A stretch of DNA of 64,000 nucleotides from positions 1 through 64,000 of IMG/VR virus record IMGVR_UViG_3300017971_004103, one strand, 5' to 3'. The stretch comes from a virus. The notes beneath the pieces are model-generated. The model was not told the origin of the DNA, did not search any database, and worked only from the letters and a program-made list of their open reading frames with translations. Position numbers and translations under genes: made by a program. Shown one piece after another: positions 1-64,000 of this stretch (its first letter is position 1; every line of letters starts with the position of its first letter).

Positions 1-36
1 CCTAATCCTAATCCTAATCCTAATCCTAATCCTAAT
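1..36 (+). repeat. (CCTAAT)x6 coding tandem repeat (Pro-Asn linker)
   Basis: Read directly from the sequence; in frame with the CDS. Confidence 0.95.
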
Positions 37-342
37 CAAAAAAGCACGCCTCCGGCGAGCAAAGCTGCCCCTCTATCTTTATTAGAAATAAAAGACGCAA
101 CCCCTAAAAAGATATTTGAGGAAATAGAGGATGTGACTGAAAGATTATACAATGACGGTTTCAAATCGGCATATGCCTTCAAAAATACTGCATGTAAAAA
201 GAAACTCAACCCAAAAGCTATACTACACGCATTAAAACAATGTGAAAAGCACAAACCCAAGCAACCCTGGGGATACTGTACTGATATTTTAAAAAAGGAA
301 GATGGGAACTATAACGCAGAAGATTTTATGAGGGGGAAATGA
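1..342 (+). CDS. 3' part of a probable phage replication initiator (5'-truncated by the window edge)
   Basis: Frame 1 is open from base 1 (PNPNPNPNPNPNQKSTPPASK...) into ORF 133..342. A low-complexity linker followed by a helical C-terminus with 'PWGYCTDILK' is typical of phage replisome organisers. Confidence 0.55.
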   Translation, partial: PNPNPNPNPNPNQKSTPPASKAAPLSLLEIKDATPKKIFEEIEDVTERLYNDGFKSAYAFKNTACKKKLNPKAILHALKQCEKHKPKQPWGYCTDILKKEDGNYNAEDFMRGK

Positions 343-1151
343 AACTAATAGCGCGGGTATTCCCAAGAAAAACTAGCATGAGTCCAACAGATAAACATGC
401 CTATTTCGGCTTACCACCAATGTTTCCCAAGTATGACGAAGTTCATATCAGCGTAACATTTACTTGGGATATTAAAAGAGGATACTACCTTAAAAAACAA
501 TGGGGAATGGTTTGTGATAATGTCAGGATTGGTGGGCCAGCCCTTAATGATTGCGGTGGTAATTTTGAATCAGGTATGTATCTCAGAAAAGGTGTAGTAA
601 TAACCTCTAGGGGGTGTCCTAATAACTGCTCATTTTGCTTTGTTCCTAAACGGGAAGGGAAAATAAGAGAATTACCAATAATAGAGGGAAATAATATTTT
701 AGATAACAACTTTTTGGCTTGCCCCATAGAACATGTTGTTGCTGTGTTTAGGATGCTTAAAACACAAAAAGGTGTAATATTTTCTGGTGGTATAGAGGCG
801 AAAAGGGTTAATGATCATTTTATTAGAAAGCTAAGAGAAATTAGCTTTAAGCGATTATATCTAGCATATGACCGAGAGGATCAGGAATGCCACGTTGCAA
901 AAGCAAGCATTAAACTAAGAGAATATTTTACAAGAGAACAAATAGGATGTTATGTGCTTATTGGCTATGAAAAGAACAATACACAAACCATTGAGGGTGC
1001 AAAATGGCGTCTTAAAGAAGCGTGGGATTTAGGAACAATGCCGTTTGCTATGCTTTATCAACCAACCGAACATAGAAGATATTCAAAGGAATGGAAGCAA
1101 TTACAAAGAATGTGGACAAGGCCGGCAATTATAAAAAGCATGATGAAATAA
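339..1151 (+). CDS. radical SAM protein
   Basis: TSRGCPNNCSFC (CxxxCxxC) and an ILDNNFLA motif. Confidence 0.85.
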   Translation: MKLIARVFPRKTSMSPTDKHAYFGLPPMFPKYDEVHISVTFTWDIKRGYYLKKQWGMVCDNVRIGGPALNDCGGNFESGMYLRKGVVITSRGCPNNCSFCFVPKREGKIRELPIIEGNNILDNNFLACPIEHVVAVFRMLKTQKGVIFSGGIEAKRVNDHFIRKLREISFKRLYLAYDREDQECHVAKASIKLREYFTREQIGCYVLIGYEKNNTQTIEGAKWRLKEAWDLGTMPFAMLYQPTEHRRYSKEWKQLQRMWTRPAIIKSMMK

Positions 1152-1152
1152 A

Positions 1153-1656
1153 ATGACCAAACCAGACCTCCTTAAAAAATGGGCCAATGAAAACGTTGAT
1201 ACTCTAGGTAAAGATGTCATTGATATTGTGGACTCTCAGACTAAGCTATGGAGTGAGAAGAAGCCGGAGCAGGAAAACGGACTCACACCAATTAAAGGTA
1301 TAATACAAGAAGCAATTAACCAAACAAAAGAGAAATCATCAAGCGCAGAGAATATTTTAGCAGAGGCACTACTCAAAGCAGGATTATCATTTCAAAGACA
1401 ATATCCTATTTCACCATATGAGAAACCCGATGGTGGTACGGGCGCAAGATACTACCTAGATTTCTTGATTAATGAAACCCTTAATGTAGAGATATCCGGC
1501 GAAGTGTGGCACGACAAGGAACAGGACAAAATAAGAGACACCTATCTTAAAAAAATGGGATATGAGGTTGTAAGATTTCCTGTGTCCCAAGTGTATTTTG
1601 ATGTTGAATCAATAACTGAACACATAAAAAAAATATTTGATAGGATAGGAGGGTAG
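1153..1656 (+). CDS. DUF559/Vsr-like endonuclease domain protein
   Basis: SSAE..LAEAL...FQRQYPI...YYLDF...VEISGEVWH...RDTYLKKMGYEVVRF. Confidence 0.75.
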   Translation: MTKPDLLKKWANENVDTLGKDVIDIVDSQTKLWSEKKPEQENGLTPIKGIIQEAINQTKEKSSSAENILAEALLKAGLSFQRQYPISPYEKPDGGTGARYYLDFLINETLNVEISGEVWHDKEQDKIRDTYLKKMGYEVVRFPVSQVYFDVESITEHIKKIFDRIGG

Positions 1657-1660
1657 GGGG

Positions 1661-1879
1661 ATGATTGGATTAAGGGAATCAAACATAGGATTTCCAGATT
1701 GTGCAAAATGGTGTCGCATAGTAGATGAATTTGGAGTTTGTGAGTGTGAATCAGTGTGTCCTCATAAGTTTCCTGCTGAAAGATTTATTGATAAAGTAAT
1801 GATATTAGGATATTTGGAAAAGAAAATGAAAGAACAGTTTGATAGTATAGGAGGGCAAGATGGCAGTAGAACTTCCTAA
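1661..1879 (+). CDS. hypothetical Cys-rich protein
   Basis: ORF with strong SD, tightly packed with its neighbours. Confidence 0.55.
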   Translation: MIGLRESNIGFPDCAKWCRIVDEFGVCECESVCPHKFPAERFIDKVMILGYLEKKMKEQFDSIGGQDGSRTS

Positions 1880-2042
1880 AGACTTAGCCGAGGAAATTGC
1901 AGATGAACTTAGCATATATGATATAGCAGAAGAACATGAAGAAGATTGTAACTGTAGAGTTTGTTTTGTCATTGGCCTAACCAAAAGGATTAGGGACTCA
2001 AGAGACAGTGAATTGGTTTTAAGCGGAAGAAAAATAATTTGA
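1860..2042 (+). CDS. hypothetical protein
   Basis: ORF with GGAGG SD, overlapping the previous gene. Confidence 0.55.
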   Translation: MAVELPKDLAEEIADELSIYDIAEEHEEDCNCRVCFVIGLTKRIRDSRDSELVLSGRKII

Positions 2043-2111
2043 TAGGATAGGGAGGATGATAAGAGTGAGGTTATTGGGATTGAAATAATAGATAAAAGAG
2101 GAGGATAGGAG

Positions 2112-2405
2112 ATGAAAAAGTATAGAAAAAAACCAGTGGTTATAGAAGCGTATCAATTTACAAGAGATATTATAGAAAGACATCTGTTTGATGATGAACC
2201 ATTGCCCGACGGAATATAGTTGAGTAACGCACATTACCATAAAGAAAATAGGGTAATTACAAGATACACAATAAGAGTTGACACTCTGGAAGGTGAAACC
2301 TATAAGGTTGAAGAAGGAGATTGGATAATTAAAGGAGTTAAAGGGGAATATTATCCGTGTAAACCAGATATATTTGAGCAAACTTATGAAGAGGTAGGGA
2401 GATGA
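2112..2405 (+). pseudogene. common small phage protein (MKKYRKKPVVIEA...[20 protein letters not shown]) interrupted by an in-frame TAG at 2217-2219
   Basis: The family-typical N- and C-terminal motifs lie in one frame on either side of a single TAG. Confidence 0.75.
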
Positions 2406-2575
2406 AAGATCATATCTGGGTTATAGAGGCAAAGCGGGGTGACGGAAATTGGCAACCTACAATAGCCTTTATCGACGAAACAAAAAAAAGTTGTGAAAAA
2501 TTTATAAAGGAAATGAAAGAGGTAAATTATAACGAGAGAATGAGAGTAAAAAAATATAGGAGGGTAGGGAGATGA
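2402..2575 (+). CDS. hypothetical 57-aa protein (below the ORF-track cutoff)
   Basis: [12 protein letters not shown]...YRRVGR, ATGA-coupled at both ends. Confidence 0.55.
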
Positions 2576-2844
2576 AATTGTTGATTGAAAAACTGGCTGA
2601 GTTTATAGGGAGGAATGAGGGAGAAAACTATGATAAATTACCAGAAATCGAAAAGGAAAGTTTAAGATTTGAAGCAAGGAGCTTGATAGGTTTTCTCAAG
2701 GTAAACGATTATAGAATAATATGGGGGAAGACAATGATTGAATATAGATGTGGGTGTGGATGGGTTGAATGGGCGCATGAAAAAAACAAGTATTTATTAT
2801 GTCCCACGTGTGGTGGTAGGGTATCTCAAAAATTTGTTGATTAA
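2572..2844 (+). CDS. hypothetical protein with C-terminal zinc ribbon
   Basis: YRCGCG...CPTCGG. Confidence 0.6.
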   Translation: MKLLIEKLAEFIGRNEGENYDKLPEIEKESLRFEARSLIGFLKVNDYRIIWGKTMIEYRCGCGWVEWAHEKNKYLLCPTCGGRVSQKFVD

Positions 2845-2853
2845 GGAGGAAAA

Positions 2854-3339
2854 ATGGAAAATCCAAGTTATAGTAAAGTTGGGAATGTTGGTATATATGA
2901 AGCACTACCAGAAGACTGCGCTGTTTGTCATAGTGCTAAAATGGGCACGATATTGGTAGAGGAATGCATAGGAGGGGTGTTTCAAGGGCCGGTGTGTTTG
3001 GACTGTTTATTAGCTAATAATATATCGGGCCAAGAGGCAGGAATTAATTTAGCTCATAAGATTGCAGAACATCTGATAGATTCGTCCGCCGAAAAATTAA
3101 TGATACCCGTAGAGATAGAAGACGAAGTTGTTTTAGTAATCGCCAAAAGGATTTATGGGAAAAAGTATTGTTGCCACGATGGGTGTGAAAATGATGCTGA
3201 GTTTATTGTTACATATAACAATAGACGTGATCCAGACAATGAAACACATGCTTGTATGGAGCATGTAGGAGAGATGCTTGGAACGGTAATGGGACACGAA
3301 GAATGTTGTTCGTGGACTGTAACAAGGATAGGGGGGTAG
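2854..3339 (+). CDS. hypothetical Cys-rich protein
   Basis: AAGGAGG SD; several CxxC-like motifs. Confidence 0.6.
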   Translation: MENPSYSKVGNVGIYEALPEDCAVCHSAKMGTILVEECIGGVFQGPVCLDCLLANNISGQEAGINLAHKIAEHLIDSSAEKLMIPVEIEDEVVLVIAKRIYGKKYCCHDGCENDAEFIVTYNNRRDPDNETHACMEHVGEMLGTVMGHEECCSWTVTRIGG

Positions 3340-3343
3340 GGGG

Positions 3344-3574
3344 ATGAGTGATAATGAAATATTAGATAGCCCAAAAGTATTGAAACAACAGATAAAGCAA
3401 TTAGGCATAAATTGTGATTGGTTGCTGAGTAAATTTTTTATTTTACATCGTGTATTAAATCTCCCCGCGATTGGAGCCTGGCAAGATACGGTAGAACAAG
3501 TGGTTGAACACGTAAAGAAGATTAGTAAAAAGGATTCAAGGGGATGTCTACTCAGAGACAGGGAGGAGAAATGA
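3344..3574 (+). CDS. hypothetical protein
   Basis: ORF with SD inside the packed early cluster. Confidence 0.5.
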   Translation: MSDNEILDSPKVLKQQIKQLGINCDWLLSKFFILHRVLNLPAIGAWQDTVEQVVEHVKKISKKDSRGCLLRDREEK

Positions 3575-3874
3575 AAAAGACAATATGTTGTAGGAACTGC
3601 GACCATTACAAAGACTGGTTTTGTAGACTAAAAGACAGAATGGTCTATGATCCAGAGGAAAGGCCGGTGTGGTGTCCACTTAAAGGCAAGGAATAGGAAT
3701 GAAAAATAAAGTAGGAATGTATAGATTTTATAATTGTGATTTATGTAAGCATGGAGATTATTTTGCATTATGTGAAAAACATGCAAAGGAGATGATTGTA
3801 CCACAAAATTGTGTGCTTGAAAAAATAGTCGAAAATGCAAATCTACAACAATGCATAGAATGTGAGGAGGAGAA

Positions 3875-4078
3875 ATGAAAGGAATAGAGCAAAGCAAGAT
3901 AGATGAATTGAGCAACTTTTTGCTTGGTTATTTGACAGCGGTAATTGTGGGGAAGTGCATAAAGTGTATGGAAGAAAAAGGGAGTGTAAGCATCAAAGAT
4001 ATATTACCCGAAAACGATACTCTATCCCAAGTAATAACTGAATGGTTAGAGGATAGAGATATATCAATATTATTTTGA
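3875..4078 (+). CDS. hypothetical protein
   Basis: GAGGAGG SD. Confidence 0.5.
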   Translation: MKGIEQSKIDELSNFLLGYLTAVIVGKCIKCMEEKGSVSIKDILPENDTLSQVITEWLEDRDISILF

Positions 4079-4085
4079 GGGTGAA

Positions 4086-4484
4086 GTGAATCACTATAGT
4101 TTTGAAATCTTGGGAAATCCAGTGCCACAGGGGAGACCACGGGCGTATCGCAGGGGCAAACTCATTGGCGTTTATGACCCCAAAAACTCAAGAGAATGGA
4201 AAAATTATGTTAAAACAAAACTATCATTTTGCGAGAACAAACCTGTAACGCCTATTGATACCGCAATAAAAGTAAGAATGATATTTTATTTTCTAAAACC
4301 GAAATCTAAACCGAAAAAGGTTGTCTCGCATACTGTGAGGCCGGATTTATCAAATTGTATCAAAGCAATCGAGGACGCAATGAATGGAATTATTTACACA
4401 GACGACAGCAGGATTATTTCTCTTTTAGCAGAAAAGTATTATGGTGAAAGACCGGGGGTAAAGATTGATGTATGGAGAATTTAA
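4086..4484 (+). CDS. rusA: RusA-family Holliday junction resolvase
   Basis: GNPVPQGRPR...RPDLSNCIKAIEDAMNGIIYTDDSRI. Confidence 0.9.
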   Translation: MNHYSFEILGNPVPQGRPRAYRRGKLIGVYDPKNSREWKNYVKTKLSFCENKPVTPIDTAIKVRMIFYFLKPKSKPKKVVSHTVRPDLSNCIKAIEDAMNGIIYTDDSRIISLLAEKYYGERPGVKIDVWRI

Positions 4485-4505
4485 AACTATTAAGAAGAAT
4501 GGGGA

Positions 4506-4784
4506 ATGAGAAAAATCTTAAAAACAAAGAAAAATAGAATGCCGGGAATCATTGCAATAATGAAGGACATCATCATTATCGATAGAACCCTTAAAATGGA
4601 TGAGGTTGATTATCATAGAAATTTTCATTGTCCTCATTACGATGCATGTTTAGTGAAGGCAAATAAATAAATCTACGAATTGTATCGGAACAATGGTCGT
4701 ATAAAGATGATCCCAGAGCATTCTTTTAGTTGTATGAATTGTGGAAATGGGGGGGGCAAAATTGCTAAGACTGCCGAGACATAG
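4506..4784 (+). pseudogene. possible 4-Cys zinc-binding protein split by an in-frame TAA at 4668-4670
   Basis: HCPHYDACL precedes the stop and FSCMNC follows it in the same frame. Confidence 0.4.
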
Positions 4785-4934
4785 GATTGGTGATATGGAG
4801 GAAGTGTTTAACCGGTGGATTAAAAGAATAAAAAAAATTAGAAAGATGCGTAAATTCAAAGAAGGCAAACACAATACCTTTAAAATCTATCGCACAATAG
4901 AACCGGAACGGGGGAATAGAATCTTAAGGATTAC

Positions 4935-5570
4935 ATGATGAATTACCTCAATCAATTTCTTCAATTGATATGTTGTACAGATGTATTGGAAGTAGTAAAT
5001 CCACTCGGCAATAAAGCAGTAAAAGAAATCACCGAGTCTATGGCAATGATTAGGCCGATTAAAAAAATAACATTAGCAGAGCCGATGAAATATGGATTAG
5101 TTGACTTTTGTGCGGGAAATGCACTTACATCTGTTTTGGCCGTTTATCTTGCGAAGGTAGCATGGGCAGTAGCGATTGACAAAAGGGAAAGAAAACGAAA
5201 GTGGAATAAGGTTAGGCGATTCAATTATTTGAATGCAGATATTGTTTCCGACATCGATATCACCAAATGGAATAATGATAATTTTGCACTTATTGCGAAA
5301 CCCAAAATATTTATTGCCGTCCATGCCTGTGGTAGATTGTCGGAACGGGTTATAGAACTATATAATGAATGTAAATCAGCACAGCACTTAATAATGATGC
5401 CATGTTGCGAGGATAATTTTAAAAAGAATAATAATGAAAGGGGATTGAATAACATACTGACAAAATATCAGTTATGGGTTTATCATCTTGCAAAAAAATG
5501 CAATGGCTATTTTTATTTTGATAAATATTGTATGTCACCAAAGAATGGAATAATTGTGGCATCGAAATAA
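4935..5570 (+). CDS. class I SAM-dependent methyltransferase-like protein
   Basis: LVDFCAGNALT (motif I), AVHACGRLS, MMPCC. Confidence 0.7.
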   Translation: MMNYLNQFLQLICCTDVLEVVNPLGNKAVKEITESMAMIRPIKKITLAEPMKYGLVDFCAGNALTSVLAVYLAKVAWAVAIDKRERKRKWNKVRRFNYLNADIVSDIDITKWNNDNFALIAKPKIFIAVHACGRLSERVIELYNECKSAQHLIMMPCCEDNFKKNNNERGLNNILTKYQLWVYHLAKKCNGYFYFDKYCMSPKNGIIVASK

Positions 5571-5587
5571 TATCCCGGGGGTAGAAA

Positions 5588-5905
5588 ATGAAAAATTTAC
5601 TTCTAACACCGAAGCTAGGTGAAATATACAAAAATTATATTAAGTCTAAAACCTGTATTATCTGCGGCAAAATGGGGGTTGATCCACACCATCTTGAGGC
5701 ACGCGGCATGGGTGGGAAAAACAAAACAAGCTGGAAGGATTATACATGTGTTCCATTGCACCATAGATATCATGTGGAGCTTGATAACATAGGAATAGAA
5801 AGATTTGTAGAAAAATATCGGGTCAGACTAGAACCCGTAGAAAAAAATATTTTACTTGGTCATGCATTTAAATATTTCAGGGAATTCATTTTAACTGAGG
5901 GATGA
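5588..5905 (+). CDS. HNH-like nuclease (DUF968/Ref-like)
   Basis: CIICG...DPHHL...CVPLHHRYH. Confidence 0.65.
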   Translation: MKNLLLTPKLGEIYKNYIKSKTCIICGKMGVDPHHLEARGMGGKNKTSWKDYTCVPLHHRYHVELDNIGIERFVEKYRVRLEPVEKNILLGHAFKYFREFILTEG

Positions 5906-5978
5906 CTATGAAAATTATAGATATAAAAGACCATAAAAACGATAGCAAAGTACAAAGCATTAAACGGAGGATAAAAAC

Positions 5979-6731
5979 ATGCAGGAATTAGTTAGATTAA
6001 CAAATCACTCGGTAGCGCAGAAAATTCAACTTACACCGAATGCACTCAGGATAAATGGTGTGCTATCGCTTGAAGAATGGGAATATGGTGGAATGGGATT
6101 ATCTTGTATCGAAGATGGAATAAATTTTTGGGTTGGCGATCATCTTAATTATGGTGATGATAATTTTGAAGAATTCAGCCAGGCACTCGAATGGTACATC
6201 GAGAAACTTGGGAAAGCAGAAAGAACGCTTATGAAGTATATGTATGTATGCAGACGCATACCACCAGACCGGCGTCGGAATTTATCTTTTAGTCATCACG
6301 AGGAAGTGATTAGGGTATCTGATGATGAAAAGATGTATCAATTCCTAGATATTGCGGAAAGGGATAAATTGCCCGTAAAGGGGGAGGGGAGCTTAAGGGA
6401 ATTAATTGATACATTTCTTGGAGAAACATTACCCACACTTACCCTTAAAAAGTTTCTCGATAGTATTATTAAAAAAATAGACAGCGGTGAAAATGAGTTG
6501 GGGAAGGAACAATATTATGAGGCATTAAAGAAAATTCAAGAAGTAGTATTAAACAATTTCAATAGGCTATCTATTGAACTTGGTATAGAAATCCCCGCCG
6601 ATTGTTCACATGAAAATTGCAAAAAGCCTGAACAAAAGGAGAAAACAGAAATTACCCACAATGGCAATATAGTAAAAATGAATGCCAAAACCGAGGAGTT
6701 CATTAATAGGCACCTCAAAAAAGGATTGTAA
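5979..6731 (+). CDS. LmbU-like DNA-binding protein
   Basis: FWVGDHLNYG and RRRNLSFSHHEEV resemble LmbU-family motifs. Confidence 0.55.
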   Translation: MQELVRLTNHSVAQKIQLTPNALRINGVLSLEEWEYGGMGLSCIEDGINFWVGDHLNYGDDNFEEFSQALEWYIEKLGKAERTLMKYMYVCRRIPPDRRRNLSFSHHEEVIRVSDDEKMYQFLDIAERDKLPVKGEGSLRELIDTFLGETLPTLTLKKFLDSIIKKIDSGENELGKEQYYEALKKIQEVVLNNFNRLSIELGIEIPADCSHENCKKPEQKEKTEITHNGNIVKMNAKTEEFINRHLKKGL

Positions 6732-6732
6732 A

Positions 6733-6966
6733 ATGGAAAACAATAAAGCACTTGCATTGACAGAGTTATTAAAACTTAGAGAACAAAAGATTGCACTGCA
6801 AGAAAGAATTACAAAATATCTTCACGCTGAAATGGAGGAATTTCACGAACAGACTGGTTTTGGGATAAGGACTATTAGTGTAACTATTTATGAAGGCAGG
6901 ATATTTGGACAGGTTGAAAAAGAATATAGTTTGGCGGAAGTAAGTGTGTCCTTGGAGGATATTTAA
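6733..6966 (+). CDS. hypothetical protein
   Basis: The ATG at 6733 directly follows the upstream stop. Confidence 0.55.
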   Translation: MENNKALALTELLKLREQKIALQERITKYLHAEMEEFHEQTGFGIRTISVTIYEGRIFGQVEKEYSLAEVSVSLEDI

Positions 6967-6974
6967 TAGGGAGG

Positions 6975-7190
6975 GTGGGAATCATGAGTACATTAAAGAT
7001 AATAGGTTTCTGTGTGGGATGGGGCCCCATAATTATAGCCGCTATTTTTATGACGGGTGAGATATGTTCAGAAAGTGATGATAATATATGGAGGGTTATT
7101 GTAAATGGATTAAAGACTTTCGGGGGCTCACTATTGATCGTTATTTGGTTGGTTGGTGCAGTTATTTTAATGTGCTATAAAGGGGAATAA
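6975..7190 (+). CDS. small two-TM membrane protein
   Basis: Two hydrophobic segments; GGAGG SD. Confidence 0.55.
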   Translation: MGIMSTLKIIGFCVGWGPIIIAAIFMTGEICSESDDNIWRVIVNGLKTFGGSLLIVIWLVGAVILMCYKGE

Positions 7191-7398
7191 TTATGATAGA
7201 CAAAGGATGCATCGAAATAATCAAGATGGTAATTAAGCAGAACGAAGAAGTTTTGCAGATGAATACACACTTAATTAAGCATCTTTCAATACCAATGCTC
7301 CACGTGAAAATAGAGAATATAAACTCTATGATAAATATTCCTGGCGCAGCTCATATCGTGGAATATAAAAAATAACTAAAGGATAAATAGGAGGTATT

Positions 7399-7800
7399 AT
7401 GGCTGGTGTAAATAAAGTAATCTTGATTGGACGGCTAGGGGCAGACCCGGAAGTAAAATACACAAATAGTGGAACACCTATAGCTAATTTTAATATAGCC
7501 ACCAGTACAAGTTTCACTAACAAAAGCGGAGAGAAGGTAGAAAATACAGAATGGCATCGCATTGTTGCCTTTGGTAGGTTGGGAGAGATTTGTGGCGAGT
7601 ACCTTATGAAGGGGAAGCAGGTGTATATTGAAGGAAGACTACAGACGAGGGAATGGGAAGATAGGGATGGCAATAAACGGTGGACGACTGAAATAGTGGC
7701 AAATACTATGCAGATGTTGGGAGATCGGGGGGCGGGAACGGAACAACCGGGGCAAGAGCAACCTGCCGACGTCGGCACGGAAGATGATGTTTTATTTTAA
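7399..7800 (+). CDS. ssb: single-stranded DNA-binding protein
   Basis: [15 protein letters not shown]...TEWHRIV...[13 protein letters not shown] and an acidic DDVLF tail. Confidence 0.97.
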
Positions 7801-7820
7801 AAAGTGAAGATATATAGAAA

Positions 7821-8033
7821 ATGAACCAAGAAGATATGTTTAGGGCTGTAATTGAGTGGGCCCATGAGCAGGTGAAGCACAAGGGAAACTTTCTCTTAGT
7901 TAGGGGGAAAATAGTTATAGACCTTGAATTTCCAACAAGGAATGGTCAAATCCAGTGGGATGCAAGGAAAGAAATGAAAAATAAGATAAACTCTGAAGAA
8001 ACAAAAATTGAACCCGAAATAAGATTTGCGTAA
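7821..8033 (+). CDS. hypothetical protein
   Basis: ORF in a packed cluster. Confidence 0.45.
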   Translation: MNQEDMFRAVIEWAHEQVKHKGNFLLVRGKIVIDLEFPTRNGQIQWDARKEMKNKINSEETKIEPEIRFA

Positions 8034-8598
8034 ACACAGGAAAATTATAATGGCTATAATAGGAAGACGATATCAAAAGTATTTAAATTTATCATCTATG
8101 GAATCACCCGAGCATTTAAAGGGATATCATATTTTTAATCCTGGTGATATGGCAGAAGTAACGGGTAATGGTGGTGTTTATAATTCGTCAATAGAGTATA
8201 GTAATTTGTTGGGCGCAGATATGGAAAAGGTATATCTTAATTGCTCAAAGCATGAAAGAACATTGCCGAATTGTGAATTTATTGTAGGTAGAAGAGTGAA
8301 AGTTATAAATCGGGCATTTTGGGGGGATTGTGGTACAAAAATATGCCTTATAGAAGTTGACGGCTGGCAATTTATTATTGATATGGAATATTTAAAACTC
8401 ATAAAACCTATAAATAGGGGGATTAGTATGAACAAGACAATAGTTGAATTATTTCCAGTTACAGAAGAAGCGGTTCTTGTAGCAGAACAATTTAGTGCCG
8501 CCTTTGAATTGCCTTTGGCAAAAATAATATTCAAGGGCAAGGAAGAAGAAATATTGAAATTGGCAAGAAGAGAGGCAAAAGAAAAGGAAAATAAATAG
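8026..8598 (+). CDS. hypothetical protein
   Basis: 190-aa ORF; possible internal start at 8428. Confidence 0.5.
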   Translation: MRKHRKIIMAIIGRRYQKYLNLSSMESPEHLKGYHIFNPGDMAEVTGNGGVYNSSIEYSNLLGADMEKVYLNCSKHERTLPNCEFIVGRRVKVINRAFWGDCGTKICLIEVDGWQFIIDMEYLKLIKPINRGISMNKTIVELFPVTEEAVLVAEQFSAAFELPLAKIIFKGKEEEILKLARREAKEKENK

Positions 8599-8710
8599 CA
8601 TTCTATGCTTGGGGTTAAAATGCAGCGCCCACTACTATTAGTAGCGGCATAACATAAAAAGACACCCACCCTTAATAAGGCGGTTTCTTTCAACAGGAGG
8701 AGATCGTCTT

Positions 8711-8962
8711 ATGTCTATTATTCTATCAGAAGAAGAAAAAGCCTTTCTCAAGAAGCTTTCCAAAATACTCACCCTACAAGAAAAACAAGTTTTTCGGGCA
8801 AAAATTTTAGGATTAAAACAGGGAGAAATTGCCTTTATTTTAGGTATTTCGCAACAAACAGTATCACGCAAGCTAAAAAAAGTTGAAAGCAATGTGAGTA
8901 AAAAGGCGCAAACTTCCCCTATATATAGGAGGGATAATATCTATTATGTCACGAGAAAATAA
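8711..8962 (+). CDS. sigma70 region 4 / LuxR-type HTH regulator
   Basis: LTLQEKQVF...GLKQGEIAFILGISQQTVSRKL; AGGAGG SD. Confidence 0.8.
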   Translation: MSIILSEEEKAFLKKLSKILTLQEKQVFRAKILGLKQGEIAFILGISQQTVSRKLKKVESNVSKKAQTSPIYRRDNIYYVTRK

Positions 8963-9269
8963 AAAATATGTTCAAGTAGACCCGGATAGTCTCGGAGATA
9001 TTTTAATAAACCCAAGAGGAACCTATCGCTATCGTTGTGGTGTAGACCCACTAAACGACCCAGAACGGGAATTGATGTGTGATAGAAATTGGGTTTTGGA
9101 AAGACAATTTTATAGCAATGAATCTGGAAAGTTGAGCTGTAGATGTATAAGGGGCAATTGTAGACACAAAAATCATCTTTGTAAACCAATAAGGTTTGAA
9201 CGAATTATTGAAGATAAAACAATTCAATTTAATTATGCTCGTGGAGCATTGTTAAGAGATTGTTTTTAA
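8946..9269 (+). CDS. hypothetical Cys-containing protein
   Basis: GGAGG SD; ORF track. Confidence 0.5.
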   Translation: MSRENKKYVQVDPDSLGDILINPRGTYRYRCGVDPLNDPERELMCDRNWVLERQFYSNESGKLSCRCIRGNCRHKNHLCKPIRFERIIEDKTIQFNYARGALLRDCF

Positions 9270-9393
9270 AATATGGCCTCAATGGTGACACCCATGTCCT
9301 ACCAGGGCAAGGCCAATATAGCGGGTTTGGTGGGCTTCCCGCTTGGTAAGCAAAACACCACACCTTTAAAAGCCTAAAGAGGAGCGCTCCTTA

Positions 9394-9759
9394 TTGGCAT
9401 TCAAATCGATCTACTCAGCCCTGTATACCTATTTTGATGATTATGCGGGCTATCCCGGCTCGCTTTATCCCGATGGAGATAGGGTAGATCGCAGTATCAC
9501 GCAAAACACCAAAAATCTTGATAATCTGGCAACAATCGGATTCTACATCAAGCAGTTAGATCCCAACCATAAACTTGTTCTTTTATATTCCTTCAAATTT
9601 AACAAGAGTGATCAGGAAACTGCACACATAATTAATTATCAAACCCATTCAAAGAATTGGGATAGCAAAAACACGCGGAAAATGAGGAATAAAATTGTGA
9701 GGGAGCTTGATGAAAAGTTCAGGGAAATCGGATTAATCGAGAAAAAAGATGTTTTTTGA
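9394..9759 (+). CDS. putative late-gene transcription regulator (sigma region 4 / Q-like)
   Basis: QLDPNHKLVLLYSF..NKSDQETAHII HTH-like segment; located before the lysis/packaging genes. Confidence 0.45.
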   Translation: MAFKSIYSALYTYFDDYAGYPGSLYPDGDRVDRSITQNTKNLDNLATIGFYIKQLDPNHKLVLLYSFKFNKSDQETAHIINYQTHSKNWDSKNTRKMRNKIVRELDEKFREIGLIEKKDVF

Positions 9760-10037
9760 AGGGAAGACGATTCAAGGAATTGATGAAAAAGAAACAAGAA
9801 AGAGAACATGAGCGCCAAGCTGTTTTTATCAAAGAGAATATAGAAGTAGTATTAGAAGATATAAGGGAATACATATCCCGTATAGACCAGGACAAGCCAA
9901 TCGAGATAGATGATTATGGCTGGCTGGCCACTTATGCGCATATGAGAGAGATCGCACTGAAAGATAACAAGGGAAAATCATGTAAAATAAGTTATCGTAT
10001 TTTTCTACAGGCAGAAATCCCACCCGAAAAATTATGA
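9756..10037 (+). CDS. hypothetical protein
   Basis: Translationally coupled ORF. Confidence 0.45.
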   Translation: MKGRRFKELMKKKQEREHERQAVFIKENIEVVLEDIREYISRIDQDKPIEIDDYGWLATYAHMREIALKDNKGKSCKISYRIFLQAEIPPEKL

Positions 10038-10480
10038 GCACTATTAATTTAAGGCCGTGCAACCCCAAATGGTATTATGCAAGAGGTGTATATCATAATG
10101 TTATGCCAATGGGGAAACGACCAAAAATAAGTGAAAGCACTATTAGATATTGCATCAGACATAAAGCTGATTGTGAATGTGATTATCCCATTGAATCAAG
10201 GTGTGTGAATTGTAAGAGTTGGATGCTGCCTATATTTCACTATGTAGAAGTCGAAGGAGAAAGGAAGCCTATATCATTATGCCCGAAATGTCAAAAAAAA
10301 TATATTTTAAGTATTTCTTTAGGCGGAACTGTGTTAAATGTTCCGCTCAGAAAACCCAAGAAACCCTTAAAATTTTGGGAGATAGGAATTTTATTATCGA
10401 AATGCATGACTGCGATGAACTCGATGGTCTCTCAGAAGCATCTTATTACAGCGTATGGTCATTTCCAACACTGGTTTTAG
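10034..10480 (+). CDS. hypothetical zinc-finger protein
   Basis: CVNC and CPKC motifs; ATGA-coupled; overlaps the next gene. Confidence 0.45.
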   Translation: MSTINLRPCNPKWYYARGVYHNVMPMGKRPKISESTIRYCIRHKADCECDYPIESRCVNCKSWMLPIFHYVEVEGERKPISLCPKCQKKYILSISLGGTVLNVPLRKPKKPLKFWEIGILLSKCMTAMNSMVSQKHLITAYGHFQHWF

Positions 10481-10611
10481 CTATGGAATATGAAAATGGT
10501 AGTCATGGCGAGACAATGCTTGGTCGATGGGTGGGAATTCTTGATATTAATAAGGTTGATGAGATATTAAAAGAACAAAATGTTGTGATTGAGAAAAAAG
10601 AGGATCAATAA
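10279..10611 (+). CDS. thioredoxin-fold protein
   Basis: CVKC and DGLSEASYYSVWSFPTLVL (cis-Pro loop). Confidence 0.65.
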   Translation: MPEMSKKIYFKYFFRRNCVKCSAQKTQETLKILGDRNFIIEMHDCDELDGLSEASYYSVWSFPTLVLAMEYENGSHGETMLGRWVGILDINKVDEILKEQNVVIEKKEDQ

Positions 10612-10615
10612 TGTC

Positions 10616-10783
10616 CTGGCCCATGTAGCAGCGGTAGAAAAGTTTTATCGTAAGTATAGGGCAATATATATTTCAATGTTAGAATTGCCCCAAAAAGATA
10701 ATATGTAATTTTATATTATCATTTTATGTAGCAAATTAAATAAACAATAAATACTAACAAGGACAACGATTAAAATGGCTAGA
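10616..10783 (+). repeat. direct repeat copy 1 (endolysin 3' remnant + leader + ATGGCTAGA start)
   Basis: Near-identical to 12896-13031 apart from an insertion of about 30 nt. Confidence 0.9.
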
Positions 10784-11203
10784 AAGAAGGTAGCAAAGAA
10801 AGTTAAGAAAAAAAAGAAGGTTGACGGGGGTTTACAAAAACAGCCAGGTTGTGCCACCATTGAAGATGTAGAAGAAGCGATAAAAAAAGCAGGGGGATTT
10901 ATTTCTATAGCAGCAAGGACTTTGGGGGTTACAAGACAAGCAATTTGGAAAAGAGTCAAGAAAAGCGCAAGGCTCAAGGAAGCCATAGATGATATAGAGG
11001 AAAAATATTTAGACCTGGCCGAATCGGAACTTGTAAAGGCAATAGACGGGGGTGAGCGTTGGGCAATTACCTTTTATCTTAGGACGAAGGGAAAGAAGAG
11101 GGGATATGTTGAGGGGCAGGAGCTTACTGGCAAGGAAGGCAAGCCACTTCCACTCCACATAACAATTGAGAGATCGGAAAGGGTGAAGGAGACAGGTGGA
11201 TAA
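10775..11203 (+). CDS. terminase small subunit-like protein 1 (Fis-type HTH)
   Basis: HTH ISIAARTLGVTRQAI, then LDLAESEL...WAITFYLRTKGKKRGYVE.QELTGKEGKPL, a typical TerS C-terminus. Confidence 0.65.
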   Translation: MARKKVAKKVKKKKKVDGGLQKQPGCATIEDVEEAIKKAGGFISIAARTLGVTRQAIWKRVKKSARLKEAIDDIEEKYLDLAESELVKAIDGGERWAITFYLRTKGKKRGYVEGQELTGKEGKPLPLHITIERSERVKETGG

Positions 11204-11288
11204 AATGGCAAATTTACACAGGAAGAACTAGCAAATATATTCGAAATAAACCAAGCAACAGCACAAAGGATTTTAGTGGGGAAAAGCC

Positions 11289-11663
11289 ATGGATACCACT
11301 AAAGAATATGTTGCCTTATGCAATTGTCCTGAGATTCAGGATGAGTGGGAGCCGAAAGTAGCAGATTATGTTGCCTTTGAGAAATATGGTTATAAGAAAG
11401 AAGGATTAATTCACCTTCCCCGTCAAGACCAGTATCAGGAGAAGCTAATTGCCCTTAGACATCCAGATCATGATCCCCAAGAAAGGTTTTGTGCATTCTA
11501 TTTATACTTGGACATGATGGATTGGTTAAGGAATGATTTGAAAAAGCCAACAATAATTGATTGTAATTCAATGGAACAACTCTGGTGTGCTTTTTACATG
11601 AAGGAAGCTCATAACAAAACATGGGACGGTGAGAAGTTTAATGGTACACAGATTCTGTCCTAA
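11289..11663 (+). CDS. hypothetical phage protein
   Basis: LPRQDQYQE...SMEQLWCAFYMKE ORF. Confidence 0.6.
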   Translation: MDTTKEYVALCNCPEIQDEWEPKVADYVAFEKYGYKKEGLIHLPRQDQYQEKLIALRHPDHDPQERFCAFYLYLDMMDWLRNDLKKPTIIDCNSMEQLWCAFYMKEAHNKTWDGEKFNGTQILS

Positions 11664-11920
11664 GTGTGGAGAAGAAATATTCGGGCATGCAAGTTGGCAT
11701 AGTTGTGACCCCAAGAAAAAGAAGGCTATGGATAAGGTTATAAATAAAATAGCGAGTGCCATTAAAAGTGGAAAGCGTAATGGAGTGAAGAGGCTTAGAA
11801 ATGGAATTTAAAATGACAGATTCTGCCGACGTCGGCAATAATGACAATGTAGCACTCCAAACAAAAACCTATGCCTGATGAGGATTTGAGATCCGAAATA
11901 GTAGTTGTACTATAGCGTAG

Positions 11921-12042
11921 GCCCACTAGAGGGGTTGTAGGTGGGACAAGGCTCCCCCTTAGTTCTGAGGGTTCAAGTTAATCTTGAGCCTTGAGAGCTA
12001 AGGCCGGCAGGGGAGATGGAGTTACCGGGTACGAAGCCCCTC
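11921..12042 (+). ncRNA. candidate structured RNA (unassigned)
   Basis: Long hairpin CCTTAGTTCTGAGGGTTCAAG/CTTGAGCCTTGAGAGCTAAGG, plus CTCCCC/GGGGAG, CCCAC/GTGGG and GAGGGG/CCCCTC pairings. Confidence 0.4.
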
Positions 12043-12403
12043 AAAAACTAAGCAATGGGGATGAAATGGTATTTTGTAAAAATTGTAAATATTATAAGCC
12101 CATTCTAGCTTGGGGTAGATCCCGCGAGATGGGAATGGATTATATTCAAAGTTGTATCTATTCTAAAAACTTATCATCCCCCGACCCAATTAGTGGTCAT
12201 ATGCGATGTGATAAAAGCCCAGAAGACATTAATAAGAAGTGTGATTGCAGTTGGTATGTAAAGAGAAAAAGTATGTGGGAAATATTTAAAATTCAAAGAA
12301 GGCGTTTTAAGTGGATGCACTCTTAACATTTACCTGCATATTATCAATCTATTTAAACCCTATGGTCATAAAGCCCGTAGGGTTTTTTAATGAGGTTTTG
12401 AAC

Positions 12404-12949
12404 ATGCTCAAGCAGGATCGCTATGATAGTTTGATTCAATTCTATACTGAAAAGCACACTGAATTTGACTGGATGCTCATCAAGGCTGTGATCAGGCGGG
12501 AAAGCAGATTCAATCGTTATGCCGAAAGCCAGGTCGGTGCAAGGGGATTAATGCAGTTGATGTCTGGGACGGCAAAAGATATGGGCATGGTAAAGGATGA
12601 AGAAAGATTCGATGTGGAATGGTGCATAGATGCTGGGATTAGGTATCTATGGTTTTTATATGGCCGGTACCCTGAAATACCGGATGAGCAGGAAAGGCTT
12701 AAATTTGCCCTAGCCGCCTATAATGCTGGGCGTGGAAATATTAATAAGGCTCTTGAGATCGCTAGGGATAGAGATGGATTTCCTGCTTCATGCAAAAAAT
12801 GGAAAGCACTTGGCTCTCCCCCGGGCCGATGGCAGACATGGAAATATTCAAAGCAGTTCTTAAAAAAAGTAACAGGTGATTATTCAAAAGAAACTCTAGC
12901 CTACGTAGCGGCAATAGAAAAGTTTTATCGTAAGTATCGGGCAATATAA
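12404..12949 (+). CDS. lytic transglycosylase (SLT) endolysin
   Basis: RRESRFN...GARGLMQLM...ALAAYNAG; likely start at 12404 (GAGG SD). Confidence 0.92.
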   Translation: MLKQDRYDSLIQFYTEKHTEFDWMLIKAVIRRESRFNRYAESQVGARGLMQLMSGTAKDMGMVKDEERFDVEWCIDAGIRYLWFLYGRYPEIPDEQERLKFALAAYNAGRGNINKALEIARDRDGFPASCKKWKALGSPPGRWQTWKYSKQFLKKVTGDYSKETLAYVAAIEKFYRKYRAI

Positions 12950-13031
12950 GTTAATATGTAATTTTATATTATCACTTATTTGGCAAATTAAATAATAAAT
13001 ACCAACAAGGACAACGATTATCATGGCTAGA
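12896..13031 (+). repeat. direct repeat copy 2 (endolysin 3' end + TerS leader)
   Basis: Matches 10616-10783. Confidence 0.9.
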
Positions 13032-13475
13032 CCAAGAAAGAAATTTACAGAAAATGAAAAGAAATTAATAGTAGCCCTATACGGTGAGGGAAAAACGGAT
13101 GCCGAAATAGCTAAGTTATTGGATATACCGAGAAAAACATTTACGGACAGGCTAAAATATAATGATTTAACCGCCACTATAAAAAAAGCAAAAAAAACAC
13201 CCAATGAAATGGTTGAAGCATCTTTATTTAAGGTAGCAAATGGGTTTTTTTATGAAGAGGTGAAGGCATCACAACTTAAGGACGGAACCACTAGACAGAC
13301 CATAACCAGAAAGTATGTCTCTCCCAACGAAAGAGCATGTATGAACTGGCTATGTAATAGAGACCCCGATAGATGGAAACACATAATGAGCCTACAAATA
13401 GGTGGCGATACCGAGGGGGCACCGATAGATTTTAGAATAATCGATGCCACTAAAGGCAATGCCCTCAAGGATTAA
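13023..13475 (+). CDS. terS: terminase small subunit
   Basis: N-terminal HTH, VEASLFKVANG...ACMNWLCNRDPDRWK; overlaps TerL. Confidence 0.8.
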   Translation: MARPRKKFTENEKKLIVALYGEGKTDAEIAKLLDIPRKTFTDRLKYNDLTATIKKAKKTPNEMVEASLFKVANGFFYEEVKASQLKDGTTRQTITRKYVSPNERACMNWLCNRDPDRWKHIMSLQIGGDTEGAPIDFRIIDATKGNALKD

Positions 13476-14784
13476 AAAAGATGTTCCACTTCTACCGACA
13501 CAGAAAAAATATTATCAGGCGCCGGAGAAATATACGGCATTTTTGGGTGGGTTTGGAAGTGGGAAAACATGGGGATTTTGTGAAAAGGGACTGAGGTGTG
13601 CATTGGAAAACCCTGGTGCGCCAGGGATGCTTGCAGCTCCTACATTTGCTATGCTGCAGGAACCACTTCTAAGGACATTTTTTGAAATCCTAGATGAAAG
13701 ACAAATTAAATATGTATATCGCGGTTCTCCCCATCCTCTAGTAAGGCTTTATAATGGAAGGCATTTATCTAATGAAATCTTTTTCCGGTCTACAGATAAC
13801 CCCAATTCTTTGAGGGGGCCAAGCTTATCGTTTTTCGGAATTGATGAAGCGGCAATGGCAGATCTGCGTGCCTGGCAAATTGGTATTGCCCGGTTACGGC
13901 ACAAAAAAGCAAAGTATTTGAAGGGCTTTTTATCAACCACACCAGAGGGAACGCTACATTGGATTACAGATGAATTTGTAGACAAGTGTGAGGATGGTAA
14001 ACGAGATGGTAAGTACAAGCTTTTTACGGCAAGTAGCAGGGAAAACATATTCCTTCCCGATGATTATGTACATGATTTAGAAGAGTCGTATGACGACATA
14101 ATGGCACGGGCGTATATTGATGGTTTAATTATCAATATGACCAGTGGCCGTGCATACCATGAGTTTGGCAATCATAACATAGCAGAATTAAAGTTTGATT
14201 CCCACCTAAATCTCGGTCTTACCTGTGATTTTAATGTTCGGCCAATGGTGTGGGAAATATTTCAATATGGACACAATTATATAGAATTTATTGATGAAAT
14301 AGTCATTCCCGATAATGCGAAAACCGAGATGGCTATTAATAAGTTCTGTGACTGGTATTATGAAAAGATGAAGCCACTCGGGCTAAAGCTGCAGGTGAAT
14401 GTGTTTGGGGATGCTAGTGGTGGGCATAGGTCAACTGTTGGCGAATCAGACTATCTAATAATGAGAGATGTTTTGATTGAACGTCGCGTTCCTTATATGG
14501 GACATATACCAGGGGGAAATCCGCCAATAAAAGATAGGCTAAATTCTGTTAATGGCGCATTAAAGAACCGGGACAAAGCAACAAGAATAAAAATTGATCC
14601 GAAATGTGGAAAACTCATTAAGGATTTTCAGATAGTTGTACTTGATAAAAATGGACAAATAGATAAAAGACGACAAGAACTAACCCATGCGAGTGATGGA
14701 GCGGGTTATGCAATACACGCATTAATGCCGATAAGAAAGCCAATCATTTCTTCTCGTGGTTGGGCTTCTAGTTCGTATTGGTGA
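13444..14784 (+). CDS. terL: terminase large subunit
   Basis: Walker A GGFGSGKT, Walker B GIDEAA, STTPEG, and nuclease motifs DFNVRPM and HASDGAGY. Confidence 0.95.
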   Translation: MPLKAMPSRIKKDVPLLPTQKKYYQAPEKYTAFLGGFGSGKTWGFCEKGLRCALENPGAPGMLAAPTFAMLQEPLLRTFFEILDERQIKYVYRGSPHPLVRLYNGRHLSNEIFFRSTDNPNSLRGPSLSFFGIDEAAMADLRAWQIGIARLRHKKAKYLKGFLSTTPEGTLHWITDEFVDKCEDGKRDGKYKLFTASSRENIFLPDDYVHDLEESYDDIMARAYIDGLIINMTSGRAYHEFGNHNIAELKFDSHLNLGLTCDFNVRPMVWEIFQYGHNYIEFIDEIVIPDNAKTEMAINKFCDWYYEKMKPLGLKLQVNVFGDASGGHRSTVGESDYLIMRDVLIERRVPYMGHIPGGNPPIKDRLNSVNGALKNRDKATRIKIDPKCGKLIKDFQIVVLDKNGQIDKRRQELTHASDGAGYAIHALMPIRKPIISSRGWASSSYW

Positions 14785-14822
14785 AAACAGAACGATTGTA
14801 CGAAACAATATGTAAGGAGTGA

Positions 14823-16295
14823 GTGGAATTGGATTTTGAAGATAAGAATCTTAGTAATATAGATCGAGCTAGGATTATTGCTGACATTTATAGTTCTAGG
14901 CAATATATGGACAATATTATAATGTGCAATGATTTTTATTTAGGTGAACAAGAATCTTATCTCCCTCCCATCGGTGAGGAACCCGATGATGTATACAATA
15001 GCAGACCCAAGCTCTGGATTAATTTTACTCAACCGATTGCAGATAAAAGGGCGAGTGTTTATGAAGGACAGGCATCAAGAAAAATCGATAGTGCAGATGA
15101 TTATCAAAAGATTATGGAAGAAAAGGTGTGGGAAGGAAAACACCACGTTTTTCAGGAAATTGATTTGACGTGCGAGCTGTCCCCGTTTTGTTGTGTAAGG
15201 GTATTTTATAATAAAGAAAAAGACACAATTGAATATATTCCCTATCCCGCACAATATGTTTTCCCCTACATATCAGAAGAAACCGGAGAGATGGAATCCC
15301 TATGCCTGAGATGGGATAAGGAGATTAGAAAAAATGATGAAACGATAAAAACCGTTACATTTGAACAATGCTGGGATAAAGATGGTTGGCGCGAATATGA
15401 AGATAATGAATTAATTTCTGAACGCATCGGTGAGCATGTTTACGATACGCTACCATTTGTATTTTTCTTTAGTGATCAGCGAACCAAGTCTTATTTTATG
15501 AATCCCCCTATTTTTGATGTAGTTGAGCAAAATTTCAATATAAATTCAGTCTTGTCTGATTTGCGGTATGTCTGCCAATATCAAAGTTTTGGACAGATGG
15601 TTCTTACTGTTGATAAACTTGATGATAAAGGCAACCCCCTCAATTCGCAGGGGCAGATAGTAAATACAAGACAAATAAAGGCCGGTATCGGCAGAATTGT
15701 CTTGGCGCCCGAAGGTGGCGATGTAAAATTTATTCACCCCGATGCTGCAATAGCAGAATTAAAAGAGGTTATAGATTTTTTAATCAACAATCTTTATACA
15801 ACATCTCATGTGCCCAAGGTAACGCTTGCCCCTTCTGAGACAACCGCCTCCGGTATATCATTAATCGTTCAATGGTATCCACTGATTGGACTTCTAAATA
15901 AAAAGAGATCGAGTTTCAAGGTAAGTGAGGAGGAGCTCACAAGAATGTCTCTTTTAGTTTATGAGCGAAATCATGGGCGAACAGATAAATTAAAAGATTA
16001 TTCCTTTACTATTAATTTTGATGAAGGTTCAGTACCCAAGTCATCCGAGGAACAAATAGCTACCGATAAGTTTGAATTAGAATTAGGTGTAGTATCGGCA
16101 GTTGATATTTTAACGAGGAAAGACCCGGACTTAACGGAACAAGAGGCGGTTGCAAAGCTGAAAGAGAACGAAAAAATTAACAGGGAAATATTAAGTGTTA
16201 GATCGTCCTTATCAGAAAATGAGGAAGAGGCATTTGACAAAAGTATTGAGAAAATAAAAAACAACCGTGACATTAAAAAGAAGAGCCGAAAGTAG
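14823..16295 (+). CDS. portal protein (SPP1 gp6-like)
   Basis: 490 aa directly after TerL; DFYLGEQ, NFTQPIAD, ASGISL motifs. Confidence 0.85.
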   Translation: MELDFEDKNLSNIDRARIIADIYSSRQYMDNIIMCNDFYLGEQESYLPPIGEEPDDVYNSRPKLWINFTQPIADKRASVYEGQASRKIDSADDYQKIMEEKVWEGKHHVFQEIDLTCELSPFCCVRVFYNKEKDTIEYIPYPAQYVFPYISEETGEMESLCLRWDKEIRKNDETIKTVTFEQCWDKDGWREYEDNELISERIGEHVYDTLPFVFFFSDQRTKSYFMNPPIFDVVEQNFNINSVLSDLRYVCQYQSFGQMVLTVDKLDDKGNPLNSQGQIVNTRQIKAGIGRIVLAPEGGDVKFIHPDAAIAELKEVIDFLINNLYTTSHVPKVTLAPSETTASGISLIVQWYPLIGLLNKKRSSFKVSEEELTRMSLLVYERNHGRTDKLKDYSFTINFDEGSVPKSSEEQIATDKFELELGVVSAVDILTRKDPDLTEQEAVAKLKENEKINREILSVRSSLSENEEEAFDKSIEKIKNNRDIKKKSRK

Positions 16296-16306
16296 ATGGT
16301 GGCAAG

Positions 16307-16546
16307 ATGGATGTATGCAATGAACATTTAAAATTATCCGAGAGAATAACTAAGACTGAAACAAAGGTGGGTGTGCTTTGCGTGGATCAGACTACTATAT
16401 TTAGCAAGATCGATACGCTCACTACGAAAGTAGATGAAGCGATTCAAGCAAGACTAACAAAGGGCATTACGGCACTTATAGCGATATTATCGAGTTCGCT
16501 TGCCGGGCTTATATCATCGATAATAACAGCAATGTATGTGAGGTAA
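16307..16546 (+). CDS. small coiled-coil + C-terminal TM protein (holin-like)
   Basis: ERITKTETKV coiled coil and a C-terminal hydrophobic helix. Confidence 0.5.
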   Translation: MDVCNEHLKLSERITKTETKVGVLCVDQTTIFSKIDTLTTKVDEAIQARLTKGITALIAILSSSLAGLISSIITAMYVR

Positions 16547-16547
16547 T

Positions 16548-16629
16548 GTGGGTAATGCAGAGCTGCCACTAGAATGGGTACGTTGTTTTAAAGCTGGGCA
16601 GTCTCGGTTGAGTGCGCCCATTCACCCAC
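16548..16629 (+). ncRNA. candidate pseudoknotted RNA (unassigned)
   Basis: Nested stems GTGGGT/ACCCAC and GAATGGG/CCCATTC, crossed by GAGCTGCC/GGCAGTCTC. Confidence 0.35.
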
Positions 16630-16645
16630 GAAAAAAGGGGGATCA

Positions 16646-17017
16646 ATGACCAAAGGATATAGTCCCAAACAAAAAATATTCTTATGCTCCCTACTTAAAC
16701 AGTTGCGGGAAGGATTGAATGATTCAGAAAATCTTCGGTGGGAGCCAAGTGATCACTATAGCTACCTAGAGGTTTTTATTATCAAACCACAGCTTTTTCG
16801 AAAATATGGGCTAATGGCTATCCCCATTCTGTTTGATACTGATTTCAATATTATTTATTCTACGGGTAAATCCCCCAAATGTGTGGGTATATACATAAAA
16901 GATTATTGCAAGACAAGAAAGGCATATGATTGTCATGGAATAGGGATAGAAGAATTTTTGAAGAACGTGCTACCTCAAATCATAGCTGGATGGGAAAAGC
17001 AACTATTAAGAAAGTAA
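16646..17017 (+). CDS. hypothetical protein
   Basis: ORF track; GGGGG SD-like run. Confidence 0.5.
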   Translation: MTKGYSPKQKIFLCSLLKQLREGLNDSENLRWEPSDHYSYLEVFIIKPQLFRKYGLMAIPILFDTDFNIIYSTGKSPKCVGIYIKDYCKTRKAYDCHGIGIEEFLKNVLPQIIAGWEKQLLRK

Positions 17018-17364
17018 TTAATTCTTATCATAGAAAAAACATTGGAAGATAAAAAAACCCTTAGACCCAATTGATAGAAAATATGCTGTCAATCCTTAAA
17101 AATTCTAATGATTTGTAGCACTACATGCCTTAGAAAACTAGAAGATTGTAATCCCATATCAAATGCCATATGTGGAGAGAATACATTTATTTGTTGTGGG
17201 GAATTGGGTAAAACATCACGCACAATAAAAGAAGACAAATATCGGCTGTGTTTTGTTTCTGAAACAACAGATACAACATATGATCATAGTGAAATAGAAT
17301 TGAAATTATTATTAGCTATTATAGCAGATGCATTAGCATTGAGTTGTGATTAGGAACTTAGATA

Positions 17365-18285
17365 ATGCCCTCAATTCTTAAGATAATGGAACAAATGGCC
17401 GGTGCCCATGATGAAGCGCTGGAAAAGATTGTTGCACCCGCAGAGAGGGACTTCCTCAAAATATGCAGCAATGCAGAACGCAGAATAGCATCTGAACTGA
17501 GAAGGCTTACCAAGAATTTGTCAATGTCTTCCGGGGAGCTTGATATTCAGCTAGATATTGCCAGAACAGAGGCAACCCTGTCAAATGTGATGCGACTCCA
17601 TAATGAGCACATAGTCAATGCTGGAGTAGACTGGGCGACTGAGTATTATCCCGAAATAGTTAATCAATCCATTGAATTAATGAATGAGTTCAAATCTATA
17701 ACCGGCATATCACTGGATACATTCACCGACATTGACAAGATGCAGATCAGAACGTCTTTGGAAAGCTGGAAGGGTTCCTTAATCCAGGCTGGTGATAGTT
17801 ACAAGCAATTTGCAAGCAAAACTATTACCGAACATATTATGGCCGGTGTTGGTACCAAGGCCGATCTTATTAATAAGTTAATGGATAGTGACGGGCTCCT
17901 GCCGACGTCGAGAATGACTCGCAAGACAAGGGCGGGTTGGCAGGCACGAAACGAATTAATAAGAATCAGCCGTGAGACCAATGCCATTAAAGATAGAGAT
18001 GAGAAGTTTTTTAGGATGGCAGGGCCAGTTGACTCACGGGCAAGCAAGTTGTGTTTGCGCCATGTTGGTAGGATTTTATCTAGGAAGGAATGGTTGAAAA
18101 TTAATCCCCGTACATTTAACGAGGGGTTGCATTTTTCGTGTAGACATAAATGGTATGCAATTAGAAAAGAGTGGCTTGATGAAGATGAACAACAATCCAT
18201 GAATGGGAATAAGAGAATTCTATATAGTAAAAAAGACAGGAAATTCATTCAAGATTCAGATGTGCCAAATAATTTTCTTAAATGA
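17365..18285 (+). CDS. head morphogenesis / minor capsid protein (Mu gpF / SPP1 gp7-like)
   Basis: GPVDSRASKLC...HFSCRHKW C-terminal motif; position after the portal. Confidence 0.75.
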   Translation: MPSILKIMEQMAGAHDEALEKIVAPAERDFLKICSNAERRIASELRRLTKNLSMSSGELDIQLDIARTEATLSNVMRLHNEHIVNAGVDWATEYYPEIVNQSIELMNEFKSITGISLDTFTDIDKMQIRTSLESWKGSLIQAGDSYKQFASKTITEHIMAGVGTKADLINKLMDSDGLLPTSRMTRKTRAGWQARNELIRISRETNAIKDRDEKFFRMAGPVDSRASKLCLRHVGRILSRKEWLKINPRTFNEGLHFSCRHKWYAIRKEWLDEDEQQSMNGNKRILYSKKDRKFIQDSDVPNNFLK

Positions 18286-18526
18286 TTTTCCCGAAAATAA
18301 TGAGTTTTTTTCAGGAACACCTACTTAACAAAACTGTTAATTAGATGTTTTTCATGGAAGGCTATGGGCAGGAAAAGTAGACTGAAAAAAGAGCAAAGAG
18401 AATCACCGAAAGAAAAGGGCATCCTAGAAACATGGAAAGATGATGTCGATGCCTTAATGGTGGGAGCCGTATTTTATGTAGCACTAATTTTATTAACATC
18501 AATCTTTAGATAGAAGGAGAAAAACA

Positions 18527-18886
18527 ATGAAGAAAATTAAATCGTTAATTTTGGCAGTGGTAGGGATATTTTTGATGGTGTCCCTATGTGTTGCACTTCC
18601 TGGAATAAAGCAGTGGAAGGCCATATGGAATGCGAATACAGAATCAGATTTAGCAGGGTATAAACTTTACTATAGTTCTACAAGTGGAAGTTATACCGAT
18701 GCTAACAGCATAGACTGTGGCAACGTCACTGAATATAACTTAGATACCATTCCAAATGGTTCTTACCTGGTGCTTACTGCATATGATACCAGTGAGAATG
18801 AGGGGAATTTTTCGGGTGAAGTTTTTTTCGACAAGGACACGGTTGCTCCTGCAAGTCCTGGTGGACTGGCAATCGTGGAACAGTAA
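18527..18886 (+). CDS. fibronectin type III domain protein with signal peptide
   Basis: MKKIK + hydrophobic core; WNANTESDLAGYKLYY...TAYDTSENEG. Confidence 0.8.
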   Translation: MKKIKSLILAVVGIFLMVSLCVALPGIKQWKAIWNANTESDLAGYKLYYSSTSGSYTDANSIDCGNVTEYNLDTIPNGSYLVLTAYDTSENEGNFSGEVFFDKDTVAPASPGGLAIVEQ

Positions 18887-18960
18887 AATTTGAGTGGAAG
18901 AAAAGAAATTAAAAGAGCGGCATCTTAATGGGTGCCGCTCTTAATTTATGGGGACAAGGT

Positions 18961-19812
18961 ATGTTGTCGGTCATAATTCCGTCACGCACAGAAAGATTTT
19001 TAGATAATACAATAAGAGATGTTTTGGAAAAAGCCACTGGGAAAATAGAAGTGATACCAGTGCTTGATGGATATGAACCACCAGAACTCATTGAAGACGA
19101 AAGAGTAAAGTATTTAAGCCTTCCAAAATCCCGCAATACCCAAAAGAGACACGGCATTAATAAGGCAGTTTCTATTTGTAAGGGTGATTATGTGATGAGT
19201 CTTGATGCTCATTGCATGATGGATAAAGGATTTGATGAAAAACTAGCTGAGGCTCACCATCCCAATTGGGTACAAATCCCTCGCCGGAATAGATTGGATG
19301 CTGAAAACTGGTGTCTTCAGGATCAATGTGATGATCGTCCCCCGATTGATTATGAATATATTATGTTTGCTCCCCTAATTAAAGATCGCTCCATACACGG
19401 ATTCAAATGGGACAAAAGAACTTTAGATAGATGGGATATTCCCATTGATGATACCGTTGAATTTCAGGGTTCGTGCTGGTTTATGACCAAAGACTGGTAT
19501 CACAAAATGGGGTTTATGCAGGTCGAGGGTTATACTGGATGGGGGCAGGAGGCCGAGGAAATAAGTTTAACTACTTGGAAAAACGGCGGTGAAGTCAAGA
19601 CAAACAAAACCACTTGGTACGCACATTTGCATAAGGGTAAAAAGTACGGGCGCATGTATTGGATGAGTCGGGAAGAGTGCCGTCGCAGTTATGCTTATTC
19701 ATTTCAGAAATGGCTGATAGAAGAAAAGGAATTTTTTATTAATTTAATTGAGAGATTTTCCCCCCTCCCACAATGGCCGGAAAACTGGAAAGAAAAGCTG
19801 TGGAAACTTTAA
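18961..19812 (+). CDS. GT-A glycosyltransferase, polypeptide GalNAc-transferase-like
   Basis: LSVIIPSR, SLDAHC (DxH), FQGSCWFM, GWGQEAEEISLTTWKNGG, WYAHLHK. Confidence 0.8.
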   Translation: MLSVIIPSRTERFLDNTIRDVLEKATGKIEVIPVLDGYEPPELIEDERVKYLSLPKSRNTQKRHGINKAVSICKGDYVMSLDAHCMMDKGFDEKLAEAHHPNWVQIPRRNRLDAENWCLQDQCDDRPPIDYEYIMFAPLIKDRSIHGFKWDKRTLDRWDIPIDDTVEFQGSCWFMTKDWYHKMGFMQVEGYTGWGQEAEEISLTTWKNGGEVKTNKTTWYAHLHKGKKYGRMYWMSREECRRSYAYSFQKWLIEEKEFFINLIERFSPLPQWPENWKEKLWKL

Positions 19813-20411
19813 AATATATTGTTGACAAATATAAAATAGATCTTTCACAACCATCGCCCTTTCATCTTCCCATTGGACGATTTAAGGATGTTCCAAGGCT
19901 ATTTAAAGAGCTTGGCTTTAAGGTTGGGGCTGAGGTGGGAACTTATCAGGGTGAATATGCAAGGTATCTTTTAAGGTATTGTCCTGGGTTGAAACTTTAC
20001 GGCATTGATATGTGGAAATCATATAAGGGATATAAGGATTTCGGCGCGAATGATCTAATTGATTCCCATCAAATAGCAAAAGAAAGGGTTAAGGGGTATG
20101 ACTGCGAACTAATCCAGGGATGGAGCAATGAAGTTGTCAAACGAGTTTTAGATGAGAGCTTAGACTTTGTTTTTATAGACGGCAATCACGCATATGAATA
20201 TGTAGTTGAAGATATTGCTAATTGGTCAAAAAAGGTTAGAAGTGGCGGGATTGTCTACGGTCATGACTTTGATGATTATACAAATAGAAGAAGATGGAAG
20301 CAGATGCACGTTATCCAGGCAGTTGAAGGGTGGGTGAAGTCGTACAAAATCCATCCGTGGTTTGTGCTGACCAATAACAAAAATAAAACATGGATGTATG
20401 TCAAGCCATAG
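19773..20411 (+). CDS. class I SAM methyltransferase (Methyltransf_24-like)
   Basis: GAEVGTYQG...LDFVFIDGNHAYEYV..DI...GGIVYGHDF. Confidence 0.88.
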   Translation: MAGKLERKAVETLKYIVDKYKIDLSQPSPFHLPIGRFKDVPRLFKELGFKVGAEVGTYQGEYARYLLRYCPGLKLYGIDMWKSYKGYKDFGANDLIDSHQIAKERVKGYDCELIQGWSNEVVKRVLDESLDFVFIDGNHAYEYVVEDIANWSKKVRSGGIVYGHDFDDYTNRRRWKQMHVIQAVEGWVKSYKIHPWFVLTNNKNKTWMYVKP

Positions 20412-21054
20412 CCTTACCATACTGTACTACACGGCAAATAGAGAAGATGAAAATTTTGCGAGTAGGATTCGAGAAAACATCCTTAGTGTTTCTGGTGGTT
20501 TACCAATTGTAAGTGTCTCACAAAAACCCCTGTGTTTTGGTAAAAATATTTGTGTGGGGATGCATGATAATTGTTATCACAATGCTGCCCGCCAGGTGCA
20601 AATCGGACTAAGGGCTATAGATACTCCCTATGTAATTGCGGCAAATTCAGACACTCTTTATCCACCGGAATATTTTCAATTCAAAATATCTGGAAGGGGG
20701 TGGGTTTATAGATACAACAATGTCTGGGTTCACTATACTCAATTTAAGGGACAGCCGAAATTTTGGTTTAAGGGCGTTAGTCATTGTGCTCAAGTAGTAG
20801 ATAGAGAATTATGGCTGAAGCGAATTGATAGGGTTATGGATAAACTCCCTAAATGGAGAATTGATAAAATCGATAGAATTTCCAGCATACACTTTAAACA
20901 CTATGAACATATGGCCGCAGACAATCCAGTAATAACATTTAAAACAAGAACTGGGGTCAAATCTACAACTGCCGTGAAAAGAGGTCACTTACCGAAATAT
21001 AGTTTGCCCTATTGGGGATCGGCAAAAGCATTGAGAGAAAAAATGTTTCAATGA
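20398..21054 (+). CDS. putative GT-A glycosyltransferase
   Basis: ILYYTAN...LPIVSVSQKP...NSDTLYPPEYF; homologous to the C-terminal half of 21730..23328. Confidence 0.6.
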   Translation: MSSHSLTILYYTANREDENFASRIRENILSVSGGLPIVSVSQKPLCFGKNICVGMHDNCYHNAARQVQIGLRAIDTPYVIAANSDTLYPPEYFQFKISGRGWVYRYNNVWVHYTQFKGQPKFWFKGVSHCAQVVDRELWLKRIDRVMDKLPKWRIDKIDRISSIHFKHYEHMAADNPVITFKTRTGVKSTTAVKRGHLPKYSLPYWGSAKALREKMFQ

Positions 21055-21743
21055 AATTATCAATCATAATCTCCGTATATCAAAGCCATGAAATTGTCCG
21101 AAGGCAGCTATTACATTTTAAAAAGATAAAATTACCATTTGAATTAATCATCGTTGATGATGGAAGCAGCCCCCCAATTGAGGGGGCTTTTTGTTGCACA
21201 AATAATAAGCTGGCATGGACACAGGGATTGGGCAGGAACCTCGGGGCATCTAAGGCAAGCGGTGAATATCTTTTTATGACAGATATTGACCACATCATAT
21301 CGAGAGAAGCTATAGAAGATGCCCTCAATTTTACCGGCAACAAGATGATTTTCAGAAGGCAGATTAGGGTTTTAGATGAAGATGGGAATATTAGGCAAGA
21401 CAAAGAAACCCTAAAAGACTGGGGTTATGAAAAAGATAATTTAGATGCGAGCGTTCACGGCAATACTTTTGTAATCAAAAAAGAAGTTTTTGAAAAGCTC
21501 GGTGGTTATGCAAGAAGCACTTGTACAATTGGTTATCACCCAGCCCGTCGCAAGGGAGATGATTGTTACTTTAACTCTAAGTGGAATCGTACTTATCGAG
21601 GAATTAAGCCAGTAGTTGGTTCTGATATCTATATGTTTCCCATAGGTAGATTTCATAAGAATGGTGATTTAAACCCCAAAGGACTCTTTCACAATTTAAG
21701 TCAAACTAAGCAGGAGAAATTTTATAAGAATGCCACAGCTTAG
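21051..21743 (+). CDS. GT2 glycosyltransferase
   Basis: LSIIISVY, IIVDDGS, GRNLGA, MTDIDH. Confidence 0.88.
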   Translation: MKLSIIISVYQSHEIVRRQLLHFKKIKLPFELIIVDDGSSPPIEGAFCCTNNKLAWTQGLGRNLGASKASGEYLFMTDIDHIISREAIEDALNFTGNKMIFRRQIRVLDEDGNIRQDKETLKDWGYEKDNLDASVHGNTFVIKKEVFEKLGGYARSTCTIGYHPARRKGDDCYFNSKWNRTYRGIKPVVGSDIYMFPIGRFHKNGDLNPKGLFHNLSQTKQEKFYKNATA

Positions 21744-23328
21744 TGTCATCATCCCATCGAGAAATGAGATGTTTCTCAATAACACCATTGAAGACATCTT
21801 AAAAAACAGTGAAGCAGATACTGAGATTATTGTGTGTTTAGATGGTCAATGGCCGATTGATCCGATTAAACAACATCCAAAAGTAAAGATAATATTCTTC
21901 CCTGAAAGTATCGGTCAGAGAGCCGCGACAAACAGGGGCGCTCGGATATCAGATGCAAAATATCTCATGAAACTAGATGCCCACTGTTCTTTTGCTAAAG
22001 GATTTGATCGAGTTCTTTTAGAAGATATTCAAGATGATTGGACTATAGTCCCTCTCATGCGAAACCTCCATGCCTTTGATTGGGTATGTAAAAATGGACA
22101 CCGTAAATATCAAGGGCCGACTCCGGGGAAATGTGGAGAATGTGGCGAGCCCATGAAGCGGGAAATATTGTGGCGAGCAAAACCAAGTCCCAAAAGTACC
22201 TCCTATCGTTTTGACCGTACCCTGCATTTTCAATACTGGGGAGAATACAAAAAGCATCAAAAGGGTGATCTTGTAGAGACAATGTCATTACAGGGGTCAT
22301 GCTTTATGATGCGACGTGATCGTTATTTTGATTTAAATATCTGTGATGAGACTTGGGGATCATGGGGCAATCAAGGAACGGAAGTTGCGGTAAAATCATG
22401 GTTATCGGGTGGTAGAGTAATAGTTGATAAGCGTACTTGGTATGCTCATATGTTTAGGACGCAGGGTGGGGACTTCGGATTTCCATATCCACAATCAGGC
22501 AAAGCAGTTGAACGTGCAAGACAATGTTCCAGGGATTTATTTTTAAATGATAAATGGGATAAAGCCGTTCATCCCTTTAGCTGGCTGATTAATAAATTTA
22601 AGCCACCAGATTGGGAAGATGTGTGGCAAAAAGAACCCGACAAAAAGCCGACATCCCCCACCAAAGGAATTGTCTACTATACGGATAATCGGCTTAACAT
22701 GAAGTTGGCCAAATTATGCCGGAACTACATCAAGAAATCTAATCTTCCCATCACATCGGTAACCTTAAAGTCAACAGGCTTCGGACATAATATTGTTGTT
22801 AAGTCTGAGCCTAGCTATAAGACCATGTTCAAACAGATATTGACCGGTCTTAAAGAAGCCAAAGAGGACATTATATTTTTATGCGAGCACGATGTCTTAT
22901 ATCATCCGTCTCATTTTGAGTTTACACCAGAGGAAGAAAACACATTTTATTATAACGGATATTATTGGATGGTTCGGCTAAAAGACGGCTTTGCTATTAA
23001 CTATGATGTCAGCCCGCTATCTGGATTAGTCGCCTACAGAGAACCACTCATTACTCATTTCGAAGAGCGTGTAGCACTAATTGAAAAACAGGGATTCGGT
23101 TATTATATGGGATTTGAACCGATGACTCATAAGCGTATCAAGTGGGAGAATTGGTATGACTTTAAAATATTTAAACCCCAATATCCTAATGTTGATTTAG
23201 CACACGAAGGAAATTTAACTAACAAAAGATGGACGCAAAAGAAGTTTATACGAAAACCAAAGTTTTGGAATGAAGGAAGTATTAATAATATAGAAGGCTG
23301 GCCTAATTTGCCAAAATTATTAAGCTAA
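21730..23328 (+). CDS. two-domain glycosyltransferase (ppGalNAc-T-like N-terminal domain + second GT-A domain)
   Basis: KLDAHC, LQGSCFMMRRDRYFDLNICDE.WGSWGNQGTEVAVKSWLSGG, WYAHMFR; C-terminal domain GIVYYTDN...CEHDVLYHPSHF. Confidence 0.8.
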   Translation: MPQLSVIIPSRNEMFLNNTIEDILKNSEADTEIIVCLDGQWPIDPIKQHPKVKIIFFPESIGQRAATNRGARISDAKYLMKLDAHCSFAKGFDRVLLEDIQDDWTIVPLMRNLHAFDWVCKNGHRKYQGPTPGKCGECGEPMKREILWRAKPSPKSTSYRFDRTLHFQYWGEYKKHQKGDLVETMSLQGSCFMMRRDRYFDLNICDETWGSWGNQGTEVAVKSWLSGGRVIVDKRTWYAHMFRTQGGDFGFPYPQSGKAVERARQCSRDLFLNDKWDKAVHPFSWLINKFKPPDWEDVWQKEPDKKPTSPTKGIVYYTDNRLNMKLAKLCRNYIKKSNLPITSVTLKSTGFGHNIVVKSEPSYKTMFKQILTGLKEAKEDIIFLCEHDVLYHPSHFEFTPEEENTFYYNGYYWMVRLKDGFAINYDVSPLSGLVAYREPLITHFEERVALIEKQGFGYYMGFEPMTHKRIKWENWYDFKIFKPQYPNVDLAHEGNLTNKRWTQKKFIRKPKFWNEGSINNIEGWPNLPKLLS

Positions 23329-23358
23329 CCCCCTTACGACTATAAGGGGGTTTTTATT
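23328..23358 (+). terminator. rho-independent terminator
   Basis: ACCCCCTTA-cgacta-TAAGGGGGT followed by a T tract. Confidence 0.75.
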
Positions 23359-23368
23359 AGGAATAAAG

Positions 23369-26300
23369 ATGACTCGATATACCAATATAGTAATTATGAT
23401 TTTCTTTTTTTTGTTGATTAGCTGTAGTAATGGCTGGTGTCTTATCAGTAAGACATTAAAATCATCTGGGGGAGATTATGCCTCTTGGGAAGAAATGATA
23501 ACCGATCTTACGACGACCTATAATGCTTTATCAGACGATCTTACCGTTACCGTATCCCCCGCAAAATATGTAGAAGATACATATGCACCCACCTGTACGA
23601 TTGATCTAAACGGACATACTGTAATTATAAAGGCCATTGATGGATATGGGCCCCATTCGTCTGATGGAAAAACAGGGCCGCAATTTGATTTACAACTCCC
23701 AGACTCTGCTCATCATTTTTTATTTCTTGATGCAAAAGATACCGGACAATTTATCGTTGAGGGACTTACATTTGATGTAGATGAATCTTCTTCTAGTCCA
23801 GCCAATGTTTTTTATTTAGCCAATGATGCTGCATCTGTAGTAACGATTAGAAATTGTGTATTTAAGGGGCAACAAGATGAGGATGCGATCTATTCCTCTA
23901 ATATAAACACTACTATCCGCATATACAACAATTTTTTCTATAATTTCTATACCGCCATTACTACCCTGTTTCAAGCAACTGATAGTTTTATTGGGAATAA
24001 TACTATTTATGGATGTGCTCAATATGGAATCAGCCTTTCCAGCAAAGACATTTTAGCCATGAATAATCTGGTTTACAATAATGGAACGGATTTTTTATTA
24101 CCTGGAAGTGCTACTGGATATAATAATCTGTGTAGTGACACTACCTGTGAAGATGGTGATTTTAGTACTGGCAACGGTAATCAACCATCTAAAACAGTAT
24201 CTTTTACCTCTACATCTGATGATGAGTATTTCCTTGCATCTGATGAGGTGATAGCAATTGATGGTGGGACTGTAACTGCGTACGATGATCTAGTCGCTCA
24301 TTATAGATTTGAAAGAGGATATCTAACAGAAGATAGTAGTGATAATAGTAACACTATAACGGCAGTAAGTGATCCGGCATCAATTATGTCTGATTACAGG
24401 GAAGGTAACGGAGCAATAGATTATGATAGTGATGATTATCATGTAAGGCCTGATGGGGATTTAAGCGATGATTTTCCTGGCAAACAAGATTCAGCCAATA
24501 CAGACCTAACAGTATCGCTCTGGATAAGACCCACTGGAAGTGGTAGTAATAATCGAGACCTTATTTCGATTGCTGCTGCCGGTACTGAGAACGGTAAAAT
24601 ATGGGCTGTGCGTATTGATGCAAGTGATAAAATATCATTTTTAAAAGGTTACGACAATGGTGCATCATGGGAAACAACAACTTATAGTACTGCCCTAACA
24701 GAAGGAAGTTCTGCCCCCTGGTATAGAATAGATGTTACCTACGATGAATCAGGGGCAATAGGAGCAGCAAAGGGCGTTAGAATTAGGGTGTGGGATGATA
24801 CGGCTAAAGCATGGTTAAGTAGTGATACAACAGCTACTCATGGCAATGCTATGGATACCAGCACAACGTATACACCTGACTTTGTAATTAATGCCCTTAA
24901 ATATAATGGAACTTATTATCCATATGATTGTGAAATGGATGGCATTAGAATTTACAATAGAGCATTAACTCCTGACGAATTAGATGAAGCATGGACATTA
25001 AATCACGATGCCTTTAATAGACCAAGGGATACATCTCCAGACATCGGTGCTTATGAATATATTGCGCCAGTTGATTACTATGTTAGTGCAGACAATGGAG
25101 ATAACAGTAATAATGGAACAAGCACCTCTACTGAATGGGAAGATTTTACTAATGTCGATAGTATGATATTCAATCCAGGTGATACGCTTAATCTAGCAAT
25201 GGATGATGAATGGAATGATACTTTATGGATTACTGCCGTTGGTTCTACTGTAAATGGAAATGGGGTTACAGTAACAAAATATATTGATGATACAAGCACC
25301 ACAAATCCTATAATACATGGTACATCCGGTAGTTATGGTATCAATTATAAAACCTCATCTCATGTAATAACTGAAAATATAATAGCAGAAAGTTGTAGTT
25401 CTCATGGTATTTATGCTGCGAGTGCAAATGATTTAACTTTTACAAATGTAGAATCAAATCGCAATGGTGGAGAAGGTGTAGATACAAGTATTTACAGTGG
25501 ATTTACTTTTTATGCTATCGATAATCTTAATCTTACAAACTGTACTGGTAATTGGAATCATGGACATGGCTTTTATCTAGGATATACAAATGATGGAACT
25601 TGTAATATTGCTGGATCAACATTTAATTATAATGGTCTTATACATGGAAATAAACAAGGATTTGGCATTCTAACGAGTTGTTACGCAGATAGTGGATATG
25701 ATGATATCTTAAATGTAACTAACACAATTGCTAATTATAATGGATATATTGGTATCGGGCCTGGTACAAACAGTATTATAGATAATTGTACGGCTAATTA
25801 TAATGGAGATGGTTGGGGAACACAGGGAGTAAAGATATTCTCTGGTACATTAACTGGGAATTTAGGTGATCTCGATACTGTTACACAAGAAAATACTAAT
25901 GCTGCAGGAATAGTTCATCACTGCAATTCATCTTATTTTATAAAAGATGGACATAGTATTTGGTTATCACTATGGGAAGAATCTGGCACTTTTAATGGTA
26001 CAGATAAAATTGTAAAAGATGTAAGTAATTATTGGGAACCTACTACTGTAATTGATTATGAGCCTGATTCTGACTGGTCTGGGGGGGGGATGGATTTAAG
26101 AAATAGTGATAATACAATAGTTAGGTATTGTTTAGCAATTGGCAATCTTACAGTTTATCATGTCGGAATAGATGGCTATGGCATTAATATAGATGATGAA
26201 ACTGATGGGGCAAAGGTTTATTATAGTATAAGTACGTTTAATCGTGGCGCCGGTTTCAAGATACATAATTCCGGTAAAGTAGCAATGAATTATTTATATC

Positions 26301-27151
26301 ACTGTCTTTCATATGGAAATAGTGTATCTGTAGCTACTGCTGCTGGTATACATATTGCAGATTTAGAGGGCGGGGATGTTACTATTAAAAATTGCATATC
26401 TCTATTAGATACAAATTGGGCTTTCAGGGTAGCTGCTGCTAGTTTAGACACAGAAACACTGGTACTAGATTATAATAATTATTACATGGGGGCAGGAGAG
26501 CAAGATTTGGTTAGGTGGGGAACAACTGAATATACCTCATTAGAATTTGAAGATTATCAAACCGATACTGGGCAGGATGTGAATTCAATAGCTACTGATC
26601 CCTCATTGGTTGATCCCGCCAATGGTGATTATAGACTAGCATTTGATTCACCTTGCATTGATACTGGAGTTGACTTAACGGGAAGTACAGAAGCCACAGA
26701 CTATCATGGAAACTCTGTTCCCGTTGATGGTGATCAGGCTGGTGGAGGGCAATCTGATATAGGTCATTATGAATATTCAATTGGATGGAAATGGGGAGCT
26801 GCATCAGAGGAGGCGGGATATCATGATGATGGATTAACCGAAAGGGGATGGACCGAGGGAACTGGTGCTATATCTGGTGATAGCCAAACAGGAATACTTG
26901 AATTAGATGATGATGAATATTTATTGGGGCCAGTGATAAATACCGGAAGTACAGCTACAAAGCATTTGTCTATTTCCAAGGGCAGCGAATCTGGAACCGG
27001 CACTTTATGCTGGCGTGGTCAATCAACTAAATTTGAACAAACTGATACCGATCCTAGTTGGGAAGTATATAGCAAAAGTGAGAATAAGGATTGGCAATAT
27101 GTCCAAATAGCTGTTGACAACGACGATGACAACTGTGCGTCTCTACCATAG
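23369..27151 (+). CDS. 1260-aa acidic parallel beta-helix + LamG/ConA-like lectin protein with signal-peptide-like N-terminus (fibre/adhesin)
   Basis: PbH1-like repeats (IYNNFFYN, GNNTIYG), LamG motifs (LVAHYRFE, TVSLWIRP, MDGIRIYNRALT), and two DIG.YEY motifs. Confidence 0.75.
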   Translation: MTRYTNIVIMIFFFLLISCSNGWCLISKTLKSSGGDYASWEEMITDLTTTYNALSDDLTVTVSPAKYVEDTYAPTCTIDLNGHTVIIKAIDGYGPHSSDGKTGPQFDLQLPDSAHHFLFLDAKDTGQFIVEGLTFDVDESSSSPANVFYLANDAASVVTIRNCVFKGQQDEDAIYSSNINTTIRIYNNFFYNFYTAITTLFQATDSFIGNNTIYGCAQYGISLSSKDILAMNNLVYNNGTDFLLPGSATGYNNLCSDTTCEDGDFSTGNGNQPSKTVSFTSTSDDEYFLASDEVIAIDGGTVTAYDDLVAHYRFERGYLTEDSSDNSNTITAVSDPASIMSDYREGNGAIDYDSDDYHVRPDGDLSDDFPGKQDSANTDLTVSLWIRPTGSGSNNRDLISIAAAGTENGKIWAVRIDASDKISFLKGYDNGASWETTTYSTALTEGSSAPWYRIDVTYDESGAIGAAKGVRIRVWDDTAKAWLSSDTTATHGNAMDTSTTYTPDFVINALKYNGTYYPYDCEMDGIRIYNRALTPDELDEAWTLNHDAFNRPRDTSPDIGAYEYIAPVDYYVSADNGDNSNNGTSTSTEWEDFTNVDSMIFNPGDTLNLAMDDEWNDTLWITAVGSTVNGNGVTVTKYIDDTSTTNPIIHGTSGSYGINYKTSSHVITENIIAESCSSHGIYAASANDLTFTNVESNRNGGEGVDTSIYSGFTFYAIDNLNLTNCTGNWNHGHGFYLGYTNDGTCNIAGSTFNYNGLIHGNKQGFGILTSCYADSGYDDILNVTNTIANYNGYIGIGPGTNSIIDNCTANYNGDGWGTQGVKIFSGTLTGNLGDLDTVTQENTNAAGIVHHCNSSYFIKDGHSIWLSLWEESGTFNGTDKIVKDVSNYWEPTTVIDYEPDSDWSGGGMDLRNSDNTIVRYCLAIGNLTVYHVGIDGYGINIDDETDGAKVYYSISTFNRGAGFKIHNSGKVAMNYLYHCLSYGNSVSVATAAGIHIADLEGGDVTIKNCISLLDTNWAFRVAAASLDTETLVLDYNNYYMGAGEQDLVRWGTTEYTSLEFEDYQTDTGQDVNSIATDPSLVDPANGDYRLAFDSPCIDTGVDLTGSTEATDYHGNSVPVDGDQAGGGQSDIGHYEYSIGWKWGAASEEAGYHDDGLTERGWTEGTGAISGDSQTGILELDDDEYLLGPVINTGSTATKHLSISKGSESGTGTLCWRGQSTKFEQTDTDPSWEVYSKSENKDWQYVQIAVDNDDDNCASLP

Positions 27152-27159
27152 GTAAAAAT

Positions 27160-27333
27160 ATGAATAAGCTTGAATATCTTAAAAAGAAATTAAGAATAAT
27201 AAAAATCCTTTTAATAATGATTCCTATAATTGGAGGATTAGTTTATTCATTTATTATTAAAGAGTATTTTGAAACAAAACGAGAAATATATAAAATACAG
27301 GGCATTCGGCTAGTTGTGGCCCCGGCGAAGTAG
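27160..27333 (+). CDS. 57-aa single-TM protein (below the ORF-track cutoff)
   Basis: MNKLEYLKKKLRIIKILLIMIPIIGGLVYSFII... Confidence 0.45.
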   Translation: MNKLEYLKKKLRIIKILLIMIPIIGGLVYSFIIKEYFETKREIYKIQGIRLVVAPAK

Positions 27334-27345
27334 GTGAAACAGTAA

Positions 27346-30300
27346 TTGGTGCAGTGGACAATTGACGATATAAAATTAGGACAGGGGCCATCTGATAGTC
27401 CATCTGTTTCACCATCAGTAAGTCCATCTGCTTCAGTATCACCGTCAGCCAGTGAATCGCCTAGTGTATCCCCCAGTGCGAGCGTTTCTCCTAGCGCGAG
27501 TGAATCGCCGAGCATGAGTCCTTCGGCATCTATTAGCCCATCGGCCAGCGAAAGCCCAAGCATATCACCGTCGGCCAGTGAATCTCCGTCAGAATCACCA
27601 AGCGTTTCACCGAGTATTTCTCCTTCGGCCTCTGAATCGCCGAGCGTAAGCCCGTCAGCCTCAGAAAGCCCATCTGTTTCGCCGTCCGCTTCTGTGAGTC
27701 CAAGTGCTTCTGAGTCGCCAAGTATATCTCCGAGTACTTCTGAATCACCATCGGAATCACCTTCAGTTAGCCCTTCCACCTCCATTAGTCCTAGTGTATC
27801 ACCCTCTGCATCTGTCAGTCCATCTGAAAATTTATTTGATTACAATCAATCATTTGATGAATTAAATGATGGCGCCATAGATGGTCAGGATGGTTGGACG
27901 GAAGACCCCTTCGATAATGGTGCAATTGTTCAAACCAGTGTGGTATTTCATGGTGCAAAGGCACTATCTTTTCCTATTGGCGAAGCAGATGATGAGATTA
28001 TAGCTTATAGGGATTTTGCCGAGTATTTTACTGCTGGTACATTATATTTTGCCATACGTTTTTCTGATTTTTCTAATTGGGAAACAACTGAATATAGTAC
28101 TATAGCACCCCTATATAATGATATCGGAAGCCTTATTTCACTTAGACCCGATGGTAATGACTTAAAAATAAGGGTTGAAGAAACTGGATATGGAACAAGC
28201 CATAGCAACTTAATTGAAACTATTTCTAATATTCAAGATAATACTTGGTATGCAATTGGTATAGAATGGGATATTTCACGCGGTACTAAAGGACAGGCAA
28301 GAGTACAGGTAAATTCGGGAGAATGGAGCGATTGGGTAGATTATTATGCAGAAGATTTACAGGGATTTAATTGCATATATTTGCATTGTGCTACTGGTGC
28401 TGGTAGAGGTTGCACTTTTTATTTTGATGAGATAAATTCTGAGGAAATAGAATCTAGTAGTATTTCACCCTCGACCAGTGAATCGCCCAGCGTATCTCCT
28501 AGTAGTAGTGAAAGTCCATCGGTATCGCCCAGCACGAGCATATCTCCCAGTGAGAGCCCCTCCGAGAGTCCGAGTTTGTCGCCGTCTTCATCGGAATCTC
28601 CCTCTGTTAGTCCAAGTGCTTCGGTATCACCTTCAAGTTCAGAATCACCATCAGTGAGTCCGTCTACTTCGACCTCACCATCAGAATCACCTAGTATCAG
28701 TCCGAGCAGTTCAGCTAGCCCATCGGTATCGCCCAGTGCATCTGTTAGCCCTTCGGCGAGTGAATCTCCTAGCGTTTCGCCCTCGACAAGTGAGAGTCCC
28801 TCAATAAGTCCGTCGGCTTCTATCAGTCCGAGTATTTCACCGAGTAGTAGCGAATCACCCAGTATTTCACCATCTGCCTCCATTTCGCCATCTACCTCGG
28901 AAAGTCCCTCAGTATCGCCGTCGAGTTCGGAGAGCCCCTCAGCTTCTCCTAGTGCTAGTATTAGTCCTAGCACCTCGGAGTCGCCGAGTTTAAGCCCTAG
29001 CACAAGTGAGTCTCCATCGGTATCACCTAGTACATCTGAATCACCTAGTGAGTCACCGAGTAGTTCAGAGTCACCGTCAGTTAGTCCCTCGGCCAGCGTG
29101 AGCCCATCAAGTAGCGAGTCACCATCGACCAGTCCCTCAAGTTCCGAGTCACCCTCAATCAGTCCTAGCACTAGCGAGTCGCCATCAATATCACCGTCAG
29201 CAAGTGTATCACCGAGTGAGAGTTCATCAGAATCTTCTTCTCTTAGCCCCAGCGCTTCGGTTAGTCCGTCAATATCCCCAAGTAGTTCCGAATCGCCGTC
29301 ATTGTCACCAAGTGCCAGTGTAAGCCCATCGGTAGGGTCGGCATCATTATCACCAAGTTCCAGTATATCGCCCTCGGTATCACCGAGTGCCTCTTTATCA
29401 CCATCATCTTCAATTAGTCCGTCAAGCTCCGAGAGCCCGTCGGTGTCTCCATCGAGTTCAGAGAGTCCGAGTGTCAGTCCATCTTCAAGCGAGAGCCCCA
29501 GCGTCAGTCCCAGTGCATCAATTTCACCGAGTATTTCGCCGTCAGCTTCGGTTTCTCCATCATCCTCAGAGTCGCCCTCCGTGAGTTCGTCGAGTTCCGA
29601 AAGTCCTAGTTTGAGCCCTTCATCATCGGAATCACCCTCGGTCAGTCCATCAGCGAGTGTCAGTCCCTCAAGTTCGATCAGTCCGTCAGTCTCTCCCTCG
29701 GCGTCAGTTAGTCCATCAACCAGTGAGAGCCCGTCGGTATCGCCAAGCGCAAGTGAGTCACCCAGTAGTAGTGAGTCACTCTCGGTGAGTCCATCGGCCT
29801 CTATTTCTCCGAGCAGCTCAGAGAGCCCCAGTGTCTCTCCCTCAGCATCAGAATCGCCAAGCCCGTCTGAGGGTTCTTCTTCTGAATCACCGTCTGAAAG
29901 TCCAAGCGTATCGCCGAGTGCTAGTATCAGTCCGAGTACATCAGAATCTCCATCTGTCAGTCCCTCGGCCAGCGTGAGCCCTTCAACCTCAATATCACCC
30001 TCGGTATCGCCAAGCGCCTCCGAGAGTCCCTCAGTCTCACCCTCGGTCAGTATGAGTCCCTCAGTCTCACCGAGCGCAAGTGAGTCGCCTTCAATATCAC
30101 CGTCAAGTTCGGAAAGTCCATCGTTGAGCCCCAGTGCTTCCCTATCTCCATCGGCTAGTGAAAGCCCATCAGTCTCTCCGTCGGCATCCGTTAGTCCAAG
30201 TGCTTCCGTAAGCCCATCATGTGAGCCAGGGGAATATGAAAACCTGACAATCTACGACAAGGTAGATGAAGGAAATGATATAACTGTTGAATGCACTAAA

Positions 30301-31305
30301 TCAACCTTCATTAATCTGGATAATTTAGATGAGGCTCATTTATCAAGGGATTTTGGCATAGACTATTTTCAAAATTTTAGTATTGATTTTGAAGCTCAGA
30401 TCACTTCCGTATCAAATGGTTCCGTTGTCGGGTTAATTGGAGTTACAAATTTACCGGAATCGATAATGCCATGTGATCATGGGATTTTTGTTGATGTTAA
30501 TGATGATCGCAAAGTTTATTTGATTGATCGAGACAGTGGATCGGGCATAACCTCTGGTGCTCTTACATTAAGCACAACTTATTATTTCACGTTTAGGCGA
30601 GATGAAAGTACAGCTTATGTAGATATTTACACGGATTCAGACAGAAACAATCTATTTCAAACCATATCGCTTGAATGTGAAGCCATTAACTGGCGATATT
30701 TACAGGTAACTACATCACAAGAATGGGGATCAACTCCTGATAGGCTATGTTCTGGATGGGTAGATCATGTATTAATTAATTATGCCTATAGTCCCTCATC
30801 TTCGGAAAGTCCTTCAGTAAGTCCGAGTGCGAGTTTATCGCCGTCAGCATCAGCCTCTCCCTCGGTGAGTCCTTCGGCATCTATTAGCCCATCGGTCTCC
30901 CCGAGTGCGAGCGTTTCTCCGTCGAGTTCGGAGTCGCTGTCGGTCTCACCTTCAGCCTCAGAAAGTCCGAGTGAGAGTCCTTCGGCCTCAGAATCACCCA
31001 GCGTGAGTCCTAGCGCCTCAGAGAGTCCGAGCCTTTCTCCCTCTGCGAGCATAAGCCCGTCGAGTTCCGAAAGTCCCTCGATAAGTCCCAGTGCATCAAT
31101 TTCACCGAGTACCTCTGAGAGCCCGAGCATGTCGCCGAGCGCATCAGAATCACCTAGCGTTAGTCCATCTTCTAGTTTAAGTCCATCGATTTCACCGTCG
31201 GTTAGTCCCTCGGCTTCGGTTAGCCCCAGCGTATCACCGAGTGCATATGGTGAATCAAGATATAGCTTCAAAAAACACATCAACAAGAGCTTTGAGGTAA
31301 AGTAA
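27346..31305 (+). CDS. 1319-aa mucin-like Ser/Pro-repeat protein with two embedded beta-sandwich (lectin-like) domains
   Basis: Three SPS-x-SPS-x-S-x tracts (about 27388-27826, 28456-30220, 30791-31245) separated by two globular domains of about 200 aa. Confidence 0.85.
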   Translation: MVQWTIDDIKLGQGPSDSPSVSPSVSPSASVSPSASESPSVSPSASVSPSASESPSMSPSASISPSASESPSISPSASESPSESPSVSPSISPSASESPSVSPSASESPSVSPSASVSPSASESPSISPSTSESPSESPSVSPSTSISPSVSPSASVSPSENLFDYNQSFDELNDGAIDGQDGWTEDPFDNGAIVQTSVVFHGAKALSFPIGEADDEIIAYRDFAEYFTAGTLYFAIRFSDFSNWETTEYSTIAPLYNDIGSLISLRPDGNDLKIRVEETGYGTSHSNLIETISNIQDNTWYAIGIEWDISRGTKGQARVQVNSGEWSDWVDYYAEDLQGFNCIYLHCATGAGRGCTFYFDEINSEEIESSSISPSTSESPSVSPSSSESPSVSPSTSISPSESPSESPSLSPSSSESPSVSPSASVSPSSSESPSVSPSTSTSPSESPSISPSSSASPSVSPSASVSPSASESPSVSPSTSESPSISPSASISPSISPSSSESPSISPSASISPSTSESPSVSPSSSESPSASPSASISPSTSESPSLSPSTSESPSVSPSTSESPSESPSSSESPSVSPSASVSPSSSESPSTSPSSSESPSISPSTSESPSISPSASVSPSESSSESSSLSPSASVSPSISPSSSESPSLSPSASVSPSVGSASLSPSSSISPSVSPSASLSPSSSISPSSSESPSVSPSSSESPSVSPSSSESPSVSPSASISPSISPSASVSPSSSESPSVSSSSSESPSLSPSSSESPSVSPSASVSPSSSISPSVSPSASVSPSTSESPSVSPSASESPSSSESLSVSPSASISPSSSESPSVSPSASESPSPSEGSSSESPSESPSVSPSASISPSTSESPSVSPSASVSPSTSISPSVSPSASESPSVSPSVSMSPSVSPSASESPSISPSSSESPSLSPSASLSPSASESPSVSPSASVSPSASVSPSCEPGEYENLTIYDKVDEGNDITVECTKSTFINLDNLDEAHLSRDFGIDYFQNFSIDFEAQITSVSNGSVVGLIGVTNLPESIMPCDHGIFVDVNDDRKVYLIDRDSGSGITSGALTLSTTYYFTFRRDESTAYVDIYTDSDRNNLFQTISLECEAINWRYLQVTTSQEWGSTPDRLCSGWVDHVLINYAYSPSSSESPSVSPSASLSPSASASPSVSPSASISPSVSPSASVSPSSSESLSVSPSASESPSESPSASESPSVSPSASESPSLSPSASISPSSSESPSISPSASISPSTSESPSMSPSASESPSVSPSSSLSPSISPSVSPSASVSPSVSPSAYGESRYSFKKHINKSFEVK

Positions 31306-31631
31306 TGGATACAGATTTTGAAAAATATACATACGAACAATTTCCCATTGAGTGTGATTTTGCCAATGTTTTGGATACTGGAGAAACATTGGTAGTCGCA
31401 AATTGTGAAATAAAGATTTATGATGAAGATGGTAAAGACGTAACTACAGCCATGTATGTAGATGGTTCAATAAGTGTTGCGGATGGTAGCAAAACAAGTT
31501 CAAAATTAAAGGCAAAGATCAAGGCTGGAACTGCAGATGCTAAATATACGGTTAAGTTTAAGGCTACAAGTAGTGCTTCAAATAAATTTCAATTAGATAA
31601 AACTCTTTACGTAAAGTACGAAAATACCTAA
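31305..31631 (+). CDS. putative fibre adaptor protein
   Basis: K.TYE.FPIECDFANVLDTGETL...AGTADAKYTVKF pattern resembles phage fibre adaptors; translationally coupled (TAATG) to the Ser/Pro gene. Confidence 0.5.
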   Translation: MDTDFEKYTYEQFPIECDFANVLDTGETLVVANCEIKIYDEDGKDVTTAMYVDGSISVADGSKTSSKLKAKIKAGTADAKYTVKFKATSSASNKFQLDKTLYVKYENT

Positions 31632-31654
31632 TTGATAACCGCAAGGTAGATTAA

Positions 31655-31873
31655 ATGGTAGAAAGAAAAATAACAATAGATGGAATTCTAAATGGTGCAA
31701 TTGATGTTACGGATGCCGATAACGAAGGACGATTGTTTTATATTACAAAAGAAACGGTAGATATATTCATTGAAGGATTAAATAGTATCGAAACTAAAGA
31801 TAAGCGAAAATTAAATATCATTCGATGGAGTCTCGATTTACTTGAGCAATTTAAAAAAGAATGGGAGGTGTAG
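31655..31873 (+). CDS. hypothetical protein
   Basis: ORF track. Confidence 0.45.
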   Translation: MVERKITIDGILNGAIDVTDADNEGRLFYITKETVDIFIEGLNSIETKDKRKLNIIRWSLDLLEQFKKEWEV

Positions 31874-32025
31874 TGAAAAAAAGAAGATTACGATTTTGTT
31901 GGTCATGCAGTGATTATGTTCATCACGAACACAAATATAAGTGGACAGCGATTTTGTGCGGTAAGGTGCAATATTGCATACATGTATTAAAAAATTGGAT
32001 TAAAAATTAATAGGAGGAAATAACA

Positions 32026-32775
32026 ATGACTGATGATAACAAACAAACAGTAACACAAGACGTAGAACCAGGAATAGTGCAGGCTCCAAATTCAACCCAA
32101 GTCCCAGCACCGGCACCATCAATGAGGCCGAATCTTTCACCAGCTGACCCCGGACATCCAGAATACGATCCCCTTAAGGACGAAAAGGTAAAAAGCTATA
32201 GCAATAAATTGTTTACTCAGATTGCGGAGCGAGACAACGAGCTTAAAAGCCTTAAGGATATCCTTGAAAACACAAACGAAAAGTTAGCTTTATACGAGAA
32301 AGAAAAGAAAGAAAAAGAGGACAAGGATAAGACCGAATTGCAGTTAGCTAGTGAGAGGTTGTCTGCTCTTGAGAAGGAAAAGGCCGATTTGGCAAATCAA
32401 TTGGAAAATACAAAAGCGAGTAGTAGTAAGATTAAAGTAAATCTTGAGGCACGCTTGCTGCTCATGGAGGAACTTAGCCGGGCGGGCATTAAAACCAATT
32501 CGGCAGAACGCAAGGGATTGCAAGCCGAGCTTGAGGACAGGCTCAGCAAAAAGAAAGAGAATGAAGATTCATCTGATATTGCAAAAGCAATCGTTGTTGA
32601 TTTTGGCAAAGACAAACAAAGTGCCTTTACACCGCCGGCCGAACCAAAGCCGGCAAAACCACAGAAAATAGAGCCGACTGATCTTCAAAAGAAGATAGTC
32701 GAATTATCAAGGAATTATGAAAAGAACAAGGATGAAATACAGGCAATCCTTAAGCAAATAGAAGCAAAAAAATAA
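32026..32775 (+). CDS. capsid scaffolding protein
   Basis: Charged coiled coil (KEKEDKDKTELQLA), Pro-rich ends, directly before the MCP. Confidence 0.75.
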   Translation: MTDDNKQTVTQDVEPGIVQAPNSTQVPAPAPSMRPNLSPADPGHPEYDPLKDEKVKSYSNKLFTQIAERDNELKSLKDILENTNEKLALYEKEKKEKEDKDKTELQLASERLSALEKEKADLANQLENTKASSSKIKVNLEARLLLMEELSRAGIKTNSAERKGLQAELEDRLSKKKENEDSSDIAKAIVVDFGKDKQSAFTPPAEPKPAKPQKIEPTDLQKKIVELSRNYEKNKDEIQAILKQIEAKK

Positions 32776-32842
32776 ACAGCGAAAACAGCCGACAGGTCAA
32801 TAAGGAATTTCTCGCTATACTTAATAACAGTAGGGATTAACT

Positions 32843-32869
32843 ACCCTGGATATATTCTAGGGTTTTTTT
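32843..32869 (+). terminator. terminator-like hairpin between scaffold and MCP
   Basis: ACCCTGGA-tatat-TCTAGGGT followed by a T run. Confidence 0.55.
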
Positions 32870-32910
32870 ATGCCCATATTCTATTTTCATTTGAGAGGAG
32901 GTGAAAGAAT

Positions 32911-33954
32911 ATGGCGAATGATGCTGTAATGAATGTTATTCAACCGTCGGATTGGATGAGTGGAACCATTCCAACTGTATATTCCAGAAGGATATATCAG
33001 GAGGCAATGAATTCTATGCTCTGGTCTAAATTTATGGGTGAAGAGGGTGCTCTTATGCCTATAATCAAAAAGACCGATCTCGTGGCCGAGGCCGGAGGTA
33101 CGATCAATATAATCAGAACCCTGAATCTTACCGGGGATGCACAAACCGGGAGATTAAAGGGTAATGAGGAAAAGATTAATACCCAGGTATTGACTACCAG
33201 CCCTAGCTTAAAACGGCATGGTGTTGCATGGGAAGAGCTCTCGGACAAAAGAGTATCTTTTAGTACGAGAGAGCGTGCAGCCATGCTGCTCCAGAGACGT
33301 TGGGCAGAGCAATTTGACGACGATATCTGGGCTGCAATGGTTGGTACGGGTACTGGTTTTAGCGGAAATGCCCCGACTGTAGTTTGGGGCGGAGATGCAA
33401 CTGCCCTATCCGACATTGATTCGACCGATACTTTCGATATAGACGATATCGATAAGATGAGGGAAAAGCTGGAAGAGAATAAAACTGTTCCCGTTGGTGG
33501 AGCAGAGGGACAATATTGTCTTTTTATTCACACCAGGCAAGCCTACTATCTTGGTATCACCGATGCATGGAGAACCTATCAAAAGGACGCTGATGTAAGG
33601 GGTATCGAGAACTGGCTGTTCTCTGGTGGCAAACCCTACGGTGGAATCAAGGCTTTTGGTTATTGGAATGGTGCTGCTATTTTCAAAACCAATCAAGCCC
33701 CGACCGTGACCTCTACCAGCTCTCCCTCTTGCACTGTTGCAAAGGGTGTAATGGTAGGTTGTGAGGCATTAGCTCATGCTATCGAATCTTACACAATTGA
33801 TGGTGAGATCGTAGAGGGTGTGAAATATGCTGAGCAAATTGATGATTATGGTAATGAAAAGGGCATTGGAGCTGGCGCAAGTTATGAGGATAAAATCCTA
33901 ACTTCCGAAAACCTGGTTCAGATTTGGAGCGCTGCAAACAATCCCAATGCTTAA
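32911..33954 (+). CDS. major capsid protein (N4-gp56/DUF4043-like)
   Basis: 347 aa; GGTINI...LKGNEEKI, YCLFIHTRQAYYL, DDYGNEKGIG; strong GGAGGTGA SD; terminator downstream. Confidence 0.85.
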   Translation: MANDAVMNVIQPSDWMSGTIPTVYSRRIYQEAMNSMLWSKFMGEEGALMPIIKKTDLVAEAGGTINIIRTLNLTGDAQTGRLKGNEEKINTQVLTTSPSLKRHGVAWEELSDKRVSFSTRERAAMLLQRRWAEQFDDDIWAAMVGTGTGFSGNAPTVVWGGDATALSDIDSTDTFDIDDIDKMREKLEENKTVPVGGAEGQYCLFIHTRQAYYLGITDAWRTYQKDADVRGIENWLFSGGKPYGGIKAFGYWNGAAIFKTNQAPTVTSTSSPSCTVAKGVMVGCEALAHAIESYTIDGEIVEGVKYAEQIDDYGNEKGIGAGASYEDKILTSENLVQIWSAANNPNA

Positions 33955-33976
33955 CTATATATAACCCATTAACCTG

Positions 33977-34011
33977 ATGGGGGGTGTCTATGGTGCCCCC
34001 CATTATTTATT
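33977..34011 (+). terminator. rho-independent terminator after MCP
   Basis: ATGGGGGGTGTC-tat-GGTGCCCCCCAT followed by TATTTATT. Confidence 0.7.
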
Positions 34012-34022
34012 AACAACCGTAT

Positions 34023-34469
34023 ATGGAGGATTTTAAAATGTCAAATGAACAAGTAATGGTAAATCAATATTATGTTATGTGGGTAGGGCAAAAAAACCCT
34101 AAAAGATTGACCTTTCATTGGCGAGGGCAACCTGATCCCCTGAAAACGATTACTTTGCCGAAAGATAAGTGGATGCGTGTAACTGAGCAGGATGCTGCAG
34201 AAATCCGAAGGAGAGCCGGGGACGATAGCCCAAATTGGAAGTTCATGATTAAGCAGGTTATGCCCGCAGAAGATCGCATAGATTATCTCGAAGGGAAACA
34301 TGATGAGTCGGCAAAAACCCCCAATCCCATTAAAGACAGTCCCAAACAAAGTGATACTCAAACTGAAACGATGCCACTAGGTGAGGGCGATGTTTTTAAG
34401 GATTCTCAGGCTTCCCCGGAATCAAACAAAAGGGGCAGACCGAAGAAAAAAGCTGAAATATCAGCATAA
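34023..34469 (+). CDS. hypothetical head-associated protein
   Basis: Follows the MCP; disordered C-terminus with KRGRPKK. Confidence 0.55.
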   Translation: MEDFKMSNEQVMVNQYYVMWVGQKNPKRLTFHWRGQPDPLKTITLPKDKWMRVTEQDAAEIRRRAGDDSPNWKFMIKQVMPAEDRIDYLEGKHDESAKTPNPIKDSPKQSDTQTETMPLGEGDVFKDSQASPESNKRGRPKKKAEISA

Positions 34470-34483
34470 TCGAGGAGTAGAAC

Positions 34484-35179
34484 ATGGCAGGAAATTACAT
34501 AACAAGCACTAGCGTTTTAGTATTTCCCAATGGCAGGAAATTTGAAAAGTATCTTGATCCAGACCTAAAGCAGTCTGAGAAAGATACTGCCCTTGATTTA
34601 ATTATAACCGAGTCAGAAAATTGGGTTGATAATCAGCTCAAGGGAAATACTGCCATCCCCGCTACTCACATCATATCAGATTGTAAACAGATTGCCCTTG
34701 AATATGCACGGGCACTGATGTTTAGAGATAATCCTATCGTTACAGATGATGATAAAGAAAAGAGGGCAAAACAGTATTTCGAGCAGGCTGAAAATCTGAT
34801 TAGAAATCTACGGTATGGAGCTAGTGCCGATATCCCCGTTGCATCTTCTCAGAATACTGGTGACGGGACAATGTCTGTTGTGACCGTTGATGATAACGAA
34901 ACGATTACCGAGTCATGGATTGTTCGGTGCATATCCGAGACTGAGCCCACCTTTGAAGTAATCGGGAGCATAACGGGTGCTCTTTACAATTACGATCTTA
35001 CCTACGAAATATATCCCGATCAATACAATTCTGAAAAGTATGGTGATCAAAGAAAGATATGTTTTGTAATTACAGAGGGTGAATATGCATTCGTCTTAGA
35101 GGATGAATTTACATTCAAAACCTATGCCGCCTCATGGAATCAGAAAATGTTCGGAAGCGGTCAGATAATATTGGGGTAG
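34484..35179 (+). CDS. head-tail adaptor protein
   Basis: N-terminal LDLIITESENWVDNQL helical adaptor motif plus an extra C-terminal beta domain; synteny. Confidence 0.6.
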   Translation: MAGNYITSTSVLVFPNGRKFEKYLDPDLKQSEKDTALDLIITESENWVDNQLKGNTAIPATHIISDCKQIALEYARALMFRDNPIVTDDDKEKRAKQYFEQAENLIRNLRYGASADIPVASSQNTGDGTMSVVTVDDNETITESWIVRCISETEPTFEVIGSITGALYNYDLTYEIYPDQYNSEKYGDQRKICFVITEGEYAFVLEDEFTFKTYAASWNQKMFGSGQIILG

Positions 35180-35182
35180 ACA

Positions 35183-35533
35183 ATGTCGTGCAATGAATGC
35201 AAGAAGCTCAATACTCTATTGAAACAAATCATTAATGCCCTTGCAGACTATGATATTGTGCATACTGAATTTCCCCTGAATCTGTTAAGAGAATATCAGA
35301 AAAAAGATATGATCCGAGGTCTTGCCGTTGATGATATGAAAAGGATTTACATTGATAAGAATGCCTGCAGTAGCGAGAGAAGAGAGGCAGTTATACATGA
35401 GCTATTGCATATATTTAATTATCAAAGCGGTGAGTTAGACAATGTCAGTACTGCCGAGGAAGAAAATCATGTGATAAGAAAGACAAAAGAGGTAAAAGAT
35501 TTGCTTTATTCGCAAAAGGGGAAAAAGAAATGA
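35183..35533 (+). CDS. HExxH zinc metallopeptidase-like protein
   Basis: IRGL...IYID...EAVIHELLH...EE. Confidence 0.7.
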   Translation: MSCNECKKLNTLLKQIINALADYDIVHTEFPLNLLREYQKKDMIRGLAVDDMKRIYIDKNACSSERREAVIHELLHIFNYQSGELDNVSTAEEENHVIRKTKEVKDLLYSQKGKKK

Positions 35534-35895
35534 AGGATGTATGGAAAGTAGGGTTGTGGCTAAATATTTTATTGGTGCTTTCATTGTGTGTGTTGATGAT
35601 GGGATGTACCCTTAAGATAAATGTTGGGCTTGGTAATACAATTCACAGCGAGCTTGGCACAGCCGATTTAGATACTGCCCTTGTCAATAAGATGAAAACT
35701 GAAATCAAAAATGAAATGGATACTGAAATAAAGGCTAAGGATATCGGCCAGGGCAATGTTAATGAAATTGATTCTGAGATCGGGACTGCCAAGCAGACCA
35801 AAACCGATCAAAGCGTAAATATTGTCCCACAAAAGAAAAGAGGCCCCGTCACAAGCACAATCATCTGGGTATTAGATAATATTAAAAGGTTTTAG
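35530..35895 (+). CDS. putative lipoprotein
   Basis: Hydrophobic signal ending LMMGC. Confidence 0.55.
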   Translation: MKDVWKVGLWLNILLVLSLCVLMMGCTLKINVGLGNTIHSELGTADLDTALVNKMKTEIKNEMDTEIKAKDIGQGNVNEIDSEIGTAKQTKTDQSVNIVPQKKRGPVTSTIIWVLDNIKRF

Positions 35896-35905
35896 GTGAA
35901 AGCAA

Positions 35906-36040
35906 ATGCCATGTATTTATGATCCCAACACTGGCAAGTGGAAAATAGGCAATGGTAAACCCATATATCCCACAAAGGCGAAGTGTGAAAAGGCACTCAA
36001 GGGGTATTATTCTAGTAAGCGCAAGAAGGGAAAGAAGTAA
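35906..36040 (+). CDS. 44-aa basic protein (below the ORF-track cutoff)
   Basis: MPCIYDPNTGKWKIG...KRKKGKK; AGGTG SD; TAATG coupling to the next gene. Confidence 0.5.
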   Translation: MPCIYDPNTGKWKIGNGKPIYPTKAKCEKALKGYYSSKRKKGKK

Positions 36041-36495
36041 TGGACATAGCACAACTACCCAAAGATATAAGCAAGCTGGCTAAGCGGATAGGGGATACTC
36101 GACCTTTAATGGAAGACCTGGCGGGTCTTTTTATACATAGAACAGAAAAGAAATGGGACAAAAGGGGTGAGGGTGAAAATTATCAAGGTGTGCAATGGCC
36201 GAAACTTGCCGAATCAACCGCCATGAAGATAAAAAGCAAATCAACTGGTGCAAGGCGTGGCTATGAACACATGCTAGTTGATGAAGGATTAATGCGCACT
36301 GCCCTTACTAAAAGTGTCAGTGAAAAAGAGGCCAAGATATTCTTTATGTCACCAGAAGGCAAGAAGTATATGCACCATCATTTTGGAATGGGTAATTTAC
36401 CCAAGCGAGTTGTGTTGGACATCACAAAGGAAGATGATAAGGCACTTGATAAAAGAGCACTAGAATTTATTGATAAGGCATTGTCTAAGAAATAA
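36040..36495 (+). CDS. phage virion morphogenesis protein (Mu gpG / P2 gpS-like)
   Basis: DTRPLMEDLA...WPKLAEST...LVDEGLMR...HHFGMGNLPKR. Confidence 0.8.
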   Translation: MDIAQLPKDISKLAKRIGDTRPLMEDLAGLFIHRTEKKWDKRGEGENYQGVQWPKLAESTAMKIKSKSTGARRGYEHMLVDEGLMRTALTKSVSEKEAKIFFMSPEGKKYMHHHFGMGNLPKRVVLDITKEDDKALDKRALEFIDKALSKK

Positions 36496-36520
36496 ATAAG
36501 TCACAAAAGATTAATTACAG

Positions 36521-36558
36521 AAGTGACACCTGTAACATTTAGGTGTCACTTTTTTATT
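36521..36558 (+). terminator. rho-independent terminator
   Basis: AAGTGACACCT-gtaacattt-AGGTGTCACTT followed by a T tract. Confidence 0.75.
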
Positions 36559-36566
36559 GGTGAAAA

Positions 36567-37001
36567 ATGAGCTTAAAAACAGTTAGAAAAAATCTGAAAG
36601 AACAGCTTGAAGATGATAACAATCTTCAGAGTATGTTTAAGACTTTCTTAATTGAAAGGCGTCCAGAAGTAAATGAGCTTGACGCGATAACAGTTAGAAA
36701 AACTGATTCAGAGGAAGCCAAGGAAGAGTTTGGGTCAAACTATAATGTAGCAGCGACTTATCATTTTGAAATTGTTGCTACAATACAAAAAGCTAACCTT
36801 GAGGCTGGGGACGAAGCGCAGCTATTATCAGATCAGTATATACGACAGGCATTGAGAACAAGTCTTGACCTGAGTAATACCATAGGATTTATGAAAATTG
36901 GAAAAACTACCTGGGGTTATGATGCTCAGAACCAGAACATATTCTATACTATTGTTGCGGTTCAGTGCAAATTAGATGAAGACCCGACGGATAGGGATTA
37001 A
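36567..37001 (+). CDS. tail terminator / tail completion protein
   Basis: 144-aa acidic protein after the neck gene; synteny. Confidence 0.55.
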   Translation: MSLKTVRKNLKEQLEDDNNLQSMFKTFLIERRPEVNELDAITVRKTDSEEAKEEFGSNYNVAATYHFEIVATIQKANLEAGDEAQLLSDQYIRQALRTSLDLSNTIGFMKIGKTTWGYDAQNQNIFYTIVAVQCKLDEDPTDRD

Positions 37002-37004
37002 TCA

Positions 37005-37343
37005 ATGGGAATGAATTATTATTGGTATAAAAATAAGCCATGCCCTGCTTGCGGCAGAAATGATGAACCACTACATGTCGGCAAGAGTAGTGCTGGATGG
37101 GTATTTTCATTACATATAGTACCCGAAGAAAACATTAATGATTTTGAAGACTGGCTCAAAAAGTTTGATATTAAGGGTTCTTACATTGAAAATGAAGATG
37201 GTGAGAAAAAAACAAGAGAAGAAATGATTGATACTATTACCAAGAGAAAACATCCCGACGGTTTATTGAGACATGATTTAGGGGGGATTTGTCTTAAGCA
37301 TGGAAAGGGAACGTGGGATTGTCTTGAGGGTAAATTTAGTTAG
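37005..37343 (+). CDS. conserved hypothetical phage protein
   Basis: MGMNYY...CPACG...LHVGKSSAGWVF. Confidence 0.65.
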   Translation: MGMNYYWYKNKPCPACGRNDEPLHVGKSSAGWVFSLHIVPEENINDFEDWLKKFDIKGSYIENEDGEKKTREEMIDTITKRKHPDGLLRHDLGGICLKHGKGTWDCLEGKFS

Positions 37344-37355
37344 GGGAGGTGTAAT

Positions 37356-37703
37356 ATGAAGAAAAAGGTAAGATATTTGGTTGATCAAGTTACTAATCAC
37401 GGAATAGTTAAAATAGGTGATGAGAAATTGGTTGATGCCGAGATTGCGGAGATTGAAGTAAAGAGGGGGTTGGCGGAATATATTATAGAACCAACACCAA
37501 GCTATAAGAATTGGGGCATACCAAGAGAAGTAGAAAAACCAACACCCGCTAAGACAGAAGAAGATAATAAGGACTCTATTGTCAATGAATTGAAATCAGA
37601 TGAGCTCTCCGATACTCCACCGCCCGAAAGCATGCCCCTGGAATCACCAAGTACCATAATCGAATCAAAATCGGCAAGCAGGAGAAGAAAAAGAAGAAAG
37701 TAA
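37356..37703 (+). CDS. hypothetical protein, small L9-N-like domain + disordered tail
   Basis: KVRYL...GIVKIGDEKLVDAEIAEIEVKRGLAE. Confidence 0.55.
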   Translation: MKKKVRYLVDQVTNHGIVKIGDEKLVDAEIAEIEVKRGLAEYIIEPTPSYKNWGIPREVEKPTPAKTEEDNKDSIVNELKSDELSDTPPPESMPLESPSTIIESKSASRRRKRRK

Positions 37704-37722
37704 AAATTAAATAAGAGATAGA

Positions 37723-38874
37723 ATGAAAAAGACAGTAATAATTGAATGGACTGAAGACCAACTCACACCATACGGTACAGTTAAAAAGGGTGGGATAAAG
37801 GAATTATCAGAAAGTGAAGCAAAACCCTATTTGGATAGGGGTTTATGTATTATCCCAGAATCGGTAATGGTTGAATATACAGGAATTCATGAATCCAAGA
37901 GAATAAAATTCAGAGGAGAAACATATGCCTTTATCAAGGGACATCCTCGCGTAGTTCCCGTAATTCTTGCAAGAGAAGTCAGGCATTTCAAAGATTCATT
38001 TAAAATCAAACCTACAAAGATACCTTCAATTATATTTTCAAAAAGCAGCAAACCCCAAAAGCATTTTATCATTAAATATAATGGAAATTTCGGCGATGTG
38101 TTAAGGGCAACCTGTGTGGCAGAATCCTTATACCATGAAGGGTATACCGTAAGTTTCGATATTAAGAAACATATGGAAGAGCTTTTGTATAATAATCCTT
38201 TTATCAGCCCACACAAAGAAAAGGCAGAAATTATTGACCTTGATAAAATCAGGGTTCATGCCCTTGAATCTGAAAATGTGTTGAGAACCAATACATGGCT
38301 AAAGGCAATTGGATTAGAAGACAGCCCCTTTAGAAAGCCCTCATATTTTCCCAGTAAAGAAGAAATTGAGAAGGCCAGAAGGATTGTAAAAGACGATAAG
38401 TTCACAATCGGCTTGGGTACTAGGGCAAGTGTTCCCGGTAAGACATGGCATGGGTTCGATGATTTGAAAAAGAGATTAAAACCAAAGAACAGAGTCCTTG
38501 TCTTAGATAGAATGGTTAGTGGTGCACATCCGGGATTAATGGAATATCGATATTCACTTAGGCACGTAGGGGCAATTATAAGCTTATGCAATCTCATTGT
38601 AACTAATGACAGCCTGATCCTACATCTTGCCGGTGCAATGGATGTCCCGTGTATTGGGTTATTTGGGAATACCAATGGAAAGGTAATGACTCAAAACTAT
38701 CCATTTTGTGTACCGATTCAGGGGAAGTGTATCAAAAAATCTACCCTATCTAGCAATTCTGTCAAACCTTGTTGGTACGATGTTTGTCAGGAATACCACG
38801 ATGGTGAATTACCATGTCTCGGTAACATAGAAGTTGATGAAGTTTTATCTGAAATCCGTAAAATGAGGTGTTAA
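37723..38874 (+). CDS. GT9 (heptosyltransferase-like) glycosyltransferase with N-terminal extension
   Basis: GNFGDVLRAT, LIVTNDSLILHLAGAMDVPCIGLFGNT, CLGNIEVDEV. Confidence 0.88.
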   Translation: MKKTVIIEWTEDQLTPYGTVKKGGIKELSESEAKPYLDRGLCIIPESVMVEYTGIHESKRIKFRGETYAFIKGHPRVVPVILAREVRHFKDSFKIKPTKIPSIIFSKSSKPQKHFIIKYNGNFGDVLRATCVAESLYHEGYTVSFDIKKHMEELLYNNPFISPHKEKAEIIDLDKIRVHALESENVLRTNTWLKAIGLEDSPFRKPSYFPSKEEIEKARRIVKDDKFTIGLGTRASVPGKTWHGFDDLKKRLKPKNRVLVLDRMVSGAHPGLMEYRYSLRHVGAIISLCNLIVTNDSLILHLAGAMDVPCIGLFGNTNGKVMTQNYPFCVPIQGKCIKKSTLSSNSVKPCWYDVCQEYHDGELPCLGNIEVDEVLSEIRKMRC

Positions 38875-38881
38875 AAAAGAA

Positions 38882-39097
38882 ATGAATACCCCGATTTTAG
38901 TATGGAAGTTTTACGAAGCACCCAAAGAGTTTCAAGCACTTTCCAAACATGGTGGGGATGAGGATTATTTGGCATATGTCCCCGATGGGGCAAATTATAA
39001 TTATATCCCATGGCTAGAAGAAGGATCATTTGGGGTGTGTGACATACATTCCACAAAGGTTGAAGGAGGGACGGTTTATATAGGTGCACATGCCTGA
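38882..39097 (+). CDS. hypothetical protein
   Basis: ORF track. Confidence 0.55.
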   Translation: MNTPILVWKFYEAPKEFQALSKHGGDEDYLAYVPDGANYNYIPWLEEGSFGVCDIHSTKVEGGTVYIGAHA

Positions 39098-39378
39098 AAT
39101 TTATAAGATGAGGTATTAAGATGCAAGGAGTAAAACAACTTGCCTACCCCCCAATATTTCAGAAAAAGTATTGCAAGAACTGTAATAGAAACATTTCTCC
39201 AGGTGGGGTCTATTGTTATGGTGGCAAAAATCCCTATACTGGTGAAATCATAAAAATCCCCAAGAGTACTTATAATTCAGATGGAAATTGTAAATACTAC
39301 AAAAGAAGGTGGTGGAAATTCTGGTGTTATAAGTGACACAAAAAATGATCAAATTCAATAATAGAGGAATAAACAATC

Positions 39379-39465
39379 ATGGCCAAGAAAAAAGGTAAGA
39401 AGAAAAAAAAGAAAAAGGCACCTGAGCCCACAAGATCAAGGGCGGGGAGCATAACAAAAAGATAA
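39379..39465 (+). CDS. 28-aa Lys-rich peptide
   Basis: GAGG SD; MAKKKGKKKKKKKAPEPTRSRAGSITKR. Confidence 0.5.
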   Translation: MAKKKGKKKKKKKAPEPTRSRAGSITKR

Positions 39466-39490
39466 TTGAATCAAATGGGAGGTGATGTAT

Positions 39491-39574
39491 TTGGCAAAGA
39501 AAGCAGGCAAGAAAAAGAAGAGGAAAGAGGCTATGCCAGAAAGAACCAAATCGGGTAGATTCAAAAAGAAATGA
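39491..39574 (+). CDS. 27-aa Lys-rich peptide (TTG start)
   Basis: GGAGGTGAT SD; MAKKAGKKKKRKEAMPERTKSGRFKKK. Confidence 0.5.
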   Translation: MAKKAGKKKKRKEAMPERTKSGRFKKK

Positions 39575-39623
39575 TTATTTTGCGGGGATAGTATTAATGC
39601 CTATCCCCTAGGACTTATAAAAT

Positions 39624-40133
39624 ATGGAAATAAAGACAATACCTATTTCTAAATTAAAATTCGCTGATTATAATCCTCGCCAGCATCCAGACAAAGCCAT
39701 TGAGCGATTAGTTAAATCTATAGAAAAATACGGGTGGACTAATCCGGTGCTTGTGCAGAAAGGATCACATATTATTATAGCGGGTCATGCCAGAGTAAGG
39801 GCAGCCCAAAAACTAGGCATTAAAAAAGTACCTGTTATATATCTTGATTTTGACGATGTTACTACCAAGGCTTATGCGATAGCCGATAATCGCCTTGCAG
39901 AACTTACAGAATGGGACTACCCCCTCCTAAAAAATCTTGTTGTGGATATTGATGATGGGGCATTTGATCTTGAATTAACCGGATTTGATGAGCTTGAGCT
40001 TAAAGAGGTTTTTGATTATGAGGGGTTGAATGTAGACAACAAGGGCGGCAAGACCGGAAGCTCTAAGAATAAAACACTTGTATGCCCCGAATGTGGCTAT
40101 GAGTTCCCCTCTAAAAAAGGCAAAGAAAATTGA
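39624..40133 (+). CDS. ParB/Sulfiredoxin N-terminal domain protein with C-terminal CPxCG
   Basis: YNPRQH...SIEKYGWTNPVLV...IIAGHARVRAA...IADNRLAE. Confidence 0.88.
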   Translation: MEIKTIPISKLKFADYNPRQHPDKAIERLVKSIEKYGWTNPVLVQKGSHIIIAGHARVRAAQKLGIKKVPVIYLDFDDVTTKAYAIADNRLAELTEWDYPLLKNLVVDIDDGAFDLELTGFDELELKEVFDYEGLNVDNKGGKTGSSKNKTLVCPECGYEFPSKKGKEN

Positions 40134-41098
40134 TTAAAAAAAAGTCGCTTAGAATCTGCGATTACATGGTGCAACCGCCACACCAATTCGAGTTAGCTAA
40201 ATTAGGTCATTCATTCTTTTTTCTCCGCGAAAACCTAATATACGACTGGCGGGTAAACACCAGACCACAACCATATAATTGCTATTTTATCAGCACGGCA
40301 AACCCCAATGATTTTGATTTGATCATTGCCCACAATGGCAGACAGATTAGGCAGATTGAAGAGTGGAAAGTATCAGGGGCACTTACAAAAGATATTCCCC
40401 TGATTTACATTTTCCATTTTCAACCGAGTGGTGACAGTGTCGAAATAGAGGACATGGCAAAGAAACTTGGGGGGTATCATCTAGTTTTCAACAGCTATGA
40501 TTCGCAGAAATCTTGGAATATGCCCAACCCCAGTCAGCGCACTATCATACATGGATTTAATCAAGATGAGTGGCATGAGTGGCATGGTGGGATTAATGGT
40601 GTATTAACCGTAGCGGGCAGAATGGGTGACAGGCCCCATGTAACCGGCTATCAATTTTGGAAAGATGTAGTTACCGGGCTCGATTGTGAAAAGCTAGTCA
40701 TGGGTAGTAAGTGGGAAAAGATGAGGCGATGGGAAAAAGAGATAGTAAGACATTCAAGAGATTGGAGTGATTTAAAAGAAACCCTAGCCTCATACGATGT
40801 TTATTTTTCCCCTACTCATGAAAGTCCATTCCCCAGGGCAAGAAGTGAGGCATTTGTAACGGGGATGCCGATGGTGACGACGCCGGATCATAATGTAAAT
40901 CTTTATGTAGAACATGGGATAAATGGTTATGTTACCAATGATGCCGATGAAGCCGCTGATTATATTAATATGCTATTGGGTAATAAGAAATTAAGAACTA
41001 AATTTAGCAAGAATGCTAGGGAAAAAGCTAGAGAAGTTTTAAACATAGACAGATTTTTAAAGGAATGGAATGACTTGCTTGATTTTGTGATGGGGTAG
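40130..41098 (+). CDS. GT4-like glycosyltransferase
   Basis: YDVYFSPTHESPFPRARSEAFVTGMPMVT...VEHGINGYV. Confidence 0.8.
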   Translation: MIKKKSLRICDYMVQPPHQFELAKLGHSFFFLRENLIYDWRVNTRPQPYNCYFISTANPNDFDLIIAHNGRQIRQIEEWKVSGALTKDIPLIYIFHFQPSGDSVEIEDMAKKLGGYHLVFNSYDSQKSWNMPNPSQRTIIHGFNQDEWHEWHGGINGVLTVAGRMGDRPHVTGYQFWKDVVTGLDCEKLVMGSKWEKMRRWEKEIVRHSRDWSDLKETLASYDVYFSPTHESPFPRARSEAFVTGMPMVTTPDHNVNLYVEHGINGYVTNDADEAADYINMLLGNKKLRTKFSKNAREKAREVLNIDRFLKEWNDLLDFVMG

Positions 41099-41424
41099 TG
41101 ATGGAAGATGAGAGAAAGGAAGCGATAAAAGCCGCAGAGTCTATTGCGGAGGCGATTGAAAGCAAGGTCGAGGAAAATCTTAGCGAACTAACAAAGGGCT
41201 TTGGGGTATGCAGTAAATGCAAACATCTTAGAGTAGTAGAAACACAGTATGGTAGATATACAACGGAATGTAATTGTTTTTATGATGAGTGTAAAATTAA
41301 GCCCAATCGCATTGACCCCATAATAAGATGTTCAAGGTTTTGGAATAAGGAATGGGCGGATTTTAGAGATTTAGAAAAACTAGCAATATTGATTGAACCG
41401 GATAAGAAAAGGCCAGGGTTTTAA
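41098..41424 (+). CDS. hypothetical protein
   Basis: CSKCKH; ends KRPGF. Confidence 0.55.
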   Translation: MMEDERKEAIKAAESIAEAIESKVEENLSELTKGFGVCSKCKHLRVVETQYGRYTTECNCFYDECKIKPNRIDPIIRCSRFWNKEWADFRDLEKLAILIEPDKKRPGF

Positions 41425-41429
41425 AAAAC

Positions 41430-41781
41430 GCCCTATGCAACCAACCCCAAGGGATGGGGATTTGCGACCATAGGGCTTTACAGGGAAGGACGGTAGTAGC
41501 TTCCTACTGTCCTTTCGGATGTCGAAAGAAGCGACTATTTTAATGGTTTCGGCATCCAGATAATTAAATCCCCGTCATCATACGTGATGGCGGGTTTTAT
41601 CCGAGGGTCGGTAGGCCGACACAATAGCCCCCGTTATCATTTACAGGATAGCGGGGGTACATTTTGGGGTTATGGCTAAAAGCTCAGATGTGCCAGTACC
41701 GTCCAGACGGGCAAACATCACCTATGAGTGGAAACACTCAGAAGCCAAGCGGGGAGCCAGTCCGCAATGCCTAACGCCCCA
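41430..41781 (+). ncRNA. GC-rich array of hairpins ending in a multibranch RNA (unassigned)
   Basis: At least six consecutive stem-loops plus a closed multibranch element at 41666-41781; no ORF of 60 aa or more. Confidence 0.5.
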
Positions 41782-41807
41782 TTAATTGATTTTACGGAGG
41801 ATTTAAC

Positions 41808-42581
41808 ATGAGAAAATTTTTCAATGCTTTAGTAATTAGTATGATTTTCATTTTTGCAATAGCAATTAACACTATGGCCTCGGATAGCATATATACCTGG
41901 TCTGAAATGGAGGCAGTAGACACAACCTTTCAAACAGGCGATTGGTTATGGTGGAGACCTGCTCAATGGATGATTGCTGAGGGTTTTGTGTTCCCGACTG
42001 AAATAACAGAGGCAATTTGCACAGACAAAGAGATAGAAGATCGTAATATAGAGATTGCTTATGCACATGCTGATTACTGTAGGAAGTGTGATGATCCCAA
42101 TGATTATATTAGAACATCTACCCCTGGGGATGGAATGAGGGCGGATAGTTCTATTAGTAGCAGAGCATCAAGTGGTACATTTGACAAGTTATTGGTATTG
42201 AGACCAACGGATAAGAGCCGGGTATCTACCATGAATGACAAGTGTGATAATGCTACGGGCAAATATGATTGGATGGGTTATTATTTATATAATTACGATA
42301 CCTATATTCCCACATTGAAAAGACCACTTAAGCCTAATTGCCTGGAGAGGAAAGTAGCAAGACAAATATATGAACTATTTCCCTTTCTAACAATCGGCGT
42401 AGGTCATTGCCATTCTGCATCCTGTGTTTGGGCAACTGCCGGTTTAAAAAATCCACCCGATTGTCACACCTTCAATATGTTTAAATTACTCAGGGGGATT
42501 AGAGCTGGCACTAATGCGGATTTTTATATTGCGGGTGAATATGACATAGTGAATGGTTCATTAATTCCTATTGGGGAATAA
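41808..42581 (+). CDS. secreted protein, possibly a permuted papain-like (NlpC/P60) enzyme
   Basis: Signal peptide; GDWL..., YAHAD, GKYDW and a late Cys in YiiX-like order. Confidence 0.4.
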   Translation: MRKFFNALVISMIFIFAIAINTMASDSIYTWSEMEAVDTTFQTGDWLWWRPAQWMIAEGFVFPTEITEAICTDKEIEDRNIEIAYAHADYCRKCDDPNDYIRTSTPGDGMRADSSISSRASSGTFDKLLVLRPTDKSRVSTMNDKCDNATGKYDWMGYYLYNYDTYIPTLKRPLKPNCLERKVARQIYELFPFLTIGVGHCHSASCVWATAGLKNPPDCHTFNMFKLLRGIRAGTNADFYIAGEYDIVNGSLIPIGE

Positions 42582-42601
42582 ATTAACATGGGGATAGGGG
42601 A

Positions 42602-43039
42602 ATGAATTTAGTCATAGCACTCACGGCATTAAAAATGATGCAAGAGTTTATGAAAAACTCACCCAAACTCCAAAGGCTTGTTGATCGGGAGATTGATAGG
42701 GTTGAAGATCACTTTAAGCAGGGCACGATAAGAGATAAGGCCACAGAAATAGCTTGTAAGATTTTAAGAAACCAATTGAAAACCCCAAATTTACAAACAG
42801 AACAGATTGAAAAAACATTAGTTATGGAGGACAAGAAAATGAAAATAGGAATTTTTGAAGCACTTAAAATGATTACTCAGTTGATACCCTATTTATTGTT
42901 GGCAGCAAGGCTATTCAATGAGCATAAGGCTGACGACGGGAAGGTAGATTTGCTTGAATGGATAGATATAGTAAAGCAGATTCTTGATAAGCTGGTAGAG
43001 GATTTGGCAGCCAAGGATTTCACCCCGGCAAAGGCATAA
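42602..43039 (+). CDS. hypothetical protein, possible holin-like C-terminal half
   Basis: Internal GGAGG SD and ATG at 42839 before a hydrophobic helix. Confidence 0.45.
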   Translation: MNLVIALTALKMMQEFMKNSPKLQRLVDREIDRVEDHFKQGTIRDKATEIACKILRNQLKTPNLQTEQIEKTLVMEDKKMKIGIFEALKMITQLIPYLLLAARLFNEHKADDGKVDLLEWIDIVKQILDKLVEDLAAKDFTPAKA

Positions 43040-43061
43040 TATAATAGCCAAGGGATTTGAT

Positions 43062-43425
43062 TTAAGGCAGAGAGGTAGATAGACAAGGAGGTAGATAGTT
43101 ATGATATTGAAAATTAAGGGCTATGGATTCGATGGAGAAACACAGGGAAAAACCTGGTGGATATATGGAGACCTAAAAAGAATCCGCTATGAGGAAGTAA
43201 GTTATTTAGAACACATTGACAATGACTACGATCTACTCAACCTGAGTAATAAAATTGAAGCATCCCCCGATAGGGATAGAAGGGTTATAAGTATAGCTAT
43301 GTTACATTTAAATGGTCAGGAATATACCATATTAACTGATACAATAGCTTATATTTGTAACGAAAGCGGTGAAACCGTAGAAAAAATAGTGTGTAACTGT
43401 TAATTAATTAACCTCTCTGCCTTAA
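43062..43425. repeat. perfect 15-bp inverted repeat pair flanking ORF 43101..43403
   Basis: TTAAGGCAGAGAGGT (43062-43076) and ACCTCTCTGCCTTAA (43411-43425). Confidence 0.85.
43101..43403 (+). CDS. hypothetical protein
   Basis: AAGGAGGT SD; ends AYICNESGETVEKI. Confidence 0.7.
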   Translation: MILKIKGYGFDGETQGKTWWIYGDLKRIRYEEVSYLEHIDNDYDLLNLSNKIEASPDRDRRVISIAMLHLNGQEYTILTDTIAYICNESGETVEKIVCNC

Positions 43426-43607
43426 TAAATGAAATGGAAACAAAATGACCACCAAGATATTTGATCTTAATAGGGAAAAGCTAAAAAGAATACGGCGGGA
43501 AAGGGATATCGAACCCTTAACGGGCAAGACATTATTAACCCGCCTTCGTGAGTTTAATGAAGCTCTAAGACTGTCTAATGAGCGAATGAAAAGGGATAGG
43601 GAAAAGC

Positions 43608-44192
43608 GTGAAGCCGAAAGAAATATTCCAAAAACTTGAGGCCGATGGATTCAAACGGTTTATGAGAGGTGACATAATCCTTACCAATAATCTATCGGGC
43701 ATATTTGCAAGGTTAATCAGGCTTAAGACTAATGGCAAGTGTAACCATGCCGAGCTCTATGCCTTTACTGGCCATACCATCGGGGCAACTAGGACGGGAG
43801 TAGACATAAACAATCTCAAGCGATTTTTTAACGGCAAAAATGAGGTTTATGTTTTTCGATGTAAGGAATTGAGTCAAAACGATAGAACAAAAATTCTTTA
43901 TAATGCCTGCCGATGGTTACATAGACCCTATGACTGGTGGGGTATTGTTTGTCAGGGACTTGACTGGGTATCTAGGTCAACTTGGTTTTCAAGAAAACTC
44001 AATGGTTCACACTTTCCTTATTGTAGCGAATTAGTCGGGCGTGCATATAGGGGCAAAAGAAAGATATCGGGAAGACTAATTGAGGCTACAGCTCCACAGG
44101 ATATATTTGATTATCTAAATACCTCCCCTAAATGGAAACAAGTTTTTAATATGTTTAAGACAGGAGATTCATGGTTTTCAAATATTTCCTAA
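43608..44192 (+). CDS. YiiX/YebB-like permuted papain-like amidase
   Basis: RGDIIL...NHAELY...RPYDW...YCSELVGRAY...APQDI. Confidence 0.8.
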   Translation: MKPKEIFQKLEADGFKRFMRGDIILTNNLSGIFARLIRLKTNGKCNHAELYAFTGHTIGATRTGVDINNLKRFFNGKNEVYVFRCKELSQNDRTKILYNACRWLHRPYDWWGIVCQGLDWVSRSTWFSRKLNGSHFPYCSELVGRAYRGKRKISGRLIEATAPQDIFDYLNTSPKWKQVFNMFKTGDSWFSNIS

Positions 44193-44323
44193 TCACCATT
44201 GTTATTATTATGCTTTGTGGTTGTAGCATAAGCCTGAGAAATAGACAAGATGAAGCCATATGTAATCATAGAATAATGGACAATTGTACGGTATATATAG
44301 TATTTGAGGCAAGGCTTAAATAA
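44171..44323 (+). CDS. 50-aa lipoprotein (below the ORF-track cutoff)
   Basis: AGGAG SD; MVFKYFLITIVIIMLCGC lipobox. Confidence 0.5.
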   Translation: MVFKYFLITIVIIMLCGCSISLRNRQDEAICNHRIMDNCTVYIVFEARLK

Positions 44324-44400
44324 TGAATTCAGCTAGTGCACTTTATGCAACAGCTTGTTGCACTTTTAGACCGTTCAATTGAGCGGTTTTTGCTTTCAAT

Positions 44401-44477
44401 GGGGACGTAATTCAATTTGGGGGAATACCAGTTTTGCACACTGGAGGTTGAGGGTTCGATTCCCTCCGTCTCCACCA
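44401..44477 (+). tRNA. tRNA-Ala (TGC)
   Basis: Cloverleaf; anticodon arm CCAGT-TT TGC AC-ACTGG; G3:U70; TTCGA; encoded CCA. Confidence 0.92.
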
Positions 44478-44481
44478 TTAT

Positions 44482-44557
44482 TGCGGGGTAGGCAAGTGGT
44501 TAAGCCGATGGTCTCATAAGCCATAATTCACGGGTTCGACTCCCGTCCCCGCTACCA
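44482..44557 (+). tRNA. tRNA-Met (CAT), initiator-like
   Basis: Anticodon arm ATGGT-CT CAT AA-GCCAT; unpaired U1:U72; encoded CCA. Confidence 0.88.
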
Positions 44558-44562
44558 TTTTA

Positions 44563-44636
44563 GGGGCGTTGGTGTAGCGGGAACATCCCAGACTCCAAAC
44601 CTGGGGCCGAGGGTTCAAATCCTTCACGCCCTGCCA
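44563..44636 (+). tRNA. tRNA-Trp (CCA)
   Basis: Anticodon arm CCAGA-CT CCA AA-CCTGG; G73 discriminator; encoded CCA. Confidence 0.9.
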
Positions 44637-44640
44637 TTTT

Positions 44641-45054
44641 TTGAGGACAAAAGGAGTGATGAAGAAAAAGAAAAGTAACAAAGCACAGATCAAGGAATTG
44701 ATTAGGAAAAGTTGGGATGAAATTGTTGATATAGTGCCATTAATTAGAATTTATCTTATTCACTGGAACGAAGAAAAAGAAAACCAACATGGTGGACATT
44801 TTACCATATGGTATAGTTCGGAGAATTTTCAAGCAGTTTTAACAATATTCGCAGGTGTATATGATCATCCTTGTGACAAAACGCATATAGAATGGAGTCT
44901 TTGTCACGAAGCGGGGCATATATATTTATGGGAACATGAGGGCAAATTCACAGATACAGAGAAAGCAGCAACTTTAATAGGGGAATTAATTTATAAATTA
45001 TTAATGAATAAGCGGGAAAATGCGAAAAAAAAGAGACTACAAAAAAGAATATAA
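44641..45054 (+). CDS. HExxH motif protein
   Basis: SLCHEAGHIY...TEKAA. Confidence 0.55.
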   Translation: MRTKGVMKKKKSNKAQIKELIRKSWDEIVDIVPLIRIYLIHWNEEKENQHGGHFTIWYSSENFQAVLTIFAGVYDHPCDKTHIEWSLCHEAGHIYLWEHEGKFTDTEKAATLIGELIYKLLMNKRENAKKKRLQKRI

Positions 45055-45247
45055 TGATTATCACTCAAAGCCTGACCAAAAGAAAAATCGGGCGCTACGA
45101 AATGCAGCTCGTAAAAGGGCGGGTTTAAAAGTTGGCGATCCAAGGGAGGTTGATCATAAAAAACCACTGTCAAAGGGCGGCACTAATAGAAAGAATAATT
45201 TAAGAATTATATTGCGAAAGACAAACCGGAAAAAGGGAAAGAGGTGA
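45020..45247 (+). CDS. small HNH endonuclease
   Basis: REVDHKKPLSKGGTN...NLRI...NR. Confidence 0.8.
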   Translation: MRKKRDYKKEYNDYHSKPDQKKNRALRNAARKRAGLKVGDPREVDHKKPLSKGGTNRKNNLRIILRKTNRKKGKR

Positions 45248-45789
45248 AACTACACCTTGGCTGTGGCAGCGACTATCTGGATGGATATACTAACATTGAT
45301 AAGTTTGATTATGAGAAAGGTGATACGTCCAGGCGTGGCAGTAAGTATGATGTTAAGGCCGATATATTCAAACTCCCCCTTGAAAATAATAGCATTGAAT
45401 TGATATTAATTGTCCACACCCTTGAGCACTTTTATCGGTGGGATACGATTGATATCTTAAAAGAGTTTTACCGGGTATTGCAACTAGGCGGAAAGCTAGT
45501 TGTAGAAATGCCCGATCTTGATCGATGTATTGAGTGGTATGTTAATGCAAAATATGATCGGCATGGCGGGAAGATACTTAATACCCCACTTGGTAAATTG
45601 AATAAGGGGTTCATTCAGCTTTATGGAAATCAGTGGTCAAGGCTTGAATATGAAACCCATAAGTATGTCTGGACAAAACCTGAATTTATAGGGGTATTAC
45701 AAGAAGCTGATTTCTCGATAGAAGAAGTCACCAATAAAACAGAGTTTCACATGGTCAATAGGGACATGAGGGTAATTGCGGTTAAATGA
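45244..45789 (+). CDS. SAM methyltransferase (type 11-like)
   Basis: KLHLGCG...HTLEHF...RVLQLGGKL..EMPD. Confidence 0.85.
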   Translation: MKLHLGCGSDYLDGYTNIDKFDYEKGDTSRRGSKYDVKADIFKLPLENNSIELILIVHTLEHFYRWDTIDILKEFYRVLQLGGKLVVEMPDLDRCIEWYVNAKYDRHGGKILNTPLGKLNKGFIQLYGNQWSRLEYETHKYVWTKPEFIGVLQEADFSIEEVTNKTEFHMVNRDMRVIAVK

Positions 45790-46256
45790 ATTATCGATGG
45801 GAATTCTTAATCAAACAAATCCAAGACAATGACTACAAAATCATAGCAGAGATCGGTGTTTTAAAGGGTAATACCATGATACCGATTTTAAGGGAATGTA
45901 CCGTTAAAAGCTATTATGCCATTGATACCGTACCGCAAAAGAAATGCTATATTGATAATAGAATTAAATGGATAGGAAAACCCTCAATCGAAGCCGCAAA
46001 AGAAATAGCAGATAAAAGCATGGATTTAGTTTTTATTGATGCTAGTCATAAATATCGGCACGTGAAAGAAGATATTATCGCATGGTTACCAAAAGTAAAA
46101 GACGGTGGAATGCTTTGTGGTCATGATTATTGCCCGGCGGAGACGGGAGTATATCGGGCAGTAAATGAATTATTGCCGAATGTTCAATTCGTAGAACTAA
46201 AGGGTGAGCCATGTGGTAATCAATTCAGGGGAATTTGGTTTGTGGAGATAAAATAA
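45786..46256 (+). CDS. SAM methyltransferase (Methyltransf_24-like)
   Basis: AEIGVLKG...DLVFIDASHKY..VKEDI..WLPKVKDGGMLCGHDY. Confidence 0.88.
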   Translation: MNYRWEFLIKQIQDNDYKIIAEIGVLKGNTMIPILRECTVKSYYAIDTVPQKKCYIDNRIKWIGKPSIEAAKEIADKSMDLVFIDASHKYRHVKEDIIAWLPKVKDGGMLCGHDYCPAETGVYRAVNELLPNVQFVELKGEPCGNQFRGIWFVEIK

Positions 46257-46948
46257 TGGCAAGAGTAGAACCATTCATATCAATAGTTACCAGGGCACAC
46301 AATCGGCTTGAATATACAATCAGGTGTGTAAACGCCGTGCGGAATAATACCCTATATCCAAACTACGAACACATTATTGTTTCTCAGGGATCAACTGACG
46401 GAACGGTTGAATGGTTGAACTGGATTAAAAAAGATATGCCTAATCAATCCCACTTTTCACGGGTACGGGCATTTCACCCCGGCAAAAACTTGGGTAGTTT
46501 GGGGGGAACATTATATGCCTTAGAAAAAATACAGACTGATCTTATAGTAGTTCTCGATAATGATATGGAGGTGCCAAGGGATTGGCTTCGTAAAATGGAG
46601 CATGTTTGGCACACCCTTTATCCATCAACCAAGGGATTAATTGCGGTAATGGCAAGGCGAATCGGCGTTACAAAAACAAAGAAATGTAATTTTTATGCAC
46701 ATTATAATTATGGCAAAATGATACTTTCTGTTTGGACAACCTCTGACCCTGGCGCCTGTTTCATGTTCAAGAGAAAATCCCTATTAGAACATAGAAATGA
46801 AATGACCGAGCACTTACATGTTGGGAGATATGGAAAAACTTTCAAAATACTAGAGGTTGAAGTTACTCATATGGAGGGTGCCAATTTAGGTGGGGAAGGA
46901 AGTTATTTGCAGAATTTAAAATATAAGCCGAATGGTAAAAAGGCATGA
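46256..46948 (+). CDS. GT2 glycosyltransferase
   Basis: ISIVTRAHNR, SQGSTDGT, VLDNDM. Confidence 0.8.
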   Translation: MARVEPFISIVTRAHNRLEYTIRCVNAVRNNTLYPNYEHIIVSQGSTDGTVEWLNWIKKDMPNQSHFSRVRAFHPGKNLGSLGGTLYALEKIQTDLIVVLDNDMEVPRDWLRKMEHVWHTLYPSTKGLIAVMARRIGVTKTKKCNFYAHYNYGKMILSVWTTSDPGACFMFKRKSLLEHRNEMTEHLHVGRYGKTFKILEVEVTHMEGANLGGEGSYLQNLKYKPNGKKA

Positions 46949-48093
46949 GCGATCCCAGACCAGATATGTATCTCTACTACAAACAGTTAATGGATCATTT
47001 AAATTGGGATGAAACTAAAATTTTTAATGGTGAATTAATTTATCCCCGTCAATTTGAGATTCATTTACCGGCAAACCATAAGAGGCCATGCAATCTGGCA
47101 TGTCCTGCATGTGCCGGAGCTTTTTTTGATAAATCACTAGGCCGATGGGAAATAGATTGTCTGGAATTACTCGATAAACTTCAGGGCAAAATTCCCTATC
47201 ATATCTATGGCGGTGCATATACTGAGCCCCTACTAAATCCCTACTTTATTACCTTTATGGCCATGACCAAAAAATGGGGTAATCATTTCGGCATCCACAC
47301 TAACGGGACACACCTCGATGACCTTGAAACAAAATACGGCTTATTGACAGAGCTCAATAAGTTATCTACTGATGATGTAGACTATTTATCAATTAGCATT
47401 GATGCTGGACTGCCCTGGAGTTGGGGAAAGACTAAGGGCACGAAAAAGCGGAAAATGTTTGGAGATATTTTAGAGGGAATAAGGCGGGCTTGTGAAATCA
47501 GAAAGAATGCCGGTGGTGGACATGCAATCAGATTGTGCTATTTGATTTCTTCCGCCAGTGGGAATATTGAGGATTTTAATGCCATAGTATCAATTGCTAA
47601 AAGTTTGGGTGTAGATAGTCTCAGATTTAGCATACCTTTCGGGAGCTACAATCAGAGCTTTGATAAAATCCGAGAATATAAGGCCAACACGGAAATCCCC
47701 GGCCATACCGTTTACGAGAAATTACTTGAGCCGATTGTATCAAAAAGCAAAGACGAAAGACCATATATATTTTATACGGGGCCGGAATATACGGACATTG
47801 ATAAGTATGACTTTACAGTTTGTGCCTACGGATATTATCAAGTCACTGTTTCCGCCGATGGTTATTTTTATAAGTGTAGTACGACTGCAACTCCTACGGG
47901 CAAGCAATGCAGAATTGGAAAGATGTCCCCCGACCTAGAGAAATTTAAAAAGGTTATCATGAGAAACCAGAACCTAAAATGGGATTGCCGGAAAATGTGT
48001 TTTGACAAGGGCTTACGAGGAAACCGCATGGCATTAGAAATCAACACCATAGTTAATGAATTGCTTGAAGGCAAGTCTGAAAGTGCAACATAA
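46945..48093 (+). CDS. radical SAM protein (SPASM/twitch-like C-terminus)
   Basis: CNLACPAC, GGAYTEPL, HTNG, C-terminal C...ADGYFYKC. Confidence 0.8.
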   Translation: MSDPRPDMYLYYKQLMDHLNWDETKIFNGELIYPRQFEIHLPANHKRPCNLACPACAGAFFDKSLGRWEIDCLELLDKLQGKIPYHIYGGAYTEPLLNPYFITFMAMTKKWGNHFGIHTNGTHLDDLETKYGLLTELNKLSTDDVDYLSISIDAGLPWSWGKTKGTKKRKMFGDILEGIRRACEIRKNAGGGHAIRLCYLISSASGNIEDFNAIVSIAKSLGVDSLRFSIPFGSYNQSFDKIREYKANTEIPGHTVYEKLLEPIVSKSKDERPYIFYTGPEYTDIDKYDFTVCAYGYYQVTVSADGYFYKCSTTATPTGKQCRIGKMSPDLEKFKKVIMRNQNLKWDCRKMCFDKGLRGNRMALEINTIVNELLEGKSESAT

Positions 48094-49027
48094 ATATACG
48101 GGGACAATATGTGCACCATCCAGATACCGCAAGGAAGCATGCCTAACCGACCGCTATGCTCTTTTGCTAGAATCTCTTGCCAGGAAATTAAACTGGAAAC
48201 TTCTGTTTGCAGACAATATCCGACGTCCCAAATTAGAGGGGAATACATTATTCCTATTTAAAATCCCAATTAATGAGCGTAGGAGCCCTGTATTACCGGT
48301 TAATGAAATCCCTCCCCAAATGAAAGTCATTTGCTATATGACTGACCTACAGATTAATCAAAAGCAATATGGTTATCGGTATATCAAAAATTGTGATCGC
48401 ATGTTTAAGCGGGCAGATATTATCCTTTGCCCGAACGTGCGATCCTTTTATCAGCGGTGGCAAAAGTATTTTTCCAAGCTAATCTTTTTCCCTCATTTTA
48501 TTGCCCCGACAAGTAGATATAAACGATTGACTCAAATTAGTCACCAGACAAAGAAAGCTCTGCTTATTGGATTGATAGGTAAGAAAGAATATCCATTTAG
48601 GTTATTCTTGCGGCAATTGCAATCGGATTTAATTGAAGAAGTCCCGCACCCTGGCGATAGATTTGACGTTTATGAACGATTAGAGAGCGGTTATAAGATC
48701 AGAGATGCTTATGCCGAAACCATCAACCAATATGTGTGCGCTATTGCATCGAGTAGTCGATATCATTATGTATTGGGAAAACATTTTGAAATCCCAGCAT
48801 CCAATTCTATCTTATTGGCAAACGAGATTCCAGAACTAGCCAAGTGTGGATTTATGGCCAACGAACACTATATACCCATAAGCAAAAAGAATGCCCGTGA
48901 AATAATTGAAGATGTTACCCAAAATTCTTGGAAATATAGCCACATAAGAGAGAATGCAAGAAATCTTGTTTTTAGTAGACATACCATTGAACATAGAATT
49001 GAACAAATTATTCAAATGGTAAGTTAA
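48056..49027 (+). CDS. GT-B glycosyltransferase (Glyco_trans_1_2/CgeB-like)
   Basis: KHFEIPAS...HYIPI...IRENARNLVFSRHT. Confidence 0.75.
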   Translation: MNCLKASLKVQHKYTGTICAPSRYRKEACLTDRYALLLESLARKLNWKLLFADNIRRPKLEGNTLFLFKIPINERRSPVLPVNEIPPQMKVICYMTDLQINQKQYGYRYIKNCDRMFKRADIILCPNVRSFYQRWQKYFSKLIFFPHFIAPTSRYKRLTQISHQTKKALLIGLIGKKEYPFRLFLRQLQSDLIEEVPHPGDRFDVYERLESGYKIRDAYAETINQYVCAIASSSRYHYVLGKHFEIPASNSILLANEIPELAKCGFMANEHYIPISKKNAREIIEDVTQNSWKYSHIRENARNLVFSRHTIEHRIEQIIQMVS

Positions 49028-49999
49028 ATGATCAAAGCATTTATTACTGGTGGGGCAGGATTTATCGGTAGTCACCTAGTGGATGCCCTAATAGACAAAT
49101 ATGATATTACTGTTTATGACAATCTAAGTTCCGGGAATAAGGAATTTCTAAGACCGCACCTTGACAAATCTAAAATCAAATTTATCTGCGGCGACTTGTT
49201 GGATAGAAAGAAACTACAGCAAAGCATTGCAGGTCATGACATTGTTTATCACTTAGCCGCCAATTCTAATGTTAAGCCCGATATCCCGTCTACTGAACTT
49301 GATCTTACACAGGGAACAATAGCTACTTATAGTGTTATTGAATCAATGCGGCTAACCGGAATAAGGGACATTGTTTTTTCTTCTAGCTCTGTAGTTTATG
49401 GAAAGCCGGAAGTTTTCCCCACCCCAGAGAACTACGGGCCACTCTTACCTATTTCCCTGTATGGTGCAAGCAAGCTGGCATGTGAATCTCTAATAACTGC
49501 CTTTTGTCATATGTTTAATATGAGATGTTGGATTTTTAGGTTTGCTAATATTGTAGGTACACGACAGACACATGGAATAATATTTGATTTCCTAAACAAG
49601 CTATTATCAAATCCCAGTGAACTTGAAATATTGGGAAATGGCAAACAAAAGAAATCATATCTATTGGTTAGGGAATGTATTGAGGGAATAATTTTAGGTG
49701 TAGAAAAAGCACGGGATAAAATTAATGTATACAATCTTGGTAGTACCAGCCAGGTTGAGGTAGACGAAATAGCCAATATTCTTGTCAATGAGAGAGGGTT
49801 AAGTACAATAAGATTCAGGCATACGGGCGGCGAAGGTGGCTGGCCCGGAGATGTTCCGGCGATGCTACTTGATGTTACTAAAATAAACAGACTAGGGTGG
49901 AAGGCTCGATACAATTCTAAAGAGGCAATATGCCAAGCGATAAAAGATACCGTAAAATCCAAGCAGTCATCCTTGCGGGAGGGTTGGGTACTCGGCTAA
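49028..49999 (+). CDS. NAD-dependent epimerase/dehydratase (extended SDR)
   Basis: TGGAGFIGSH, SSSSVVYG, YGASK. Confidence 0.93.
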   Translation: MIKAFITGGAGFIGSHLVDALIDKYDITVYDNLSSGNKEFLRPHLDKSKIKFICGDLLDRKKLQQSIAGHDIVYHLAANSNVKPDIPSTELDLTQGTIATYSVIESMRLTGIRDIVFSSSSVVYGKPEVFPTPENYGPLLPISLYGASKLACESLITAFCHMFNMRCWIFRFANIVGTRQTHGIIFDFLNKLLSNPSELEILGNGKQKKSYLLVRECIEGIILGVEKARDKINVYNLGSTSQVEVDEIANILVNERGLSTIRFRHTGGEGGWPGDVPAMLLDVTKINRLGWKARYNSKEAICQAIKDTVKSKQSSLREGWVLG

Positions 50000-50667
50000 G
50001 GCCTCTTACTCACGAAGTTCCTAAACCTATGATCATAATAAGAAATAAACCCTTTCTTTATTATCAAATCATATATTTAAAACGATCCGGTATAAAAAAT
50101 ATTTTACTTTTAGTGGGTTATTTGGGCGATCAAATTAAAAATTATTTTGGCGATGGAAGTATATTTGGATTGTCCATAAAATACTCGGAAGATAAACATT
50201 GTCTCGGTACAGGCGGTGCAATAAAACAAGCAGCGCAATTACTTGATGACAGCTTTTTTTTAATTTATGGAGATTCATTTTTACCAATTGAATACGATAA
50301 AATATTTGAACGATTTATTGAAAATGGCAAAAGGGGTCTTTTAGTGATTTCCCATAATAGTGACCCTTTTGCAAGGGGCAATATTACCATAGACAAAGAT
50401 TCAAATATTATAAGATATGAAAAAGATGGTAGCAATAGTCGCTTGAAATACATTGATGCTGGTGTTGGTGTTCTTAGTAAGGATATTTTAACCTTTTTAG
50501 GACAACATGAGATTACTTCATTGGAAAAAGAAGGATTCCCCGAATTAATCAAACATAAAGAATTGGCAGGGTTTATTACAGATGAGAGATTTTATGATAT
50601 TGGGACAGTGGCGGGATTGAATAAGTTCAGGAGGCGGTTAAATGATTATTTCCCGTACACCATGTAG
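49930..50667 (+). CDS. hddC: sugar-phosphate nucleotidyltransferase, probable D-glycero-alpha-D-manno-heptose 1-phosphate guanylyltransferase
   Basis: ILAGGLGTRL...PKPM...LGTGGAI...FYDIGT; adjacent to hddA and gmhA. Confidence 0.75.
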   Translation: MPSDKRYRKIQAVILAGGLGTRLRPLTHEVPKPMIIIRNKPFLYYQIIYLKRSGIKNILLLVGYLGDQIKNYFGDGSIFGLSIKYSEDKHCLGTGGAIKQAAQLLDDSFFLIYGDSFLPIEYDKIFERFIENGKRGLLVISHNSDPFARGNITIDKDSNIIRYEKDGSNSRLKYIDAGVGVLSKDILTFLGQHEITSLEKEGFPELIKHKELAGFITDERFYDIGTVAGLNKFRRRLNDYFPYTM

Positions 50668-51610
50668 GGTTAGTTTTGCTGGGGGGGGTACAGATTTACG
50701 GGCATTTTATCAACATGAGCCTGGTGCAGTAGTGGGAACGGCAATTGATAAGTACATATACATTACCATCAATAAACGATTTGATGAAACTATTCGGGCG
50801 GGTTATTCTAAAACAGAAATTGTGGATGATGTAGCACAGATTCAGCATCCCATCATTAGAGAAGCCATGAAGATTACCGGGGTTACTAGCGGGATAGAAA
50901 TAACATCCATTGCAGACCTGCCCGCAGGAACGGGCATGGGAACATCGAGCAGCTTTGCTGTTGGACTTCTCAATGCGTTATATGCGTATAAAAATGAACA
51001 CAAAACCGCAGAAGAACTTGCAAGGGATGCCGTTAAGATCGAAGTCAATATTTTAAAAGAGCCCATAGGAAAGCAGGATCAGTATTTTGCTGCGTATGGT
51101 GGGCTGAAGCATTTTGTGTTTAACTCAGATGAAACGGTATATGTGGAACCCATTATTTGTTATGAAAAAACCAGGAAGACCCTCGGTGAAAATCTTTTGC
51201 TTTTTTATACTGGGATTACCAGAAATGCTAATTCTGTTCTAAAAAAACAAAAGGAGTCTACCGAGAAAAAAATGATATATCTGGGGCACATGAAAGAGAT
51301 GGCACAAAACATTTCAAATGCCTTAGTTGAAAATGATTTAAGTTGTCTGGGAACATTTTTAAATGATGGATGGCAAAGTAAAAAGCAGCTTGTAGATACT
51401 ATTAGCAATCCGGTTATTGATTTCTATTATGAGAGAGGGATTGCGGCAGGTGCAAGCGGCGGTAAGCTACTCGGTGCAGGTAATGGTGGGTTTCTACTCT
51501 TTTATTGTACTCCACAGAATCAAGCAAAATTAAGGAATGTACTGGGATTGAGAGAGATTTCATTTTCCCTTGAGCCGCAGGGAAGCAAGATTATTTATGT
51601 AGGTAATTAA
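50642..51610 (+). CDS. hddA: D-glycero-alpha-D-manno-heptose 7-phosphate kinase (GHMP family)
   Basis: SRTPCRVSFAGGGTD, LPAGTGMGTSS, GKQDQY, GGKLLGAGNGGF. Confidence 0.88.
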   Translation: MIISRTPCRVSFAGGGTDLRAFYQHEPGAVVGTAIDKYIYITINKRFDETIRAGYSKTEIVDDVAQIQHPIIREAMKITGVTSGIEITSIADLPAGTGMGTSSSFAVGLLNALYAYKNEHKTAEELARDAVKIEVNILKEPIGKQDQYFAAYGGLKHFVFNSDETVYVEPIICYEKTRKTLGENLLLFYTGITRNANSVLKKQKESTEKKMIYLGHMKEMAQNISNALVENDLSCLGTFLNDGWQSKKQLVDTISNPVIDFYYERGIAAGASGGKLLGAGNGGFLLFYCTPQNQAKLRNVLGLREISFSLEPQGSKIIYVGN

Positions 51611-51613
51611 AAA

Positions 51614-52186
51614 ATGGAAAAAAGCATTACAGCATATTTAGATAATCTCAAAAATTGCATCAATGATATTTCAATAGAGAAGATTGAGAAGATCATCAAT
51701 CTTATCTACCGGGCTTATAAAAACAACAGACAGATATTTATTATTGGAAATGGTGGAAGCGCTGCCACTGCAAGTCATTTTGCCTGTGATTTGGGTAAGG
51801 GAACAGCCTTCAGGGGTAGGCCAAGAATGAGGGTGATTTGTCTTAATGATAATATCCCACTCATTACGGCCATATCAAATGATTGGGACTATGATCAAAT
51901 CTTTAAAGAACAATTAATGAATCTTGTTAATTCGGGAGATATATTAATCAGCATTAGCTGTTCGGGCAACTCTAAAAACATATTGAATGCTGTTAATTAT
52001 GTAAAATCAAAGGGGATAACTAATATCGGGTTTACGGGGTTCGGTGATGAGGGTGCATTAAAACATATTGTTGATGAATACATATCTATCAATAGCACGA
52101 ATTATGGCATTGTTGAAGATGCTCACCTTACACTGGTTCATGCAATTTCTCAGGCCATAAGAAAGAAAATTATTGATGAATGGTAA
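51614..52186 (+). CDS. gmhA: phosphoheptose isomerase (SIS domain)
   Basis: GNGGSAATASHFACDL, TAISND, SCSGNSKN, VEDAH. Confidence 0.9.
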   Translation: MEKSITAYLDNLKNCINDISIEKIEKIINLIYRAYKNNRQIFIIGNGGSAATASHFACDLGKGTAFRGRPRMRVICLNDNIPLITAISNDWDYDQIFKEQLMNLVNSGDILISISCSGNSKNILNAVNYVKSKGITNIGFTGFGDEGALKHIVDEYISINSTNYGIVEDAHLTLVHAISQAIRKKIIDEW

Positions 52187-53720
52187 TTTACATTTCTTAT
52201 TTATATATCCAGACATGGGAACGGACACTGCAAGTTTTTCACCGGCCATACAATTATTATCTGCAATTTTAAAGGATCGGGGAATAGATGTTAGCCTGGT
52301 TCATTTAAATAATCCCCACATGATACCAGATGACAAATCTTTCATATTGGCGGAAATTAAAAAACACAATCCAAATGTCATAGGTTTTACAGCGACAAGT
52401 TTTCAATTCACAAGGGCAAATAAAATCGCAGGATATATCAAAAAAGAGTATCCCCGTAAAACCATAATATTAGGGGGAACTCACGCCACTATTAAACCAG
52501 AAGATTTACGGGAATCTAATTTTGATGCTTTTTGTATTGGGGAGGGAGATGAGGCACTACCAGAATTCTTAGAAAAAATCGCTAGCAAACAGGATCATTC
52601 TAGTGTAAATAATTTCCATGTTAAATTAAAAGATGGAACTATTAAAAAAAATCCAATAAGGCCATTCATTAAGGATTTAAATTTTTTACCCCATTGGGAT
52701 ATGAACATAATGGATATGCCAAAACTCATTAAAATTAGAAAGGGATGGCTCAGCATATCTTTTTCCAGGGGGTGTCCATATAGATGTGCATTTTGTATAA
52801 ACCCACTACTTCTGAAATTGAACGTTCCCGAAGGGGAATGCATAGAAGGATATTGCAGAAAAAGAAGTGTTGATAACGTTATTAATGAATTAGTAATTAT
52901 TATTGAAAAATTCAAGGGCAGTATTTCAGTAATCAACTTTGACGATGATTTGTTAATGCTGGATAGGGCATGGATACTTGCATTTACCGAAAAATACATG
53001 ACCAGGATTTTTCATCCCCATAACATTCAATATGTTTTTAATTGTAGGGCTAATACCATTGACCATGAAATAGCCCAGGCGCTTTCACGAAGTGGATGTC
53101 TGGAGCTGAGAATTGGATTAGAGACGGGCGATGAAACATTACGGAATACGATATTAAACAAACGGGTTTCCAACGATGAATTGAGGCGGGCATTTTCAAT
53201 TGCCGACCAGCATGGAATTCATACCAATGCATTTGTAATGCTTGGTTTGCCGGGTGAATCACAACCAACCATCAATGCAACACTTAAATTGATTGCCGAC
53301 ATTAGGCCGTTTCTTATTCGCATGACATTTCTTTATCCATACTACCGAACCCAAATTTATGATTATTGTGTTAAGCACAATCTTATTAAACCGGAATACT
53401 ATACATTATCGAATTCATTTACGGAGTCACCACTCCGATTTCATTTGCTGGACGACAATAATCTGCTTTCTAATCGATTATTCTTTCCTTGGTATGCTAA
53501 TCTATTAATATGTGATGATCCATCAATTTATTTAGATAGAATCTGGCATTATGGAGCAATGAAATTAAAACAACTACGACAAAAACAAACCTTTAAAAAC
53601 ATATTGAATGATGATAAAGCCTTGAGCCAGACCATGACTAAGAGGGAGATCCCCCACTACAAATATTTCAGTGACAATAGAAACTATTTTCATCTCAAGG
53701 GTAAATATGGGTTCAACTAG
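52173..53720 (+). CDS. B12-binding radical SAM protein
   Basis: ILGGTHAT..GEGD (B12 domain), SRGCPYRCAFC, GLETG, MLGLPGE. Confidence 0.9.
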   Translation: MMNGNLHFLFIYPDMGTDTASFSPAIQLLSAILKDRGIDVSLVHLNNPHMIPDDKSFILAEIKKHNPNVIGFTATSFQFTRANKIAGYIKKEYPRKTIILGGTHATIKPEDLRESNFDAFCIGEGDEALPEFLEKIASKQDHSSVNNFHVKLKDGTIKKNPIRPFIKDLNFLPHWDMNIMDMPKLIKIRKGWLSISFSRGCPYRCAFCINPLLLKLNVPEGECIEGYCRKRSVDNVINELVIIIEKFKGSISVINFDDDLLMLDRAWILAFTEKYMTRIFHPHNIQYVFNCRANTIDHEIAQALSRSGCLELRIGLETGDETLRNTILNKRVSNDELRRAFSIADQHGIHTNAFVMLGLPGESQPTINATLKLIADIRPFLIRMTFLYPYYRTQIYDYCVKHNLIKPEYYTLSNSFTESPLRFHLLDDNNLLSNRLFFPWYANLLICDDPSIYLDRIWHYGAMKLKQLRQKQTFKNILNDDKALSQTMTKREIPHYKYFSDNRNYFHLKGKYGFN

Positions 53721-54699
53721 GGTATATGATGGAACGGTTTTTCTACCGGCAAGAATTTCCAAAGAACAACATCCATCTGATTGGTCAAGCCTTTTTGCCG
53801 AAACACTTGCCAAGACCTTTAGCTGGAAAATAGTTTGTTCTAACAAATTATTGCCAAGTGATATAGAGGGAGAAATATTATTTACAATCAAAGCCCCCCA
53901 ATTGGGTTATCCCAATGTACTGACTACAATCGACAAGATAAGCAAAGATATAAAAATAGTGAATTACCTACAGGATATTAGGGGTGACGATCAAAATTAT
54001 TTGCGGTATATGCATCAAATGCTAGAAAGGTCTGATCTTATTCTCTATTCCTATAAAGAATCTTTTGAAAATGGTTGGCCTGAATATATCAAAAAAGGAG
54101 TTTACTTTCCCGTATTTATTATTCCATCAGAACGATTTTTATCGTTAGAACAAGACATAAATGCCCAGGAGAAGAAATGCCTTGTTATAGGCTGCACTGA
54201 CAGAAAATGGTATCCCCTTAGACATAAGGCAACTATGCTATCGCGGGATTTATTCAATGTCATTCCCCACCCAGGCTATGATATTTCCTTTAATCAATTG
54301 GCCGAAAGAAAGAATAGGAAATTTGTAGATGCCATTGAGTATGCTGAAATGATGAATAAGCATATTTGTTGCGTGACCTCTACGCTCAATAATGAATGTT
54401 CTAATCGTACCAATCATTGGGTAGTTCTTAAATTGTTTGAAATCATGGCTGCCGGATCAATTTTGATAAGTGATTGGTGTGAGGAAATGAATGGGCTGGG
54501 ATTCATTGATGGAATTAATTTCATAGATGCTGATGCCAATAACTTAGAGGAAAAGGTTGGGGATATTGTAGGAAACCCAGCGAAATATGAGAAAATCAGT
54601 AAAGAGGGAAGGGCCTTCGTTAAAAACAATCATACAATAGAAAGGCGAATAGAATCTCTCAAAAAAATATTGAGGAATATTGGATATAGAAACTCATAA
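53671..54699 (+). CDS. GT-B glycosyltransferase (Glyco_trans_1_2/CgeB-like), paralogue of 48056..49027
   Basis: KLFEIMAAG...GRAFVKNNHTIERR. Confidence 0.75.
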   Translation: MTIETIFISRVNMGSTRVYDGTVFLPARISKEQHPSDWSSLFAETLAKTFSWKIVCSNKLLPSDIEGEILFTIKAPQLGYPNVLTTIDKISKDIKIVNYLQDIRGDDQNYLRYMHQMLERSDLILYSYKESFENGWPEYIKKGVYFPVFIIPSERFLSLEQDINAQEKKCLVIGCTDRKWYPLRHKATMLSRDLFNVIPHPGYDISFNQLAERKNRKFVDAIEYAEMMNKHICCVTSTLNNECSNRTNHWVVLKLFEIMAAGSILISDWCEEMNGLGFIDGINFIDADANNLEEKVGDIVGNPAKYEKISKEGRAFVKNNHTIERRIESLKKILRNIGYRNS

Positions 54700-55975
54700 T
54701 TGCATTCTCGGTGGGGGCCTGGCAGGATTAAGCACAGGTCTTTTCCTGGAAGGCAAGACTACAATAATAGAAAGGGAGGCAGCACTCGGCGGTTTATGCA
54801 AAAGCATCCAGAAAGATGGTTTTACATTTGATTGTGTGGGTGGCCATATTCTCTTTTCGCGAAATAAAGATATTTTAAAATTAATCATAGACATACTTGA
54901 GCCCAATTATGAAACGAAATATAGAAATGTTAAGATATATTATAGGGGTAAATACCTTAAATACCCCTTTGAAAATGGACTGTCGGGCTTACCATTAAAA
55001 GAAAACATAGAATGTCTATACCATTATCTATTTAATGATTCAAAAACCCCCACCAACTTCAAAGAATGGCTTTATCATATATTCGGCAGGGGAATTGCTG
55101 AAAAATATTTGGTTCCCTACAATGAGAAAATATGGAAAACAGATTTGTCGAAAATGGATTTACAGTGGGTTAGTAGAATTCCCAAGCCCCCCACCCTAGA
55201 CATAATTAAATCATCCATTGGCATTTCTACTGAAGGATATAAACATCAATTATATTTTGTTTATCCCAAAACCGGGGGCATTCAATCATTAATTGATTCT
55301 ATGAAAAAGAAACTTCCAGCAAATGTAGATACTATTAAAAACTTCCCGGTCACAAAAATTTATCGGCAGAATAATCAATGGGTTGTTTCCGATGGAAAGC
55401 GCAAGGTCAAGTGTAATGTTTTGATTTCTACAATTCCCATATTTGATCTTATTGGAGCGCTTGATAATGTACCAGGTAAAATCAAAAATGCCTTGAATGG
55501 GCTAAGATATAATTCCTTAATTACCGTACTACTTGGTTTGAACTGTAAGAATCAATCTAATTTCTTAAGTGTATATTTCCCGAATAAGCATGATATTTAT
55601 CATAGAATTTGTTTCATGGAAAACTTTAGCAAGCATAATGTTCCACCCCGCAAATCGTCACTTATGGCAGAAATAACGATAAGACCCGAAGGTGGGAATA
55701 AGAGTGACGATAAAATCATTAATGATGTTATTAATGACTTAGATGCTAAAAAAATTATAAACAAAAAAGATGTTTGTTATGGTAGGGTTATTCGCACGAA
55801 ATATGCCTATGTAGTATATGATGAGGGTTATCAAAAAAACATTACCATGCTGAGGGATTACATTAATAAACTTGGTATATATCTTTGTGGCAGATTTGCC
55901 GAGTTCAAATATCTGAATATGGATGGTTGCATTGAGCACGGATTAAAACTTGCAAATAAGTTAAATCGAATATGA
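54680..55975 (+). CDS. FAD-dependent oxidoreductase (UDP-galactopyranose mutase / amine oxidase-like)
   Basis: ILGGGLAGLS, GGLCKS..DGFTFD, PYNEKIW, GRFAEFKYLNMD. Confidence 0.8.
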   Translation: MDIETHNCILGGGLAGLSTGLFLEGKTTIIEREAALGGLCKSIQKDGFTFDCVGGHILFSRNKDILKLIIDILEPNYETKYRNVKIYYRGKYLKYPFENGLSGLPLKENIECLYHYLFNDSKTPTNFKEWLYHIFGRGIAEKYLVPYNEKIWKTDLSKMDLQWVSRIPKPPTLDIIKSSIGISTEGYKHQLYFVYPKTGGIQSLIDSMKKKLPANVDTIKNFPVTKIYRQNNQWVVSDGKRKVKCNVLISTIPIFDLIGALDNVPGKIKNALNGLRYNSLITVLLGLNCKNQSNFLSVYFPNKHDIYHRICFMENFSKHNVPPRKSSLMAEITIRPEGGNKSDDKIINDVINDLDAKKIINKKDVCYGRVIRTKYAYVVYDEGYQKNITMLRDYINKLGIYLCGRFAEFKYLNMDGCIEHGLKLANKLNRI

Positions 55976-56829
55976 CAAATATAGTATTAATAGGACATGG
56001 CTACTGGGGCAAAAAGCTGGAGAATTACATTCCGGCTTTTTTTAATTTAAGGCATGTCTGTAATTTAAAAACAGATATGTCAAAAGTATGGGACGATGTT
56101 GAGGCTGTGATAATAGCCACGCCGATTGAAACACATTATAGTATTGCGATGGGTGCGCTCTTACGCGGGAAGCATGTCTTTTGCGAAAAACCCATAACCC
56201 TGAAAATAGGTGAGGCTTTAAGATTACGACATACTGCGAATGAAAGAAACCTAAAAATAGGGGTTGAGTATACATTTCAGTTTTCCCAGGGCATCCAGCA
56301 CATGATCCGCGAACTTCCCAGGATCGGGAAAATACAGCACATCGAAATGGTATCAAGGCACCTTGGCCGGTTCATGAATCATAATGTCTATTGGTTACTG
56401 GCCTCTCACTATATGGCGGTGCTTGATCGGATAGTTGATTTGGATTTGTTGAATTGGGAAGATATTGACTGCGTTAAAAATGAAAAAATTGTTACCACGG
56501 GGTTATTGGATTTTTGGAATAATGATCTAACCGGAACGATAAATGTAAGTATCAACTATCCGGGTAAGGATAATAATATCACCATTTATGGTGAAGTGGG
56601 TACTATTAAATTCAATTCGATTTCTGGGAAACTTGAGATTGCCGAATATGATAAAATCCCAATGGCGTTACCCCCCGAACTTACTCAATGCCATGATGAA
56701 TATTATACCGATGAGAAACACAACTTGAGATATGCCATGCAGTATTTCAAAGATTTGATTGACGGGAAAGTCGAATCGAATATTGATACGGCAATTAAGA
56801 TTACTCGGATACTAGGAGAAATTGATTGA
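55972..56829 (+). CDS. Gfo/Idh/MocA oxidoreductase
   Basis: IGHGYWG, IATPIETH, GKHVFCEKP. Confidence 0.88.
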   Translation: MTNIVLIGHGYWGKKLENYIPAFFNLRHVCNLKTDMSKVWDDVEAVIIATPIETHYSIAMGALLRGKHVFCEKPITLKIGEALRLRHTANERNLKIGVEYTFQFSQGIQHMIRELPRIGKIQHIEMVSRHLGRFMNHNVYWLLASHYMAVLDRIVDLDLLNWEDIDCVKNEKIVTTGLLDFWNNDLTGTINVSINYPGKDNNITIYGEVGTIKFNSISGKLEIAEYDKIPMALPPELTQCHDEYYTDEKHNLRYAMQYFKDLIDGKVESNIDTAIKITRILGEID

Positions 56830-57752
56830 AAATAGCGGTAATGAAGGACAGAAAGTCCTGGATTGTTGATAAGCTCTCAGACACCATTAAAAAATATGCC
56901 CCTGCCGACGTCGGCTTCACGGATTTTGAGGTAGATATCGATATTAAGGGATTATTAAAACTAGCCAAAACCCATGACATCATCTATTCAGCATTTTGGC
57001 AGCCATTCATGAGAAACGATCTGGTTTTAGATGAGCGATTTCCGGGTGATAAAACGATTATTCAGGTATGGCACTTAATTGATGGACACGACAAAAATCA
57101 GCTTAAACTCTGCCATCCCAATGTGAAACATATTGTGTATCCCTGTAGAACTACCCAAGCATCATTAAGTTTGTTGGGCGTTAAAGCATCTCTCCACAAG
57201 TGCAATATGTCGGTAGATATCGATATCTACAAACAAGTTGTACCACATAAACGCTGTGAAAAACTTAAGATCGGGAGTTTTGGTCAAAATCTACCACGAA
57301 AATGCTTTGATGTATTATGTAGCACACTTGATCAGATGGAAAATGTGGAGCTCATCACAACTTTAGGCCCTGAGCATAAAAAAGTAAGAAGATATGGGAG
57401 GGTATCAGATGAAGAAATGGTCGAACTATTCTCAGAAATTGATTGCTATGTATCGACTTCAGACTGCGAGGGTGGGCCGGTGGGTGTGCTTGAGGCTATG
57501 GGATGCGGAGTGCCTGTTGTTATTACTCCTACTGGTTTTGCTGGTGATATTGTCAGGAATGGAATAAACGGATTCATTATTCCATTTAATGATATTAGTG
57601 CATTAATAAAAAGGCTGGAATGGATACGGGAAAATCCGGGGATGTCGGGGATTATCGGGGAAAGCGGTCGAATGACTGTTGAGAAATACACACCCCAGGC
57701 AATGAGCGAACAGTACATAAATATGTTCGGGAGGATTTTCGATTCACAATAA
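56826..57752 (+). CDS. GT4 glycosyltransferase
   Basis: EGGPVGVLEAMGCGVPVV...NGINGFII. Confidence 0.88.
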   Translation: MKIAVMKDRKSWIVDKLSDTIKKYAPADVGFTDFEVDIDIKGLLKLAKTHDIIYSAFWQPFMRNDLVLDERFPGDKTIIQVWHLIDGHDKNQLKLCHPNVKHIVYPCRTTQASLSLLGVKASLHKCNMSVDIDIYKQVVPHKRCEKLKIGSFGQNLPRKCFDVLCSTLDQMENVELITTLGPEHKKVRRYGRVSDEEMVELFSEIDCYVSTSDCEGGPVGVLEAMGCGVPVVITPTGFAGDIVRNGINGFIIPFNDISALIKRLEWIRENPGMSGIIGESGRMTVEKYTPQAMSEQYINMFGRIFDSQ

Positions 57753-57867
57753 CTGAAACACGACCAGAAGTTTCACCGTTTCTGATACATTTAATAGAAG
57801 ATAAATTTAAGGAGGTATTCATGTTTATTAAGGGAGGTGGTCACATGGCATGAGGAGGTGATGTTGT

Positions 57868-58041
57868 GTGGCTACCAAAAAGAGTACTGGTAAGAAGGGC
57901 AATAAAAAACATGGTCGTATGAAGAAAAAGCCCTCGCATATCCGTTATAATGCCGAGAATCGCAGAGAGAAAAACAAACTGCGAAGAATGGCGAGAATAA
58001 AAAGAAAGATGGAGAGAAAAGCGAGAAGGCGAAATGCTTAA
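57868..58041 (+). CDS. 57-aa Lys/Arg-rich protein (GTG start)
   Basis: GAGGAGGTGA SD; MATKKSTGKKGNKKHGRMKKK...KARRRNA. Confidence 0.55.
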   Translation: MATKKSTGKKGNKKHGRMKKKPSHIRYNAENRREKNKLRRMARIKRKMERKARRRNA

Positions 58042-58107
58042 TAAGCAGTAGTGGGTGGGGGAATTTCTCCTCACCTTATTTATGCAGATAAGACCCTTAA
58101 AATTCTG

Positions 58108-58140
58108 AAAAAACCCCTCGATTCAATCGGGGGGTTTTTC
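58108..58140. terminator. bidirectional terminator-like hairpin
   Basis: AAAAAACCCCTCGATT-c-AATCGGGGGGTTTTT. Confidence 0.65.
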
Positions 58141-58184
58141 TGTAGGATCAACGATAACTCCTTTATTGGATAGATAGGTCAAAT

Positions 58185-59174
58185 ATGAGAAAAAAAGCCC
58201 TTATAACGGGAATTACGGGAATGGACGGATCAAACCTCGCCGATTTGCTTTTAGGCAAAAATTATGAGGTACACGGAATAATTAGGCGATCATCGACCTC
58301 AAATACATGGCGGATTGATCATATCCTGGACAGAATAACATTACATGAGGGTGATGTAATGGATGGGGCTTCCCTGGTTAAGATAATGGAAAAATGTATG
58401 CCTGATGAAATATACCACCTTGCAGCCATGAGTTATGTCGGGGCATCATGGAAAACCCCGATATACACATCTGAGTGTACTGGATTAGGCACACTTAAAG
58501 TGCTTGAGGCAATGAGACAGGTGTGTGAGGGGGCTAGGTTTTATCATGCAGGATCGTCCGAGCAATTTGGGAAAGCACAAGAAACCCCACAAAAAGAAAC
58601 CACCCCATTTTATCCCCGTAGCCCCTATGGGGTGGCTAAATGTTTTGGCTTTGATATGACCCGGAACTACAGAGAGTCATACGATATGTTTTGTTGTAGC
58701 GGTATACTTTTTAACCACGAAGACCAAAGGCGCGGCATTGAATTCGTTACCCGAAAGATCACCGATGGGGTAGCACAGATAAAATTGGGGTTGCTGGATA
58801 AGCTAAAACTCGGCAATCTTGATGCAAAAAGGGATTGGGGTAGTTCGATTGATTATGTAGTTGCTATGTGGATGATGCTACAAAACGAAAACCCAATTGA
58901 TTATGTAGTGGCAACTGGCGAGACACATTCTGTCCGTGAATGGTGTGAGGCTGCTTTTTCTCATGTAAATTTGGACTACAAAGAATTTGTTGAGCTTGAC
59001 CCCAGATTTATAAGGCCAGCCGAAGTCGATATTTTAATCGGCGATGCAAGCAAAATTAAAAGGGAACTAGGCTGGAAGCCAAAAATAGGATTTAAGGAAT
59101 TGATTCAGCAAATGGTAGATGCCGACATGAAAAGAGTTTGGGATAAGGGGAAATATGATGTTAAGACTATATGA
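58185..59174 (+). CDS. gmd: GDP-mannose 4,6-dehydratase family protein
   Basis: [54 protein letters not shown]. Confidence 0.93.
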
Positions 59175-59370
59175 TTTTTCCTGTGTAACGTGCGGTTATA
59201 CATTCGAGGATATCGTCAGGGCGGAAAACGGGGTTATCGAAGAAATGCCATTATGCCCTAAGTGCAAAAAAGAAACGGTAAGGGTGCCAAGCGTATGTAA
59301 TTTTAGGTTTCAGCGAATCAGATTTGATTCAGTCGCTAATCGCTGGGATTATTCGGGCGTGGAGCAATAA
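59155..59370 (+). CDS. FmdB-family zinc ribbon protein
   Basis: [14 protein letters not shown]...CPKC. Confidence 0.75.
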
Positions 59371-59395
59371 AAAACCCCGCCTTGTGAGCGGGGCT
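59369..59395 (-). terminator. terminator closing the reverse-strand cassette
   Basis: Reverse strand GCCCCGC-tcacaag-GCGGGGTTTTT. Confidence 0.75.
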
Positions 59396-59418
59396 AGCTT
59401 GACTTATTTGCTTGTCCT

Positions 59419-59784
59419 TCAGTTTCTTTGACAATTAAAATATTTTTGGCCAGCACGTCCCATATCATCTATATAGATGTGCATAGCCTTGCCGTCGTAC
59501 TCAGCTATGATTTTGGTGGTGTCGTGGTCATCCATTGCATCTTTCGCAGTTAATTCCCGGCCATCAATCTGGTCGCCCTGACTATTGCCTCCAGAGTCGT
59601 ACCATTGTGAGGCATCTCTATACTCCCAAGTGCCATCAACAATGCCACGTAGATCATCTACGCCATTAGCATTGTCGGCATATTCTATGCCCGAGATTAC
59701 GGCTACAATATTATCAAGTGCATCATAACACTCGATTTGCAGTCCTCCACCATTGTTTTCTTTAACCTGCGCACTTGTTATCAT
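59419..59784 (-). CDS. small acidic hypothetical protein
   Basis: Asp-rich; GAAAGGAG SD. Confidence 0.7.
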   Translation of the reverse strand: MITSAQVKENNGGGLQIECYDALDNIVAVISGIEYADNANGVDDLRGIVDGTWEYRDASQWYDSGGNSQGDQIDGRELTAKDAMDDHDTTKIIAEYDGKAMHIYIDDMGRAGQKYFNCQRN

Positions 59785-59816
59785 AATTTCTCCTTTCCCT
59801 CTAGTGAGGGGTTAGG

Positions 59817-59981
59817 TTATTTATCCTTGTAAAATATTCCAAAGTCTGGGTCGGTTGTGACTGTAAAAATATCACCATGCTCATCTACTATATCGTCAAT
59901 AATTGTTGCAAGGTCGGCATCATCGTCAACATCTTCAGTCCACGCATACCCACTATGGGCTGTAACGGTTATTGTAATCAT
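59817..59981 (-). CDS. 54-aa very acidic protein (below the ORF-track cutoff)
   Basis: MITITVTAHSGYAWTEDVDDDADLATIIDDIVDEHGD...; same leader as the next gene. Confidence 0.6.
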   Translation of the reverse strand: MITITVTAHSGYAWTEDVDDDADLATIIDDIVDEHGDIFTVTTDPDFGIFYKDK

Positions 59982-60008
59982 AATTCATTTCTCCTTTCCC
60001 TCTGGGGG

Positions 60009-60200
60009 TTAAAGTTTTTTAAGTTCTTTTTTGGGTCTACCAGTTTTTCTAATTCTAACCATTTTTAGAAATTTGACATTGATTGCCCAATCCCTACCGA
60101 ATTTTATTGCGGGCAAGCGGCCAGACAAAATTAATTGTCTGACCCTTGACTGATTTATCTTTAGGATTTTGGCTGCTTGAGTGGTGTTTATGATTTTCAT
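60009..60200 (-). CDS. excisionase-like HTH (HTH_17) protein
   Basis: NTTQAAKILKINQSRVRQLILSGRLPAIKFGRDWAI...GRPKK. Confidence 0.85.
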   Translation of the reverse strand: MKIINTTQAAKILKINQSRVRQLILSGRLPAIKFGRDWAINVKFLKMVRIRKTGRPKKELKKL

Positions 60201-60520
60201 GATGTCCTCCTCAAAATTCCGATTTCGCAATTTTTCAAGACAAAATCGGGGGTGAGCTTGCCCTTGAGGGTGGGGTCAGACATTCGGCAAGTGAGGCGGA
60301 AAATTAGAGCTTCATCACCGGATGCCATTTTCACCATTCTTCGATTAGTGGGGATGAGGATTCCGGTTATTGCCGAGATGGCAGAAGCCGTCTCAGCATA
60401 ACCGATTGTGCTGTCGAATGTACCAGCACTCAACCATTTTTTGGCCGTCTCAACATCCACTAGAAAATAATCGTATTTTCCCGGAGATGTGATAACGGCA
60501 CTATTTAATATATATCTCAT
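60197..60520 (-). CDS. DUF1874 / STIV B116 / YddF family protein (AcrIII-1 ring nuclease homologue)
   Basis: YILNS...F.STIGYAETA..IS..TG..IP.NR..VKM..GDEALIFRL..R matches the family pattern; Tyr stands at the usual GH His position. Confidence 0.75.
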   Translation of the reverse strand: MRYILNSAVITSPGKYDYFLVDVETAKKWLSAGTFDSTIGYAETASAISAITGILIPTNRRMVKMASGDEALIFRLTCRMSDPTLKGKLTPDFVLKNCEIGILRRTS

Positions 60521-60984
60521 ACTTCGACGGCCTCCTCGCCGTCTAGGAGTACATCATTACCCAAAGGGATAAATCCATCGGGAGTAAATTTATCATAACG
60601 CACCCCATGTCTGCCCTTATAGGTATCATGAGCCAGAATAGATTCACAAGTGACAATCCCGATATTGGATTCAGAATTGCCATAACCCCCACAACTAGAG
60701 GCCATGAAAATGGGTTCGGGGGATACGTTTACACCATAACCACCGCCCATGAAAACACCCACCACTCCCTCCTTTTTGGGTGGGTTGATGAAAATATAGG
60801 AGTGATTGCCCTTTTCGTAATAGGCAACCTCTCCCTCAGTTTGTGTCCACCCCTTATCATTGTAAGGGATGAACTCACCTTGAAAATCTTTTCCTGATAC
60901 GATTACCAGGTTGCGCCTCGTGGCGCCATTACTCTTTTCTATTTTTCCCCCTTCATAGGGGAAATTAAAATATATTTTACTCAT
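60517..60984 (-). CDS. hypothetical protein
   Basis: AAAGGAG SD before ATG at 60984. Confidence 0.65.
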   Translation of the reverse strand: MSKIYFNFPYEGGKIEKSNGATRRNLVIVSGKDFQGEFIPYNDKGWTQTEGEVAYYEKGNHSYIFINPPKKEGVVGVFMGGGYGVNVSPEPIFMASSCGGYGNSESNIGIVTCESILAHDTYKGRHGVRYDKFTPDGFIPLGNDVLLDGEEAVEV

Positions 60985-60988
60985 ACAT

Positions 60989-61252
60989 TTACTCCTTTCT
61001 CCCGTGCTCATTTTGAGCGCAGGAATGATTCTCAGAAAACAGCCCGCTTGTTTCCCGAGATAAAATTTCGGCTCTGTGCTCGTACACCCAGCGGGCGTGT
61101 TTGCAAACTCTCCCATTACGGGCAGAAGGACACGAACACTTTAGGGACTTAAGTCCCACAAAATAAAATTGTCCTGGAAGGGACTCAGACTCAATTGAGA
61201 CTGTAACCCCATTTTCCAATAGTTCCCAAGATGATGGTACGAATGGTCTCAT
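60989..61252 (-). CDS. SWIM zinc finger protein
   Basis: CSCP......CKH. Confidence 0.75.
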   Translation of the reverse strand: MRPFVPSSWELLENGVTVSIESESLPGQFYFVGLKSLKCSCPSARNGRVCKHARWVYEHRAEILSRETSGLFSENHSCAQNEHGRKE

Positions 61253-61506
61253 TTTCCCTCCTTTTCTAAAAAGGTTAATCTTGCCCGTTTCTCCCACCTA
61301 CCCAGGCGGGGAAAAGGAACATCTATATCCAATATGGCAGCCCTTCGCACATGCTGTACTTGCTGCCAAATTCTTAGAAATGTTTCTTCTTCCTTAACCG
61401 AGAGAGAAGAAACGATTTTCCCCTTACAACGTATTGCTCCGTCTTTAAGAGAGAAAGTTAAATATCGCCCATCAGGGCAGAAAATTTTTCTGGTGAAAGG
61501 TCTCAT
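61249..61506 (-). CDS. hypothetical protein
   Basis: GGAGGGAG SD; coupled ORF. Confidence 0.55.
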   Translation of the reverse strand: MRPFTRKIFCPDGRYLTFSLKDGAIRCKGKIVSSLSVKEEETFLRIWQQVQHVRRAAILDIDVPFPRLGRWEKRARLTFLEKEGK

Positions 61507-61856
61507 TAGTCTCCCTCCCTCACCCATTGCCTCATTTCAAAGCGATGGGTACAAGAGTCTACCAAAGTAGATTCAAAACTAGTTTCTCGCAAGAGTTTTT
61601 TCAATCTCTTGCGGGCACGGCTTGGAGTCCGGCCAGCAGCGAGTAAAATACGACGCTCCGGCCAAATTTCCGACTCATGAAAAGAGCCGTTCCAACCGTT
61701 GTCAAACTCTGCCCATTCCGGCAGGTCTCGGTTATCGACTGGTGCAGGAGTATCAATACCCCTGATAAATGCTACCCACCTATGACTGCGGGTAGCGAAG
61801 GAACAATCAAGAAAAAAATGATGCTCCCTAAATTTTTTCAATCTCAATATTTTCAT
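61506..61856 (-). CDS. hypothetical protein, first gene of the reverse cassette
   Basis: AAGGGAG SD. Confidence 0.6.
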   Translation of the reverse strand: MKILRLKKFREHHFFLDCSFATRSHRWVAFIRGIDTPAPVDNRDLPEWAEFDNGWNGSFHESEIWPERRILLAAGRTPSRARKRLKKLLRETSFESTLVDSCTHRFEMRQWVREGD

Positions 61857-61886
61857 TGGGTCTCCCTTATAATTAATCTTGATTAT

Positions 61887-61915
61887 AATATAACCCATAC
61901 GTTATAGTTTGTCAA
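61887..61915 (-). promoter_or_regulatory. sigma70-type promoter of the reverse-strand cassette
   Basis: TTGACA-17 bp-TATATT on the minus strand. Confidence 0.7.
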
Positions 61916-61996
61916 GTCTTTTTTTCAAAAAAAGCACAAAAAAATGAAGAAAAAAGGCTATAAAAATCAATTATATAGACATTTTAGGTAAAAATA

Positions 61997-62962
61997 ATGA
62001 AAAAAGATGTGAAAAAAAAGCTGCTTTATGTTCCGATTGACCAGTTTTCTCATGGGGGAGGCAGTACATTTTTAATGTCATTGTTACCCTCTGTAGGGCG
62101 TAACATCACTCAAGATATAGCTGATGAATGGGATGTTGCCTTAATGATGGGAGCAGAAACCGATATTGATACTATTAATAGTATTGTTACAGAAAGAAAA
62201 GAACGGGGTGCAAAAATCCTGTTCAGGCTCGACGGAATAAAATATACGAGAATGCCCGAAGGTATCGAGCGAATGAAAGCCATGTTTGATATCGCTGATA
62301 CTGTGGTTTATCAAAGTAATTTTGTAAAATCTGAAGCAGAAAAACTTTGGGGTGAACACAAAAATAGCAAAGTAATTTATAACGGTGTTGATTTAGAAAA
62401 ATTTAAACCCCGAAGACCGGATGATTTTTACAATAGACAACATAGTTTTTTGTACTGTGAATTTTCCCACAAACTCCACAAGCGAGCACAGGAGGCATTC
62501 GGGTTATTTAAAAAGATTATTGGGAAATATCCCAATGCCAAATTAACTATCATTGGTAAATTTCCCCAGGATTGGGTTAATCAATGTTTCGGATTGCCCC
62601 AGGAGAACGTAAAATATTTGTGTCGTATTCCCCATGATGTTATGCCTGGCATTTTGAACAGTCACAAGGTTTTATTGTTCCCTTCCGTTGATGAACCTTG
62701 CAGTAATTTAGTTTTAGAAGCTATGGCATCGGAAGTTTTGATTATTCACAAAGACAGTGGTTGTATGCCCGAGCTTTGTGGTGATACTCAGATACTATGG
62801 ACTGGTGATTTAAATTGCATCGATTCCCTGTATTGCAAATCCCATGATTACCACGCCGGCAGATTGCGTGTGCATAAATATTTTTCTAAGTACGAAATGA
62901 TAAAAAACTATCTGGAGGCATTAGGGGAATATGGAATATCAGGAGTTGTTGAAGAAGGTTGA
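61997..62962 (+). CDS. GT4 glycosyltransferase
   Basis: VIYNGVDLEKF, FPSVDEPCSNLVLEAMAS. Confidence 0.88.
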   Translation: MKKDVKKKLLYVPIDQFSHGGGSTFLMSLLPSVGRNITQDIADEWDVALMMGAETDIDTINSIVTERKERGAKILFRLDGIKYTRMPEGIERMKAMFDIADTVVYQSNFVKSEAEKLWGEHKNSKVIYNGVDLEKFKPRRPDDFYNRQHSFLYCEFSHKLHKRAQEAFGLFKKIIGKYPNAKLTIIGKFPQDWVNQCFGLPQENVKYLCRIPHDVMPGILNSHKVLLFPSVDEPCSNLVLEAMASEVLIIHKDSGCMPELCGDTQILWTGDLNCIDSLYCKSHDYHAGRLRVHKYFSKYEMIKNYLEALGEYGISGVVEEG

Positions 62963-63305
62963 GAAATTAGAACATGATAACCAGGTATTATTTAACCGGA
63001 TAGACAGGCAGCAAAGAATTCTTAATGAGCTTGTAGCATTGCTTGAGATTAATTGTCTTGAGGATATAACCTGGGTGAAAATTTCCAATCACGACATACT
63101 TCTAAAAAGTAAAAATCATTTTATTGTCGGAAGATATGGGGAATGGGATACCCTTGGTAATGTTGTAAGGGAAATGAATGAAAAGGGTAGCGGATTTCGC
63201 CTAACCATAAAAGAAAGATATAAACATCTACCCACAAGTATTTTGCCAAGCATTGATCGCAAAAATTTATATACGAACAACTGTTTAATTGTAGTTAAAT
63301 TATAA
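62931..63305 (+). CDS. hypothetical protein
   Basis: ORF track. Confidence 0.5.
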   Translation: MEYQELLKKVEKLEHDNQVLFNRIDRQQRILNELVALLEINCLEDITWVKISNHDILLKSKNHFIVGRYGEWDTLGNVVREMNEKGSGFRLTIKERYKHLPTSILPSIDRKNLYTNNCLIVVKL

Positions 63306-63327
63306 TCCATAATAGGAGATAAAAAAA

Positions 63328-63606
63328 ATGACAGTAAATGAACTCATGGTTTTCATGAAGGCCGTAAGACAAAGAATCTATGAGCTTAGCGCTCTAAGAT
63401 CACAAACATCAACCAGAGAAAGTATTTATAGTGGTGACATAACAAAAGTTATCGAACCGCAGTATGATGTTAAGGTGGTCGATAAGAAAATCACAGAGCT
63501 CCAGAATTTTCTTTTTAAAGCTGATTCCAAGATCAAACAGAGTAACGCAGTAACAACCATTGACATTGATGTTGATGTGGATAGCCTGCTTGAACCGTTA
63601 CAGTAG
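63328..63606 (+). CDS. small coiled-coil protein (loosely DIP1984-like)
   Basis: Helix-strand-helix pattern ending ADSKIKQSNAVTTI; AGGAG SD. Confidence 0.55.
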   Translation: MTVNELMVFMKAVRQRIYELSALRSQTSTRESIYSGDITKVIEPQYDVKVVDKKITELQNFLFKADSKIKQSNAVTTIDIDVDVDSLLEPLQ

Positions 63607-63611
63607 GTGAT

Positions 63612-63738
63612 AAGGGTTTTATGGAGACAGATATTCCAACATTGTTGATGGGGGAAATTACACTATAGTATTGTTATTAATTGTTAAGACCCCCAATGAG
63701 GACAATGTTTTTAGTTGCTGTCATTCTATAAAACCTTT
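63612..63738 (+). ncRNA. long imperfect rod-like RNA directly downstream of the coiled-coil gene
   Basis: Four stacked stems: AAGGGTTTTATGGA/TTCTATAAAACCTTT, GACAG/CTGTC, AACATTGTT/GACAATGTT, TGGGGG/CCCCCA. Confidence 0.55.
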
Positions 63739-63776
63739 CCACATTAACATCTAATAATCTCAAACCTATGAAGGCC

Positions 63777-63808
63777 AAAGCCTCACGAATGTGGGGCTTT
63801 TTTATTTT
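63777..63808 (+). terminator. rho-independent terminator
   Basis: AAAGCCTCAC-gaat-GTGGGGCTTT followed by a T tract. Confidence 0.7.
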
Positions 63809-63910
63809 AACATTTAACCTTTTGCAAATTCGTTTGATTGGTCAATGAGGCCCTGCACTCCGTAGGGCTTTTCGTTTTTGTAAATAAACAATGAAGGGAG
63901 GTTTTTAAAA

Positions 63911-64000
63911 ATGTATGGAGGAGACAAATATCTCACAATTCAAGAAGAAACTACTCGCGGCGAGCTTGTAACCGATGCTCCTATTTTTCTTCCGATTGAA
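63911..64000 (+). CDS. start of a probable tail tube/major tail protein (3'-truncated)
   Basis: GGGAGG SD; MYGGDKYLTIQEETTRGE resembles tail-tube N-termini; only 30 aa visible. Confidence 0.4.
   Translation, partial: MYGGDKYLTIQEETTRGELVTDAPIFLPIE

Follow-up and report, generated by a model that had tools for sequence, protein, structure and literature searches.

Relatives of polypeptide GalNAc-transferases beside an alternating-serine protein: a probable O-glycosylation cassette in an uncultivated tailed phage, with counterparts in Patescibacteria chromosomes

The polypeptide GalNAc-transferases (ppGalNAc-Ts, family GT27) that act on animal mucins favor Thr as the acceptor. Among viruses, the chlorovirus PBCV-1 glycosylates its capsid with the multidomain protein A064R, which holds two glycosyltransferase (GT) domains and a methyltransferase. 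In actinobacteriophages the glycans reportedly sit on capsid and tail-tube subunits, and these phages are not known to have a giant acceptor made of repeats, a GT27-like enzyme or a methyltransferase cassette. Virion glycosylation in these phages has been described for Che8 and its relatives (Freeman et al. 2023, PMC10527164, as cited in PMC11256854). In Gram-positive bacteria, the serine-rich repeat (SRR) adhesins Fap1, GspB and SraP are glycosylated in the cytoplasm by a dedicated adjoining gene set. No paper describing a GT27-like cassette together with a serine-repeat protein was found in the literature.

The locus presented here belongs to an uncultivated tailed phage with a genome of 76.7 kb; the window, the whole stretch of DNA that was analyzed, covers 64,000 nucleotides of it. 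The island lies in the head module, between the portal and the scaffold and capsid genes, on the same strand and with overlapping genes (Table 1). An earlier reading made from the sequence only had labeled the gene at 17365-18285 "head morphogenesis", which turned out to be a weak label (Phage_Mu_F, E 0.095), whereas the scaffold gene that it placed on the other flank was recovered.

Table 1. Genes of the island and of the flanking head module
Feature	Coordinates	Strand	Basis
Large terminase	13444-14784	+	Pfam and PHROG matches
Portal	14823-16295	+	Pfam and PHROG matches
GT-A no. 1, soluble single-domain GT27-like glycosyltransferase	18961..19812	+	Pfam, PDB, profile, AF2 model
Methyltransf_24 class I SAM-dependent methyltransferase	19773-20411	+	Pfam 5.5e-18
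218-aa stand-alone GT-A-fold domain	20398-21054	+	Paralogue of GT-A no. 2 C-terminal domain
Generic GT2 glycosyltransferase	21012-21743	+	Pfam Glyco_tranf_2_2 1.2e-9, Glycos_transf_2 2.6e-9
GT-A no. 2, two-domain enzyme	21730-23328	+	PDB best match ppGalNAc-T2 at 1.6e-6
Beta-helix/LamG protein, 1,260 aa	23369..27151	+	Pfam Beta_helix 5e-16, Laminin_G_3 1.6e-8
57-aa ORF, one hydrophobic helix, between beta-helix and serine-repeat genes	27160..27333	+	Translation
Alternating-serine (SPSx) protein, 1,319 aa, candidate O-glycan acceptor	27346-31305	+	Composition, tracts
108-aa protein, weakly fiber-tail-adaptor-like	31305..31631	+	Pfam PF23148 Gp77 1.5e-5
Scaffold	32026-32775	+	PHROG 1793 at 2e-4
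Major capsid protein	32911-33954	+	PHROG 334 at 2e-20; Pfam Phage_capsid_3

Five GT-A domains and one methyltransferase are encoded in the island, an inventory that goes beyond the sequence-only reading. All the motifs which that reading had listed for its two GT-A enzymes are in place: SLDAHCM, QGSCWFM, WGQEAEEISLTTWKNGG and WYAHLHK in GT-A no. 1, and KLDAHCS, QGSCFMM, WGNQGTEVAVKSWLSGG and WYAHMFR in GT-A no. 2. The ORF of GT-A no. 1 opens at 18928 and ends at 19812; ATG 18961, the start proposed earlier, is probably the real one, because homologues align only from residue 12 and because the upstream ATG lies within a 9-bp hairpin (18913-18942). GT-A no. 2 consists of a GT27-like N-terminal domain bearing a Cys-rich insertion (21730-22629) and a C-terminal domain with a divergent GT-A fold (22630-23328). 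Aligned across some 300 residues, GT-A no. 1 and no. 2 show 31% identity (E 4e-37).

The GT27 catalytic domain has relatives in GT-A no. 1 and in the N-terminal domain of GT-A no. 2. The comparison with generic GT2 enzymes, proposed in the earlier reading as a check, placed both the sequence profile and the fold nearest to the polypeptide GalNAc-transferases by a clear margin. With Pfam, GT-A no. 1 matched GT2 (1.2e-12). Searched alone against the PDB, it found ppGalNAc-Ts (best 5e-6) and one marginal GT2 (E 0.23). With a family profile built from 59 sequences, diverged members, the 13 top PDB matches were all ppGalNAc-Ts (best E 8e-19) and the match spanned the whole catalytic domain (profile positions 4-255), whereas generic GT2 enzymes matched only positions 3-100, the N-terminal nucleotide-binding part. 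The AlphaFold (AF2) model of GT-A no. 1 had a pLDDT of 95.8, and GT27 enzymes made up all of its top 50 Foldseek matches. A VIA-align fold comparison over 48,161 chains gave Z scores of 25.7 for GalNAc-T1 (266 residues aligned, 3.1 A) and 24.1 for Toxoplasma GalNAc-T3; the best non-GT27 structure was K4CP at 18.3, and no other GT-A enzyme exceeded this value. The metal triad D93, H95 and H233 is invariant in 59/59 sequences and aligns with the DxH and GHxFR His of GalNAc-T2, T10 and T12.

The methyltransferase and the two further GT genes listed in the earlier reading were also found. The former matched O-methyltransferase-type proteins of the PDB weakly (6.5e-4) and is a candidate sugar O-methyltransferase; it lies beside GT-A no. 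1 in nearly all related loci and reaches up to six copies in Patescibacteria (CPR) genomes. The gene at 20398, for which a Pfam scan returned no family, is homologous to residues 301-532 of GT-A no. 2 (BLASTP E 2e-11), and an Asp in an (E/S)xD motif is invariant in the joint alignment (A3) of 20398-type and C-terminal domains. A GT-A fold was seen in the model of this homologous C-terminal domain (pLDDT 93.4), with Z of about 12-13 to many GT-A enzymes and nucleotidyltransferases, none standing out. The GT2 gene at 21012 is likely to start at ATG 21051, overlapping the preceding stop codon; it matched TarS/TarP weakly in the PDB and is kept in many related loci.

The protein with hundreds of Ser in SPS repeats noted earlier is indeed present, with 509 Ser, 177 Pro and 49 Thr among its residues. 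Ser occupies every second residue across three SPSx tracts (residues 11-165, 361-963 and 1142-1308; 925 residues), with two globular domains of some 190 aa each between them; the globular parts had no Pfam, PHROG or PDB sequence match. The DNA of the gene is hardly repetitive (longest exact repeat 30 nt, all six Ser codons in use), so it is at the level of the protein that the repeats are maintained, not through recent DNA slippage. By a genome-wide check, this is the sole SPSx-type protein of the phage. Neither a signal peptide, nor an LPXTG anchor at the C-terminus, nor a recognizable virion-attachment domain was visible in it. The gene separating it from GT-A no. 2 encodes a right-handed beta-helix with a LamG (ConA-like) domain behind an N-terminus, MTRYTNIVIMIFFFLLISC, that resembles a lipoprotein signal peptide as judged by eye, and the product appears to be a secreted lipoprotein. 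Related phages have serine stalks that carry fused LamG heads. The start of the 108-aa gene overlaps the stop of the serine gene (TAATG) with a GAGG motif upstream; to judge by this arrangement the two are translationally coupled, as had been claimed, but the fiber-adaptor likeness claimed with it is sub-threshold (Gp77, 25.9 bits, just below the 27-bit cut-off). The 108-aa gene is not kept beside the serine proteins of other loci.

An alternating-serine ORF was found in 36/36 viral loci with enough flanking DNA, a count that is not phylogenetically independent, as loci may share ancestry; because the pairing recurs in this way, it is more than chance. In 40 loci at most 4 kb separate the last GT27-like gene from the start of this ORF further downstream. 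This near-universal association, whose examination had been suggested earlier, held when loci were found through the repeat alone: 3/3 loci retrieved via SPS peptides carry a GT27-like enzyme, and a DNA-pattern scan located the enzyme in 3/3 loci with long tracts and in 0/66 without. The arrangement of GT-A no. 1, methyltransferase, GT-A no. 2 and serine-repeat protein, in that order, persists in phages that no longer show recognizable similarity to this one in terminase, portal and capsid. Heads vary among the serine proteins of different phages, whereas the tract remains, as does its place beside the enzymes; in one locus (L012) the gene immediately after that of the major head protein encodes a small protein with a serine tail.

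The same cassette occurs in cellular regions of Patescibacteria chromosomes. There it is followed by giant serine-repeat proteins (907, at least 2,662, 1,263 and 3,985 aa in four chromosomes) and then by cohesin, dockerin and Ig-domain proteins and a ribonucleotide reductase; on the upstream side are FtsH, RecG and TatC. No terminase or HK97 capsid match was found in five cassette-bearing Patescibacteria genomes. Both this cellular occurrence and the viral spread, at least 216 contigs, are new with respect to the sequence-only reading, which knew of no such combination in phages; given this distribution, the pairing is not one phage's peculiarity.

On balance, we consider it probable that the island serves as a cassette for cytoplasmic O-glycosylation of proteins and that the adjoining alternating-serine protein is its substrate. 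Since relatives of the animal mucin enzymes adjoin a protein with Ser at every second residue, the phage probably makes a sugar-coated, mucin-like fiber. The first sugar would be attached to the Ser hydroxyls of the SPSx tracts by two enzymes predicted to be soluble and metal-dependent, GT-A no. 1 and, through its N-terminal domain, GT-A no. 2. Three GT-A domains (those of the 20398 gene and the 21012 GT2, and the C-terminal one of GT-A no. 2) would extend it, and the Methyltransf_24 enzyme would O-methylate the glycan; transfer to Ser, the nature of the sugar, the sequence of steps and the target of methylation are inferred. What results would be a mucin-like bottle-brush stalk, up to 925 residues long, bearing two lectin-sized globular domains. 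It would most likely serve in reach, adhesion or shielding, displayed on the particle or used at the cell surface. Gene position and the sub-threshold adaptor match suggest that the serine protein may sit on the virion. The earlier interpretation is partly supported: its GT27 kinship and co-occurrence stood, and its virion glycosylation is putative. Counting against the O-glycosylation reading are the rarity of Thr in the SPSx protein (49 vs 509 Ser), the diverged Gal/GalNAc-T motif with Pfam Glyco_transf_7C below cut-off (1.6e-3), and the lack of the ricin-type lectin domain and membrane anchor of GT27 enzymes.

With the same chemistry and only the place of action changed, cassette and serine protein would be host-surface remodeling (auxiliary or moron) genes and not virion parts. 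An infecting phage would then copy its host's own glycosylated serine-repeat surface fiber, altering how the ultra-small host adheres to its partner cell, or blocking superinfection. The phage copy could act on the cell, since the same cassette is found in cellular, non-phage settings free of terminase and HK97 capsid matches. The lipoprotein-like beta-helix/LamG neighbor likewise speaks for the cell and against a virion role, and ConA-like lectin and nucleotide-sugar genes of Patescibacteriota phages have been read as host-adhesion genes (PMC12911398). However, the island lies inside the head module, the serine protein has no signal peptide, serine tails in related phages are borne by the product of the gene that comes directly after the major head protein gene, and the heads vary between phages as receptor-binding proteins do. 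We regard remodeling of the host as unlikely, though deserving of attention.

The enzymes could also build a free or primer-bound polysaccharide and not many short O-glycans. In that case GT-A no. 2 would be a polymerase with two activities, as the chondroitin and heparosan synthases are, and the serine tracts would be flexible linkers or, at the very most, primers of the proteoglycan kind. The next-best matches behind GT27, in sequence and in fold, are two polymerases with two GT-A domains each, K4CP chondroitin polymerase and heparosan synthase 2; both also rank among the best fold matches to the C-terminal domain, and a large nucleotide-sugar operon lies downstream in the phage. This is nevertheless quite improbable: GT27 leads K4CP by about 7 Z units with a match over the whole domain, Pfam and PHROG scans revealed no flippase, polymerase, lipid-carrier transferase or export genes among the island genes, and linkers alone leave the serine-repeat gene behind the enzymes of all complete loci unexplained. 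Equally hard to credit is inherited synteny, with unglycosylated serine spacers and transferases acting on capsid, tail, DNA, host wall polymers or another target, for although the counts are not independent and the phage has many further glycosyltransferases and possible targets, the linkage has outlasted complete turnover of phage backbone genes and transfer between viral and cellular genomes, heads were swapped beside a constant tract, and the closest enzyme relatives act on exactly such Ser/Pro-rich peptides.

The O-glycosylation reading can be set against the known systems as follows. GT27 (GalNAc-T1, 8v9q/1xhb; GalNAc-T2, 2ffu; Toxoplasma GalNAc-T3, 8uhv) is the best match in sequence and fold over the whole domain, with a GT-A catalytic domain, an Asp-x-His plus distal His metal triad, the motif order DxH, Gal/GalNAc-T-like motif, (G/A)Hx(F/H)(R/K), and a long Ser/Pro-rich, mucin-like tract as predicted acceptor. 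Unlike GT27, the phage enzymes have no ricin-type lectin domain, signal anchor or stem and are therefore cytoplasmic, a correction to the earlier interpretation. Identity is only 17-22%, WGQEA or WGNQG stands in place of WGGEN, a second GT-A domain is fused to one of the paralogues, and the predicted acceptor is almost pure Ser where those of GT27 are Thr-rich. With the SRR adhesins the locus shares hundreds of Ser-X dipeptide repeats, a predicted cytoplasmic glycosylation by adjoining genes with several transferases extending stepwise, and globular regions between the repeats, which in the adhesins are binding regions. It differs in its GT-A, GT27-like initiating enzymes beside the tract (a GT-B GtfA/GtfB pair in the adhesins), in Pro at every fourth position of the tracts, in that no LPXTG anchor was seen and no accessory Sec genes appear in the island, and in its phage and Patescibacteria setting. 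As in actinobacteriophages, phage-encoded glycosyltransferases would act within the host cell on structural proteins of the same phage. PBCV-1 is similar in its cytoplasmic multidomain GT-A enzymes with a sugar methyltransferase and its methylated virion-protein glycans; it is a eukaryotic virus with atypical N-linked glycans on the major capsid protein.

By sequence and fold, both GT-A enzymes of the island are nearer to GT27, the polypeptide GalNAc-transferases (ppGalNAc-T), than to any other GT-A family, and the GT27-like character proposed in the sequence-only reading was upheld over a generic GT2 assignment by profile and fold alike. The motifs quoted in that reading were all found: SLDAHCM, QGSCWFM, WGQEAEEISLTTWKNGG and WYAHLHK in GT-A no. 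1, and KLDAHCS, QGSCFMM, WGNQGTEVAVKSWLSGG and WYAHMFR in GT-A no. 2. Single-sequence searches of the PDB returned almost only ppGalNAc-Ts, with best E values of 5e-6 (GT-A no. 1) and 1.6e-6 (GT-A no. 2). When a profile of 59 sequences was used, the first 13 matches were ppGalNAc-Ts (E 8e-19 to 8e-15, profile positions 4-255), whereas for the chondroitin polymerase K4CP and generic GT2 enzymes the best stretch covered the N-terminal nucleotide-binding part only. The AlphaFold2 model of GT-A no. 1 had a GT-A fold (pLDDT 95.8), and the top 50 Foldseek matches to it were all GT27. A structure search against all representatives gave GalNAc-T1 at Z 25.7 (266 residues, 3.1 A) and Toxoplasma GalNAc-T3 at Z 24.1, followed by K4CP at Z 18.3 and the usual GT2 folds at 18 or below. 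The family is a distinct one: in 1.8 billion representatives it comprised 809 representative clusters (E <= 1e-3), and its close members were 65-85% identical.

The DxH metal-binding motif (LDAHC) was present in both enzymes. D93 and H95 were invariant in the alignment of 59 family members, as were H233, W128 and T28, and E208 was nearly so. For the third metal ligand, H233 (YAHLHK) and the His of AHMFR aligned with the His of GHVFR/GHIYR in GalNAc-T2, T10 and T12; in GT27, the Asp-x-His pair and the distal His bind Mn2+. The Gal/GalNAc-T motif (WGGENxE...CGG) could be aligned but was diverged (WGQEAEEISLTTWKNGG, WGNQGTEVAVKSWLSGG), and the score against Pfam Glyco_transf_7C was 18.5 bits for a cut-off of 23. 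No ricin-type lectin domain was found: GT-A no. 1 stops after the catalytic domain (283-294 aa), and in GT-A no. 2 the C-terminal domain adopts the GT-A fold instead of a beta-trefoil. Inspection by eye revealed no N-terminal hydrophobic segment that could serve as a type II membrane anchor in either enzyme. Both are soluble catalytic domains, without lectin domain or membrane anchor. GT27 enzymes transfer GalNAc from UDP-GalNAc, in alpha linkage, to peptide Ser/Thr; for the island enzymes, what points to a peptide as the candidate acceptor is the gene neighbourhood. GT-A no. 2 also carries a Cys-rich insertion (CKNGH...CGECGEP, residues ~119-145), absent from GT-A no. 1, which may be a zinc ribbon. 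The start of GT-A no. 1 proposed earlier, at 18961, is probably right, because homologues match the longer ORF only from its residue 12 onwards and the upstream ATG is spanned by a hairpin of 9 bp (AGAGCGGCA...TGCCGCTCT, 18913-18942). This hairpin, GC-rich and followed by a T-rich stretch just 5' of the likely start, could be a terminator or attenuator between the cassette and the upstream 119-aa gene.

Homology (E 2e-11) linked the C-terminal 232 residues of GT-A no. 2 to the separate 218-aa gene at 20398, and in their joint alignment the Asp of an (E/S)xD motif was invariant. A PDB sequence search with the domain gave no match. Its model, built from 31 sequences (pLDDT 93.4), showed the fold of GT-A nucleotide-diphospho-sugar transferases and matched many enzymes at Z ~12-13, none of them outstanding. 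Together with the GT2 gene at 21012, the island holds five GT-A domains and one Methyltransf_24 enzyme. The PHROG label 'DNA methyltransferase' for the latter is probably a misnomer; PHROGs gave no match for the transferases, the serine protein or the beta-helix protein, which lies with a short hydrophobic ORF ahead of the serine gene. Flippase, polymerase and lipid-carrier transferase families had no match among the island genes scanned.

The serine protein (27346-31305) begins with TTG, 9 nt after an AGGTGA motif, and contains 509 Ser, 177 Pro and 49 Thr. Ser occupies alternate positions in three SPSx tracts, 925 residues in total, which are separated by two globular domains of ~190 residues each, at residues 166-360 and 964-1141. 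These domains showed no detectable similarity to one another, no match in PDB sequence searches and no credible Pfam match at E up to 5. Pro was found at +3 for 167 and at -1 for 168 of the 477 tract serines; animal GT27 enzymes favour Pro at both positions, and they also favour Thr, which is rare in this protein. Since the gene uses all six Ser codons and the longest of the exact repeats in its 3.96 kb of DNA measures 30 nt, the repeats are maintained by selection on the protein and not by recent slippage. No LPXTG anchor was seen at the C-terminus (...SPSAYGESRYSFKKHINKSFEVK), and no accessory Sec genes (SecA2/SecY2) were found among the island genes scanned. The stop codon overlaps the ATG of the following 108-aa gene (TAATG), which scored 25.9 bits (E 1.5e-5) against Pfam PF23148, the podophage GP4 fibre-tail adaptor Gp77, for which the cut-off is 27.

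Linkage of the enzymes to serine repeats, expected from the sequence-only reading, was found well beyond this phage. IMG/VR was scanned with the alignment of the close family, as a more diverse alignment of the family has no conserved 7-mer; 216 viral contigs matched and 80 were fetched. Gene order was conserved: GT-A no. 1, methyltransferase, with or without 20398-like and GT2 genes, then GT-A no. 2. The gene after it typically encoded a protein whose globular head varied and whose SPSx or SxSx repeats ran over hundreds of residues. In those phages, the terminase, portal and capsid had no similarity to those of the window at E 1e-5. A serine-repeat ORF was present in the fetched DNA of 65 of 85 enzyme-carrying viral loci and in all 36 that were sufficiently flanked (downstream by 4 kb or more, upstream by 1.5 kb or more), these being raw locus counts not corrected for common descent. 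The repeat ORF started less than 4 kb 3' of the last GT27-like gene in 40 loci, and in 34 a small serine-tailed ORF ended just 5' of the first. One locus had such a small ORF immediately 3' of the major head protein gene, the usual place of a head decoration gene. The reverse test relied on a peptide-anchored scan, in which 411 stretches matched and three were confirmed by tblastn (E <= 1e-3); all three loci, found solely through SPS peptides, carried the enzyme. A degenerate (SPSx)3 DNA pattern, absent from the window itself, retrieved 80 loci with the enzyme in 3/3 long-tract, 0/11 short-tract and 0/66 tractless cases; in the viral collection this pattern hit mostly unrelated DNA, and the unrelated loci served as a rough control.

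The cassette was not confined to viruses. A cellular scan, with one genome per GTDB species, gave 22 loci, all in metagenome-assembled genomes. About two-thirds were labelled Patescibacteria/CPR (Collierbacteria, Paceibacterota, Zambryskibacteria, Saccharibacteria, Parcubacteria); the other labels included Pseudomonadales, Gammaproteobacteria, Methanosarcinales and Pacearchaeota. The surroundings of the cassette on contigs of 134-455 kb were cellular, and upstream of it lay genes for FtsH, RecG, an M48 peptidase and TatC; the TatC gene was just upstream in two distant Patescibacteria genomes. The Patescibacteria cassette was often expanded and could hold as many as three GT-A no. 1 paralogues and as many as six methyltransferases. 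Behind the cellular cassette came serine-repeat proteins of 907, at least 2,662, 1,263 and 3,985 residues, the last of these being a single 3,985-codon ORF in a Paceibacterota genome with ~2,500 residues of alternating Ser. None of the Patescibacteria serine-repeat proteins had a signal peptide. Next came proteins with cohesin, dockerin and bacterial Ig domains, in one genome followed by ribonucleotide reductase; the run hints at a surface structure assembled through cohesin and dockerin. A prophage nature of these loci found no support in the hallmark families scanned: Terminase_6N, TerL_ATPase and HK97 capsid had no match in five Patescibacteria genomes with the cassette, and PHROGs gave none for the genes following the serine-repeat protein. 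The distribution is patchy: of 301 genomes sampled from the phylum, five had the family (E 1e-30). The system is common to ultra-small bacteria and phages, which suggests that the phage of the window may infect Patescibacteria.

The source record comprises 76,763 bp (CheckV completeness 91%), of which the window is the first 64 kb, with a GC content of ~0.38 and almost all genes on the + strand. Its 1,875-aa ORF, of tape-measure size, identifies a long-tailed phage. Among public sequencing runs, the stretch was present in two DNA runs, a sediment and a seawater metagenome, which may be its source, and no RNA run with it was listed. The island is located between the portal region and the scaffold gene. 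Three tRNA genes (Ala-TGC, Met-CAT, Trp-CCA) lie side by side further on, and a GT9 (heptosyltransferase-like) gene and a GT4 gene, with a ParB-like gene between them, stand among the head/neck genes. Several large late proteins have N-termini resembling signal peptides or lipoproteins by eye, e.g. MTRYTNIVIMIFFFLLISC and MKHILILLSILLMCGVANA, which is unusual where assembly in the cytoplasm is expected.

Features of the phage genome and of related loci (window coordinates unless marked; L-numbers are fetched loci)
Feature	Coordinates	Remark
Large terminase	13444-14784	
Portal	14823-16295	
1,260-aa beta-helix/LamG protein		between enzymes and serine gene; lipoprotein-like N-terminus
57-aa hydrophobic ORF		between enzymes and serine gene
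Scaffold	32026-32775	
Major capsid protein	32911-33954	
GT9 gene	37723-38874	
ParB-like gene	39624	
GT4 gene	40130-41098	
Three tRNA genes	44401-44636	
Large sugar operon	45244-59174, 61997-62962	
Sugar operon, sugar-transfer/methyl genes		two methyltransferases, GT2, CgeB-like transferases, GT4 enzymes
Sugar operon, GDP-heptose-type pathway		nucleotidyltransferase, GHMP kinase, SIS isomerase
Sugar operon, others		radical SAM, epimerase, B12-radical SAM, amine-oxidase-like flavoprotein, Gfo/Idh/MocA oxidoreductase, GDP-mannose 4,6-dehydratase
Tape-measure-sized ORF	65950-71574 (record)	1,875 aa
Signal-like N-termini	23369-23440; 18527-18600; genome 71578-73542 and 74005-74544	genome positions = L235 11578-13542, 14005-14544
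TatC upstream of cassette	L230 7927-8700; L212 6906-7664	Patescibacteria genomes
Serine-repeat ORF after cassette	L234 2759-14713	Paceibacterota genome
Run of cohesin/dockerin/bacterial Ig-like proteins	L231 11932-16782; L233 5142-11670	

We propose that, in the cytoplasm, the two GT27-like domains would initiate O-glycosylation at serines of the unfolded SPSx tracts, that the three remaining GT-A domains would extend the glycans and that the methyltransferase would cap them. The large downstream sugar operon could be a candidate donor supply for the island. In mucin domains, dense O-glycosylation stiffens the chain to about 0.25 nm per residue, so that the 925 SPSx residues, if glycosylated, could span ~200 nm. 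As to the place of action, the position of the gene in the head module favours a virion fibre, as do its coupling to a small gene resembling an adaptor and the proteins with serine tails that other phages encode next to the head. A role at the host surface is favoured by the cohesin/dockerin neighbours of the cellular version, by the lipoprotein-like neighbour of the serine protein and by a publication that interprets such phage genes as serving host adhesion (PMC12911398). On balance the virion fibre is ahead of the host surface, if not by much.

It is possible, although we consider it rather unlikely, that mucin-type O-glycosylation has a true prokaryotic counterpart in Patescibacteria and their phages, with sisters of GT27 that densely glycosylate SPSx stalks, which are then methyl-capped and serve as fibres. 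The enzymes would be soluble sisters of the eukaryotic GT27 initiators, and the stalks, hundreds to thousands of residues long, would act as adhesive or spacing fibres of ultra-small episymbiotic cells; phages would use the same machinery to place host-like mucin fibres on their own particles. To our knowledge, mucin-type O-glycosylation is regarded as a eukaryotic invention. Should such a counterpart exist, it would bear on the source of the eukaryotic mucin-initiating enzymes. If these enzymes glycosylate the serine tracts, no earlier relatives of the mucin-initiating enzymes in prokaryotes or viruses would have had a mucin-like substrate encoded alongside; the origin of GT27 would then become a testable question, and the composition of surface fibres in uncultured ultra-small bacteria would be hinted at. 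In that case the enzymes, as small and soluble cytoplasmic proteins, could also be expressed in E. coli for defined mucin-like polymers.

Ser-X repeat glycoproteins are known from Gram-positive adhesins. The serine-rich repeat protein (SRRP) systems resemble the present one in their long Ser-X dipeptide repeat acceptor (925 residues here). They differ in the initiating pair beside the acceptor, GtfA/GtfB (GT-B, GT4), whereas all five island domains are GT-A; the genome has GT4 genes elsewhere (40130, 56826, 61997), but other loci showed no linkage between these and the serine gene. They also employ SecA2/SecY2 export and an LPXTG anchor, neither of which was seen in the island genes or at the C-terminus of the serine protein. 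With CAZy GT27 the enzymes share the GT-A fold, DxH and the distal His, but not the ricin-type lectin domain and type II anchor. Searches of 8 million papers and preprints found no description, for phages or CPR, of enzymes resembling GT27 or of acceptors with serine repeats. Actinobacteriophages are known to glycosylate their virions (Freeman et al. 2023, PMC10527164, cited in PMC11256854), and the present system, if its enzymes glycosylate the tracts, would add a second and very different case to phage self-glycosylation. Serine-rich repeats are already known as targets of protein O-glycosylation; what is unusual here is the enzyme family and the hosts.
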